Of a stretch of 64,000 bases of DNA, positions 1 to 64,000 are shown piece after piece; within the stretch, counting starts at the first letter, position 1, and the number at the start of each line of letters is the position of its first letter. This DNA is from Botryllus schlosseri. Taxonomy: Eukaryota. The stretch lies in contig CM119372.1 of the NCBI GenBank assembly GCA_051294905.1, positions 15,378,001 to 15,442,000 of the forward strand. Reading direction: 5' to 3'. A model generated the notes under the pieces. The model was not told the DNA's origin and searched no databases. It saw nothing but the letters and a program-made list of their open reading frames with translations. Both the position numbers and the translations under genes were made by a program.

Positions 1-3000
1 CGAGATCTATCACCAGAAAAAAATCTGTGGTATGCATTTGTTACAATAGTTACTGGAACATTTCTAACACATGATTTCTGGTAGCAGGTATTGGTGGTGC
101 ATAATGAGGAAGATTTGAGACGCATTCCATGTCGACTTGAACCTATGCCTAAGCAACGGGTATTTGACCTATTTTGAATATTTGTGATGTAATAGGCCTG
201 TTGGATACACAAGATTTCATTGCAAGTTGATCTACATTTCCGATTCCATACATGCATCTTGAAATTTAAGTCAGTGAATTTCCTAATTGTGATTGCATTC
301 AGCTAAGTTTTGAATCAGATATATAGCAGTACAGTTCATTATTAGTAATGGTTAAGTGAATAAGTGTGCTTGATAAATATTTAGGTACAGTTGTTTGTTG
401 TTTTATGTGCGCTTCCAGTAGCCTTCAATACTTTCTTTGCTTGAAAAATTCCACAGAAGTCAAGATCTGAAAAGAAGCGTCGACCAGCGTCTGAAAAATG
501 CCGTTCGAAGAAGAAAACCCTGCAACAGGTATTTCGACTTTCAAACACGCTGCAAAGTCTTGACAATGATGCTATCTATTCATTTGCAGGAGATATCGAA
601 TTCAGCAGACGTAGCAGGAAGGCAGAATCCAGTGAAGAAATCCCAGTCGGATATTTCTGCAAGCGTGGCTTTGGTCAGAAAATGCGCAAATTCCATTTGA
701 GCTTCCTTTGTAAATATATTTGATTAACGATTCGTTCAGATTCCAAAAATAGAGCAATTGGGGAGCTGCGAGTATACCAGATATCCGTCTCCACCTCGAC
801 ATAAACCAAATAACGAACCCAGGGTAAGTGAATTTGTATTATCGATTGCCTCTTTTTATATATGCTGATCCAGATGGTTTGCAGCTCCTTTGAGGCTAGC
901 AAGCAAGTACAGCGGGTCTATCCTTTACTGAGTTGCAAATTTCTAAGTAATTGTAAATAACTTTACAGAGGAATGTGAAATACAGAACATTGGGTCATGG
1001 GGACAATGCTTGTTTGCAACAGGTATCATTTTCCTGATAGATAATTGAATATGGATTGATTCTCTATCGTTTTCTTATCAATTTAGAATGGTGGAAGGAA
1101 CGTTTCGATTGAAGGAATCAAGTATAGGAGTCGATCCGTGTCGAAGGTGATTGTTTATTTTCATCCGATTATATGCGCCTGTACTCACACCTTATCACAT
1201 TTCAGGATGCACACTTGTCTCGCGGTGATCTCCTCAAACAAAGTTCATCGCCACAACAGGTATAAACTGTCATGCTTATCACTTGGGTTGGAATCAAATA
1301 AAAAAAACTACGATGTGACTATAGGCTGAAAGTATATTTGCATACACCCCTGTTTCTCTGTGATAAAATGTAACTTTCGAAGCTTATCACACATTTGATA
1401 AAGTTGCAAACTATATAACAAATTTGATAGATCATTGCATTTCATAACTCTCTCACTTCACAGGTTGAACCTGTTGCAGTGCGTAGTCTTGGAAGTGACA
1501 TGGGGGATATGCAAGCAAAAAAGGAGATGAGAAGAGAAAAGATGCTCAAAACAAGCAAAGCTCCAAAACAGGTTGGATATTGTGTTGTTAAGAATTTATG
1601 TTGTTTTGCTGACTTTACTGATCAACTCCTGAATGGTATATAATCAGCAATTCTGCGGTGCAGAATGATTATTATTCACGCAAAATTTCAAGACACTTTT
1701 CAAGCTTATTTGGAGCTAGGCTGTTCAAAATCGATACACTACTCCCGATCTATTTCCTTCTTTTCCTCCAGGATCAACATCAATTTTGGTTCGATGAAAA
1801 TAAAGACTCTCTCTCTCTCTCTCAAGTTGAAACTGTGGAGCAACTTGAATTGAAAGATGTCTCGCTGAATCCATCTGCCAACTCGCAACAAGATATGCAT
1901 GTAAGCTTTTCTAACTATCTCAAGTTTTTCTTTACAAGTCAATGAAGTGTGTTAATGCTTCCTGTGTCTTTGCATGGTATCAATTGTGGTCGCCTGTATT
2001 GATTTGTTCATATAATTTTACTTATTGACCGATCCGAATATACAGTTATTTGTGAAAGATAGCGCGAACAAATCTTCTAAAAAGATCAAGAAGCGTAGTA
2101 AATTACTCCTACCGGTATAATGACCCCTATTTTCACCAGAAATCTAAAAGTTGCATGATTATTATATTCCAATAGGCATTTTTGCAATTGAGTTTGGACA
2201 CTTTTCAAGCTCTTGTTGACACTAGTCTGCTGAACAATCACACATTTTTCCTGATCTAGTCCTTTCTTTTTCTGCAGGATCAAAGTCATGTTGAAATTGT
2301 GAAACAACTTGAACAGAAAGATGTCTGTGGAAAGTCATCTGGTAACGCTCCACAGCATCCGCATGTAAGCTTTTGTAATACTATCAATTTTTTTAGTACA
2401 GGGTAATAAAATGTGTTATTGAGATTTAGAAAAACCTTTTGTCCGACATATGTATTCGAAGAGTTTTGATTGTACCTGTATTGCCCTTGTTGATTTGTTC
2501 ATATGAATTTACTTATAGACTGAGCCGAATATAAAGTTATGTGTGAGAGATAGCTCGGACAGTTCTTCTCCTAAAAAGATAAAGAAGCGTAGGAAATTAC
2601 CGCGGCAGGTACAATGACCCAGATTTTCCGCAACAATCAATGTATACTCATATAACTCCTTACAATTTTGGTTGAAATGTATTCTCAAATAGATTTTATT
2701 TGCTGGCAGGCGCACTTTCTCTCGGTAGATTGGTCACCATGTTAAATTTTATGAACTCGCCCGCTTTTTTACCAGCCATGTTACAGTAGCTCGATTGTTT
2801 CATTTCAGGATCTTCAAAATAGTGAAACGTTTGAGAATTTTGGATTGACATACGTCTCACCCAAACCATGTCGGAATGCTCCTCAGGTTTGTATTGTAAT
2901 ATTTTCAATGTTGGGCTTATCGGTGAAAGATGGCTATTTTTGATTCGATATAGTTCAATGTTTACATCGCAGACTATGTATTTCAGGCAGAGCCTGATCA

Positions 3001-5890
3001 AAAGTTGGAGGATAAGGCTTGCATCAGCGATTCCTCCACGAAAAAGATCAAGGATTTGCTAGATATTGAAACACTTGAAACCTCAAAGACATCAGAACAG
3101 GTAGATCACCATTCATTCGTTTTGTGTTTATAAATGGGATATATATTATACATATATTTTCAGGCTGACGAAAGTTTAGAAGGTTCAGATCTTGTTTTAG
3201 AAGAAATCGCACAAGAGATGGAAGCAAGCATTGTAAGATATGGCCCGATTATTTTGCACTATAGACCTATCTAGATTTCGTGTTGATAATTTATTCTTCG
3301 CATTTCAGACTGAGCTAGATCGAAAGTCTAACGATAAAGTTTGTGTAAGCGATTCGTCGATAAAAAAGGTCAAAAGCTTGACAAATTTGAAAGCATGTGA
3401 CACCCAGGATACACCGAAAATGGTAGAATTTCCATTCGTTCGTTTTATTTACTATTGCTATAAGTATATTGTGCATGTGCTTCCAGGTTAACAAAGTGTT
3501 CAAAGATTCCGATCTTATTTGGGAAGAAATTACGCAAGTGATGGAAGTGAACCCTGTAAGATATTGGCTGTCTTTTTGACACTACAGAGCTATCTAGACT
3601 TGCTTTATCGCATACTTTATATTTCCGAGTTATGAACTGGGTCAAAAGTCCAAACAAAAAGTTAACATTGGCAATCCCCCGATGAAAAAGATCAAGAATT
3701 TTCCACATTTTGAAACACGTAACATCCAGGAAACGCCGAAACCGGTAGAATGATCATTCTTCATATTATTGTTTGTTTGTTATTATTAAGTATGCGTGGT
3801 TTCAGGTTGACATAGTGTTGAAAGATCCCGATCTTATTTTGGAAGATGAATGCAATTCTTGGGTGAGTGAAATTTTGCTTTTACCTTATTCTGTCGCCAG
3901 TTACTACTATTATTTCGAATTGATTGTCGTAAATTTTCATGCCGCTATGTCATATATATTTGAGCCGTTTTATATTTATTAGGACCTGTCCGACGATGAA
4001 TGTGAAGATCTGACCAGGCTTCCTGAGTTTACTGCAGCAAGAACGGAAAAATTCGAACCAAAGCAGGACAAGGCTGATAAGAAATCCGAGGTTAGCATTT
4101 TTACTTGTTGTTTTCACAGGATATTTGCGGTATTCTCAGCTAGTCGGCGCTCGAGATTGGTGTGAACTATATGCAAATTTGCTAAGATTTGAGGCGTCGA
4201 CTTCTATCAGGGTAAATAGAGTACGTAAGGTTTTTATATGAATTTTGTCAACTATGAATACTTCATTTTGGTTTGTCCGACTTGCACTGCTTTTTCAAAT
4301 GGTTATGATTTCATAATACTTGTGCTTCTACTTGTCAGTTTCCAGTATTTTAGTCAAGACTGGATCTAGAATGTTTACTTTTTACATAACCCGAAATCTC
4401 TGCCTTTACTTTACGACGTTCGTGCTGGGACCGTGCCTCGAATAATATTCTGAGATACGTCTCGCCGTTAGAGGCCGATGTCGATGATGACAACTTTTCG
4501 GAACTTTTGAAGTCGATCGAAGAAAAGTTGCTGCGGAAAACGCAACCAAAGGAGCAAAACACGGCGGAAAGTAGAGGGGAATCCAAAACCAGAGTTTCGG
4601 ATGATATAGCAAATAGCGGAAGCTATTTACCAGAACAGGTACTCATCGCGCAACGATTTAGTACATTTATAATATTATTATTGTATAATAATATAGTAAA
4701 TATATATAAATATATTATAATTTATTATGGTTATCAAGGGACACCATTTTTTCTAATTAAAAAGAAGATTGTGCGTGCAGAAAGAAATTAAGTGCTTGAA
4801 AGTTGTGGAAAACGTGAAAACTTGTGTAATCGCAACAGCACTTTTTGGTAACATTTGACAACATTTTGTTCGATTTTAAATCGCCTCGAGTCGATGTCTG
4901 AATCGGAGCATTTTAGCAAACTCCGACTCCACCCTGTATGGATCGCGGACACATGAGCATGTCACACAATAGCATGCGGAATTTGAGCGTGTGGTTTAAC
5001 GCTAGGGGCTTAGGGTTGGGTTGGGGTTATGTTTAGGGGTATTTTGAAAGTATGATTGGAGTCAGGGTTCGTTCTGGGGTTGGAGTTCGGGTTATTTTGG
5101 TTTATCAAGTCACATGGCAAAGAGTTGCATATTTGACTCCAGCCAGAGAAAATTTAAGGAAACTTCGACTGCACATCCCTGGTTGAAACACTGGAATTTT
5201 GGAGGGCAACTCTAAACGGCGGAACGAGCGGACTGCGGAACTAGCGGAACTTGCGATACTAAACGTCGGACCAAGCGGAACTGCGGACCGAGCGGACCGT
5301 AACAAAATAGCTCAATACTAAACGGCGGACCGCGGAACAGCGGAATCTGTAATACTAAACAGCGGACCGAGCGGAACTGCGGACCGGGCGGACCATGAGA
5401 AAATAGCTCAATACTAAACGGCGGAACAGCGGAACATGTAATACTAAACGGCGGAACTGCGGACCGGCGGACTATCACGAAATTTGCAATGTAAACGGCG
5501 GACTACGGATCAGGCGCATCTCGTAATTTTCTCAAGTTATCTTTTCCTGGACTTTGTTGAAGCTTATATTTTCCTGAAAATTTTGTCAAGTAGTTTTATT
5601 TTGTCAAGTAATGTAATTCTTCAACGTCTAGTTATGAGTTACGACACAATTTTACTTTATTCCATGTCGTTTTGTACTTTATATGTTTTGTATTTCTAAA
5701 ATGTTGTAAACTTTTAATGGTCATGCGGGGCCTACGATATGAATATCGTAGGCTCCAGGTCATGACATTGTAATCTGTTGACACCGGACCACAGTGTCAT
5801 TTCTATAATAGAACTTCTATTAGCAATTTCATCATTTCAAAAGACTGCAACACTGCGATACAATGAAAAGATAGGAAGTTGTCGAATGGA

Positions 5891-6146
5891 CGGGAAAGAT
5901 AGCGCAGTGGTGAGCGCTCACCAATCTGGCGGACTTGGATCGATTCCGGTCGGAGGTTTATCTGGGCTCCTGTCCCCCTGCCGTTGCCGTTCTTACGACG
6001 ACCAAAAACGCCCAGTAAAAGACCCAACGAAAGAAAGCACCCACAAGGAATGGAAAGAACCAGCAGTATAAAGGGCCTCAACAAGTTCAAGATCGAAAAG
6101 AACTGCGTGACATCGGACACTAGGCCCAGGTGGATGCCAGATTAAA
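5891..6146 (+). mobile_element. tRNA-derived SINE-like element
   Basis: Pol III A-box-like TAGCGCAGTGG (5900-5910) and B-box-like GGATCGATTCC (5937-5947); no cloverleaf; ends in GATTAAAA. Confidence 0.5.
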
Positions 6147-6252
6147 AGGATCGCCATTGTATGCGTGTCGTTTGACATCGTCCTATTTGTTCATCACTTG
6201 GCATTGTGTCTTATCGCATTGTACATTGTGTGTGACTACAGATGATAAATAT

Positions 6253-6710
6253 TAGGCTTACCATACGTCCTCTTTTAAGAGGATTTGTCCTCTTTTTTGA
6301 CTTTTTTGAAAGTGTCCTCGGAGGACGCCCTTTTGTCCTCTTTTTTGAGATTTTGTCCTCTTTTTTGAAAATTTAGGCAGATTTAGAGCAAATTGACAGT
6401 GTTATGCCGCAAATTAGCACAGAACTGACGCTCCGGCGGGCTTGCGGAGTGGAAAACGCTGATTTTAGCTCTGAGCAGAAGTGATGACCTTTTTTTTTTT
6501 TTTTTTTTTTTTTTAGTCATCCACCTGGCAATGTGGGGTAAAAAATGTTATTGAGCTCTGAGCAGAAGTGATGACCTTTTTTTTTTTTTAGTCAATCGAT
6601 CACAAAGTGGGAAAAATTAACCGGTTTTTCAGAATTTTACTCCGGTTTTGCAAGTTGCAAATTTCTGAAAAAGTGTCCTCTTTTGGGATTTCCAAAATAT
6701 GGTAAGCCTA
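6253..6710. mobile_element. Non-autonomous hAT-like MITE
   Basis: TIR TAGGCTTACCATA; 8-bp TSD ATAAATAT/ATAAATGT; GTCCTCTTTT subrepeats. Related ends occur at 16133 and ~32344. Confidence 0.85.
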
Positions 6711-6910
6711 ATAAATGTAACCCAACTATATTATCCTCTTATCGTCCTGGACTGTGGTAATCAGTTTACACCAGGTTACACAGATCAAAGGTACTTCATC
6801 TGATGTCCCCGTGGGAAAATTACGTCATTTTCAACTAAGACTGTGAGAACCATAAAGGAAGTTGACCAGCGTAGTAGCAGTGACATCCATAATCTGACAT
6901 ATCTTCAAGC

Positions 6911-6995
6911 ACTGATTTAATGAGGCGTTCGCAGTTTCACTTTACGTTCAGTTCGTACTTACACCTGCATGGCTTAATCTTTGAGACAAGCATAT
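6911..6995 (-). rRNA. 18S rRNA 5'-region fragment (~85 bp, not a functional gene)
   Basis: The minus strand reads ATATGCTTGTCTCAAAGATTAAGCCATGCAGGTGTAAGTACGAAC…GTGAAACTGCGAACGCCTCATTAAATCAGT, matching the conserved eukaryotic 18S 5' end. Confidence 0.9.
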
Positions 6996-7412
6996 TCATC
7001 TTTGTCTGCTATTACATTTGTTCAGTCAGTCCACGATTTGTATTTGGGTAAGCTGTCGTCTGACCCGTCGTTTTCATTGAAAAATCCATCTGGGATTTGT
7101 ATACGAAGCTGTTATAAGTTTCCCTTGCCAAATTATCGTGTTCGAGCAACAAAACTACTTACTACATGTCAGAAAGCAAACAGTTGGTATTTCAACTTTA
7201 AATTAAACGGTTTATTTTGATATAGTCCAGAAACGTGACCACTGAAAAAGTGAGCAGATGAAAACCTACTGGCATGTTACAAAATAAAAAGTGCTTTCCT
7301 TATTTAGCTATAGACTAAGAGCACCATCACCGACGTGATGGAAACATCCATCGAAAAGAGAGCATCAGAGTTAGCTAGTTACATTTCATTAAAATTACTA
7401 CTCAAGTAGAAA

Positions 7413-8335
7413 CAATTAAATAGTATATTCATATTGAAACAGGGTGACAAGTCAATCTCACTTTTATAGTCTTGACTCGAGTCAAGTCGAGTCATTTTCA
7501 ATTCACCAATGAGTCAAGTCCGAGTCCAAGTCAGCGAGCAGAGGGTCGAGTCCGAGTCATGGTATTATGACTCGAGTCCGAGTCCAAGTCATTGTGTTGA
7601 CTGCTCAGTTTCCAGTTGAAGTCTTGTTAAACCTACTTTTTACAACTCTACTTGGTGATATCGAATGGTTCGCATTGATAATATAAAAATTTTGCTCACT
7701 TTTAGCAATTTCTGGTCGCATTTTCAAGTACTCGTACCAGACGAAATCCCAATAGTGTGATTACTTTACTATTCTTCGAAATTACAATGAATTGTCGAGA
7801 CATATGACATGGTTCGATTCATGCGTAATGACTCGAGTCCAAGTCGAGTCAATACACAAATTGACTCGAGTCGAGTCGAGTCATTTCCGTATTTTCATAA
7901 AATGACTCGAGTCATCGGAAAATCGGGACTCGAGTCATTACAGCACTATATTGAAATGAACCGGAATATTTTCGGCTGACACTCGTCAGGGGTAATCGTC
8001 AGCAACTAGTAGAGAATTCAAAAGAACAGAGTATATCAACAATCATATCACAAAATATGATGTTACAAGCACCCTAAGCACGTCCCTAAATCAGCATATT
8101 CATTAGAACGCGCTCGGAGAAAAGCTCACCCTTGACTCATCCGCTCAAGATCAAAAGCCATAAATTCTGCAATTGGCAAACACTTGTTGGATAATCCCGC
8201 CCGATAATTCTGTGTCACGATTGTTGATATACGCTGTTCTTTTGAATTCGCTACTAGTTGCTGACGATTACTCCTGACGAGTGTCAGTCGAAAATATTCA
8301 ATTGTATATTGAAGTTCTGTACCTCCAAGAAGCTA
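7413..8335. mobile_element. Penelope-like element remnant: inverted pLTRs with hammerhead motifs around a GIY-YIG fragment
   Basis: Minus-strand pLTR at 7413-8062 (interrupted). The plus-strand frame 8076-8198 reads KHVPK…SAIGKHLLDNP, resembling a GIY-YIG C-terminus, with one stop. Plus-strand pLTR at 8213-8333 carries CTGACGA…GAAA. Confidence 0.7.
7440..7948. mobile_element. hAT-like MITE rich in GACTCGAGTC palindromes
   Basis: 8-bp TSD TATTGAAA (7432-39, 7949-56). A related copy lies at ~59170-59598. Confidence 0.8.
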
Positions 8336-8399
8336 TTCAAGTAGAAACATACATAGAAATTTCCCCTCGATCAGAGATAGTCGTTAGGGCCTATATACC

Positions 8400-8592
8400 A
8401 GGTTTGTGGTGTGTTCGTAGAGTACTGCATTGCAACCAGGACATCATGTTTGGGGTATGTTTGGAACGTGTTGGTACTGTGTTGCAACCCGGACATCATG
8501 TCTGAGGTATGTTTGAGGTGTGTTCGTACTGCAGTGCAACCTGGACATCAAGTCTGGGGTATGTTTGGGGTGTGTTGGTACTACATTGCCAC
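8400..8592. repeat. 52-bp minisatellite (~3.7 units)
   Basis: TGCAACC.GGACATCA.GT.TG.GGTATGTTTG recurs at 8431, 8483 and 8535. Confidence 0.8.
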
Positions 8593-11500
8593 ACTTGAAG
8601 ACACCCCATAGTTACCCTAGACAAGATGACCTTATGTTCGGTATGCTCCTTATTGCCAAAATGGAAGGCACCCTTTCAAAAATTAGGAGAATTGTGACAT
8701 TTGCGAGTTGCGTCTGATCCGTGGTCCGCTGTTTACATTGTGGTCTTTGTAGTAGTCCGCTCGGTCCGCAGTTCCGCTCGGTCCGCTGTCTAGTATTGCA
8801 AGTTCCGCTAGTTCCGCGGTCCGCTCGTTCCGCCGTTTAGTATTGAGTTATTTTGTTATGGTCCGCTCGGTCCGCAGTTCCGCTCGGTCCGCCGTTTAGT
8901 ATTGCAAGTTCTGCTAGTTCCGCGGTCCGCTCGTTCCGCCGTTTAGTATTGAGCTTTTTTCTTATGGTCCGCTCGGTCTGCAGTTCCGCTCGGTCCGCCG
9001 TTTAGTATTACATGTTCCGCTGTTCCGCGGTCCGCCGTTTAGAGTTGCCCAATTTTGGATGATAGCAACATAATCTGTCACCCTTTACGATGCCTTGTCT
9101 TCTATTCTGTCACAATCCGCTCACGGCAATCGGTTCCATTCTAGGATGCCTCCGACGCGGATCCGTTTGATATTTCTGACATTTTTAAGTCGGATGATGA
9201 GCCAAAAACGACGAAAAACAAAGCTCTCAAAAAACGGGATAACGAGATGGATTCTCAAGATCCCGAAAAACAACCGGTATCCGACGATGAGATACCAAAA
9301 GGCGAAGCGACGATCCTCGGGATATTGGAGTTTCAAATGAAAATGGTGAGGCTCATATCTTGAAGATTTAGATGGGGGTAGAGATTGACGATTTTTTGCA
9401 ATCTTCTTCTACAGAAAGAGGCGCGTGGTTTGCAGCTTCAAAAGATGCAGGAGAGGTATAAGGAACTTGTGGTAAGTAAACGAAAGGAATTAGATTTCAA
9501 ACATTAAGGTTTTTACGATGATTTGATCCCAGATCATGTTTGATCGGTCAATACTTATACTGAATTTACATGCTATTGTGCCCAAAATTTTCATGAAAAT
9601 GATACCAGAGAATACTCGGAGTTGAATGTGTAGGTCTACTAATCGCATTTGTCAGGTTTCATCATTTGTTATTTCTCTTTTTAGGACGAGTATAAAGAAA
9701 TCGTCAACAAGAAGGTGAGTGTTTGATGTGACCTTTGTAAGACTTCTCGCAAACGAGTGTTTCCGTTTTCAGAAACGACCTGATAAAGAAAGCTTGTGCT
9801 CTTGGTCGTCAGCAATATCCAAGGTGACCTTATTGCTCTTGATATCATCGATACTGATATAGTCAATTCACTGCCTCGGATGCTGATACGTTGAATATTT
9901 ATCTTTCATTCTATGGCGGATCGCTGCGCGATCACGAATACAAATGTTATCCTTGTCCATCAACTTCGGAATAGGCTCCCATTGGCCATTAGCACTCGAA
10001 TGATTCACTGGCTTTTTTATTTCGCACAGCCCAATTGTTGATTTTGGTATGCTAGAAATATTACAAAAAGTTGCAAATCATAGCAGCCTATCCCACTATT
10101 TTAACGGTTTGGATGTTTATGATATAATCAGTTTCTTCTCTTTTACAGGATACTACAGACGATGACACTGACGACCAGTTATGTTGGAGTGAGCCTGAAC
10201 CGGCTAAACCAATAACAATACAGGAAATTATCGATGCTAAATCTAATACGGTATGTGAGACGTTGCTGTCATTTATTGCTCGCTTTGTCAAGCAATATTC
10301 TTTTTCATTTTAGAGAGAAAGGTACGGTCCAGTATTTGAACTTATGGAAACCAATTGCAAGACAATTTATGTGAGTATCATGAAATAATAGTGAGATAAT
10401 TTGAGAGGACCGCGGAATAATATCGACTCCAATATATGACACCAAAATTTGATTTGGTGATACTACTGAAACCTACTTGTGTACACTAAAAAAGTAGAAG
10501 TACTTCATTACTGACCACGTATGGCGCAATCTGTCCGTGAGATCATTTGCTGTAGTCTTTGATTAACTGTGTTTGTCGATTTGCAGAAGTTTCAAAGCGA
10601 TTTGTCGTTGGAAGACGACACATTAGAAAATACGACGAGCCATAAACCCGCGAAGGAAAATGAGGGAAAATATCAGTCCATGTCTGGAAAGGACTTGAAA
10701 AAGGCGCTGAACAAAGCTCTGAAAAAAATCAATCACACCAAAACAGCCGAATCAATTAAGACGAAAGAGGAAAGTGACTTTGTGAAATATCAGCAAAAAT
10801 CGGAGAAGAAAAAGCAAAGACGTCTGAAGAAAATGAACAGCGAGGGAAGGAAGGCTGGCTGGCGGAAAGTGGAAGAATTTCTCCGCGCCCAAGACAAGGA
10901 AGATAAAAAGAAAATGAAAATAGAGCAAGAGATAGAAAAGGAGAAGGCGAAAGAGCAAAAGAAACAGGAGGGAAAAGAGAGAAGGAAGCAAGAAAAAGAG
11001 ATGAAGAAGGAGCTCGAAGAAAAGAGAGAGGCCGAGAAAGAACGGCGCGAAAGGAAGGAGAGAATCGAAAAGGCCGCGGCACGGCGGCGTAAAGAGAGAG
11101 AGAAGCGAGAGAAGAAAGAATCTGAAGTTGACGAAGAATCGGAATCCAAGCACGTCGAGATTCATCAATCTTTGTGCAGGATGGAACATAAGCTGATGCG
11201 GCAAGAGAAACGACGAAGCAAAGTGCCGGTGGAGTGGCTCGGCCTTACGGATGGTGAGACTTTTGGACTATAGACCCTGCGTCGATTTTTAGTTATTTTT
11301 CCTACTTACGATTTTTGTTCCTGCGCAGGCTCCAGATCAAAAAAGAAACTCAGCGGTCATAATAAGAAAGAGTGTTCCAGGCCGCAAGACCCAAACTCCT
11401 CCCGCAGGGCTTGGGAATGGAGTAAGGATCCCGGTATGTTTTGATTTGCACCGTCTTTATCGCCAATGTCTAGATCGGCCGGCTCAAAATTTTTCGAGTC

Positions 11501-12271
11501 ACTGCCCCCTTATTGAGCTCGACATATCTTTATCGCACGAAATCCAGTACTGAAAGCAGTTCATATCTATTTGCAGCAATTAGTAGAGTAGTTTTGTACG
11601 TACACTATTTCTACTTCGACAGTTTTGATTTAGAAATGCGAATATTGGCATACTTAATTTTGTGTAGCAAAAAGTAGGGAATCAGACCACCTTCATGAGA
11701 GGTTGAATCGGCAGATGAGCCCAGGTCCAGGCAGGCTGTATAGCTCAAATGTTTCCCTATACAGAGCACATTTGGATAGGTGAAAACAGACTAAAGCCTA
11801 TCACTGCACCATCGATGTCCTTGAATTGGCTCTTAAAAACTTATTAACGCGTACACTTTCTGTGATACAGTAGTAATTCGTAATTCGATTTTTATTACAA
11901 TTTCGTTCTAAACCTATGATTTGGTGTTACAGTGCTGCCTTCAAATACCGAAGTTTCTTACACTCCAGTGGAACCTTTGAAGGTGTTTGAGCATGGAGAA
12001 TTTGAAGAACGATTGATTGCTACCATCAAGACTGGGATTAAACTTGTCATTGCGAAGCAAATGTGCTATAGTAAGTATAAGCCCAGTTTATGAGGATGTT
12101 GTTATAAAATAAGTGTTGGTACTTGCTCATATCTACTTGAAAATAACACATTATCCTCGAGTACTTCCGTGTTCTATATTGGTCGTCGGTTATTTTTGCA
12201 TGGTTTTCGTCATCTGGAATAGTTTATAGTCTGGTGATTCCTCCTGCTCTATACTTACTGTAACTGTGCAT

Positions 12272-13911
12272 TAGGGTTGTCCATAATTTGGAAAATCTTA
12301 CAAATCCTCGGTTGTAATGTCTTATTCGATAGATTATTGATAAAAAACGACACTGAGCCTGAAAGAAGCTCACAGAAAGGCCGTTAAGATTTCGTGCAAA
12401 GCGTTTGAAAGTAGCTGCCGAAGAATGGGCGTGTCACCGACCATAGAACGGCGAGAAGACTAGTAATCAAGAAACCACGGCTCTTGATTGGATAATCGGC
12501 TATGCTTCAATGACCACGTCAGCAGCAGCTTGCTGATTAGGTGAACAAGGAGTCTGCTACTGGCGGCGATTCTGAAAGCGCATTGTATGTAGGTTGACAG
12601 ATAATGATTTAGGATTAATTCAAGGTATCTTGAGGTACGAAATACATGATGTACAAACAACAGCTGCTTCACAAAAACGTCTAAAGCATGACTGCTTCAT
12701 TGTGAAGGAAACCGCTGTAGCCTATATGCCTTGTTTTCAACGAGGGAAAGCATAGGCGCTTATGCAAGTGGCGACGGATTCCTAGTTTCAGAAATAATAT
12801 ATCATTATTGAATGCAAAGATAAAGCTTAACAATGACACTATAAGTTAGGTGATCTTATTGGGCTCAGGTTGCAGTACATAGTTGAAGTTTTGAATGCTT
12901 TAGCGATCGGCTGAATCAGACGGTTAGGCTTAGCACTCATCAGATGTTTGCAGCAAATTGAATTCACTTGTAAATGTTTTCAAAGTCCCTAATGATGTCG
13001 CAGAAACGAGGTTTAAATGCAAGCACAGGCCCTGCTTAATATGATATGCAAACTATGCTGGATACTATGCACTATGCAGCATTGTCTGTGTTTACCTTTA
13101 CACCCCTTTTCTGCGCGATTATTAAGGAATTTGACATATCATATCCAGCATATTATGTGCTTACTTTTACGCCTCTTTTCTGCGTCATCTTCAAGGACTC
13201 TGACAACACTTGCAAGTGAATACAGTTTGATGCAAGCATCTGACAAGTACCAAGCATAACCCGCTGATTCAGCCGACCCTTAGAGCTTTCAAAACTTCAA
13301 CTATGTACTACAACCTGAGCCCAATGAGATCACACAAACTATAGTGTCATTGTTAAGCTTTATCTTTGTATTCAATAATGATATATTATTTCTGAAACTA
13401 GGAATCCGTCGCCACTTGCATAAGCGCCTATGCTTTCCCTCGTTGAAAACAAGGCATATAGGCTACGGCGGTTTCTTTCACAATAAAGCAGTCATGCTTT
13501 AGACGTTTTTGTGAAGCAGCTGTTGTTTGTTCATCATGTATTTCGTACCTCAACATACCCTTAATCAATCCTAAATCATTATCTGTCAACCTACATACAA
13601 TGCGCTTTCAGAATCGCCGCCAGTAGCAGACTCCTTGTTCACCAAATCGACAAGCTGCTGCTGACGTGGTCATTGAAGCATAGCCGATTATCCAATCAAG
13701 AGCCGTGGTTTCTTGATTACTAGTCTTCTCGCCGTTCTATGGTCGGTGGCACGCCCATTCTTCGGCAGCTAGTTTCAAACGCTTTGCACGAAATCTTAAC
13801 GGCCTTTCTGTGAGCTTCTTTCAGGCTCAGTGTCGTTTTTCATCAATAATCTATCGAATAAGACATTACAACCGAGGATTTGTAAGATTTTCCAAATTAT
13901 GGACAACCCTA
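12272..13911. mobile_element. 1.64-kb near-complete palindromic hAT-like element
   Basis: Starts TAGGGTTGTCCATAATTTGG. The arms are reverse-complementary for over 650 bp. 8-bp TSD CTGTGCAT (12264-71, 13912-19). The empty site lies in arm B at ~21147-21154. Confidence 0.93.
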
Positions 13912-16342
13912 CTGTGCATCCTTTTGTTACAGGCCAAGGACGGGAATATAAGAAGTCTTACGCATCGGTAAGATTAAATTCTTTTATGTATTTTGTGATT
14001 TCCGACTTGCAGAAACAATTTGCATTCGATTTCAAAACATCTGACAAATCATAACTTATTAGGTGTCGGTAATGATCTTGAACGATTTTGGACGAAATTA
14101 TATATAAATTCTCATAACTAGGCTAATATGAATTCCATTGTTGTGATGTATGGATGTAATATTGCTATAATTTTGCCTTTCAGAAGCACAGCTCAAGGGA
14201 CTGTTATCACACACGTATGTATATTGTTGTTTTCGTGAGCTATTCATTTTGAAAAACGGAATCCGTAGTAATCTCCGTCCCCGGAATTGGTTGACGCAAA
14301 TTTAACTATTTCGACTTCCCTTACCACAGGTCTGAACATTGACATACCTAGCAATGTTCTGAAGTGCTCGGAAAGAATGCAGCTTCATGACTTCCTGAAA
14401 ACTTGCGACAAATGCAAGATGGGCGCACTCAAAGGATGGAGCATGTTATGGGACTATAACGCCTGGTTTTATCCCAGTATACCTGGCAGTACATGTAAGA
14501 TGATATCGGCGCAGTGGCTTCGAAATTGCCCTGATATTTTTTAATTCTATTTGTTTTATTACGAAACGCTGCACACTTTTTTGACCAAATATTTGGAATT
14601 TGGAATCAACTAATCGCATGAACAACATATGTTTGAATACCATTACGAATTGTGTAAATTCCTCGGATTTTGACTGTCCTACGTAACGCTATGTCGTAAT
14701 CGAAAAATAATAGAATAGAATGTTCTGCAAACGAAATATCGTATTTTAGTGTAATAATTGTTCCCTTTGTAAAATCTATGTATAATCTCAGGCAAAATCG
14801 TTCCTGATATAGACATCAAATCTGCGATAAAGAAAACCAAGTTATCTATTGACGAATATGCTGTCGTTACCGCTGCCAAAGTTATGAAAGGGTTGCACGA
14901 AGCGACAGTAACATGACTGTAAGTTTTACGCTGAAATTTCAATACTGAGATAACAATCTTATACAGAAGTGATCAAGGCAGTCGCTGTTGCTACTCAAGT
15001 AGAAGCAAAAGTATTGCAATAAAATTATGCTTAATTATAAATAAGTAGAGGTAGCTATTCTCAGCACAGCAAAACTGCTTCAAGTGTCTAAGAAGAAAAT
15101 GAAAGATTTGACTAGAACTCAATTAAGTAGGATTTAAAGGTAGATTTGGTTGAGGCGTTGCATACATTAAGAAGTAGTGTGAGTAGGCGTGTGTCGAAAT
15201 TGAAAGTTGCATCTTAGCGCCTAATTTAATCTGAATGAATTAATTGGAGACACCCAAGGCATTTTGGCTCATTTCCTACCTCACTATCGTAATCGTGTGG
15301 GGTCTTTTGAAATGATAACGATATTTGTAAAACTTAAAAACGCTCAAATCAGTTCTATTCTACCGGCAAATCATTATCGGTAACGTTGCTTCAATATCGT
15401 TCTCTTGTTTTTAGAATCGAAATTCATCTTCTAAGTGCAGCGGACGACGTTACCAATTTCACCTTATTTCTTTGTATTGCTATTTTGCCAAGTAATAAAA
15501 TGTATTAAAAAACTTGTTCAGCCCTGACGTAGCCAGAGTAATGAGTGTTACCAGGTGTTTTTTTGCTTATAGGAATTTTTTGCTGCTTGGACATTGCTGG
15601 GCTGTAGTGTGCCAGCTGATATATTTTGACGGCATAGGAAGTTATATCTTTTCCGTGGCATTAACGTTTATCAGATTAGCCGGTACCATTGCTGTTGTAT
15701 CTAAGTACCTTTACCGCATGCAGAGACTTGATGATTATCGGGATATGGGACTTTTCTAACGATATGCAGAGATTTGACGATTGACCCATCTGTACGGAAT
15801 AATCTTCTTGATTGGTACACGGATGTCCACGTTTATTCACTATAATCCTTGAAAAGAGCGCTTAAACCGAAGAGGGGGGGCCTGGGCGACCGCCCACCAC
15901 AAAAGCCACCACTGCGGGGAAGTAAACATGAGATTCTCTACTACCATGCTGTTGTTTCTTAAACTCCCATGAATCTTTATATTTCATACATTTGCACTGA
16001 ATTCGGAGTTCACATCGCACTGATTGCAGTCGCCGACTGAAACATACAAGCCATTATTTATTAGGCTACTTAACATGCGTTACCTTTCTTCGGATTTTGA
16101 CCCGTACTATACCCAAAACGTCGGCGTGTAGGGTAGGGTTACCATACGTCCTCTTTTGAGAGGATTTGTCCTCTTTTTTGAAAGTGTCCTTGGAGGACGC
16201 TCAAATACCTCTTATGAGATTTTGTCCCCTTTGAGAATTTTGGCTCAGCAAAATATTAATGTCATTTCAAAACACCACAGAACTGCGATACTATGAAAAG
16301 ATAGGAAGGTGTCGAAACGACCTGGAGTAGTTTCTGAAATCA

Positions 16343-18524
16343 CAGAGGTGGTTAGTAGAAGAAGGTAGTTAAGGAAGCTACTCAAGTAGAAGTAGAAGTA
16401 GCGACGAAAAAATCTACTCAAGTACCAGTAGAAGTACTTCTTACGTAAGCAACCCAAAACTACTTGAAGTAGAAGTAGAATTGACTGCAAATATACTCCA
16501 GTAAGAGAGAGAGAGATTTATTTCGTCAACCGATGGCGGCAAAATGAAAGTATAAATATGCAACAGACAAACAGTGCTTCGGTATCGGTATTGACTGGTA
16601 CCGGCGATATGATCATAAAGATCTTCGAGTCAACCGGTACCGGAGTAAATGGTTATTCAAAGAAAATAACGTCACAAACTATAACAACTAAAGAAAATAA
16701 TGTCATAAACTGACAACTGAACAGGGTAACAAAATATGTCATACAAAATGCAATATTCATGAAGCAGCAATATTAAGAGAAGATATCACAGTTACACAGA
16801 CCCAATGTATCAATATGCACAAGGAGCAAATATATGGGTTGCAGATTGGTATATTCAGAGTGGATAGTGTTCAGGTGCGACTAGTATTTACTTAGGAGAT
16901 AATCCAACATCCCTGCCTTAAATGAACGATAATTTGAGTCTTTTAAATGTGCTGGAATCTCTTTGTTCCATACATCAATACCTGCTCGTTTGAATGGAGG
17001 GAAACCTCTGTCAGAGTGGGACATGAATAAGTTGGCGTTCGTGACAGACCGTGTGCTATGACTATGAACATCACTGCAATATTGAAAATAGTGTTGCAGA
17101 GAGACGGGGACTTGCAGCTGATTGATTTTATACATCACTTTGGCCAGTTCAAAGATATAGATATCACTAATTCTGAGGATACGCAATTTTTTGTAATATG
17201 GATTAAGTCGACTATAGAGGGGTATTCTGGCAATTGCTCTTAGAGCTTTGTTCTGGATCACCTGCAGCTGGTTCAGTAGGGTTTTGGTAGCAGATCCCCA
17301 AACTATAATACCATACTGTAGGTGGGAATGAATGATAGAAAAATAAAGAGTGCGTAGAAAAGGTTTTGGAACTATTTGGTTAACCTTCCATAGTATACCA
17401 ATATTTCGTGAAACTTTTGCGAACTTTTGCAGTAAGTAAGTAGTTGTGAAAACGATCGTAATTCGTTCGCATGGACTGTCAAAAGCTGCAAATGGAGCTA
17501 CGCGGAAGCTGTAGAGAGCTTGATTCATATTGATGCATCCCAGGAGGTGTAAATTTTTGACAGAAATAAGCAGTCGTCCACATCATGGGATGTAAATGAT
17601 AGTACTATTATGGAAATGCGATACTAATCCTTTGTTTACTCGAACATCCCGTTTTAGAGAATATCGTGGCATGGCGCCCTTCCCCATATAATAAGGTCCC
17701 TAGTTCAGTCGAAGAGCAATACGGAGAAGTTGTGTCGGATACGGCTTTAACACTTTGCGCGATTAGTATACGCAAATTGAAAATATGGTAGATCGTAAAA
17801 GTGCCATATAGCGTAGGCCTAGCTTTATTTTCGGAAAATATAAGCATTCTCCAGACAAAAGAACTGAAACTATCATTAGAACTCAGCGTATAATACTCGT
17901 AATTGAAAGAAAAATACAAACACTACTTCTAAAAAGCGGAAAATATATTTCATGTCTTTTGTCCAGATAGTTTCAACGGTGGTCTGCTAAAACAGGTCTA
18001 ACGTTAAAAAAGTCAAAGTCTACTTTTCCAGATTAGGACACGTCATGGGCTGCTAGTTATAATGGGTAATTGCTAGATTGCGAAACGGTAGTTTCAAACA
18101 TTATGGGGGCCATGCTAACTGTGATGAAATATTTTATATAGGCTACAACACGGTGTGAACGGAACCACGCAATCTAAATTATGTTCAGCGATACTTTCGT
18201 TAAAACATATATTTGTCACTCCATATCTAGTACCTACTGTGCGCGAAGCGCAACAAAAATTCCGGATATTTCAATAATTTTACGAAAAATAAACGTTGGT
18301 ACTACGTGAAAGCAGCCCCGAAATTCCTTGGGCCATCTTTCTTATGTGGGGATTAAACTACTTCTACTTGAAAAACTGAAAATAGCGAAAAGTAAGTAAG
18401 TAGTTCACAAAATATTACGAAGTAGAAATAGCGAAAAAAATCTACTTGAGTAAGTACCAGAAGTAGATTAAGACTACTTGAGTACTTCGAAAAAGTAGAA
18501 GTACTTCGTTACTGACCACCTCTG
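16343..18524. mobile_element. hAT-like element with AAGTAG subterminal repeats
   Basis: TIR CAGAGGTGGT(T/C)AGTA at both ends. It interrupts a dispersed repeat whose other copies lie at ~5820, ~36900, ~39170 and ~61845. The TSD is degenerate. Confidence 0.7.
16506..17429 (-). mobile_element. 5'-truncated LINE (L2/Crack-like) 3' end
   Basis: Post-RT ORF2 region KVSRNIGIL…LYFSIIHSHLQYGIIVWG…LQVIQNKALRAI. The tail is AATAAA+(TC)n. Flanking duplication CAGTAAG at 16499-505 and 17430-36. Confidence 0.88.
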
Positions 18525-20120
18525 GAAGTTAGACATCCACACCCTGGCCTAGGCGAATAGAGGAGAGGCATGCTCAGTGAATGAAAAGTAAAGCAGAGAC
18601 CAGTTGCGGTCTTTTACTCTGGCATCCACCTCGGCATAGTGCCCGAAGTCACAGTTTTTCGATGTTAATCCTTATTCGGTCTTTCCAAAAACTACTCGAG
18701 TACTTCGAAAAAGTACAAGTACTGCGTTACTGACCACATCTGTGTACAATACAACCTGAAGGTAAAACTCCTCTGTTTCTCTGATACATCAAATATTAAA
18801 TTGGTTTACAAATTTGGAATGTATTTTTCTGCGTGGTGTCGACAATATAAAGTTCATGGTTAATTTTGACTTGGCGTAGGTCACAATGCTGCAAGTGTCG
18901 TACGATATTGATTAAAAGTAGCCGACAAGAAGCCCCATTAAGATGATGATTGTTAGGCCTATATGTGAAAGCTGCCGGAAGGCAGGAAACGCCGACACTC
19001 AAAACTCATTAAGGAACAGCTAAGAATATTTTTTAAGCAATATTCTTTAATTTCGACAGTATAATTCAGCGACATCTTGCAGTATAATAGCGGGTAGCAA
19101 CCAACAGTCACATTTCTTTCAAAGAACCTGACCAATTAATATCAAGTTAGTGGTTTACCTTTAACATGACTTCACCTTATACAGAAACTTTGATAGAGTC
19201 GCATAACGCGTCGATGAAAAAGGCAGTATTAAATAAAGTTACAAATGTTTACTTTTGAGTTGCACATATTTGCTGTAATTACATTTGGATTAATTTTGAA
19301 GCATTTAAGATTCCCCGGTCCGCAACATTTGTTTTGGGGTTTTGCCGTTCCGCTAGTTAAAAAGGGTTGAGAACCACAGATGATGAATTGCGTTTTCCAA
19401 GGTGAGGCTTGGCTCCCCTTTTGCCCGTTATTTATGAATATAATATATACACCTTGCGGGATTCTGGTTGTAAAAATGTTCAAAATTAGCCATTCATGAG
19501 CATCAGTAGAAAAATACCAATAATACTGAGGATTGTCACCTAGGCCTACTTATCCTGACGACAGGTGAGGCACCGCTTCACATGCCTCCCAACCGCACGT
19601 TCACGAGTTAAACAATGATGACGTACAATGTATGACGTAATGACTACACTCATTCCCTGGCTTCTTCATGACTGAGCAATGAACAGTGAACACGTTTTGT
19701 ACACATTCTATTTATTTGGTAAAATCGCAATACAAAAAAGAAGATGAATAGGAAGCGTTGTCCGGTGCCCTTTGAAGATGAATTTCGATTCTAAGAAGAA
19801 CAGAACCATATTAAAGCAGAAGCACTGATAATGTTTTACGATATGCCGGTAGAATTATATATGCCGGGAATTATATATTTGAGTGTTTGTTGGATTTATA
19901 TTTTTATCATTTCACAAGACCCTCGCATGATTATGATATCGGGATATCGAGGACAGGAGTCAAAACACTTTGTGGTGACTTCAATTATTTGCCAAGATGC
20001 ATATTTCAATTTCGAAAGTAGACGGCTCCGATTTACACCTAAATGTATCCAACTGCTTTGATCACTTCTGACTGAGTAGATTGTTATGTCAGTATTGAAA
20101 ATTCAGCGTAAAACTTACAG

Positions 20121-23100
20121 TCATGTTACTGTCGCTTCGTGCAACCCTTTCATAACTTTGGCAGCGGTAACGACAGCATATTCGTCAATAGATAACTTGG
20201 TTTTCTTTATCGCAGATTTGATGTCTATATCAGGGACAACTTTGCCTGAGAACATACATGGAGCATTTTACAAAGGGCACAATTATTACAATAGCAAAAT
20301 ATGCTATTCCGCTGGCAGATGATTTAATTCCATTGTTTTTCGATTACGACATAGCAAAACGACATAACGCTACGAAGGACAGTCAAAATCCTTTGAGGAA
20401 TTTACATAATTCGTAACAGTATTCATGTATCTGTTGGTCATACGCGTAGTTAATTCCAAATTCGAAATATACTCACTACTCAGGCAGCGTTCCACAATAA
20501 TGCTAATAGAATTAAGGGCAATTTTGATGCCACTGCACCGATGTCATCTTACATGTACTGCCAGGTATACTGGGATAAAACCAGGCGTTATAGTCCCATA
20601 ACATGCTCCATCCTTTGAGAGCGCCCATCTTGCATTTGTCGCAAGTTTTCAGGAAGTCATAAAGCTTCGTTCTTTCCGAGCATTTCAGAACATTGCTAGG
20701 TATGTCAATGTTCAGACCTGCGGTAAGGGAAGTTGAAATAGTTCAATTTGCGTCAAACAATTTCAGAGACGGAGATTGCTACAGATTCGGCTTTTCAAAA
20801 TGAATAGCTCACGAAAACAACAATATACGTACGTGTGTGATAATAGTCCCTTGAGCTGTGCTTCTGAAAGGCAAAATTATAACAATATTATAGCCATACG
20901 TTACAATAATGGAATTCATATTAGTTACAAGGATTTCTTCCCACGGATTTATAAGGATTTAAATATAATCTCGTCCAAATCGTTCAAGATCATTACCGAC
21001 ACTTGATAAGTTACGACTTGTGGCAGATGTTTCAAAATGGAGTGCAAATTGTTTCTGCAAGTCGAGAATCAAAAAATACATAGAAAAATGTGATCTTACC
21101 GATGCGTAAGACTTCTTATATTTTCTTCCTTGGCCTGTAACAAAGAGATGCACAGTTACAGTAAGTATAGAGCAGAAGAATCACCAGACTATAAACAATT
21201 TTAGATCACGAAAACCATGCAAATCGGTCCGACGAGCAATATAGAACACAGAAGTACTCGAGGATGAGTTGTTTTCAATTAAATATGAGCAAGTAACAAC
21301 ACTTATTTTCAAACAACGTCCTCATAAACTCGGCTTATACTTACTATACAACATTTGCTTCGCGATGACAAGTTTAATCCCAGTCTTGATGGTAGCAATC
21401 AATCGTTCTTCAAATTCTCCATGTTCAAACACCTTCAAAGGTTCCACTGCTGTGCAAGAGACTTCGGTATTTGAAGGCGGTACTGCAACATTGAATCACA
21501 GGTTTAGAACAAAATTGCACTAAAAAGGCTAAGGTCAAATTTGCCATACCACAGATAGTGTTCATATAAATAGGCTATAAAGGTAATGCTCTTGAAATGA
21601 GTTTCTAAAAGCCAATTCGAGGACCAAGATCTAGTTCAGTGGTTCACTAAGCGGGTAATTTCACTCCTGGGATTAATCAAAGGGTTGAAAAAGGGACAAA
21701 AATGTCAAGTGCTTTTATTTTGAGATGGTTGTGAAAATGAATTTTTGGTCGATGGACAACTAGACTTCGATGCTACAGTGATAGGCTTTAATTCATTTTC
21801 ACCACGTCAAATTTGGCATTAAAGCAATAAATTTGAACTACCCGATAAAACCTACCTGGGCCCATATCTGCCGAATCATTCTCTCATAAAGATAATTGGA
21901 TGGCCTACTTTTCGCTACACAAAATTAAACGTTCAAATAGTTGTATTTCTGCATCAAAATATTGATGTAGAATTAGCATACAAACAAAACTACTTGGCAA
22001 TGTGTTGCAAGTAGATAAAAAACTGCTGTTGAGCAGTACTCCAGAAAACGTAGATCTACTTCGATACTGATAAGTAGGGCGATTTTTTTTGACATGTCAA
22101 AAAAGTCAAAATTAGGTCAAAATTGTAGCGTTAGGTCAAAATTGTTTACAAAGTCAAACATTTTTTGACCTCTGAATTTCATTTGTATCGTAGATTTTGC
22201 GCTGTCGGTGAACTTATCACTTGATATTTTACAGCTTGTAGCCTACTTTATAGGCCTACCGTTGTAAACGACCCATCGTCTGCTCATTGTGAATCATAAA
22301 CGATCAAATGAAACAAATAGTGACATGGTTTTATGGTCAACGTATCGCAATATCTTAACTGAAGCAAGACTGCTTGGACATTGCATGATTCTTATATCAA
22401 GAAGCGCAAGCTGAAAAATTGTGATATAGACAACATTGTCAGAATGAAGCAACACAGTGTGTCACCAGCAGTGTGCACACAACTTCAGTGTTGTCAGCCA
22501 ACAACCGCTGCTGTTTAACGTTCTTTCTCCATTCTTGGCAAGCTACTTAGTAAGGACAAACACTTTCTACCCGAGAATGTAGGAAAGTAAGCTATCGTTC
22601 GTTCGTTGTACTACAACAAATTTTAATTATTTCCACCATAATACGTAATGTACCTACTGGAATTCTTCATAGGGCCAGATTTCGTTAAAATACTAGTTTT
22701 TTCATGGGCTTCTTGGAGGTACAGAACTTCAATATACAATTGAATAGTATATTCATATTGAAATGAACCCGGATATTTTCGGCTGACACTCGTCAGGGGT
22801 AATCGTCAGCAACTAGTAAAGAATTGGAAAGAACATGGTATATCAACAATCGTATCACAAAATATGATGTCACCAGCATGAAAGAGAGAGCGTTCAATGT
22901 ACTATTTTTAGGTGGTACACGTACTCCTTTTGTTGACAGAGTTTTGGTTGGTGTATTTTGATAAAAGTCACTCCAAGTGACACAAATGACGTCATGTTTT
23001 GTGATACGATTGTTGATATACCATGTTCTTTCCAATTCTCTACTAGTTGCTGACGATTACTCCTGACGAGTGTCAGCCGAAAATTTTCTGGTTCATTTCA

Positions 23101-26100
23101 ATATGAATATACTATTCAATAGTTTTTTCATGTAAAAATTTGCTAGTTTTTGTGCCCAAAACGTTTTTTCAGGCCAATCTACTTTGTAAGGACAGACAGT
23201 TCCAACCAGAAATGAAGATAAGTAGTACAATTTTGACATTATGTGCGAAAACACCTAATTTGCATACGTAAGGTCAAAATTTGGTCAAATTTCAGTTTTT
23301 TTAGGTCAAAAAAAAGTCAAAATTTAGATTTTTTAGGTCAAAATCTTCCGTTTTTTAGGTAAAAAAAAATCGCCCTACTGATAAGCGCTGGCTTTTAAGA
23401 GTTCGATGAAGACATGTTGAGTTCACTATCAATGCTGTAAGAAGTTTCAAGTACGTTGACCAGTTGATGAATGAATATATTAGAAAAAAATACAAAGTGT
23501 GGTTGCGGTACACCTCGACGACCCGCAAGTGATTTTTATGCAATTCAAGTTTATTATTGGAGGAGCAGTAATACCGCCAATCTAGTCTTTGGCGTTACAG
23601 CGCAAACCACAACTTACGGAGATCCTTGCTCCATTCCCAAGCCCGACGGGTGGAGTCTGGGTCTTGCGGCCTGAAACACTCTTTCATATTCTGACCCTCG
23701 CGTTTCTTCTTCGATCTAGAGTCTGCACACGAACAAAAATCGTAAGTCGGGAAAACTCTTTAAAAATCAACGCAGCGTCGAGTGCTCTTTCTCATCCACA
23801 ACACGACCATAAACAAACAGTGTCCCCCATGAACATTTATAATCTGTTTACTGTTAGGGAGAGATTAGAACAGCTAGATAATGCTACTAGTTTAATTAGA
23901 TTGATTAGAGCGAAATGCTGGTAATGTAATTCTAATCCAATTTCTGGTTTTCCTGAAAATGCTTCATGAGAACTGTATCGTGCGAATCGAGGCAAGCTTG
24001 CTGTACAGACTTTTGCCATTCTATACTGATGGGAATGACTCTGATTTGACATGAGCTGAACTTAATTCGAATTCCAAGTTTTCGCGAATTCAGTAATTCT
24101 AATTCTAATCTAATTTGGAAAAAACTATGTAGCTATAATACTAATTCTAATCTAGTTTCGAAAAGTTGAAAATTTTGTAGCTCTCTAACTCTGGTCTGGG
24201 TAGCGTAGGAGCATTCATTATTCCTACTTCAACTTTAATCCTATGATATCCAATCCACAAGCCCATAAGTATATAAACATGCACGACTGCACATGCATAC
24301 ATTGAGTTTCATAGAGAACACAGTTGACGGTCATACGAAGCACCATAAATTTTAAGATGCTCACGGTGAGACATGATTGGCTATCGGTTTTCGTGGATTA
24401 AAAAATACGCTAGACCCATAACACGTCCCAAAATCTCACCATCCGTAAGGCCAAGCCACTCCACCGGCACTTTGCTTCGTCTTTTCTGTTGCCGCATCAG
24501 CTTCTTTTCCATCCTGCGCAAAGATTGCTGAATCTCGACGTGCTTGGATTCCGTTTCCTCGTCCACTTTCGATTCTTTTTTCTCTCGCTTCTCTCTCTCT
24601 TTCCGATGCCGCGTCGCGGCCTTTTCGATTCTCTCCTTCCTTTCGCGTCGTTCTTTCTCGGCCTCTCTCTTTTCTTCGAGCTCCTTCTTCATCTCTTTTT
24701 CTCGCTTCCTTCTTTCTTTCCTCTCTTTTCTCTCCCGTTTCTTTTGCTCTTTCGCCTTCTCCTTTTCTATCTCTTGTTCCACTCTCCTTTTCTTTTTATC
24801 TTCCCTGTCCTGGGCGCGGAGAAATTCTTCCACTTTCCGCCGCCCAGCCTTCTTTTCCTCACGGTTCATTTTCTTTAGACGTCTTTGCTTTTTCTTCTCC
24901 AATTTTTCCTGATATTTCAAAAACTCCCTTTCCTCTTTCGTCTCAAGCGATTCGGCTGTTTTGGTGTGTTTGATTTTCTTGAGAGCTTTCTTCAGCGCCT
25001 TTTTCAAGTCCTTTCCGGACATGGACTCGTATTTTCTCTCATTTTCCTTCACATATTTATGGCTCGCCGTATTTTCTAATGCGTCGCCTTTCAACGACAA
25101 ATCACTTTGAGACTTCTGCAAAATCGAAAATACAGTTAATCGAAGACTAAAGCAAATGATCTCAGCAATGAAGTACTTCAACTTTTTCGGAGTACCTAAG
25201 TAGGTTTCATTAGTATCACCAAATCCTCGGATCATATATTGATGTTGATATTATTCTGCCGTTCTCTCAAATACCCTCACTACTATTTCATGATACTCAC
25301 ATAAACCGTCTTGCAATTGGTTTCCATTCTTTCAAATACTGGACCATACCTTCCTCTCTAAATTGAAAAAGAATATTGTTTGACAGAGCGAGCAACAAAT
25401 GACAGCAACATCTCGCATACCATCTTAGATTTAGCATCGATAATATCCTGTATTGTTATTGGTTTAGCCGGTTCAGGCTCACTCCAAGATAACTGGTCGT
25501 CGGTGTCGGCGTCTGTAGTAGTATCCTGTAAGAGAAGAAACAGATAAAGTCATGAACATCCATACTGTTAACCTTACTCCCGCGGTCGGCCTCCAGGCCA
25601 AATTTTAATGCATCAACCAAAAAGTTCATAAAACGCGAACAACAGGACTTGAACCGACGCCCAATATATCGCCGTGATCAGGAAATAGCAGCCTAACCAA
25701 CTGAGCTACTCGAAAGGCTCAAGAGAGAGAGGTGACGATGATATTGAAACAAGTCTACACGATTTCTCAAAAGTGAAAGAGAAATTTGTTTTTCGTTTTC
25801 ACGTGACGTGATACATAATCCTTTCCATGGTGAATGACCACGTGGTTGTCTTACATATCAATTTCAGCATTCAAACAAGACATTACTGACCTTGATACCT
25901 TTACGCAGTCGAGCGCACCGCGACTGGGAGGTTTTCGTTATACGCATTACTCACGGCCGCCACTGATTACGTCATCGCGATAGAGGCAACGCGCCTTGTA
26001 ATTTGTGTTTATTTGGCTTTGCCTGGTCCAGTTATATAAGTCCAAATCCATGTTACTGATCTTATAGATACTATTCAACGTACATAACTAACAAAATGTT

Positions 26101-29100
26101 CAATTTGCAACTGCACAAGGCCATCGTAAGTAAATATATTGCCTCGTTTGACACTTCTCATAGGCGCGTGATTTCTCTTGTTGCTTCATTTCATATCAAT
26201 TTGAAACGTGTTCTACGCATCGAATGTCCGATACAGGTTCGTCAGTATATGGGCATATGATCAACATCTATTCATTGAAGTCTAAAGTAACTTCATATAA
26301 CATATAAAACGGATGATTCAACTGTCTGTATGATGTTGTTATTACAGGCGCGAGTACAGCGAGTACTGTACTCGCGTAACTTACACACCCATGTCAGCAG
26401 TGTTTAGCACTGGCGTCGGGTAACCTATATAAGACCAACCTTCGTGATACTGATCTTGTTGGAGTGTTATGGACTGCATCTAACTATGTGTGTGACATTC
26501 AACTGTATAAGGCAATCGTAAGTGAATGTATATGGCCTTATGCGGCAATGCTCACACGTGCGCGGCATTTTTCACGTAACAGAATATTGCTTTATTTCAC
26601 ACCAATTTGAAGCGTGTTCTATCCAACTAATTCCCGATATTATGTTTTCAATGAACTCTTGCGATCAACAACTACTCTAAAACGACAACTGTGTCTGCTT
26701 GACGTGCATAACGGAAGATATAAGGGATTATAAGATTAGCGTTCATTCAGGCGAACTGAGCTACACATTGTATTTTGCGGGAAACGCTTTTCTGTATTCA
26801 ATCTGCATTTTGAACAGATTATGCGGTAAGACAATGGGTTATATATAGCTCGTCGCATGCGTATTGACAATAACTATTTATAGACGATAATTGTAACCGT
26901 TTATGACCACAACAATGCAAGATGTCGGTAATTGATTAAAGCGTGTTTGTGAAAAACTGTGTATGGATCTTATAAGATTCACCCGCGGGAAAAGGGTTAA
27001 AATAGTGCTGCTATGATTTGCAATGTTTTTTGTAATATTCCCAGCATCTCAAAATCAACAATTGGCATGCGTGAAATTAATTTGGTGCCAATAGGAACCT
27101 ATTCCTAAGTACCTAAAGAAGGGTAACATTTGTATTAATAATCGCAGCGATCCGCCATCAAATGAAATGTAAATATTCAACATGTCAGCATCCGAGGCAG
27201 TCAATTAACTATATCAGTATCTATGATATCAAGTTAAATATGGTTACCTTTGATATTGCTGACGACCAAGAGCACAGGCTTTCTTTATCAGGTTGTTTCT
27301 GAAAAACAAAGCACTCGTTTGCGAGAAGTCTTACAAACACCACGTCGAAGACCCACCTTCTTGTTGACGATTTCTTTATACTCGTCCTAAACAGAGAAAT
27401 GACAAATGATGAAGTGAAACCTGGCAAGTGCGATTAGCAGACCTACACATTCAACTGCGAATCTTCCCGGCTATCATTTTCATAATGATTTCAAGCACAA
27501 TAGCATGTAAATTCAGTATAAGTATTGACCGATCAAACATGATCTAGGATCAAATCATTGTAAAAACCTTAACCCTTTGTGATCGGCCGGCCTACTGACC
27601 AAAATTTTACTTCATCCACAAAAAAGATGATAAAATGTCATCCATATGGCTAAAATAGACGCCCAATATATTGCCGTAAACCTGAAGTAGCCGCCTAGCG
27701 GTTAGCGTTGGGACCCCGGGAAATCCAGATCCCGGGATCCCGGGATTTGAAGCAATCCCGATCCCGGGATTGGTCCCGATGAAATCCCGGGATTTGTGAA
27801 CAGCATCTACCAAGGCTTATGTAGCGCCATATCTCTTATTTTGGTAATAAAGCAGTGTCACAAACTCGACTGATTGTCTAGAACAGTGGCCTCAAACACG
27901 CGGCCCGCCAGAACTGTTTTTGCGGCCCACGTCGACGTTTTGATTTTTCAAGCATTCGACAATATTAAACTCGAAAATTTCAGATTTCGGATTTGAGAAC
28001 TTGAAATTTCATTCTGAAACCACTTCAAAAACCTGAATCGCTATCACACATCAAAAGTCCACTAGCTGCTAAATTATAATGCGACAGCTTTTACGATGAC
28101 ACGATGCATTTGTCGTCTCGCATAGTTTCTAAATAACTCCCTATGTCGCCAAATTATGCCAAGCACAACAATATTTTTTAAAAATATTGAAAAATATGAC
28201 TTTTTCGTGGCAACCGTGAATATTACAATAGTGTATTACATTTTCACAATGTGTATGAAATGCCAATCTGCAAGGTCCGACAAAAAAGGCGTACTGGGAA
28301 ATACATATCATACCCCTATTTGATGCTGCTGCCCGCCGCGTCATCAAAAACGACGAAATTGGCCCGCGAGCAAATTGGAGTTTGGGACCCCTGATCTAAA
28401 CGATGATACTCTTGATGCTCTTATGTTTTGCGTCAATTCAATATCACAAGGACTAAATGTTATTTGTGTAACTTGTATGTGTATTTTACAACTTTTCTAA
28501 TCCCGGGGAATCCCGGGATTGAGGAGCGATAATCCCGGGAAATCCCGATCCCGGGATTTCAAATTTGATCCCGAAGTCCCAACCCTACTAGCGGTCTGAG
28601 ATACTCTTACAGCTCATACGCCAGAGGGAATAGCGGTGTGCAAGAAAATGTTCTCGATTTCTTGAAAATAAAATACAATTTTGTTCTTCTATATCTCCTG
28701 ACGTCATACTTAGGCCCTCTCTTGGTATATGACCACCTGATTGCGTTCCGCATGAATCTCTACGTTCCAACGAGACATTACACGCTACTATAGCGCTTCA
28801 TAGCCCAGCGCTACGATCTTGGAAAGGCAGACATGATAAGCACAAATCACGCAGCCGCCGCCGATGAGTAATCGATTACGTAATCTCGCGGAAGGCAATT
28901 CACTTTCAATTCTACATAACATAGTAACTATTTTATATATCTCCATGCTATTGAAGTGGTATCAACCCCAGTGGCTTGTTATATGTAACTTGCAACTGCA
29001 TAACGGATTCGTAAGTATACACATATTGGCTTATTCGACACTGCCCAGTGCCCATATACGCTCGAGAAGTCATTTCATGTGATACATTATTGCTTTGTTT

Positions 29101-32100
29101 CACATCAATTTGAACTGTATTCTACACGGCTTATGTTCCATGTATGATCAACAGTAGTCATAGAAGCCAACAGTAACTTCGTGTGCCATCTAAACAGATA
29201 TATAACTGCCTCTATATGATGTTGTTATTACAGGCTCTGGTACAAAAATAGCTAACTCTCACGCTTATTTGTGTAGTGTTCGGGCTGGTGTCGGCTTTGA
29301 TATACAATACTAAACCCCATGATAGGGATATTGATGTATATGCCAGGATAATGGCCAACCATATGTACAATTTGCAATTGCCTGAAGCAATTGTACATCT
29401 GTTTGAAGCCGCAACGAGTCGGATGAACTTACGCAGCCATGATTTTCACGTAATAAGGTATTGCTTTCTTTCACGTCGATTTGAAACATCTCTACGTGCT
29501 AATCTTCGATATAAGGACTTTCATAGAATAGTATGACCAACAACGAGTCATAGAAGATAACTGTAATCGGTTATATGACGTCTAGAACGGAAGATACAAT
29601 GGTTTATATTCCAGGCGTTCATTCACGCGAACATCATTACAAATTCAATTTTGCGGGAAACGTTTTCGCGTGTTAAATCTGCATTTCAAGCAGGATATAC
29701 ATTGATATAATAGGTTGTACATGGTCTTATGTATGCGTATTCATAATAGCTATCCATATAAATCGATTGTTACAGTTTAGAAAGTAATGCAGGTCGAGCT
29801 ATCTGAGAATATATAACGACTCCTCCGGGTTAAACAACCGCGGTCCAGTATACTGGTCCGCCGGTCGCAAAGGGTTAATGCTTGAAATTTAATTCTCTTC
29901 ATTTACTTACCACCAGTTCCTGATACCTCTCCTGCATCTTTTCAAGCCGCAAACCGCACGCACTTTTCTGTAGAAGAAGATTGCAAAAATCGTCAATCTC
30001 TACCCCCATCTAAACTCGAAAGATATGAGCGTCACCATTTTCATTTGAAACTCCAATATCCCGAGGATCGTCGCTTCGCCTTTCGGTATCTCATCGTCGG
30101 ATTCCCGTTGTTTTTGGGAATCGTGTGAATCCAGCTCGGTATCTCGCTTTTCAAGAGCTTTGTCTTTCGAATCGGGATTCGATTTTTTCGTCGTCTTTGG
30201 CTCGTCATCCGATTTTAAAATGTCAGAAATATCAAACGGATCCGTTTCGGACGCATCCTAGAAAGGAATCAATAGCCATGAGCGGATTGTGACAGAATAG
30301 AAGACAAGACGTCATAAAGGGTGAGAAATTAAGTTGTTATATCATACAAAATTTCGGTGTTTCAACTAGAACTGTGCAGTCGGAGCTTCCTTCAATTTTC
30401 TCTTGATGGAGCCAAACATGACTTGACAAACCAAAACTAACCCTAACTTCAACCCCAAAATGAGCCCTGGCCACAACCATACTTGTTTTCACGTTTTCCA
30501 CAACTTTGAAAAACTTAATTTCTTTCTGTGAGCACAATTTTTTCTCAATTCAAAATATTAGCTTGCTTCACTCAGTAATAATAATATACAATAATATTGT
30601 CATAGATAATCATTGTATTATCATATAATAATAATACTAAAATTGTACACGTTTAATTGTTGTGCGCTGAGTACCTGTTCTACCGAAGAGCTTTCGCCGT
30701 TGTTTCCATTATCGCATCCTTCTTCCATCACAGCATTGATGTTCTTCACATCATTCGAAATCCCGGTTTGGGATTCCACTCCGCTGTCTGCAGTGGAAGG
30801 ATTTTGAGCGATCGGAAGTGTCGAATTAGGATTGTGCTTCTTTGGTTGCGTTTTCCGCAGCAACTTTTCTTCGATTGAATCCAACAGTTCCGAAAAGTTG
30901 TCATCATCGACATCAGCCTGAAATGGCGAAACGTATCTCAGGTTGTTGCCCGAGGCACGATTGCTTTGCCAATATGAAATACGGTTCGTAAGAGATGGCA
31001 AAGGCAGTCATCATTGGAACTCAAGTAGAAGTAGAAGTAACGTCATAATTTTCTACTCAAGTACAAGGAAAAGTACCGATTTTGGGCTAAGCAAAAAATT
31101 TAATATTCTAGACCTAGTTTTTCCTAAAATACTGGAAACTGACAAGAAGCAAAAGGAGTGTGAAATTATAACCATTTGAATAAGTAGTGCAAGAACATCA
31201 AACCAAAATAGGTATTCTGAAGAAGTAAAAGTATTTTCTCTACTTGAAATAATTCATCGCCGAAGAAATTCATATATACACCTGATATACTCTACAAACA
31301 CCGATAGAAGCCGAACGTCTCAAAGTTTAGCAAATGTGCACAGTTCACACCAATCGAGCGCTGACTAACACAACATACCGCAAATATCTTGCAAAAACAA
31401 GTCAAATCTTTATCGCTAACCTTGGACTTCTTATCAGCCTTGTCCTGCTTTGGTCCGAATTTTTTCGCTTTTGCTACCGGCAGCTTGGTCAGATCTTCAC
31501 CTTCATCGTCGGACAGATCCTAATGAAAAACAACGCGGCTCAAATACGGACTGCGTACCGGCATGAAAATTTATGACAATCATTCCGAAATAATAGTAGT
31601 AACTGGCGACCAAAAAGGTAAAAGCAATATTACTCACCCAAGAATTGCATTCGTCGAATTTCTCCGGTTCTGAAGCGGGCGCCGTCTGAAAGCAATTAAT
31701 CGTCGTGAAAATTTGGTTTCCTACTGTTTTTCCGAACAGGATTACGATCCGTACTTAACAATGCATGTGACGTACATAGATCTTGTACCGTACCATGGGC
31801 AATTACACTAAAAAGGCGACTCTCCCACAACGTAATATAGTATCGATCGTGATATTACAGCAGAGACAAAAATCAAGATACCGTCATACAGGAATAATAT
31901 GTTGAGACACGTACGGAGTCTTAACTGCTTTGGATTAGGATCATCACCATCCTCGATTGATCAATATGCTTTTTCACAAATTTTGTCAAAATTGTATCCA
32001 CATTTGGCCAAACTAATCTCATCAATAACTAATCTTATCAAATACACCACCTGTTCTATCGCTTCCACTGGAATAGTCTCCTTAGGTAGTGACTCTTGTA

Positions 32101-35100
32101 CAACCTATAACAAGATCAAGTATCGTAAGATTATCAACCAGGTTAACCAGCCAATATTTAAGATCAGCGGATGTTCGAGCGGGTCATTCAGGAGTAGAGT
32201 CAGAGTGACGACCTTTTTTTAGTAAACACAAAACAAGATTTCCAGTAAATATGTCAAAATCAAATGCATTGAATTTAGTTAAACTGACTTTTATGATTTG
32301 ATGAAAGTGTCCTCCTTCTCCGATTCCAAAATATGGTAACCCTACTATATGCCGGTAACCGATGATAAATGTAAGATTAATAAACTGCCCCTGGTCGTTT
32401 CGACATCTTCATCTCAGTTAAAGTGGATGTTAAATAGGGTGTGGAAGCTACCAAGGTCTTAAGTCCATATATTGTCTGCTCTCAGCGAAACAAAGCATTA
32501 AATCTCAAGGTAGTTGAACATTGATAAAGACTACAGACAAATTCAGATGTTATTACGATTAATCTGTAAGGTACATATATATAGGCCTACCATAAACTAC
32601 ATGCTTGATGTAAAATTGATCAGCAATATCTTACTTGAACATGCGGACTTGTTTGTATGGCACTAACAGTTTCTGTCTGTTCGTCTACCTGGAGATAGTA
32701 GAAAATTAAGCTCGTTATGAGTTACGAAAGTACTTTAATCGTAAAAATACATACCTTCTTCAGAGTTATTATCTGCCGCAATTGTTTCTGATCCAATTTC
32801 TCCATAGGCTCAAACTGGAATAAATACGAAGTCACAAGATAAAGAGAGCAATGCAGAATAATTCCGATGTGTTTCCAACAAATAACATGTAAGTTGCTTG
32901 ACGCAAATTGTGTAACTGGCATGATTTTGTAACCTGTACCGAAAGACAAGGAAATGAATACTTGAAACACTATTTCCAAAGATAAAATTGACAAGGTATA
33001 CTGCTACAGTGCGATTTGATGGTGAAGCAAACTATCAATTCACACCAGACATAACGAGGGAATAATTGCATACCTCAGTGATGGCATAATGTTTTGTGTT
33101 TGCTCTCAGTTTCACCACACTCTGGATAGTCTGAAATGTAGGAAAAATATTATATTGTGTCAGAAAACAGCAGGCAATATCTTACAAGACAAGGCTCTAT
33201 CTCTTGTGAAAATTCTTCCACAATAAGATCTGAATCTTTCAGCACTTTTTCAACCTGAAACGATGTATACTTAAGAATAGCAAACAAATAATAACATGAA
33301 GAATGAGGATTCTACCAGTTCCGGTGTTTCCTGGCGGTTGCGTGTTCCAAAATTTGGTAAATTCTTGATCTTTTTCATGGGCGGATTGCCAATGCAAACA
33401 TCTAGTTTGGACTTTTGATTCAGTTCATCACCCTGAAATATAAAATACTGTGTTTGTGATGTAAACTAGTCTAGTCTTTAGTCCAATATCTTACAGGGTT
33501 TTCTTCCAAATCTTGTGTAATTTCTTCCAAAATAAGATCAGAATCTTTCAAGACTTTGTCATGCTGAAACCACACGTGATCTATACTTAATAATTAAAAC
33601 ACGCATTAATATGGAGATTTTACCACTTTGGAGGGTTCCCGAGTGTTACACGTTTCAAAATTTGGCAAATTCTTGATCTTTTTCATTGGGGCGTCGACAA
33701 TGTTAACTTGTTGCTCGGACTTTTGGCCCAGTTCATCACCCTGAAATATAAAGTATATGTGATATAAACGAATCTAGGCAACTCTGTAGTGTCAAAAACA
33801 CAGGCAATATCTTACAGTGTTCACTTCCGTCACCTGCGTAATTTCTTCCAAAATGAGATCGGAATCTTTGAACACTTTGTCAACCTGAAACCACATGATA
33901 CCTACACTTGATAATATGAACACAAAAATAAGATGGAGATTCTACCGGTTTAGGTATTTCCTGGGCGATGCGCGTTTCAAGATTTGGAAAATTCTTGATC
34001 TTTTTCATGGCGGCATTACCAATGTTAACTTCTTTTTTCGACTTTTGATCCAAATCATCACTCTGAATCATAAGGTATGTGATGTCAACGCGTCTAGATC
34101 AATCTACAAGGTGATAACAGCAGCTAATTATTTACAGGGTTTGTTTCCATCTCTTGCGTAATTTCTTCTAAAATTAGATCCGAATCTTTCAACACTTTGT
34201 CAACCTGAAAGCAGATACACAATATAGTTGATGACAATAATTAAAATAAACGAATGGAAATTCTACCATTGTTGGTGTATCCTGGGGGTCACGTGCTTTC
34301 AAATTTGTCAAGCTTTTGACTTTTTTTATGGAAGAATCGCTTACACAAACTTTATTGTTTGACTTTCGATCTAGCTCAGTCTGAAATGCAAAGATTAAAT
34401 ATCAACACAAAATCTAGATAGACTATAGTTAATAAAAATTCGGGTAACATCTTACAACGCTTGCTTCCATCTCTTGTGTGATTTCTTCTGAAACAAGATC
34501 TGAACCTTCTAACCCCTCGTCAGTCTGAAAATATATGTATATATACATCTTTTTATAAACACATTACGGATGAATGGTGATCTACCTGTTCTGATATCTT
34601 TTGGGTTTCAAGTGTTTCAAAATCTTGCAAATCCTTGATCTTTTTCGTGGAGGAATCGTTGATGCAAGCCTTGTCCTCCAACTTTTGATCAGGCTCTGCC
34701 TGAAATACATAGTCGGCGATGTAAACATAGAATTATATCGAATCAAAAATGGCCATCATTCACTGATAAGCCCAACGTTGCAAATATTACAATACAAACC
34801 TGAGGAGCATTGCGACATGGTTTGGGTGAGACATACGTCAATCCAATGTTCTCCAACGGTTCAGTATTTTGAAGATCCTGAAATGAAATATTCAAGCTAC
34901 TGTAACATAACTGGTAAAAAAGCAGACGAGTTCATAGAATTTAACACAGTGTCCAAACTAACAAGAGTAAGTGTGATGAAATGAAATCTATTTGAGAAAA
35001 CCTTTGAACTAAAATTATAACAAGTTCTATAAGAATACGTTATCACGTTACGTTTTGATTGTTCAAACAAAAAATCTGGGTCATTCTACCTGCCGGGGTA

Positions 35101-38100
35101 ATTTCCTACGCTTCTTGACCTTTTTAGGAGAAAAGTTTTCGGGGCTATCTTTCGCAGATAACTTGATATTCGGATCAGTCTATCAGTAAAATCATATGAA
35201 CAAATCAACAAGGGAAATACAGGCACAATCGAAACTCTTCGAATTCATTTGTCGGAAATAGGGATTTCCTAAATCTCATTAACACATTTTATTACATGTA
35301 CTGAAAAAATAGATAGTATTACGAAAGCTTACATGCTGATCTTGTTGAGCGTTACCAGATGACGTCACAGAGACATCTTTCAATACAAGTTGTTTCACAT
35401 CCACAGTGTCAACATGACTTTGATCCTGCAGGAATGGAAAGGACTAGATCAGGAAAAATGTATGATTTTGGAGCAGACTAGTCGCAACAGAAGCTTAAAA
35501 AGTGTTCAAGCTCAATTATAAAAATTACTATTGGTATATCTTAAACATGCTACTTTGATTTCCAGTGAAAATGGGTCATTCTACCTGTTGGGGTAATTTA
35601 CTACGTTTCTTCAGCTTTTTAGAAGATTTGTTCGCGCCACCTTTCCCTAAGGACTTTATATTCGGGTCAGCCTATAAGCAAAATTATATGAACAAATCAA
35701 TACAGGCATTACCACAATCCATACCATGCAAAGACACAGGGTTCTCTAATACCAATAATACACATTTTTGCTCTGTAAAGAGAAATTTGAGATAGAAAAT
35801 CTTACATGGATATCTTGTTGCGAGTTGGCAGATGGATTCAGCGAGACATCCTTCAATTCAAGTTGCTCCACAGTTTCAACTTGACGTTGATCCTGGAGGA
35901 AAAGAAGGAGTCAGATTAGGAATAGTGTATCGATTGAGCAGCCTAGCGCCAACATAAGCTTGAAAAGTGTCTTGAAATTTTGTACGAATAATAGTCATTC
36001 TGTACCGGAGAATCACAGATTAAATTCCATTCAGTTGATCACTCAAGTCATCAAAGCAACAGAAATTCTAACAACACAATATTTCACCTGCTTCAAAACT
36101 TTGCTAGTTTTGCGCATCTTTTTTCTTCTCATCTCCTTTTAAGATAAGATTGTATGGATTAGAACCAGTAAAAAACTATTACCATACAAAAATACCTTTT
36201 TCGCTTGCATATCCTCCAATTCACTTCCAAGACTATGCACCGCAATCGGTTCAGCCTGTGAAGTGAGATAGTTATGAATTAGGATTATCTATCAAACTTG
36301 TTATTAAGCTTGAAATAAACTGGTCTGCCACACGTGACAAGTTATTCAATTTGTGATAAGCTTTGACTTCATCACATGGAAACAGAATATCATGCAAATA
36401 TACTTTCAGACTATATTCACATCTGAGTTTTCTATTAAACTCAAACCCAATTGATAAGCGTGACGGTTTATACCTGTTGTGGTGATGTGCTTTGTTTGAG
36501 TAGATCACCGCGAGACAAGTGTGCATCCTGAAATGTGATAAGGTGTGAGTATAGGAGCAGACAACCAGATGAAAATAAACAATGCACAATCACCTTTGGC
36601 ACGGATTGACTCCTGTATTTGATTCCTTCAATCGATCCATCCTTTCCATCATTCTAAATCGACAAGAAAATGATAGAGAATCAATCCATATTCAATTTTT
36701 TTACCAGGAAAATGATACCTGTTGCAAGCAAGCGTTGTCCCCGTGACCCGATGTTCTGTATTTCACTCTCCTCTGTAGAGTTAATTACAACTATTTAGAA
36801 ATTTGCAACTCAGCAGGGCTGTATTTACTTGCTAGTCTCCAATGAGCTGCAAACTATCTAAATCTATGCATATGGTTCAGTTGAATTTATTAAATATTTT
36901 ATCAGATCAATACACCACAAGATTGCAATTCAACGAAAAGACAGAAAGGTGTTGAAGCGAGTAGTCTTTGAAATCAGACACTCAACTGGGCCTAGGCGAC
37001 GTAAAGATGAGGCATGCACAGTATTGCACACTGGATGAAAAGTGAAAGAAGACAACATAAAAGGACAAGCGACAAAGTGAGGTGGCATGCGACGGAAGGT
37101 GAGATCGATATGGAAATAAGGCATTGGATAACCCAAGTTAACTTACCCTGGTTTCCTTATTTGGTTTATGTCGAGGTGGAGAAAGGTATCTCATATATTT
37201 GCAGCTCCCCAACTGCTCTATTTTTGGAATCTGAACGAATCACAAATCAAATATATTTACAAAGGAAGTGCATTTGGAATTTGTGCATTTTCTTACCGCA
37301 GCCATGCTTGCAGAAATATCCGACTGAGATTTTTCTACAATTGTCTGCCTTCCTGCTACGTCTGCTGGATTCGATATTTCCTTCAAATGAACAGATAGCA
37401 TCATTGCCAAGACTTTGCACCATGTACGAAGTCGAAATACCTGTTGTGTGGTTTTCTTCTTCGAAAGGCCTTTTTCAGACGCTGGTCGACGCTTCTTTTC
37501 GTATCTTGACTTCTGCGGAATTTTTCAAGTAAAGAACTTAGAGAATGCTACTTGAAGAGAACATAAAACAACAACATCATCACATATCAAGCACAATTTT
37601 TCACTTCCCCATTAATGATAACGCTGTACTATTAGACATTGAATTAAAACTTGACTGAATGCAGTCACTATTACGAAATTAACTAACTCAAATTTCGAGT
37701 AGTATACTTGGAATGGGAATGTAGATCAAATTGAAATGAAAATTTGTGTATCCAATATTACATCGCAAAAATTGGCAACAGATCACATACCCGTTGCTTA
37801 GGCATAGGTTGAATTCGACGTGGAATGCGTTTCAAATCCTCCTCATTATGCACCACCAATACCTGCTACAAGAAATCATAATGCGTCAGAAATGTTGCAG
37901 TAACTATTGCAGCAAATGCATACCACAGATTTTTTTCTGGTGGTGGATCTCGGTGATTGGTCCAGATCATCATTCTCTAGCACCATTTTACCACATTTTC
38001 TTTCACTCTAAAAAATAATTACACACCTCAATGCACACTCAAAAGCTCGAACTAAAAGGGTACCTGAAGACAAGCTTTGACCTCCTGCAGAATCGACTCA

Positions 38101-41100
38101 GGATTAGCCTTCTTTCTTGGCTTTGACTTCTAAACAATATAGATAACATGTGAAAATTAAACTGTTAAGGTTATTAGGAAGCTCAGATCTGTATGACCTC
38201 AACATCACTGGTCGAACATACCATCGCAAATACAATATCATTAAAGTCAGATACATCACTAATGGATAAGGTTTCCAATGACACCAAAAGTAAACTTACT
38301 CGAGATCTCAGAGCCGAGTTATTGGGTTTCGACATCTGCTTCGGTTCACCTTGGTCACCGACATTCAAATGTTGTTTCTCCGACGCCTGTTAGCAATAGG
38401 CTCATTACATCGAACATAATAAGCTGAATTCAATTCATACCAAGGATTCCTGTATCATGTTTTCCAATGGAGATTCGGTAAAAGCAATATCACCAGATAT
38501 TATTTTGCCGTGTTTACGACCAGCCTTGTAAAGAGACATTTTTATATTAATTGGAGTCTTTCAGATATACTTGATAGGTAACCCACCTTTTTGTGGCTTG
38601 TTTCTTCCGTCGTAATTGATCTAGGCTTTGTTCTTCTCTCTCTTGTCCGCTTCTGCAAGGTATACATCCATTCCATTCAATGCATTTTAAAGCATATGTA
38701 CGTTTTGATGTATGTATCGCTGTATGTACACAATGTACATAGATATCTATTCCAATCACTTAAGAAGCCTACAGGTTATAGTGTCGGGTAGAGCATCAAT
38801 TTGAATCATCTGAGATACACAGAATTTATAGGAAAAGCATGTTCTATACATTAATAACAATAGATATCTGCAGAAGAGTATTGAATAGGTACGAAGAAAT
38901 CTAATAATTATCAATCACACGAAGATACAAAAAATATCAGAGGATCTAAGGGAGTGTATTTGATGAAATGAGAAACGACACTATAGGGAACTTACACGAG
39001 ATTTCACAATCTGACTTTGAGGTGAGTCAGATGCCCTCAATGAGCTGTCACGGTTCACATTTTGTTCCTCCAAATCCTAGCATCAAAGAGAAAGTTTCAA
39101 TAATTAACCCAAGTGGTAAAATGGCACTTGTAAGCAATTTCGTTCCACTCATGTACCGGCTACTAGTTGTGCCTAGGGCCGGTTGGCTGTCTGATTTCAT
39201 AACTACTCCAAGTCGTTTCGATATCTTCCAATCTTTTCATTGTATCAAAGTCTTGTGGTGTTTTGAAATGAGAAAATTCTTAATAAACTGATGGTGTAAT
39301 AGACTTCTACGAAGTGCTGTTTGAATGTCACAGGCGATATCTTCTATAGACATATTCAAAGTTACACCTCAGATGTTTCAATAATATTTCTACCTAATTC
39401 TATAATATTACCTTTTGCGGAGGGTTGTTGCCACACAGATCTACTTCATAGAGGACTTTTTGTTTTGAATGTGAACGGTGGGACTTTTTTTTCTGGAAAA
39501 TGATGGAGTTGAATCAGAGATAATGATGAAAAGTGGAGAGGTTTCAGAAAAATATAATATTTCTATAAGCAGTCCATGATACTACCACACCAAACTCATG
39601 AGCGGTTCTGCGGATGCCCTCAAACTCCACTTACAATTGCAGTAATTATAATGAATTTGGAAGGCACGTAAATCATGCTACAGATCAAATCAAACAACAG
39701 ATATTGCATGAACTGATTGAATCCTTACTCGAATCCTCTTTCCTGAACTTGCGTCACTGGAATTTACAGACAACTTGTCCAGTTCGCCTCTAATCGACAA
39801 AGTCAAATCCTGTAAGATTGATATACTTAATTTTTTCAATCATGGACTTTAAATTAAATAATCCCCTTACCAGCATTCGACCATCACCATTTTTGAATGA
39901 ATTTCTTTGGTTCCGCTGCACATCATTCAACTTGTTAGGCATCTTGTTCTGGAATGTGTCAAATAAAAATCAAATCAACCAGTTAGATCACAGGTGAGCA
40001 AGACCTTGGGCAGAATGCAACCATCAAAGAAGTGTCGCCAAGTGGGACCTGCAAAATCGGTTTCAATCATGTGGTTTTCCTTAAACTACTCATGAATTTT
40101 ATATAAAGTCCGAAATCTGATATCGAACTTTATCTCGTCACCATTTCGCAACGAGATAGTAGGCCTTGCAACTACCATAAAGCCTATGTCTGCCCAGGGT
40201 TTCACTGCGCTGTTGATGTCTGGCATGCTTGTGCAAAAATGTGAATTTAGTCTGAATTAGATCCTAAAATAACTTACTTCTTCGAGCGCAAGATACTCTT
40301 TTACTAATGTCAAGAACGGCAAATTCCGAGGGTCATATTCGCTGCCACTGTCTTCCTTTTCCTATTAAAGTGAGAGTATCAAACTAGATATATAATAAAG
40401 ATTAGAAATGGTATGAAATCCCACCTCAAGATAATTTTTTGACACAGGTTCTTCTCGCTAAAAATTGAATAGATTTGTGTAAATAAATGTGATAATTATA
40501 TTCAATGGAGATTAATGCTGCTTACTGCACAAGGCATACAGGACAATGGACTCATGCAGGATACCAAACCCTTCCAAGCTTTCTTTATACACTGAAGACA
40601 ATATTACTTCGTTACCATTTGTATATTGACAAGCGGTAATACAAACTTACATTGCAATCTCTGTCAATGGGCTGGAAGTTTCGGAAACTAGCAGGATTCA
40701 CATATCTTCCTGGTGAGGAAACCTAAATAAAAATCGTGATGCATATCTAGCAAGGATACATCAAATACAGTATGACATTTTATTCAACTCACGCTGTTAT
40801 CCTGTTCCACGGGAGGGAAATGAAAACCGATCGAAGATGACGGAAACGCATCTTTAGCATGACAAATTGTAGCACTGAAACAACATGATGCACAAATATA
40901 AGAAACAATGAATGTTTCTTTTTAATGCAATCATTTTCCACACAGATTACCTACGGCCAGAGTGGAATTGGTGGCAACGTCACGTGCAACTTAATTCCGA
41001 AGACAACTACTGTTTCCACTTTCCAGTCAGACACACTGTTTTACTGATTTCGAATCGCAATAAAAATATAATACATGGTGCAGCAATACGATCCTTACGG

Positions 41101-41115
41101 GTTCAAGTGGACCAT
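20121..41115 (-). CDS. Multi-exon gene of unknown family, copy B (~50 small exons; charged low-complexity body, K/E-rich exon, conserved C-terminal region)
   Basis: A chain of AG-exon-GT units with open frames, e.g. EKEDSGSEYDPRNLPFLTLVKEYLALEE (40278-40361), VLVVHNEEDLKRIPRRIQPMPKQR (~37790-37861), repeated KKIKNFPNFET exons (33186-34700) and the K/E-rich exon (~24440-25117). The last coding exon KVVPDIDIKSAIKK...EATVT* ends at 20121. The start ATG at 41115 is tentative. Confidence 0.72.
22075..23377. mobile_element. Non-autonomous hAT element
   Basis: TIR TAGGGCGATTTTTTTT; 8-bp TSD CTGATAAG; GGTCAAA subrepeats; decayed hAT C-terminal motif TTAAV*RSFSILGKLL at ~22500-22590. Confidence 0.9.
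22710..23120. mobile_element. Inverted pair of Penelope-type pLTRs with degenerate hammerhead motifs
   Basis: A minus copy at 22710-22875 and a plus copy at ~22995-23120 of the same repeat found at 7413, 52670, 53380 and 54866. Confidence 0.75.
25572..26996. mobile_element. Non-autonomous piggyBac-like element
   Basis: TTAA on both sides; TIR CCTTACTCCCGCGG / CCCTTTTCCCGCGG; single TTAA at the arm-A site (~10101). Confidence 0.85.
25641..25716 (-). mobile_element. tRNA-derived SINE head
   Basis: A box TAGCTCAGTTGG and B box GGTTCAAGTCC on the minus strand; no clean acceptor or anticodon stems. Confidence 0.55.
27703..28587. mobile_element. hAT MITE with ATCCCGGGAT subrepeats
   Basis: TIR TAG(C/G)GTTGGGAC; exact 8-bp TSD CTAGCGGT (27695-702, 28588-95). 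Confidence 0.9.
27884..28393. mobile_element. hAT Charlie/Buster-type MITE
   Basis: CAGTGGCCTCAAAC…GCGGCCCGC … GTTTGGGACCCCTG; flanks GTCTAGAA/ATCTAAAC fit a diverged nTCTAnAn target. Confidence 0.7.
33186..34700 (-). repeat. Tandem two-exon module (~320 bp period, 5 units) inside gene copy B
   Basis: Exons of ~114-117 nt (…KKIKNFPNFET…) alternate with 69-nt exons (VDKVLKDSDLILEEITQE…), and the introns are also homologous. Copy A has 3 units at 2986-3862. Confidence 0.85.
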
Positions 41116-43509
41116 TGCAGCAGTGATGGAGTTTAAAGGCCACGCTATAATAAGTTGAGTCTCACGCCATAAATAAAGTGGATGGTTGGAACATCAACAG
41201 AATAATACACAATTCAGTACTAAACAAAATAAGGAATGAATGAAATACAATCACAATGACAAGAGATTAATAGGAGATGAATAAATGCACAGAGCTGTCC
41301 GTTCAAAACTAATAAACATGTTGGCAACATACGATTATCGAACACACGGCAATTGCAATGCAAAGCAGTTGATAGCCTACGGTACCTCCTACGGTAGGCC
41401 TACATTGTGACAAAAAGGTGTGAAAACATAATAGTGTATAGTTGTGCCACCCGATCTACCGTAAGTTAATTTAGTGCGAATGCAAATCTGAACGTATGAA
41501 CAAATACAACGGTATATTCCTTTGCCTATTTGCAAAATTCGAAGAGCTAAGCTAAGTGATGACTGTCAGCTAAAAAATTGCTCTACACTTCACAGTAGCT
41601 CGTTAAGAAACACAAAAGACGATAAGCAAATGCAAAAGTTTTTACCTGCTACGAGGGCAAGAATTGCGCATTCGATAAGACGACATCGCTATCCAAGTAT
41701 TCGAGGCTCTTCACAAGGATAAAACTACTCGATAATGAAATCCTGTAAAAATATTTCTGAGATATTTCACTAGTTATTATGACATCACAATTTGTCACGT
41801 GATCTATCAGCTGACTGAGTTGCCAGGGAGCCAAAATTACAATATGCGTTGCCAGCTTAAACTCTTATATTTGAATGAAATTTTCTATTACTCAAATGAT
41901 CTGGCTATAAATCACCAACCAATATATATCGATTGTAGATTATTATGCAAAAGTTAGAACGGATTCGAAATTGAAAGCCTATCTACCGGGAAAGGGCGAT
42001 ATGTATTCTGGAAGCAGCTACCGTGACAGCAGCTGAATAATGAATAATATCTTATTGTTACGTCATATAGAGTCTCGTCATTATCGAAAGTCCACGTTTC
42101 AACCGCTAAAATAAACTGGCAAGGGTTTGCCGAACATGCAACGGCGTTTGGACTAGTGCACATTATTCAATCATGGGGATGCGATAATATTCGGTGCGAA
42201 TACAGTAACCCGCGACTCGTGAGCGTTTTTGAAATTTTTCAGCCTAGTCGCGTATATTGGACATAGACATAGGTTCACAAATGCTCGCATCGCGATTTGG
42301 CCAAATGCATACCTGGTTACAATGCAAGTCGCAAGTATATTCGTCTGGGAGTAGAGTTGATTTTGGACTTATTTATTCATAAGTTCAATAACATTTGATA
42401 TATACCTAAAAGAGAACTAACGTGCAACTCATGCTTTACGACTCTGGAGCAGCAGGTTATATCCGACTACAGCACGTTCCCAACAATGCATAATTCCTTA
42501 TTACAATAGGCAAGTCTCAGTCGTATATAATTTGTATTTTTGTAAGTTGTATAATTGTAGTTTATTCTCTAAGTAGAGTTAATTTTGGAGTTTATTCAGT
42601 CGTGGGAATTCGATAATATGATGTTTGGTATAAATAAAGTTTAATGTAGGCCTCCACTCCCGGCTCCACTAATGATTATCGAATGCAGAAGTCACCAGCA
42701 CCCGGCCCGCGAGGTCATAATTTGAGGTCCGCGACCTGATTTCAAATTTCGGAAGAGCGCTTAGTAGAGCATTTTGAATATTAAAATTGAATAAGTTTTA
42801 AAATGTTGAAACACAGATGTTTGATCGCGCGCAACCTATATTCCGTGCGACAAATGACTCTGGCATCCTGCCGGCTCACATCCTGAATTGTTTCCCGTGA
42901 AAACAGCTGGTTGGATGTTTTGTGCGGCTACAGTATACTGAACAGTAGTTCGGTCAAACCCTACAGCAAAATGGTGTGAAATAGTTTGCTAAATCTAGGA
43001 ATTACTCGCATGTTAATATTTTGGTAATTAATTGGTCACAGAGCCGGCGTAGACGGTGATTCGAAAACCAACAATAACCGCGCTCGCAAATTAACACTTC
43101 AAAAAAGTGTAAAATGGATCGCAAATCCCGCCATCGCTGACAAGATAATGTCTCGGACATAACCATCTTTAGTGACTTGGTGTTACAGATCGCTCACGCG
43201 GTGAAATTTTAGTAATCAGTTTGTCACAGAACTTGATTTCGCTGGTAAGATTTAATAAGTAACGAATAACAGAACCGCCAGTGTGGGTAACTTGAATAGC
43301 AACAAATTGTCACTTATTTCCGTCCTAACCCTAATCCTTTGTGAGGTTACCGCATACTCAAATAGGTGTGAAATAATTGTAAAATCATTAAATCATACGA
43401 TCACTCACAAAGGTAACGAATAACAGAACCACAACGGCGGCGACTTGAATACCAACAAATTGTCAATTGTCGGTATAACTCCATTTTTTTAGGAGTTCAA
43501 TCTTTTTGA

Positions 43510-46500
43510 AACTGAATATTACTTGACTTGACCAACTTTCAGCTCCGTTTTCGATTTCCACACAGTCGCTATAAGTTTTCACGCTTCTAGAATAGGATTG
43601 ACTTTAGTTGCGTCATAAGAATCATGATAATATTCAATCAATGTGATAATTTACCAACTCGAAATCTCACTCGCGCTACAAGTGAAGCTGAATTGTATCC
43701 GAATATGTTAATTTACCGCCTTGACATCAGGATAATATTATTCAAAGTCTGTAAACATGGTAATGTCTTATATCAATAATATTAAGAATGTTGATGGCGT
43801 GTTTGTCGGATTATTCACACAGTGATTTGAAACAGAACGTTGAAACTTACAACTTTATCATTGGTCTATCATTATTTTTTGTTGCAACTGAGTTTAGGGA
43901 AATGAAAGCGCTAGTACATCCCGACGTTCCAATATTTTACCACACTCAAAGGACTTATTCACAAACAACATTCACAAGTCGTAAATCCGATTTGGGCTTA
44001 CTTGATTATATCACTGCAACTTGCAAACTTGAATAATTCATCCTGACTGTACTCATATGACCGATATTTTTATTCAGCTGTAAAGCTCGTTACTATTCTG
44101 TAAGACAAAGTATTTACTAATCGGTGCATATACGACTTGACATAAACATATTATATTTTGAGTATACGAGATTTGAATACTCGTCCGATCAGGGACTGAG
44201 AATTAAATTACCACAAGTAAATCCGTATATTACACCGTAAAAAATATTTGAATGTCAGCAACTCTTTACGACATAGTTATAACCACATTAACTAAATTAT
44301 CAGCTACCCCGTCATGTTCATTCTCGAAATCAACGCAAACAATCATGATCACTGACTTGAGTTAACCACAAAACTGCATCAAGCTGTCGTATCATTCGCA
44401 TTCATCGATAGAGAATATTATTGACCTCATAACAACAAACTTTCGTTTTATTCCAACTACGAAAGATAATGCCTAATCGTAAGACTTGAAACAAACAAAT
44501 TTGTTCGATGATAACAGTCGTATAACAAAAAACACCGCCGCGATTTTATAAACCATTCATCTTGATTAACACGTCTGTGAATATTAGAACACAAGTCGAC
44601 AGACTTTCTGGTAAAAGTAGCATTCCAAATTGTAGAAATACATTCATTGTTGTCTATGTCATTCATACAAATTACATTTCTGCGACACCGAAGCAAAGTA
44701 TTATTTTTTATTTGAATAAAACAAATCGTTCATCTTCGACTTGTGGTTGTAAGGCTTAAACTAGTTGGGTACACTTATTGCTTTATATGTTAAATTCGGA
44801 ATATCAAAGACATTGGAATTGTACACCGTAATCTGGCGAATCTGGCAATCTGGTGTTTTGTATCATTGTTCATTCGCAGTATTGGAACCAAATATTATCA
44901 CAAAATCCAAATCACCGAAAGGTATTTTTCGGTTAATATGAATTTGAGTTGTAATTGAATTACTATCAATTTACCCACACAGAGCTAAATTCAGCAAGAC
45001 ACAGGAACATTCGTCGATAGAGAATATTATTGAACTCGTAAGTATTCTAAAAGAACTTTCGTTTTATTACAACCGCGAAAGATAACATCTAATCGTAGGG
45101 TAGAGTGGGGCAGCGCGCCTACCCTAAGCGGGAAACGTCATAATATCCACCAAACTGGTCGAAACGGGTTGAATTTCGGAATTTGCGCGCGAGATGTCGT
45201 CCCCACTCTGCCACGATCGTATGGAAAGTCCAAGTATCAATCATCATATGTAAAATTATCATTCATCTATGTCCACCAATTTGACGTTTTGTTTCAGGGG
45301 TGGGGCAAAACGCCTCCAATGGCTTTTACCCATTTATACCCTATTAAATATAGCATACCACTCGGTAACCGATAAATATTTAATCCCTATACATACTTCT
45401 CCGCCTCATCATGGCGTATCGGATATTTTAAAAACAAATTTCACCCAGAAATGCCAACTGATTATGAAAGTCAAAAACAAGTCGGAAGTTATTGAGACAT
45501 ATCTTGTTTAGTCGGAGGAATAGCCTATATTCCACAGCTGAATAGCAATTTTGATGGGAGTGACGTTCTCCAAGAAAGCATTCTTGATGAACCCATAAAC
45601 GACTACTAAGTCCACATTTACTGGACTTGAGGGGTGGGGCGTTTTACCCCACATATGGGGTAGGCGTTTTAGCCTCAAGGTCGCCATTGTTTGTGGATAA
45701 GCTACCAGGTGGTTTTTCTGTAAATTCACCTTCGGACTGGGGCTTAAATCCAACTACACGTAGTGAGAGCATAAATTGAACCGGAAAAGTCTCTGTAATA
45801 TCCGTTAAATATGACATTTCACTTGATTGTAAAAGGCTATCTTTTGGTAAGAATATGTGTAAAAGTCATAAAATCTCATAAAACATTACAAATCTTCATC
45901 CAGGTGGGGAAATCAAAGTGACAGTTTCGTCTGACCATTAGGCGATATTTGCGATAATGTGACGCATTCAATGCTTGTTTTGTTCTGTGATATTGATGGT
46001 GGGCGTCTTACCTCGCCTGGGCGTTTTACCCCACTCTACCCTAAGACTTGAAACAAATCACACATTTTTTGTCTTGAGTCTATAATATTTCCGTAACCTC
46101 TGAATATTATTTTGACTTGACCAACTTCCAGCTCCGTTTCGGATTATTTGCGCGACTGCTATATGTTTCAGACCTCTGGAATGGAGGTTGACTTTAGTTG
46201 TGTGGTAAGAATCACGAGAATACTCGATCAATATGCTAATTCGCCAACTTGAAATCCGAATATGTTAATTACCTCCTTGACATCAAGATAATATTATTTC
46301 AGATCCGTCAAATAGAGTTGCTTGTCTTTTTGATTATTTACATATTGATTTGAAAAATACAGACCCATGAATTCCACAACTTTATTAACAATCCAGTTAT
46401 TTTTTTCGTCGCTGGAGATGTAATCGTTAGTACATCTTACCATGCTCAAAAGAATTATACACAAAAACATTCTCAAGTGTTAAATCCACTTTTCACTTGC

Positions 46501-46742
46501 TTGATTAAATCACTACAACTTGCAAACGTGAATTAATTCACTCTGGTTGTATTCATATGACCGATTAATTCACTCTGGTGGTATTCATATGACCGATAAT
46601 TTTTATTCAACTGTAAAAGTCGTTAATATTCTGTAAGTAAAAGTTATTTTCTAATCGGTGCATATACGACTTGACATAAACATATTATGTTTCGAATATA
46701 CAAGATTTGATTACCTGGTCAATCGCAGAAGAGAATTAATTA
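43510..46742. repeat. Diverged direct duplication (43510-~44210 vs 46099-~46742; also 44400-44500 vs 45010-46060)
   Basis: Shared blocks such as CTGAATATTA…TTGACTTGACCAACTT.CAGCTCCGTTT and CTAATCGGTGCATATACGACTTGACATAAACATATTAT. Confidence 0.8.
45098..46041. mobile_element. TA-targeting (Tc1/mariner/pogo-like) non-autonomous element
   Basis: TA|GGGTAGAGTGGGG … CCCCACTCTACCC|TA. The empty site AATCGTAAGACTTGAAACAAA is at 44475. Confidence 0.88.
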
Positions 46743-47081
46743 GTAGGCCATACAATACGAAAAAAATAATATAGTTTTGACTCTTGGATAAATTTTATGG
46801 TGGTGTGTGATTGGATTAACTCGATATTCTCATAGCGCATAAACTGTACAATGGTTGACTATGTAAACTACCATGATTCAGTCATATGTTATTGGCATAC
46901 CTGGAAGTGTTGGTACTGGAGCAGTTTCTTGCTTGAGTTTGTCTGTCACGTATCCGACTTATCGAAATATTGAAAATAGTCCAACACAAAAATCACATTG
47001 GAGTTTTATTAGAATGAATATTAATTTTATTTTCTGATCATGAATTCATGATAAACCACATATGCTAAAGGTGATAAGAGG

Positions 47082-47291
47082 ATGTACCATCAATCAATAC
47101 TTATGGATCATGATGAAATTGAAATTCCTTACGGGATCTATCATAAAACTACGACCGAATTGGATGTAAAGAATATCGTGAATGGTCTCACGGAGAACTC
47201 TCGCATGTACGAGTTAGAATTCCGCCAATGCCATCTCAATGAGAATCTTGTAAAGATGATATTGGACCAAATTCACGAATTTGAATTTGAG
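47082..47291 (+). pseudogene. Isolated exon-like ORF, possibly LRR-like
   Basis: Open frame …VKNIVNGLTENSRMYELEFRQCHLNENLVKMILDQIHEFEFE followed by donor GTAAAC; no intact downstream acceptor found. Confidence 0.3.
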
Positions 47292-47497
47292 GTAAACACA
47301 TTTACACATTCCACTCACAGTCACTGAGCATTATAAACCACGTTCAATTTAAGCATGTTAACCGTATAATATACTGAGGTGGCTTAAATAAAAAACTTTA
47401 GTCATGACCGCATTGTTTCATATTGATATTGTTATTACGGGGAAATTGAAGGTATCGTGCCGAGCAATGCTTAATTGCACACCGGTGTAGCCATTTA

Positions 47498-49500
47498 TCG
47501 CAATGCTAACAACCAAATCCAATTCGCCATCGGTCCAATAGGACTCGGTCTCAATCTGGTGGTCACGGCCTCGATGTCGATGTTGATGTCGATGTAGGAG
47601 ACAACACTCTTGCCATCGCAAAGGCAATGGCTGACGCCAATGCTAACAACCAAATCCAATTCGCCATCGGCCCAATAGGACTCGGTCTCAATCTGGTGGT
47701 CACGGCCTCGATGTCGATGTTGATGTCGATGTAGCAGACAACACTCTTGCCATCGCAAATGCTATGGCTGACGCCAATGCTAGCAACCAAATCCAATTCG
47801 CCATCGGCCCAATAGGACTCCGTCTACATCTGGTGGTCACGGCCTCGATGTCGATGTTGATGTCGATGTAGCAGACAACACTCTTGCCATCGCAAATGCA
47901 ATGGCTGACGCCAATGCTAACAACCAATCCAATTCGCCATCGGCCCAATAGGACTCGGTCTCAATCTGGTGGTCACGGCCTTGATGTCGATGTAGCAGAC
48001 AACAAACACTCTTGCCATCGCAAATGCTATGGCCGGCGCCAATGCTAACAACCAAATCCAATTCGCCATCGGCCCAATAGGACTAGGTCTCAATCTGGTG
48101 GTCACGGCCTCGATGTCGATGTAGCAGACAACACTCTTGCCATCGCAAATGCTATGGCCGACGCCAATGCTAACAACCAAATCCAATTCGCCATCGGCCC
48201 AATAGGACTAGGTCTCAATCTGGTGGTCACGGCCTCGATGTCGATGTTGATGTCGATGTAGCAGACAACACTCTTGTCATCGCAAAGGCAATGGCTGACG
48301 CCAATGCTAACAACCAAATCCAATTCGCCATCGGCCCAATAGGATTCGGTCTCAATCTGGTGGTCACGGCCTCGATGTCGATGTTGATGCCGATGTAGCA
48401 GACAACACTCTTGCCATCGCAAATGCTATGGCTGACGCCAATGCTAACAACCAAATCCAATTCGCCATCGGCCCAATAGGACTCGGTCTCAATCTGGTGG
48501 TCACGGCCTCGATGTCGATGTTGATGTCGATGTAGCAGACGACACTCTTGCCATCGCAAATGCTATGGCTGACGCCAATGCTAACAACCAAATCCAATTC
48601 GCCATCGGCCCAATAGGACTCGGTCTCAATCTGGTGGTCACGGCCGCGATGTCGATGTAGCAGACAACACTCTTGCCATCGCAAATGCTATGGCTGACGC
48701 CAATGCTAACAACCAAATCCAATTCGCCATCGGCCCAATAGGACTCGGTCTCAATCTGGTGGTCACGGCCACGATGTCGATGTCGATGTTGATGTCGATG
48801 TAGCAGACAACACTCTTGCCATCGCAAATGCTATGGCCGACGCCAATGCTAACAACCAAATCCAATTCGCCATCGGCCCAATGGGACTCGGTCTCAATCT
48901 GGTGGTCACGGCCTCGATGTCGATGTTGATGTCGATGTAGCAGACAACACTCTTGCCATCGCAAATGCAATGGCTGACGCCAATGCTAACAACCAAATCC
49001 AATTCGCCATCGGCCCAATAGGACTCGGTCTCAATCTGGTGGTCACGGCCTCGATGTCGATGTAGCAGACAACACTCTTGCCATCGCAAATGCTATGGCT
49101 GACGCCAATGCTAACAACCAAATCCAATTCGCCATCGGCCCAATAGGACTCGGTCTCAATCTGGTGGTCACGGCCACGATGTCGATGTCGATGTTGATGT
49201 CGATGTAGCAGACAACACTCTTGCCATCGCAAATGCTATGGCCGACGCCAATGCTAACAACCAAATCCAATTCGCCATCGGCCCAATAGGACTCGGTCTC
49301 AATCTGGTGGTCACGGCCTCGATGTCGATGTTGATGTCGATGTAGCAGACAACACTCTTGCCATCGCAAAGGCAATGGCTGACGCCAATGCTAACAACCA
49401 AATCCAATTCGCCATCGGCCCAATAGGACTCGGTCTCAATCTGGTGGTCACGGCCTCGATGTCGATGTAGCAGACAACACTCTTGCCATCGCAAGTGCTA
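47498..49500 (+). repeat. Tandem array of 15 near-identical units, mostly 125/137/143 bp, derived from a coding repeat
   Basis: The marker GGTCACGGCC occurs at 47561, 47698, 47835, 47971, 48100, 48225, 48362, 48499, 48636, 48761, 48904, 49041, 49166, 49309 and 49446. Length varies mainly by GATGTY hexamers. Confidence 0.97.
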
Positions 49501-50494
49501 TGGCCGACGCCAATGCTAACAACCAAATCCAATTCGCCATCGGCTCAATGGGACTCGGCGCCAATGTGGATGGTGATCATTCTGGCGGTCACCTCGTAGA
49601 AGTCGATCTAGCAGTCAACACACTTGCAATCGCTGACGCAATTGCTCATGCCAAAGCCAGCAACCAATTTCAATTCGCCATCGGCCCAATGGGACTCGGC
49701 GCCAACGTAGAAGGTGATCAATGATCATTCTGGCAGTCACGAAATCGATGTCGATGTAGAAAACAACATTTTTGCAATCGCTGTCGCTATTGCTCACGCC
49801 AAAGCCTACAACCAATTTCAATTCGCCATCGGCCCAATGGGACTCGGCGTCAATGTGGAAGGTGATCATTCTGGCTGTCACGGCGTCGATGTCGATGTAG
49901 AAGACAACACTCTTGCCTTTGATGACGCAATTGCTCACGCCGAAAGAAACGACCAATTCCAATTCGCCGTCGGCCCAATGGGACTCGACGTCAATGTGGA
50001 AGATGATCATTCTGGCGGTAACGGCGTCGATGTAGATGTAGAACAGTGGCTCCCAACGTGACTGATATCGTCCCCAGGGGGCGATTTGACGGTCTAGGGG
50101 GGCGAAAATAACGGAGGGGCGACAGGGGGGCGAAAACGGACGAAGGTGGTGATGCTATTGCTCACGACAACGCCAACAACAACGTCCAATTCGCCATGGG
50201 ACCAATGGGACTCGGCCTGAATGTAGATGGTGATCATTCTGGCGATCACGGCGTCAACGCAGACGTAGCAGACAACACTCCTGCCATCGCTGAAGCACAT
50301 GTCGCTAGCGGACTCGCAGTCGATGTGACCACCGACGGAGGTTAAAGGACAGTATGGCGACCTCTTCGCTGGTTTGAGCATGGGCGGAATCAACCTCAAT
50401 CTCGGAAACAACGCCGGTGCTAAAGCAATCGCAACCGGCGGACCTCACTACGGAAGCAGTGATGCTATTGCTCACGCCAACGCCAACAACAGTT
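49500..50494 (+). pseudogene. Disrupted repeat-protein coding sequence (141-bp / 47-aa units rich in D, V, A, N, G)
   Basis: Units such as DVDVENNIFAIAVAIAHAKAYNQFQFAIGPMGLGVNVEGDHSGCHG. It is broken by a 7-bp duplication at ~49720, a hAT-like end at 50044-50137 and a stop/frameshift at ~50343. Confidence 0.75.
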
Positions 50495-50691
50495 ACTGTG
50501 ATGAAATATGTGGTATAGGCGACAATGCGGTGTGAACGGAACCACGCATTCCGGTATCGAAATTATATTCATCGATAATTTCGGTAAAACATATTTGCCA
50601 CTCCATATCTACGGTGCGCGAAACGCAACGAAAATTCTGGGTATTACGTGACTTTTATGAAAATGAAATGTTGTTACTACGTGAAAACAGC

Positions 50692-51776
50692 CCTTTGCAC
50701 AACGGAAATTCAAATTCTCCTGTATCAATTGGTCATTCTACCAAGATTACAGAGGAGTATAAAACCATAAAATTTGTCCTTGAAAGGCTTGACTACAATA
50801 CTCATATGTGTCTCATTTCTTTTGACTGGTAAATGGATAATTTTCCACTGATTTAACAAAGTGGTATAGCCTACCTAGTAACCCTATCAAACGAGAAGCT
50901 TAAATCTGGTGTCGGGTATATTCGAATACCGATGAAAGATTCCAATTTCACATTAGGAAGGAGTTCACAGCATGTCATTTCTCCTAAGATGTAGTAAATA
51001 AAACTTTTTAGATGATCGCAAAGCACCCAACTACAAACAGTTGGTCCGGAAATTCGTATCTGCATATCGAACACTTGAGCACAAACATGAGCATAAAAGC
51101 TCACTTCCTGTTCAGTCATCTTGATATATTACCTTATCATCTTGTTGATTAGCAAGGGAAGAGGTTCTACCAAGACATCAGAACAACAAACGAAAGATAC
51201 CAGAGCAGATGAAATGAACCATTGCGCATATTATATCAGACTATTTCCGGAACCTTTCGAGAAACTGCACTAAATAGCTTACAGGCGAAAATCGTACAAA
51301 AAACAATTTCGATTTAAAATATATCAGTAATCTTGTATTGTAACTGATTATTTCAAATTTATGATAGGTGGTTGACGAAAAACTGATGGAATTAATGTCA
51401 CGTTATTTGAGTATCTAGGTAAATAGTTATATACATGACGGGAGTTTATTTATGTACATGATATCCGTGAAAGTCAGTAGCTATGATAAATCCATTACCC
51501 CTAAATATAGTGCTGTTGCTGTATTTTGATTTAAAATGGTCTTCTGTGTGTAAAAATAACAAGTAGATTGAATTTCTAAACTTTATAGTACCACTAAACC
51601 GATTTTATATCTAGTCAATACCGCGAAAATGAGAGATTTTGGTCAAAATAGCCCCATGGGTTATCTCCACAACAAGGGCCAATTTGAAAAAACTAAGGTC
51701 ATATTCGGAATCAGTGCCCTTCAGAACCCCCAAAACCACTCTTACTTTGTCTGCCTAAAATATGTGTTGACCAGTG
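50692..51776 (+). mobile_element. Decayed Chapaev3-like transposon (transposase remnant and right end)
   Basis: Remnants LHNGNSNSPVSIGHSTKITEEYKTIKFVLERLDY, LSNEKLKSG and QGxRFYQDIRTTNERYQ; terminus …TGTGTTGACCAGTG. Confidence 0.75.
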
Positions 51777-51837
51777 TTATCAGCATTCTTTCTGAATTTC
51801 AAGTTAGAATCGTAGTAGGATTGGACATGGATTAGGA

Positions 51838-53237
51838 CAGTGGTTCTCAACCTTTTTCGCTTCGCGGACCCCTTTTCATCGTCACAGACCCTCGCGGACC
51901 CCCTCAAGTTCTAGTTCAATTTTACCTCTATTATGGTGCAACAATCATCTGTCTTGTGCAAATATATGAACTGTGTGTAGGCTTGTGATAAACAGCAAAA
52001 TAATGCTTTTCTTCAAGATAACATCATACTATTTATGTTGAAATTGGTTGACTTTTATTATTTCAAAGCTAATTTTGCTGCTGTATTTCTTGAACTACGT
52101 GGTTGTGTTTTGAAAATCCGCGTCTTCGATTTGATACGAACGAGGAGTGCCGAAAACCATTTCCGCAAAGATAGGTGGAAGCTAATGCAATATTAACGCA
52201 TAACGCTTCCGACGATGTATGATCGCAACATTTATGGCACCAGAATGAATTAAGAAACACATATTTTGTGATCATATCACGTCCAGCATCTAGCGCAGGG
52301 CTTGCAGATGGTTTCTACCGTCAAAGTGAAATCCTAATCCAAAATTCGAGACAAATTTTATGCTCCAAATAATGGATCCACATTTTCCAACCAGAGAAAG
52401 ACTGTCATGAAACGACTTGTTCTGTTCGGGTTTACATAAATATATTTACGAGCAAACATTTTCGACCATGAACAAATGACCATTAACAAGACAAGGCTGC
52501 ATACCAATACAACTGGTGATTGAATTTCAGGGTTGGGGCGTAATGCTTTGATAGCAACGAAACACTCCTTGTTCATAAAGAAATCAGCCTGGTCGATAGG
52601 GCATTCGCACTAAGAATGCGCCAAATCTGATAGCCGAGCTTTGAGAGCAGGTGTATCAATTGTCCGATTTATGACGAGTGTCAGCCGAAAATATTCGGGT
52701 TCATTTCAATGTGAACATACTCTTCAATTGTATATTACAGTCCTGTACCTCCAAGAAGCAGTTCCTTGTATTGGGACAAATTATCAAAAACTCCGGAAAT
52801 TTTTTTTCAAACGACTGTTCAGTGCTCACTAATGTGATGAGACTGACAAATTCTAATGGAGGTTTCGCAGACATTACGAAGTCACCCTGATTGACGTTAC
52901 TATTTCCATATTTTTATTTTTTCCACAAACCCAAACAAAACGTCTCTAAACAGCAATATGTTTGTATCAGCAGATTATTGGAATATTGGCAATGAAAATG
53001 AGTTTCCACACTACGATAGTCCATGTCAAACGATTATTATGATCATAGCCTTTATAAAGGGTATTAAGGCTATGTTATGATGATATGAGTCACGAGGTTT
53101 TAGCAGTTGTGGTGCGAAACCGCCTCATGCTTTCTCAAAATAAAAAATAAAATAAAAATTAGGTTATCAACAATTTTAAAAATTTAGAGGCCTCGCGGAC
53201 CCCTAGGGGTCCGCGGACCCCCGGTTGAGAATCGCTG
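51838..53237 (-). mobile_element. hAT Buster/Charlie-type deletion derivative
   Basis: TIR CAG(T/C)G(G/A)TTCTCAACC; exact TSD GATTAGGA; minus-strand dimerisation-domain remnant SEAL…ASTYLCGNGF at ~52120-52215. Confidence 0.9.
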
Positions 53238-53441
53238 GATTAGGATATCAAAATTCCAAATCCGCTCATCTTTGCCGTGTAGCATTGCAAGTTCCGCGGT
53301 TCGCTCGTTTCGCCATTTAGAGTTGCCAGTTGCTGATTCTACGTCGCTTGCGCGCGCAGTTCCGGTTACCCGATACATATTTTGTGATACGATTGTTGAT
53401 ATACAATGTTCTTTCCAATTCTCTACTAGTTGCTGACGATT

Positions 53442-53475
53442 ACCCCTGACGAGTGTCAGCCGAAAATATTCGGGT
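53442..53475 (+). ncRNA. Minimal type I hammerhead ribozyme motif (Penelope-type)
   Basis: ACCC-CTGACGA-G-TGTCAGC-C-GAAA-ATAT-TC-GGGT: full catalytic core, stem I ACCC/GGGU, palindromic AUAU loop III, UC cleavage site. Confidence 0.8.
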
Positions 53476-53626
53476 TCATTTCAATATGAATATACTATTT
53501 AATGGTCATATTTTAGTAGCCTAGCCTAGCCATAATAACAAATAGTGATATGGTACTAAGTTCAAGTATAATGGTACGTAATAATACGCTGTTCTTTCGA
53601 ATTCTCTACTAGTTGCTAACGATTAC

Positions 53627-54865
53627 GGGTCAAGTGTAGAATACGGCCAGTGATCCCCATGACCATCACCGATCAATGTTTCACATGAACATGTCAAAAC
53701 TCATAGTGCTTCACATGAACACGTCAAAATAAATTGTTTTTATTTTGCCTGTGGAGAGTCGGATATTAGGGTTGCCGGAGGTGGGACATTAGGGTTGCCG
53801 GAGGTGGGAGATTAGGGTTAGGGGAGGTGGGATGTTAGGGTTGCCGGAGGTGGGATATTAGGGAAGGGGGATATTAGGGTTGCCGGAGGTGGAATATTAG
53901 GGTTGAGGGAGGTGGGATATTAGGGTTAGGGGAGGTGGGATGTTAGGGTTGCCGGAGGGGGGAGATTAGGGTTATATTAGGGTTGGGGGTATATTAGGGT
54001 AGCCGGAGGGGGGAGATTAGGGTTAGGGGTATGTTAGGGTTGGGGGTATATTAGGGTAGCCGGAGGGGCTGGGGTTAGGCCATCCCAAGATTAAGGTTGG
54101 GGTGATGGATATAGATCTCCTAACCCTAATATCCCCTCCCCCAACCCTAATATCCCACCTCCGGCCACCCTAATATCCCATCTCCCCTAACCCTAATATC
54201 CCACCTCCCCCAACCCTAATATTCCACCTCCGGCAACCCTAATATCCCATCTCCGGCAACCCTAATATCCCACCTACGGCAACCCTAATATCCCCTCCCC
54301 CAACCCTAATATCCCACCTCCGGCCACCCTAATATCCCACCTCCCCTAACCCTAATATCCCACCTCCCCCAACCCTAATATTCCACCTCCGGCAACCCTA
54401 ATATCCCATCTCCGGCAACCCTAATATCCCACCTCCGGCAACCCTAATATCCCACCTCCGGCCACCCTAATATCCCACCTTCCCCAACCCTAATATCCCA
54501 TCTCCGGCCACCCTAATATCCCCCTCCCCCAACCCTAATATCCCACCTCCGGCAATCCTAATATCCCCCTCCCCCAACCCTAATATCCCACAACCGGCAA
54601 CCCTAATATCCCACCTCCGGCAACCCTAATATCCCACCTCCGGCAACCCTAATATCCCACCTCCGGCAACCCTAATATTCCCAGCATCCCTGCTCCCCCA
54701 ACCCTAATAGCCCCTCCGACAACCCTAATATCCGTCAGTCCGTCACGCCACAGGAAAGAAAAACAATTTATTTTGATGTGTTCATGGGAAGCATTTGTTG
54801 GTGTAATGTGAAACAATGATCTGTGATGGTCATGGGGATCACTGGCCGTATTCTACACTTGACCC
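53627..54865. mobile_element. Foldback (Merlin-like?) element made of inverted TTAGGG-containing ~23-bp minisatellite
   Basis: TIR GGGTCAAGTGTAGAATACGGCCAGTGATCCCCATGACCATCAC; 8-bp TSD ACGATTAC. (ATATTAGGGTTGCCGGAGGTGGG)n is followed by its reverse complement. Confidence 0.9.
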
Positions 54866-54871
54866 ACGATT

Positions 54872-54905
54872 ACCCCTGACGAGTGTCAGCCGAAAATATT
54901 CGGGT
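54872..54905 (+). ncRNA. Minimal type I hammerhead ribozyme motif (second intact copy)
   Basis: Identical to 53442-53475. Confidence 0.8.
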
Positions 54906-55234
54906 TCATTTTAATATGAATATACTATTCAATTGTATACGTAATAAGTGTAGCCTACGTCCGTGTATATTGATGGCAAGCTTAAAAAATCCCACATCGG
55001 CTTACCGTTTATTTTTGAAATATATTATAATTCTCGTATAGATATGCTAGATCTATAAAATTACCAAAAATTCTGCGTTGTATGTATTGTGGTGGCACAA
55101 TTTCAACCTGAATGATTTTACCGCATCCTGGATTGTACAGCCCATGGTATGCAGCGCTGTTTCTTTGAGGGAGGAGCACCAGTATACTGTTCTCTTTATC
55201 ATCTTTCTTGATGTGATTGGCTGTAAGTTCACCC

Positions 55235-55783
55235 ATGGTAAAGAGAAGTATTGCAGACTCTTCAAGTTCACTGTTGCATGGAAAAGACAGACCGAAACAG
55301 AGTCGATATTTCACTCGTAGAAGTACACCAGTCAATCCGCATTTAGTCACAAAGAGATTGGCATGGATTCCCCCGAAATCGCCTTACAAGCTTATTCAAG
55401 AGACTTTGTTTCATGACCCATGGAAATTGCTTATTGCAACAATATTTTTAAATAAAACCTCTGCAACTCTAGCAATCCCTGTTTTATGGAAATTTCTTGA
55501 ACTGTATAGAACACCCGAATCCGTGCAGCCGAGCAGTCGTCATCATATAAGTGAATTACTACAACCACTGGGATTGAATGATTTACGTGCCAATACTATT
55601 GTTAAGTTCTCGAAAGAATACTTGAGCAAAGATTGGAAATATCCCATTGAACTCTACGGCATTGGAAAATATGGCAATGACTCGTATCGGATATTTTGCG
55701 TCAACGAATGGAAACACGTGAAGCCCCGAGACCATAAGTTGAATCTCTATCATGACTGGCTTAAAGACAATGCTCCATATTGA
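55235..55783 (+). CDS. MBD4: MBD4-type G:T/U mismatch DNA glycosylase (HhH-GPD domain only), intronless
   Basis: [32 protein letters not shown]…LQPLGL…[20 protein letters not shown]…[11 protein letters not shown]; in-frame stop at 55214-16 upstream of ATG 55235. Confidence 0.93.
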
Positions 55784-56024
55784 AGATACTATTACTTACT
55801 TTAAGTAGTAGTCTTATCATTTTGTTATCCATTATTTTGAGGTGGAAACCCAAGTTTTGTGTCCAATCTTGGGTGTCCCTGCAATCATGTATAGTTATGT
55901 TGATATGTTAAGCCTCAAATATATATCGATATTGACTTAATATCATGTGATTATGCCGATATTGTCCATTTTGTAGTATTAATTCTAGTCTACAACAGTT
56001 CTCCACTAGAAATGTGCACCTAGT

Positions 56025-59000
56025 ATGGCTGGGAAGATTGAAAGGTCAAACTTCCTGGGTAGCTCTATGCCCATGGAAATCAAGACATGCATCAAACATT
56101 TGAATAAATGTGATGAAGATGTTGCAGTAGACTTGATAGATGGTGAGTCCCTTTGCTGCCAGTAGATTGATGACTTGAAAATATCTGTCTACTTGTACCA
56201 TGGGTGTATAGGCTTTGTCGGGAAATCGTTTCTTTATGCTGATTTCGTGAAATTCGGCATTAGGTCATTGCATGTCATTGCATTACCATTGAATGTGATT
56301 GGTAGAGGTGTGCTTTATCAATCTCTTGTTGCACCAGCCCAATTGAAGTGAGGTCTGATCATACAGTTCATTACATAATTTAAGTCTATGCTGCATAATA
56401 ATAACTTTACCATTAATAATATAATTGAGTCCAATTGTAGGTCAAATTTAGGGTAGCACTATGTGATATCTTAAACCTATATATTCGACAGGTTGCAGTG
56501 TGACTTTTGATAAATTATGTAAATTTAATGGTACCACATTACAATTACTATTGACTGTTTACTCTACATCCTCGTCTGTAGAGTAAGACCAGCAACTTAT
56601 GCCTGCACCCTGCATGTCTAATTATGTGGCATTCACATTCTAATCAACCAAGCTTGTTTTCAGTGGCTCGTCAACACATGCTTCAGAGTGATGACAATAT
56701 CATGGAAGAAAAATTCCAAAGCTGCTTTGAGAAGCATGGTGAAAGTGTGTATCAGATATACCCTGGAGTGTTGAAAATATTACAATTGGCGATACGACAG
56801 CCCACGTATATTTTAAGCCAAAAAGATTTTGTGAGAGACTTGAAAGAAGTGAAGTATGTCAGCACAGTGTTGGCATTAGATTTCTTTGGTAACATCATTT
56901 TATTTTCAGTTTTCCAGAGAAACATCGGAAGCGCCTTGAAAATCTTGCGTTTGGCGATGACAGAGTAGCTATTGATAATGCCTGCCGCAATAACAGAGTT
57001 CGGTAGGTGGTTTTCAGACAAGGGTGCATGTGACGTTGTGTCTTTCTTGATTTTATACTGGTGAACTGATTTCAGGGGGATTCGAAGTAAAAATTTCTAA
57101 AGTAAGCCAAAACTCCATGATGTAGAAGTTTCCTGACGACGCATTCGCGCAGTTTTGTAAAATCGTATTCTATGGTTGTGTACCAGGTCTATGTTGGCTA
57201 CCAGTTATTATAAGACTGGTCAACACAATTTTTGTTGACTCTTATCAGACAATTTGACTAACTTTTGGGAGCTGAATTCAAAAATGACTTCCGATTTTCT
57301 CTATCACACGTCTAGTTTTTGGGTCAGGCACCCCCACATTGACTCATAACTCACATAAAAGCACTAGGCCTACTTTTAATATTCTGTGTTTATTGTATAA
57401 AACGTTTTAAAATCCACAAGCAGTCGAAAGTAAATCAATGGACTTCAAATACATATTTGCACCGCTTTATTTGGTTGATTTAAACTGATATTGCTTCTGC
57501 GGGACAAATAAAGTGCGAGTTTCAGGGTCCTAATTTACGCTAATAACCCATAATTCTGTAGGTTGTCTCCTTTGATACTCGAGTAATAGTCAGCTAACAT
57601 ATGTAAGCTTCAATCTACTCTGGTATCTTACCTACATCGTCTTCAGATATTGGGGGACAATTTATCCTTGCCCACCTCCGACTACGGTTTGTCAAGGTTT
57701 TCCAGGAAATTATTTGGATATTTTAGATTATTTGAATGTCTGCTGTCAGACATAAACATATGACAGTGGCAGCTGGCAGTTACATGTTAGGCCTACATGT
57801 ACAATGTGCATCCTTATTGTCTGGCCACGAAGAAAACACAATATTTCAAAGCTTATACGTATGATTCAATCGAACTTGTGATACTGCAACAATTCAATGT
57901 TTCTGTATTACTCTCAATGTTTCTGCATTATTCTTGAGTATGCAATTGTTGCTGCACCTAAGACGTTGCCATTTCGGAAAATGTCACACTTTATGGTCCT
58001 TTTTGAGCTATCTATCGACTTTTGCCATTCACTTGATTTGTAAATCGGGATTCCTAACTCCTCCAGCAATCCATGGTAACTGTATCGTGCCAATGCCAGT
58101 ATCGTGGCAATACACAGAGCTACCAAAAGTAACCCTAAGATGAAAACGACTTTTATCATGATCGAAAGTGAGGTATCTTCTCTTTTGCCGAGTAATCTTA
58201 TCTCAATTTGCAAGGATGCTAAAAGTTCCGAATATTTCTATTCCAAGTCCTAAAGCCTATGTCAGATCATTTAACTTGTGTTGATGGACTACTTTACGTT
58301 CTGAATCATCTTCGATTTCAAAATCTTCATCATTAGGACTGCTATCCCTAAGATCTTCATCTTGTTCCAATTTATCAAGCGTATAGTTTAAAGCTACACT
58401 GGATAAGGTTGATGGGACATTGGATCTATAGCTGATAGTAAATGTAATGATTATTTTTCTTGCCATATCCTGCAGTTTGCATCAGATATGGGTCTGAATC
58501 ATCCTCGGGTAATTGGATCCGCTAACCAAAAATGGGTGAAAGCATCTGCCTAGATCGATACAACACACCAGTACCTTTTTTCTTAATAATTCAATTGAGC
58601 CCTTGGCTATATTATTATATGATAAAAGTGTGGGTTTTTATATGCTATAGAAAAGTAATATGGCTAAATTTGCATATTTTGGGCATATGTCATAGAGCAA
58701 AAAATTGACGTGATAGAAAAAATTTTGAACGAAAACTTGAGGGGTCCGTAGCAGTCTAAAAGGGGTCAAAAGAAAAAAAAGATTGTCTTAGAGATTGTCG
58801 AAGAAAGTTGTTGAGGCTCAAGTAGAAGTAATGTCATGTATTTAATGTCAATTGTGGTTGCCCGACATATGAGCATGCGACACAATGGAAAACGACAGTT
58901 CAGCATGGAACACATCAGCATGCGTCACTTCAGCATGTGACTGTATAACCCAAAAACTAACCCGAAACATAGCCCTGAAATTGACCCTGATATATATCCT

Positions 59001-60729
59001 AACCTAAAGCCTAACCCAACCATAACTCCAACCCTAACCTACCCCTAACCCGTAATTTAACCGACATGCTCATGTGTCACATGCCAAATTGTTGCATGCC
59101 GAACTGTCGCATGCAGTAATGTCGAATGTCCACGGACCGGCAAGTGCAAGTAGTAGTGATTTTCAGGACGTGTCAAGCAAGGATTGTAACCAAGTCACAA
59201 GGTTCCTAGTCGCAAGTCAATTTCACTTTTATGGTTGTGACTGTAGTCATTTTCAATTCACCACCGTGTCTAGTCCAAGTTCAAGCAGGCGAGCAGAGAT
59301 TTGAGTCATATGACTCTAGTCCAAGTCATTGTGTTCACTGTTAGGTTTCGAGTTTGAATCTTGTTAAACCTACTTTTAACAAATCTACTTAAGGATATCG
59401 AATGTTTCGCATGCATAATATGCTAATTATCCTCACTTTTAACAGTTTCTGGTCATATTTCAAGTACCAATACTAATAGAAGAAATGCCAATAACATGGT
59501 ACCTTTACTATTCATCGATATTACAATGAAATGTCGGTGTTTGGTGTCCGATTTTCGAGTCATACCAAAAAATCGCGACTCGAGTCATTACAACCCTGTG
59601 TTGTAAAAACGATTGGTTGAAAACGTACTCAAATCAGTACTTTGAAAAATTAGATTGGGATAACATGCATATTGACGCCACTAATGACCGCGCAATTCTC
59701 AAAAATATATTCTGCTGCCATAATACATGGTCAATATCGCTAGTTGTTATGACTACTTGGCAAATCGAAAAAGGTAGTAGTCTGACTTGTACACTGTTGA
59801 AGTGGAAGTAGTCTAAACGTGGCTACTGTTCAAAGTAAACTCTAAATTTAATTACAACAAACGCATTTTGAATGTTATATTGGAAACTTCATTTCATAGT
59901 GTCTTTTTGACTCTAGATATTTACATGTGGTTCTATTGAAGTTTCTGCAAGGAGAAGCTCGCGAAGTCCTGTTAAAAACCACTAACTTGATTGTTAATAT
60001 TTGGCATCCTTGAATGAAATGCAAGTCGCTATTTACCATTACCATTGCCTCTATTATACTATTATAATAAGTGTCACTTATTTGCATTGTCCGAATTTAA
60101 CAAAGTTTGTTTAAAAAAATTCATAGCTTTTGCATAATAACTTGTCCGAAATGAGTTGTAGGCAACTTTAAACAATTTTTTATGGCACTTGCGCGCACCA
60201 TTATGACACACGCCCAAAGTAGACCATGAACTTTCAATTGTGACACCTACAAAAATATGTTCCAGACTTCTAAATACATTTAAAATTTCTTCTTTTGTTT
60301 CTCCAATTAATGGACAATTGCCCAACTTGGAATTGAGATATAAAATTCTAGAAACTCACCACGGACCGGTACCGATCCCCGGACCGGCGGTTGAAAGCCA
60401 CTGCATTAGACGACATTACAGTGTTTTCCATCTCAGATATGCCACCCTAAATTCATTTCGTTGGAGAGTCGATGTTGCTATTTCTTCTGGTGCTTTGAAA
60501 CGATTACTGGAGCCATCAATTGTAATGGAATTGGAAACAAGTGATGGCAAAGCGCAGCTTTTTGAGGTTGGTGTCATATTATATTACAAGTTCTCTTTTG
60601 CACATGTGTCTGCCTTTCAAACTCCAGGTCTCAAAGCAAGAATTCCACGACCTGAGATACTCTGTTGCAAATGTGCTGAAGCAGATGCAGCGGATGGAAA
60701 AGCGATCTGTTTTACAGATCAAGTCGTGA
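56025..60729 (+). CDS. COMMD5: COMM domain-containing protein 5; exons 56025-56142, 56664-56853, 56910-57002, 60437-60566, 60628-60729
   Basis: The spliced frame reads MAGKIERSNFLGSSMPME…LQLAIRQP…FRWRVDVAISSGALKRLLEPSIVMEL…FEVSKQEFHDLRYSVANVLKQM*. All junctions are GT-AG with compatible phases. Confidence 0.9.
57214..58740 (-). mobile_element. Decayed Chapaev3-like transposon in COMMD5 intron 3
   Basis: Minus-strand remnants KLNDL…, GLLEELGIPIYKSSEWQKSIDSSKRTIKC..RNGN; same terminus family (ACTGGTCAACACA) as 51776. Confidence 0.75.
58862..59135. repeat. Dispersed repeat with CAGCATG subrepeats and degenerate CCTAACC core
   Basis: A similar element with the core in the opposite orientation lies at ~4945-5125. 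Confidence 0.5.
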
Positions 60730-60870
60730 CTAAATCAGCTGTAGTTGCATTGCAGTGCTTGTGCAATATGTTATTTTATTTTGTAAGAATGAAAAATAAA
60801 TCTTTTGCGTAACAGTACTTACTTTTCATTCAGTGTGCGTGTATGCCTCTTTTTTACTGCGCCTATAAGC

Positions 60871-61842
60871 CAGCGGTTCTCAACCTTTTTGGACACGCGC
60901 CATCCTTGGCGATGATTAAAAAAATCGCGCCCCCTGACCCCCCTTACATTTATCGTCATGTCAAAAAGAGCACATCATCTAATACAGAGGTGGGCAACCT
61001 TTCTGCTAATCATGGCCGCATTTCGATGACTTATGTAGCCTAAGGCCGCATTCCAGGGCATAGCCGCAATGAACGATCTGGACGCAAAATACCTATGATA
61101 AACTGTCCATATCCATTCCCGGTGAACTCCGGACTATTCTACTTTTCACAACGGCCAATTGTACGCACCGAAATCGCGAGTGGCATTGTAATGAATAGTT
61201 GCTGGGAGTGCATATTGTCGCGCTGAGCGCGAAAATGTTTCAGAGCCGCGAATGAATTGTTATTTCTTGAGGATTCCCATTCCTGCTCCAATTAAGAAGG
61301 GCGCTACTGCATTAAAATCGAAAAATGAAGTCTTGTTGAATTGCGCGGAGCGCGAAGAAAATTTCAAGATTAAATAAAATCTCTCGAAAATTCGGGAGTG
61401 AATTCGTAATTGCAATTTGCATGTCTACGGCTGCAAACACATACTAATTGAATTAGGCGTCGACGTGCAACCTATATTGCATTTAAGTCTGTCTTAGGCA
61501 GTGCAGTTCGCCAGCTACCTAGCGCACAGAGATTTGAGCTACTGACAAAGCTATAAAGTAATGAATGACTTGCACGTAGGAATTTCTCTAAATCTTCAAA
61601 GAATATCAAAAATTTGCTCAGATGAAGTTGAAGTCAGCCTATACTCCGCTGAGCGCTACTGCTGGCGTTTGAGTTTGGCAAGCTTTCTAGAATACGAATT
61701 AAGTTTAATCTTCAATAATCGTCTCTTCAGAATGGTTGTGAAACACATGTTTAGTCACAATTTATACAGACATTGAAAAAATTGACAAAAATTTCTCGCC
61801 CCCCCCTGAGAGCCTCCGCACCCCCCACGTTGACAACCCCTG
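60871..61842. mobile_element. Nested hAT (Charlie-like) remnants
   Basis: Ends CAGCGGTTCTCAACC (60871), CAGAGGTGGGCAACC (60984) and GTTGACAACCCCTG (61842); TSD not matching. Confidence 0.55.
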
Positions 61843-62139
61843 ACCTAGGCCAAGGTGGGTGTCTGATCTTAAAGACTACTCCAAGTTTTTTCGACACCTT
61901 CCCATCTTTTGATTGTATCGCAGTTTTGGGGTGCGTTGAAAAACTGACTGACTGACTGCGTTGCAAAATCTTGTCGCGGGCTGCGAGTTGTTGGCGCCTG
62001 GATGGGTTGTCGTGACAAAGTCACAAGCCAATCTCACTTTTATGGTTTGGAATCAGGTTGAGTCGAGTCGAGTCAGATTGAAACTACTCGATATGAAGAC
62101 GGAGATGACGAGGTGCCCCATAGAGCTTCTCTTCATTAA

Positions 62140-64000
62140 AGGTCAACTGCATCTTCAAAATGACTTTACCTTATTTCGTACATTATGTGGTTAGGAATAT
62201 GAATAAAATAATGAAAATTTAAAATACCTTATAGTATTCAAGTAATTTAAATTATAAATCGAAAAGCTGAAAAACGGATATGAAATCATTCAGCTATGAA
62301 ATGACGTCATGTGAGTTACACAGCAAAAGTCCTGGTAAGGTAAACAGATAGCTATTCGTGTTGGGATTGATTTTGATACTGGATTTGATTGTGAATATGG
62401 AAGGTATGAAGAAGATGAGGCACGGAGGTACATCTTGTGTCGCGTATGGTTGCTCCAATACGCGATATTCGGTACCCAAAGTGTCTTTTCATCGCTGTCC
62501 AAACCCTATTACTGGAGAGGATTATGAAGACTGTGTGAAAGTGATATGACTGATATCCAATCCCTGTCAAGAGATGATAGCTTTCACCCAACAGAGTTAG
62601 ATGGCGAGTCAGAGTGAGTACTTGAACAGTGTAATCATATTTATACCAAGTCTTCACCAATATATTGATTTGCAGGCATTCAGATTCAGAGGAATGTCTG
62701 GAGAATAGCAAGACCCAGTTTGTGATTGTGTGTGGGCAGAAATAAGCTGATGGGCATTTTTCAACATTGTCCAATGTGTCAATCAGAGTCGGACGTGCAA
62801 GAGTCTGGTTTGGTGCATGGCTGTTCTACAAGAAGAACAGCTGAAAGTTGTGGAAATTGTAACTGACCGGCACCCACAGATTCCAAAGCATATCAGAGAA
62901 ACACATCCAGAAATAAAACATACATTTGACACGTGGCATCTTGCAAAAGGTGAGACTGGCTATCTATTCTAAACAGTCACTCTTTTCCATTCACGCATCA
63001 TACAATCCACCAGGTTTCCGCAAGAAGCTGTTGGCACTATCAAATCGAGCTGACTGCAGAAAAATTCGGCACTGGATCAAAGCTATTACGAGTCAAGTTT
63101 ATTTTTGCGCACGCCGTGGTGATGGAGACCCAGATTTGTCATTGGAAATCTGGCGAGCAGTTGCTAATCATAAATGTTCATCAGCAACCAGCACTCTACT
63201 TCGTCTGAACATACAGAACTGCTGGAACCAAGGTTATTGTTTCATCAAGGTAAGGTGATTTACGGGTGGTGTAGATGCCGTTACATCCTATAAAGATGAA
63301 ATTGCCTACTTGACTGTATCAAAAAGAAACAAACTGCTCCATTCAGCATATATACATGATACATATCTAGGCCTAAATTTAAGTTGAATGAATAGCATCT
63401 TTGATTCTGTTGTTTACCATTATGACAATCCATTTTCAGATTCATTGGCATATGAAAGGATTTTCGATGTTCTCTACTCCATGTGAATGGAAAATGACAT
63501 ACGCCATCTATCGCCGAATGGAAACACTGCTGGAAGTGAACCCTTCAATGCCCTCCTCAATCATTTCTGCCCAAAGTTATATCAATACAACCATAACAGT
63601 CAAAAAGCCAGGTAGGTACCTTGCAGTGTCTCGGCTATTCAAAACAACCTATATCAGATTTTGGCATAATTACTAGCCTCATCAATTATGCATTTTTTGT
63701 AGGATGCAGTTGGCAATTCTGCATTTCAATGAAAATTGCTCGAAAACTCGGAAAATGTCGAAAGGAGCACCGCGGTACTGTGTCAAATACCCGAAGTACA
63801 AAAATGGGAATGTACGGTCCACAAGATACTTTTAAATTCAACATTTGGTAACTGCCGTTGATATGACTGCATCATAAGATTTCGTCATATTGTTATCCAT
63901 GTTCTGGATTACTGCAATGAGCTTGTCGAAGAAGTTCAAGCACTCATCAGAACTGGACCAGAAACTGTTGAGTTGAGTGATTGTGATGAGACCGTTCCAC
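62140..64000 (+). mobile_element. Decayed Kolobok-like transposon (THAP plus intron-containing transposase)
   Basis: TTAA|AGGTCAACTGCA left end; THAP start CVAYGCSN…SFHRCP; motifs VTDRHPQIPKHIRE…HTFDTWHLAK, WIKAITSQVYFCA and FNALLNHFCPK…RMQLAILHFNEN; frames are broken. Confidence 0.75.

Follow-up and report, generated by a model that had tools for sequence, protein, structure and literature searches.

Among described systems, those closest to the locus reported here are minisatellites, a coding repeat in a human gene and an arthropod gene built of short open reading frames. The consulted part of a review gives minisatellite units as 10-100 bp and names rDNA spacers and transposons as their seeds (PMC5615363). 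In the human MUC1 VNTR in ADTKD, an indel in one coding repeat unit opens a repetitive alternative frame, as set out in the excerpted portions of three articles (PMC5843638, PMC11704794, PMC12458345). For tarsal-less/polished rice/mille-pattes (tal), the consulted section of the report describes a transcript with defined limits, translation that was demonstrated, a motif shared across arthropods, and rescue by genetic means (PMC1852585). Here, in a 64,000-nucleotide stretch of Botryllus schlosseri DNA (the window), we describe a tandem array that is most probably a young minisatellite inside a pseudogene fragment, and for which protein function is not expected. A preliminary description of the locus had raised the possibility of a satellite that arose when a single unit of a dead gene was broken; this reading is strengthened by four more lesions in the fragment and by an expressed relative that is free of at least one of them.

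The young array (47501..49529, plus strand) consists of a partial first unit and 15 units of 125-143 bp, each without the same 16 bp. Anchored on CAATTCGCC, the 15 units lie between 47520 and 49529 and measure 137 bp (n=7), 125 bp (n=4), 143 bp (n=2), 136 bp (n=1) and 129 bp (n=1). The length variants stem from an inner run of GATGTY hexamers, except that the 136-bp length reflects a 1-bp loss in young unit 3 and the 129-bp length a 4-bp gain in young unit 4, which together sum to +3. At the deletion junction, marked here by a slash, all 15 units read CTCAAT/CTGG (CTACAT/CTGG in unit 3), and the intact counterpart of the missing 16 bp is found at 49566-49581. These observations agree with the preliminary description on three points, namely that the upstream units lack 16 bp (15 of 15, with a common junction), that their length is 125 bp or 125+12/+18 bp (classes of 125, 137 and 143 bp) and that two units carry 1-bp and 4-bp indels. 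As in a minisatellite or VNTR, the 15 units are near-identical and stand head to tail at a single locus, with a mean divergence of 2.9%; the old units downstream differ at 23-24 of 141 bases (about 17%). The tandem array receives a TRF score of 3403, which is far above chance, and its 5′ end falls mid-unit, without an in-frame ATG.

To compare the locus with independent reads, 4 of 24 listed sequencing runs (X1, X5, X19 and X23) were mapped at 85% likeness on 49375-50900, a region that comprises the last young unit and the old part; reads from any of the 15 units are expected to pile on the single mapped unit. Among the listed runs with a small share of the sampled words, X5 was the one used. 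In the DNA run X1, 21 contigs with a summed depth of about 2,050 cover position 49495, against 22.8 on the neighbouring single-copy units. In X5, a sole contig covers this position; its depth is 32, compared with 34-41 for the old units. The X5 contig across the junction is 155 bp long, corresponding to a 125-bp loop plus a 30-bp overlap, and is identical to the window unit at 48985-49109 (the consensus); at the deletion junction of the last young unit (AAT/CTGG, 49440..49441, plus strand), X5 contig 9 crosses without a gap. Other letters at 49562 and 49626 in X5 represent another haplotype. Taken as relative depths, contig depth being no copy number and contigs dropping variants, these data suggest a second haplotype with about one deleted unit and hence a recent amplification; a summed depth of 300 at 49407 in X5 may hide further young units. 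The apparent single unit of X5 would also fit an array inflated by assembly or read errors from a locus with one or few deleted units, as would the 0.53 of sampled words present in the best DNA run and the absence of long reads. We regard such inflation as very unlikely, given that the young units show private as well as shared variants and three length classes, and given the contig number and depth in X1, which may be the source sample. A 1-base gap at 49407 in X1 was rejected as support for the unit-3 deletion, as the place is mismatched.

The array is followed by about 4.3 older units of 141 bp, or 47 codons (49440..50043, plus strand), in which the ancestral frame is open in four of four units. 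Stops number 6 and 8 in the other two frames, and the ancestral frame also has the lowest pN/pS (0.66, a weak signal). Judging from these frames, the old units were formerly coding on the plus strand. The length of 141 bp attributed earlier to all downstream units holds for two of the four anchor intervals and fails for the others. One of these is 148 bp long and contains a 7-bp duplication (49715..49728, plus strand), which shifts the frame, introduces a TGA at 49722-49724 and is unchanged in X5 contig 11. The other is 227 bp long and contains a piece of a dispersed MITE-like element within the repeat (50044..50147); loose ends at 50072 were observed in X5, X19 and X23, and X1 contig 1 crosses the left junction with 0 other letters. 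The end motif of this piece may be of hAT type, whose ends it resembles. Beyond the insert lie one copy of a 309-bp (103-codon) unit with one extra base near 50342 (50148..50457, plus strand) and the start of the next 103-codon unit (50458..50492, plus strand), which is cut off by a dispersed repeat beginning near 50493. This dispersed repeat (50495-50693) matches 18118-18318 of the window, and each of the four runs has loose ends where it starts, at 50493 or 50494. The 103-codon unit is acidic (11 Asp/Glu vs 2 Lys/Arg) and rich in Gly, Ala, Asn, Asp and Val, and shares homology with the 47-codon unit in its first part; the homologous coding repeat extends to about 50492, past the end first assigned to it. 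The fragment lacks both a start and recognisable domain exons, and it is cut at the 3′ end. Its 16-bp deletion, 7-bp duplication with a stop, MITE-like insert, 1-base insertion and truncation at both ends are the lesions of a pseudogene.

The sequences around the fragment gave few matches. Among 52 flanking frames of at least 55 aa (38000-47490 and 50495-53700), none reached the curated cut-off in Pfam, the sole listed match being Imm50 (E 0.004). On the plus strand 200 bp upstream of the array, a 63-codon exon-like frame (47103-47291) ends in GAG/GTAAAC, the slash marking the exon end, and has no Pfam or useful PDB match; we take its leucine pattern to recall that of LRR exons. Farther upstream, 43512-44180 and 46100-46714 form a diverged direct duplication. 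Two elements with terminal inverted repeats were noted by eye, at 45096-46044 and 51837-53238. We also considered the fragment as part of a gel-forming mucin and rejected this assignment, as VWD-C8-TIL is absent from the 52 flanking frames and from the repeat pieces, and a PTS domain, for which the consulted part of the source gives at least 40% Thr+Ser, is absent as well (PMC4948705). Ser, Thr and Pro together account for 3-4 of 47 residues per old unit and for 11 of 103 in the long unit.

More widely, genes are sparse in the window, which is animal DNA of about 38% GC and contains large inverted duplications. A giant inverted duplication (1-15520 vs 37952-19687) spans about 38 kb, has arms that are mostly 70-89% alike and a nested 1.6-kb palindrome (12269-13914), and resembles a foldback-type element. 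Each arm carries one of two copies of a Lys/Glu/Arg-rich frame of 236-289 aa without a Pfam match (10563-11273, plus strand, and 24381-25250, minus strand). Head-to-head arrays of a 23-bp TTAGGG-like repeat (53753-54733) sit within another inverted repeat (53627-54066 vs 54865-54386). An uninterrupted MBD4-like glycosylase C-terminus (55217-55783, plus strand) is mostly 58-74% identical to animal MBD4, and no upstream part was seen; the best 120 matches listed bear animal names only, and the frame is possibly a processed copy. A COMM domain match (60207-60812, plus strand; E 3.7e-9) is probably an exon of a COMMD gene.

In addition to the lesions of the fragment itself, the sequencing runs reveal an expressed relative. 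In the raw RNA run X19 (12.9 million records, 6% of the run), reads cover 50140-50496 to a summed depth of about 14-37, and other letters appear at 50184, 50260, 50281, 50294, 50305 and 50458. All 12 of 12 X19 reads lack one base at 50342/50343, which identifies the extra base of the window copy as a frameshifting insertion. Furthermore, read ends that overhang before 50148 (11 X19 reads and 2 X5 contigs) match 50442-50457, indicating that the tandem unit of the relative is 310 - 1 = 309 bp, or 103 codons; a joint from 50457 to 50148 in X1, listed with one letter between, does not fit this length and would make it 310 bp. There is thus an expressed relative, with a tandem unit of 309 bp, which is without at least one lesion of the window copy, and homology to a transcribed relative, here with evidence at the RNA level, is a further attribute of a pseudogene. 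The DNA run X1 shows a different distribution, with a summed depth of 32,000-84,000 in four bins (within 49426-49476, 49834-49884 and 50395-50496) and of 600-3,200 at 50191-50394, where X5 and X19 depth is high. From these depths we infer that there may be two related repeat families, one at high copy number in DNA and one more strongly expressed.

The parent family is, in our opinion, the more valuable lead, as it is expressed, has a 103-codon acidic repeat and found no relative in Pfam, the PDB or large protein collections. Specifically, none of 4 repeat pieces reached a Pfam family at the cut-off (VWD, C8 and TIL included), PDB sequences gave 0 matches to the repeat, and the ESM Atlas, queried with the 47-codon repeat, gave one match at 0.76, which is below the useful range. 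A word-indexed search of longer proteins of up to 2,000 aa, a scope that leaves a giant parent outside, confirmed 0 of 485 and 0 of 1,400 candidates, and 0 of 188 pattern matches were confirmed in JGI metagenomes. A profile search of 1.84 billion representatives returned 1 match (E 7.6e-4), which was rejected as a probable translated CRISPR-type array, with a repeated short motif between unrelated spacers. AlphaFold, run on 105 aa without an alignment, gave a pLDDT of 37 and an unusable model. Among the articles listed on ascidian vWF/mucus repeats, small-ORF arrays from frameshifted minisatellites and gene-derived satellites, there was no description of the locus, and those that matched repeat peptide motifs were unrelated clinical texts.

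The evidence for transcription of the locus itself differs between runs. In both raw RNA runs, X19 and X23 (10.0 million records, 13% of the run), depth is 0 in the bin 49375-49425 and in 49528-49833. In X19 the mean depth is 0.82 and 0.63 in the two bins of 49426-49527, equivalent to one or two partial reads, for which the relative is a possible source. A single read across 2 kb would amount to about 0.04-0.05 per kb per million, and X23 barely contains the expressed relative, which makes it a weak test of array silence. X5 is a run of unrecorded kind. Its contigs 9-11 span 49390-49800 with a depth of 32-41, 2, 2 and 0 other letters and 99% identity. Compared with X1, X5 is about 20- to 70-fold enriched on the unit of the relative and about 10- to 100-fold depleted on the dispersed repeat, and its depth pattern looks like that of RNA. 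If X5 is RNA, the locus is transcribed there at about a thousandth of the depth of the relative, and neither the deletion nor the 7-bp duplication is repaired. Some samples may show weak transcription. The X5 contigs also contain two opposite-strand joints, from 49444 to 50377 and from 49800 to 49881, which may represent an inverted allele, a fold-back RNA or a library artefact.

The contigs over 49390-49800, the RNA-library-like enrichment and depletion in X5 and its two opposite-strand joints would all suit a transcribed pseudogene that acts at the RNA level, with an RNA or fold-back RNA from the locus regulating the highly expressed parent, for example as a source of small RNAs. We consider such a role improbable. 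Fold-back joints are common artefacts of libraries or assembly, and the kind of X5 is unrecorded; comparable reads are absent from the raw runs X19 and X23, and the depth in X5 is about a thousandth of that on the relative.

The young array also contains small reading frames. Fourteen ATG-to-stop frames (47627..49470, plus strand), one per unit, begin with ATG GCY upstream of the deleted junction; 13 of the 14 are 31, 35 or 37 aa long, and a broken frame (47901-47951) is shortened to 16 aa. At the first junction (47555) there is no ATG in the corresponding frame. Each small frame starts out in the ancestral frame, which its head follows, and ends with a tail read in the +1 frame. Successive frames are separated by a spacer of 29 nt in 14 of 15 units; in the remaining unit it measures 33 nt. 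The earlier statement that most units encode 31-37 aa with a 29-nt spacer was therefore accurate, and the layout corresponds to that of tal/pri, although the tal/pri motif LDPTGXY is absent from the array translations. Every small-frame ATG has a purine at -3 and a G at +4, and the tail is hydrophobic (best 19-residue Kyte-Doolittle mean 1.58). A further ATG at 49500 reads into the intact unit as a 74-aa frame and is an internal Met of the ancestral frame. On the opposite strand (47501-49529, minus), each young unit reads a Met-started frame of up to 34 residues with a signal-peptide-like hydrophobic stretch, which is antisense of the ancestral frame and stopped in the old units. Longer minus-strand frames of 107-115 aa were rejected as coding, being likewise antisense of the ancestral frame with stops in the old units.

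A simulation of deletions provides a rationale for the small frames. We removed 1-30 bases (lengths not a multiple of three) anywhere in the intact unit 49440-49580 and repeated the product, which gave 2,820 frameshifting cases. An ATG frame of at least 30 aa per unit results in 96% of these, and the strong context (purine at -3, G at +4) is present in 58%. In the other three old units, 63-90% of simulated deletions give such frames, with 1% in the strong context. The absence of the strong-context ATG from old units, noted in the preliminary description, can accordingly be refined, in that this ATG is a property peculiar to the founding unit. The tail LAVTASMSM is already present in the +1 frame of an old unit. 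Because Asp-Val codons read Met-Ser and then a stop in the +1 frame, and because an internal Met already lies in the unit, a frame of 31-37 aa per copy follows without selection. Since 96% of simulated frameshifts give such frames, the array of small ORFs is expected by chance and is an expected by-product, unlike the tandem array itself. Tests of selection, hand-classified and of low power, are in line with neutrality of the small frame: 4 of its 15 distinct substitutions are synonymous, where 24% would be expected (p 0.52), and variant events fall at 7 per 29 nt of spacer against 16 per 105 nt of coding sequence, the spacer being slightly more variable (p 0.27, odds 1.8). In the ancestral frame, with equally low power, 7 of 21 variants are synonymous (p 0.22), and there are two further indels. 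As a general caution, strong-context small-ORF arrays can appear without selection.

These results bear directly on the second reading of the preliminary description, a new micropeptide array, in which one nascent polycistronic transcript would carry 13 near-identical frames of 31-37 aa amplified for dose. Translation could proceed by leaky scanning and re-initiation over the 29-nt spacers, or each frame could be released by spliced-leader trans-splicing at a TAG or CAG 26-29 nt before its ATG. The strong-context ATGs, the hydrophobic tail and the AG dinucleotides 29 and 26 nt upstream of each small-frame ATG accord with such a locus, as would transcription in X5, if present, and the operon frequency in Ciona, where about 20% of genes lie in operons according to the part of the source consulted (PMC2760879). 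However, the frames are the expected outcome of frameshifts in this repeat, constraint is not apparent in the low-power tests, and one of the frames has already been disrupted. In addition, each young unit contains 4-8 ATGs, the upstream AGs come after GATGTC repeats rather than a pyrimidine tract, AATAAA is absent between 47387 and 50997, raw RNA reads are absent over the left part of the unit in both of two runs, and neither of the two small peptides tried has a Pfam match. A micropeptide locus of this kind thus has only a slight chance of being correct. Equally doubtful is its fuller form, a polycistronic micropeptide gene caught at birth, in which a cassette from a frameshifted repeat of a giant secreted-protein gene would have been amplified from about one to 15 copies, transcribed somewhere and translated. 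That the product would be a membrane-seeking peptide or a decoy of the parent repeat, with a dose that varies between individuals, we hold to be similarly far-fetched. If true, this reading would show a polycistronic peptide gene arising de novo and expanding in dose inside a single species.

The preliminary description had also proposed that a repeated -1 shift would restore a long protein. Recoding at every junction, through a -1 ribosomal shift, RNA editing or an intron of 38-56 nt, could in principle yield a long Asp/Val/Ala/Asn repeat protein, in that a -1 shift at AAT/CTG rejoins the ancestral frame, removal of a GT...AG segment between position 28 and position 66 or 69 of the 125-bp unit would keep the frame, and the indels of unit 3 (-1) and unit 4 (+4) compensate to a multiple of three. 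The locus offers little to support this. A programmed -1 frameshift site is defined as a slippery heptamer X XXY YYZ, and 47498-49530 contains 0 XXXYYYZ heptamers and 0 runs of four like bases. The five candidate donors (GTCTCA, GTGGTC, GTCACG, GTCGAT and GTAGCA) are all poor. The rejoined frame would meet stops at 47949-47951, after the 1-bp loss of unit 3, and at 49722-49724, and has no upstream start. An X5 contig crosses the junction with the deletion kept and no skip, and no splice joint is listed in the unit. Finally, an intact expressed relative exists, so that nothing needs rescuing. These observations largely contradict the proposal, and we consider recoding exceedingly unlikely.

The young minisatellite inside a pseudogene fragment is the explanation that best accommodates these data, and a plausible course of events can be outlined. 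The genome would hold at least one intact transcribed gene with long tandem 103-codon acidic repeats, whose transcription is seen in X19. A piece of such a repeat region, consisting partly of 47-codon sub-units, sits at this locus and probably originated by duplication. The fragment has decayed through the observed lesions, namely the 16-bp deletion in one unit, the 7-bp duplication, the MITE-like insert and the 1-base insertion. The deleted 125-bp unit was presumably multiplied by unequal exchange or gene conversion, and slippage of the inner 6-bp run may have produced the 137- and 143-bp forms. On this account the locus illustrates neatly how a frameshifted coding repeat can seed a tandem array, and it may serve as a length-polymorphic marker.

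The known systems help to place this array. Like tal, it has short ORFs that are nearly identical, follow one another on one strand and are parted by short spacers; in contrast to the features reported in the consulted section for tal, its frames are predicted, derive from a decayed long repeat and are without a detected homologue or detected constraint (PMC1852585). Like the MUC1 VNTR in ADTKD, it carries an indel in one coding repeat unit that opens a repetitive alternative frame (PMC5843638, PMC11704794, PMC12458345). In the excerpted account, MUC1 is a live expressed gene in which one unit is affected and one long frameshifted protein results (PMC5843638), whereas here it is the broken unit that was multiplied, within a dead host fragment, and every copy closes the new frame with a stop. 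In its workings the array resembles minisatellites and short euchromatic satellite arrays as covered by the consulted part of the review (PMC5615363). The unit here, at 125-143 bp, is above the range of 10-100 bp given there, the array is only 2 kb long, and its seed is a frameshifted unit of a coding repeat rather than an rDNA spacer or transposon. In common with those arrays, it shows local amplification of one unit, homogenised copies, length variants of an inner repeat and perhaps a difference in copy number between haplotypes.

Follow-up and report, generated by a model that had tools for sequence, protein, structure and literature searches.

The 64-kb window (64,000 nucleotides of Botryllus schlosseri DNA, the whole stretch analyzed here) holds copies of a repeat that is best explained as the pseudo-LTR of an endonuclease-bearing Penelope-like element (PLE), with a pseudoknotted type I hammerhead ribozyme that would form its helix III as a dimer and cut before the AUG of the element's open reading frame (ORF); we put the probability of this reading at about 0.7. 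The core, the single G-C pair of helix II, the knot, the palindrome of helix III, stem I and the location between a stop and a start codon are each shown by comparison with related loci, and the hammerhead is very likely functional in the active parent PLE. Hammerheads in PLE pseudo-LTRs are already well known; what sets this motif apart is a covarying pseudoknot together with a helix II of one base pair. The role of hammerheads in PLEs is open, partly because the metazoan motifs tested cleave poorly and seem to be without tertiary contacts, and among PLE hammerheads an efficient one is most to be expected in a lineage that retains a covarying pseudoknot.

A strict scan for type I hammerheads on both strands of the window returned two sites only, at 53442-53475 and, duplicated letter for letter, at 54872-54905. 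Both have stem I (ACCC/GGGU, 4 bp), the core CUGACGA, the GAAA and the U-C step of cleavage, as an earlier note on this DNA had described, with C17 at 53471 and 54901, respectively; the sites thus read CUGANGA...GAAA...UH with A15.1-U16.1 and G10.1-C11.1, and stem I is open, with both of its innermost pairs changed on both sides in relatives. Since the same scan of 100 dinucleotide shuffles gave a mean of 0.16 matches with a maximum of 3, the motif count alone is modest evidence and homology has to decide. The type I topology, the predicted cut after C53471 and a dimer formed via a palindromic helix III, all proposed in that note, are supported by the alignment of relatives; the palindrome itself, given there as AUAU, is real and extends to six bases (AAUAUU, 53465-53470) that take in A15.1 and U16.1. 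The note had also counted two intact copies, which holds for 53442 but not for 54872, where the core is without its pseudoknot arm because a 1,239-bp insertion split the element that begins at 53584. The label of a "minimal" hammerhead had to be given up: helix II is 1 bp, A9 is not followed by an additional base, and a covarying pseudoknot joins loop II to the 5' flank of stem I. A monomer or dimer construct that starts at 53442 would omit the arm, because the arm lies at 53432-53438.

Two other readings of this segment were rejected. An upstream CTGACGA (53433-53439) was considered as the core and has neither stem I nor G10.1-C11.1; the arm as the 5' strand of a permuted helix II, pairing with C11.1, fails because every family has T just ahead of the arm and the G after A9 is invariant. 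An Rfam search of the window found no hammerhead family at E ≤ 1; its single match, to a microRNA in the minisatellite, is due to chance. Both the 1-bp helix II and the absent hairpin III probably depart from the Rfam hammerhead models. Upstream of the arm, a TATA-like box is followed by an initiator-like motif, the A of which (53428) lies 28 nt past the box; by comparison with the TATA and initiator consensus motifs, this segment is a putative promoter. The features are collected in Table 1.

Table 1. Features of the PLE repeat in the window (positions counted from the first letter of the window).
Feature	Position	Strand	Remark
Pseudo-LTR copy of PLE, 5'-truncated	53376..53512	+	sole window copy with all ribozyme parts intact
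TATA-like box (53400-53406) and initiator-like CTAGTT (53426-53431)	53400..53431	+	putative element promoter
Pseudoknot arm GCUGAC(G), partner of loop II	53432..53438	+	covariation
Stem I, 5' strand	53442..53445	+	4 bp with 3' strand
Catalytic core C3-A9, CUGACGA	53446..53452	+	sequence
Helix II, one G10.1-C11.1 pair (53453-53461), 7-nt loop (53454-53460)	53453..53461	+	alignment
G12-A14, then self-complementary helix III hexamer (53465-53470)	53462..53470	+	AAUAUU here
C17, predicted to be cut on its 3' side (after 53471), then 3' strand of stem I	53471..53475	+	sequence
Start codon of PLE ORF, 14 nt past predicted cut	53486..53488	+	N-terminus matches
Second pseudo-LTR copy, 5' half; arm carries one change	53584..53626	+	BLAST
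Insertion, 1,239 bp, non-coding, long terminal inverted repeats, inner 23-bp tandem arrays	53627..54865	.	8-bp target duplication
Second copy, 3' half; lacks the arm but has an intact core, palindrome, stem I and AUG	54866..54939	+	BLAST
Inverted pseudo-LTR copy, G1.1 changed	7949..8071	-	C3 at 7989; resumes at 7439-7412 past 509-bp insertion
Frameshifted GIY-YIG fragment	8076..8198	+	matches P0001 in two frames over 8099-8198, one with 17 of 18 residues identical, the second with 64%
Pseudo-LTR copy; deletion after C17 removes stem I 3' strand and AUG	8200..8343	+	C3 at 8274
3' UTR, hammerhead (C3 at 22796), AUG at 22756, 49-nt tail into ORF	22708..22893	-	U16.1 changed to C at 22772
Last 24 codons of PLE protein (22968-22897)	22894..22968	-	23 of 24 identical to P0001
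Inverted pseudo-LTR copy, same insertion as 22796(-)	22987..23123	+	C3 at 23063; stem I and palindrome changes
PLE ORF, fragment of N-terminal part	52523..52648	-	P0002 residues 223-264, 60% identical, one stop
Pseudo-LTR piece truncated at U4, with tail	52672..52759	+	arm and stem I 5' strand absent; AUG changed to GUG

Loop II is the exact complement of GCUGAC(G), located 5' of stem I; in the window, 53432-53437 pair with 53455-53460 (6-nt arm, 7-nt loop). Relatives were taken from the best 80 of 179 loci that encode related PLE proteins, most of the 80 coming from a few assemblies, and a core-like pattern was found within 300 nt past the endonuclease end in 49 of 67, a few of these being false matches at the stop codon. 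The knot is present in all eight sequences that were aligned, spread over five arm types, with arm and loop reading UCUGAC/GUCAGA in the group of L001, L004 and L008, UGACGC/GCGUCA in L010, UCCAGU/GCUGGA in L011 and UCUAGC/GCUAGA in L012; endonuclease-region identity among the five arm types is 46-56%, but 72% between L011 and L012. In this alignment, the eight rows of which represent only five independent arm types and also served to derive the structure, 99% of cells pair, and changes on both sides are seen at 8 of 13 pairs; the knot, with 7 pairs, contributes 5 of these. Covariation scores 0.61, compared to 0.215 for shuffled alignments (0 of 500 reach 0.61) and at most 0.083 when the partners are slid. 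Each of the five arm types pairs 6/6 with its own loop (chance 0.5-0.9% each), whereas non-matching combinations of arm and loop give 2-5 pairs, except the L012 arm with the L011 loop, which reaches 6/6 with wobble. Among 120 unrelated viral pattern matches, 6/6 pairing occurred in five when G-U was allowed and in none with Watson-Crick pairs only, and none of these loose-pattern matches in viral contigs, which were used as controls, combined knot, stem I and palindrome. The arm-loop II pairing is shown by this covariation.

With a covariance model built from the eight sequences, 62 of the 80 related loci, 7 of which had been used for training, scored at least 58 bits, and none of 80 viral control loci exceeded 22.6 bits. 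Invariant in the eight sequences are U4, G5, A6, A9, G10.1, G12-A15.2 and U16.1, and N17 is never G. The helix III palindromes covary in the same alignment, from AAUAUU in the window to AAGCUU and AACGUU in relatives, which supports a dimer. Core variation inside one knotted lineage is seen in the L004-type family, represented at position 1969 of L004, where U3 opposite G8 and U at position 17 each occur in 30 of 32 copies, and in L001, which has U3 with A8. At 275-301 of L008, the triplet that forms the ORF's ATG in sister copies is changed and helix II is a G-U pair; this is probably a decayed copy.

The expectation in the earlier note that core bases would be better conserved than their flanks was borne out in one sample and not in another. 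In 32 copies of the L004-type family, mismatch to the majority was 2.6% at structured positions versus 11.7% in the flanks, a contrast favored by the selection of rows for their resemblance to the structured segment (of 68 matches with 47 distinct rows, 32 were kept, by gap-free flanks); the 4-nt linker between arm and stem I differed at 10% in this family. In the four fuller window copies, by contrast, the motif (2.8% differing) is no better kept than the flank (3.4%). The window copies are truncated, neutrally decaying insertions; any importance of the ribozyme lies with the active parent rather than with these loci.

The origin of the repeat from a Penelope-type element, which had been proposed from the letters alone, is supported by ORF fragments, by a stop codon 98 nt upstream and an AUG 14 nt downstream of the motif, and by inverted pairs of copies. 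The GIY-YIG-like fragment at 8076-8198 that had been cited in its support is real but frameshifted, and its 41 residues are not detected by Pfam; it gave one weak protein match (P0001, E 0.39), a partial protein with a terminal GIY-YIG domain that is near-identical in peptides to the window fragments and that led, when used as a query, to 24 longer reverse transcriptase (RT)-bearing proteins. Three ORF fragments of one PLE family lie within the window. The GIY-YIG stop codon precedes C3 of the 22796(-) copy by 98 nt, and this longer copy reads, from its AUG at 22756(-), MNILFNCILKFCTSKK, in agreement with P0002 and P0008 at their N-termini; because the frame that opens 14 nt past the cut matches PLE N-termini, the motif lies at the junction of a 3' UTR and the next ORF start. 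The pseudo-LTR location and the palindromic 15.2-16.2 segment of minimal PLE hammerheads were both found. In L011 and L012, the same motif precedes intact RT ORFs of 839 and 840 aa, respectively.

A single ORF with an RT that carries the DKG motif and with GIY-YIG at the C terminus is found in the relatives P0002, L011 and L012 and in fragments in the window, the GIY-YIG being just below the Pfam cut-off in P0002 and not reported by Pfam for L011 and L012. The CX2-5CxxC linker zinc finger is absent in L011 and L012, and the CCHH-type residues of the endonuclease (CxC, H, H) are conserved in the alignments; both features are used for the Penelope/Poseidon type in the available part of PMC8557442. 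By domain layout, the element is assigned to the EN+ PLEs of Penelope/Poseidon type. The inverted pairs 7989(-)/8274(+) and 22796(-)/23063(+) are 5'-truncated insertions with an inverted pseudo-LTR, and the 3' ends of copies fall into two groups within the ORF, around +21 to +27 and around +49 to +58; an inverted 5' pseudo-LTR and an optional tail of 30-40 bp are among the PLE features described in the accessible parts of PMC8557442 and PMC11167929. A non-LTR retrozyme, which would consist of non-coding units in head-to-tail tandem with one hammerhead per unit, was rejected as an explanation: the copies form no tandem array but are scattered or inverted and are associated with ORF fragments. 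No relatives of the element were found in the viral contigs and prokaryote genomes searched, and a structure search found no solved PLE structure.

With the arm 7-9 nt before the core, the knot helix could stack on the single G-C pair, where it would stand in for the missing helix II and keep stems I and II next to each other, presumably with a gain in speed. The helix III hexamer would be stable only between two copies, e.g., the 5' and 3' pseudo-LTRs of one tandem transcript, and published PLE work suggests that the element's own protein perhaps aids the dimer. The cut just ahead of the ORF AUG would then trim the transcript to unit length and drop the upstream leader. Predicted folding energies illustrate what such a ribozyme has to overcome: the lowest-energy fold of the window sequence, at -10.5 kcal/mol, consists of two competing hairpins, and in one of them the core is paired with loop II, while the active monomer is predicted at +5.2 and the dimer without the knot at -1.0, to which the knot duplex would add about -9.6 before loop costs. 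By analogy with a lizard element, help from the protein in folding is plausible. A bolder proposal, which we consider doubtful, is that the 1-bp helix II, a knot at the 5' end of the transcript and a dimer-only helix III are a new, lineage-wide design, a fast dimer-gated switch that would remove the capped leader and so decide between translation and use as template.

A related possibility, to be taken as tentative and able to coexist with the best explanation, concerns translation. If the RNA starts 2-4 nt before the arm, the ribozyme would be the first ~45 nt of a capped mRNA, and the cut would therefore take off the cap just ahead of the AUG, 3-52 nt before it, with either feedback shut-off once protein builds up or cap-independent translation of read-through transcripts as the outcome. 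Suitably spaced TATA-like and initiator-like motifs precede the arm both in the window and in 6 of the 9 related loci shown, with TATAAA-type boxes ~30-36 nt before the arm in L001, L002, L004, L008, L010 and L077 and CCAAT boxes in several, but these motifs were judged by eye, and there is no clear box in L011, L012 and L024; moreover, a pyrimidine run with AG at 53408-53429 may just as well serve as a splice acceptor, like that of Drosophila Penelope. The distance from cut to AUG, 14 nt in the window, is shorter in the L001/L004 group (3-4 nt) and longer in L010-L012 (41-52 nt). Precedents that favor such a switch are the lizard PLE hammerhead, which cuts only with its protein added according to the available part of PMC11167929, and viral hammerheads that cut a few bases before a start codon and aid cap-independent translation (PMC13725137).

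It is unlikely, and more so than a role in translation, that the fold is kept for protein binding or for positioning the priming of reverse transcription, with cleavage slow or dispensable. The ends of all window copies lie past the cut, at about +21 to +58 of the ORF, so that their templates were uncut at the 3' ribozyme or circular; an uncut template would suit a binding role, but a circular one would yield the same copy ends. The U3-G8 core fixed in a large related family and the dominance of rival hairpins in the predicted fold also point toward binding or priming, as do the ribozyme mutants of the lizard PLE, which left insertion in vitro unaffected, and the absence of RNA-seq reads ending at its site (both from the accessible part of PMC11167929). 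Against this, the invariant core residues, an N17 that is never G and the covariation of the palindrome are what catalysis and dimer formation would demand. Finally, an ordinary minimal PLE hammerhead, whose arm-loop match arose by chance or by local duplication of the core heptamer, is largely refuted already and highly improbable: the window arm does overlap a second CTGACGA, a copy of the core heptamer, and only five independent arm types were sampled, but the arms of L010, L011 and L012 are unlike the core and still pair 6/6 with their own changed loops, and the alignment control and the viral controls fall far short.

The pseudoknotted PLE hammerhead favored here agrees with the minimal PLE hammerheads of Cervera and De la Pena 2014 (PMC4209133), as far as the available part of that paper describes them, in type I topology, pseudo-LTR location, palindromic helix III and G10.1-C11.1, as well as in a short stem I (4-5 bp), predicted dimer action and occurrence as single or opposite-strand copies 100-700 bp apart; a UUGAAGA core also occurs in its alignment (Saccoglossus 1). 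Helix II in the available part of the same paper is long, however (7-8 bp in Schistosoma and at least 3 bp in every row of Fig. S3), and a conserved extra base follows A9, whereas here there is none, helix II is 1 bp in 8 of 8 aligned sequences and loop II is knotted. PLE hammerheads are usually without tertiary contacts according to the accessible text of a review (PMC6155905), and helix III is formed between two copies in other PLE motifs (PMC4209133, PMC6765202, each as far as available).

For the knot itself, the counterpart lies in the work of Perreault et al. 2011 (PMC3088659), where, in the part available, a Watson-Crick pseudoknot joins the regions of stems I and II and stem II can be a single pair. 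The 1-bp ribozyme of that study, in which loop I pairs with the stem II tail, cleaved at >1.2 per min, and disruption of the knot cost it its activity; it is of type II and metagenomic, and pseudoknots and a 1-bp stem II are known there mainly from prokaryotic hammerheads, whereas the motif described here is of type I, eukaryotic, retroelement-borne and, by prediction, dependent on a dimer. Like the lizard element Anolis Poseidon (Frangieh et al. 2024, PMC11167929, in its accessible part), our motif is a hammerhead at the junction of pseudo-LTR and ORF, with a tail inside the ORF start and with GIY-YIG at the C terminus; the cut in Anolis Poseidon is 26 nt downstream of the start codon, whereas here it is upstream.

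Because the motif, found in at least 62 of 80 related loci, is missed by Rfam and by descriptors that call for a helix II of several base pairs, some PLE families that have been scored as hammerhead-less may carry the knotted form. Lünse, Weinberg and Breaker reportedly described ~150,000 small dimeric PLE hammerhead variants in 2017. We found no report of a knotted PLE hammerhead in the literature covered, a scope that excludes this survey, and there is about one chance in three that the survey covers the knotted 1-bp form. As cited in the available part of PMC6765202, the variants of Lünse, Weinberg and Breaker 2017 resemble our motif in being PLE-associated, with a diminished helix III and dimer cleavage. 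The available part of a 2026 retrozyme preprint likewise contains no report of a knot with a 1-bp helix II in PLEs.

BLAST within the window recovered seven motif-bearing copies and one further upstream piece. The five degenerate copies listed in the earlier note all exist, with C3 at 7989(-), 8274(+), 22796(-) and 23063(+) and a fifth copy, 52671(+), that is without C3; they are 87-97% identical to the copy at 53376-53512 over aligned parts. The piece at 53584-53626 had been overlooked. The 1,239-bp insertion that follows it is flanked by an 8-bp target duplication (53619-53626 and 54866-54873); its inverted repeats of ~170 bp are 80% alike (97% over the outer 60 bp), its 23-bp arrays are inverted and contain TTAGGG-like words, and it looks like a hAT-type non-autonomous or foldback element. 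A further insertion of 509 bp (7440-7948) splits the 7989(-) copy at its start codon, with an 8-bp duplication (7432-7439 and 7949-7956) and relatives at about 59213-59606 and 62020-62075; insertions with 8-bp duplications thus lie within 40 nt of the cut site in 2 of the 8 pseudo-LTR pieces.

All sampled words of the repeat were present in 20 sequencing runs of one organism. Four runs aligned to 22640-23180 at 85% likeness gave 2,086, 6,717 and 814 contigs and 13,886 single-cell RNA reads; coverage was far deeper on the pseudo-LTR than on the endonuclease end, a depth that is not a copy number. Among the variant places listed (40 of 192), U16.1 at 22772 is present in about 88% of RNA reads (3,046/3,427 and 858/990), so that the change of this base is particular to the 22796 copy. 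RNA strands are skewed about 3:1 over the 22796 copy and in the opposite direction over the inverted copy, the sense strand depending on library convention. No pile-up of read starts or ends was seen at the cut site or anywhere else in the 13,886 single-cell RNA reads, a library type that may not show one.

Several features of the window lie outside the repeat. A large nested inverted segmental duplication spans 395-37574, with many arm pairs of 140-440 nt (82-96% identical) between ~0.4-14.9 kb and 20-37.6 kb and, in addition, an inverted pair of 780 nt at 12269-13914; it includes two Lys/Glu-rich charged open frames at 10563-11273(+) and 24381-25250(-). A 233-codon frame at 16881-17582(-) resembles, by eye, the C-terminal end of a non-LTR retrotransposon protein and has no Pfam match. 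At 47364-50535, a unit of 137 bp, with variants of 125, 141 and 143 bp, is repeated ~18 times in an array whose GC content is high for the window and in which one frame per unit is stop-free and acidic/Ala/Asn-rich, the period not being a multiple of three. A COMM-domain exon (Pfam PF07258, E 3.7e-9) lies at 60207-60812(+). At 55217-55783(+), the window encodes an MBD4-like glycosylase domain without interruption (E 8e-69 against MBD4 chains of solved structure), and the 54872 hammerhead core lies ~310 nt upstream of it on the same strand.
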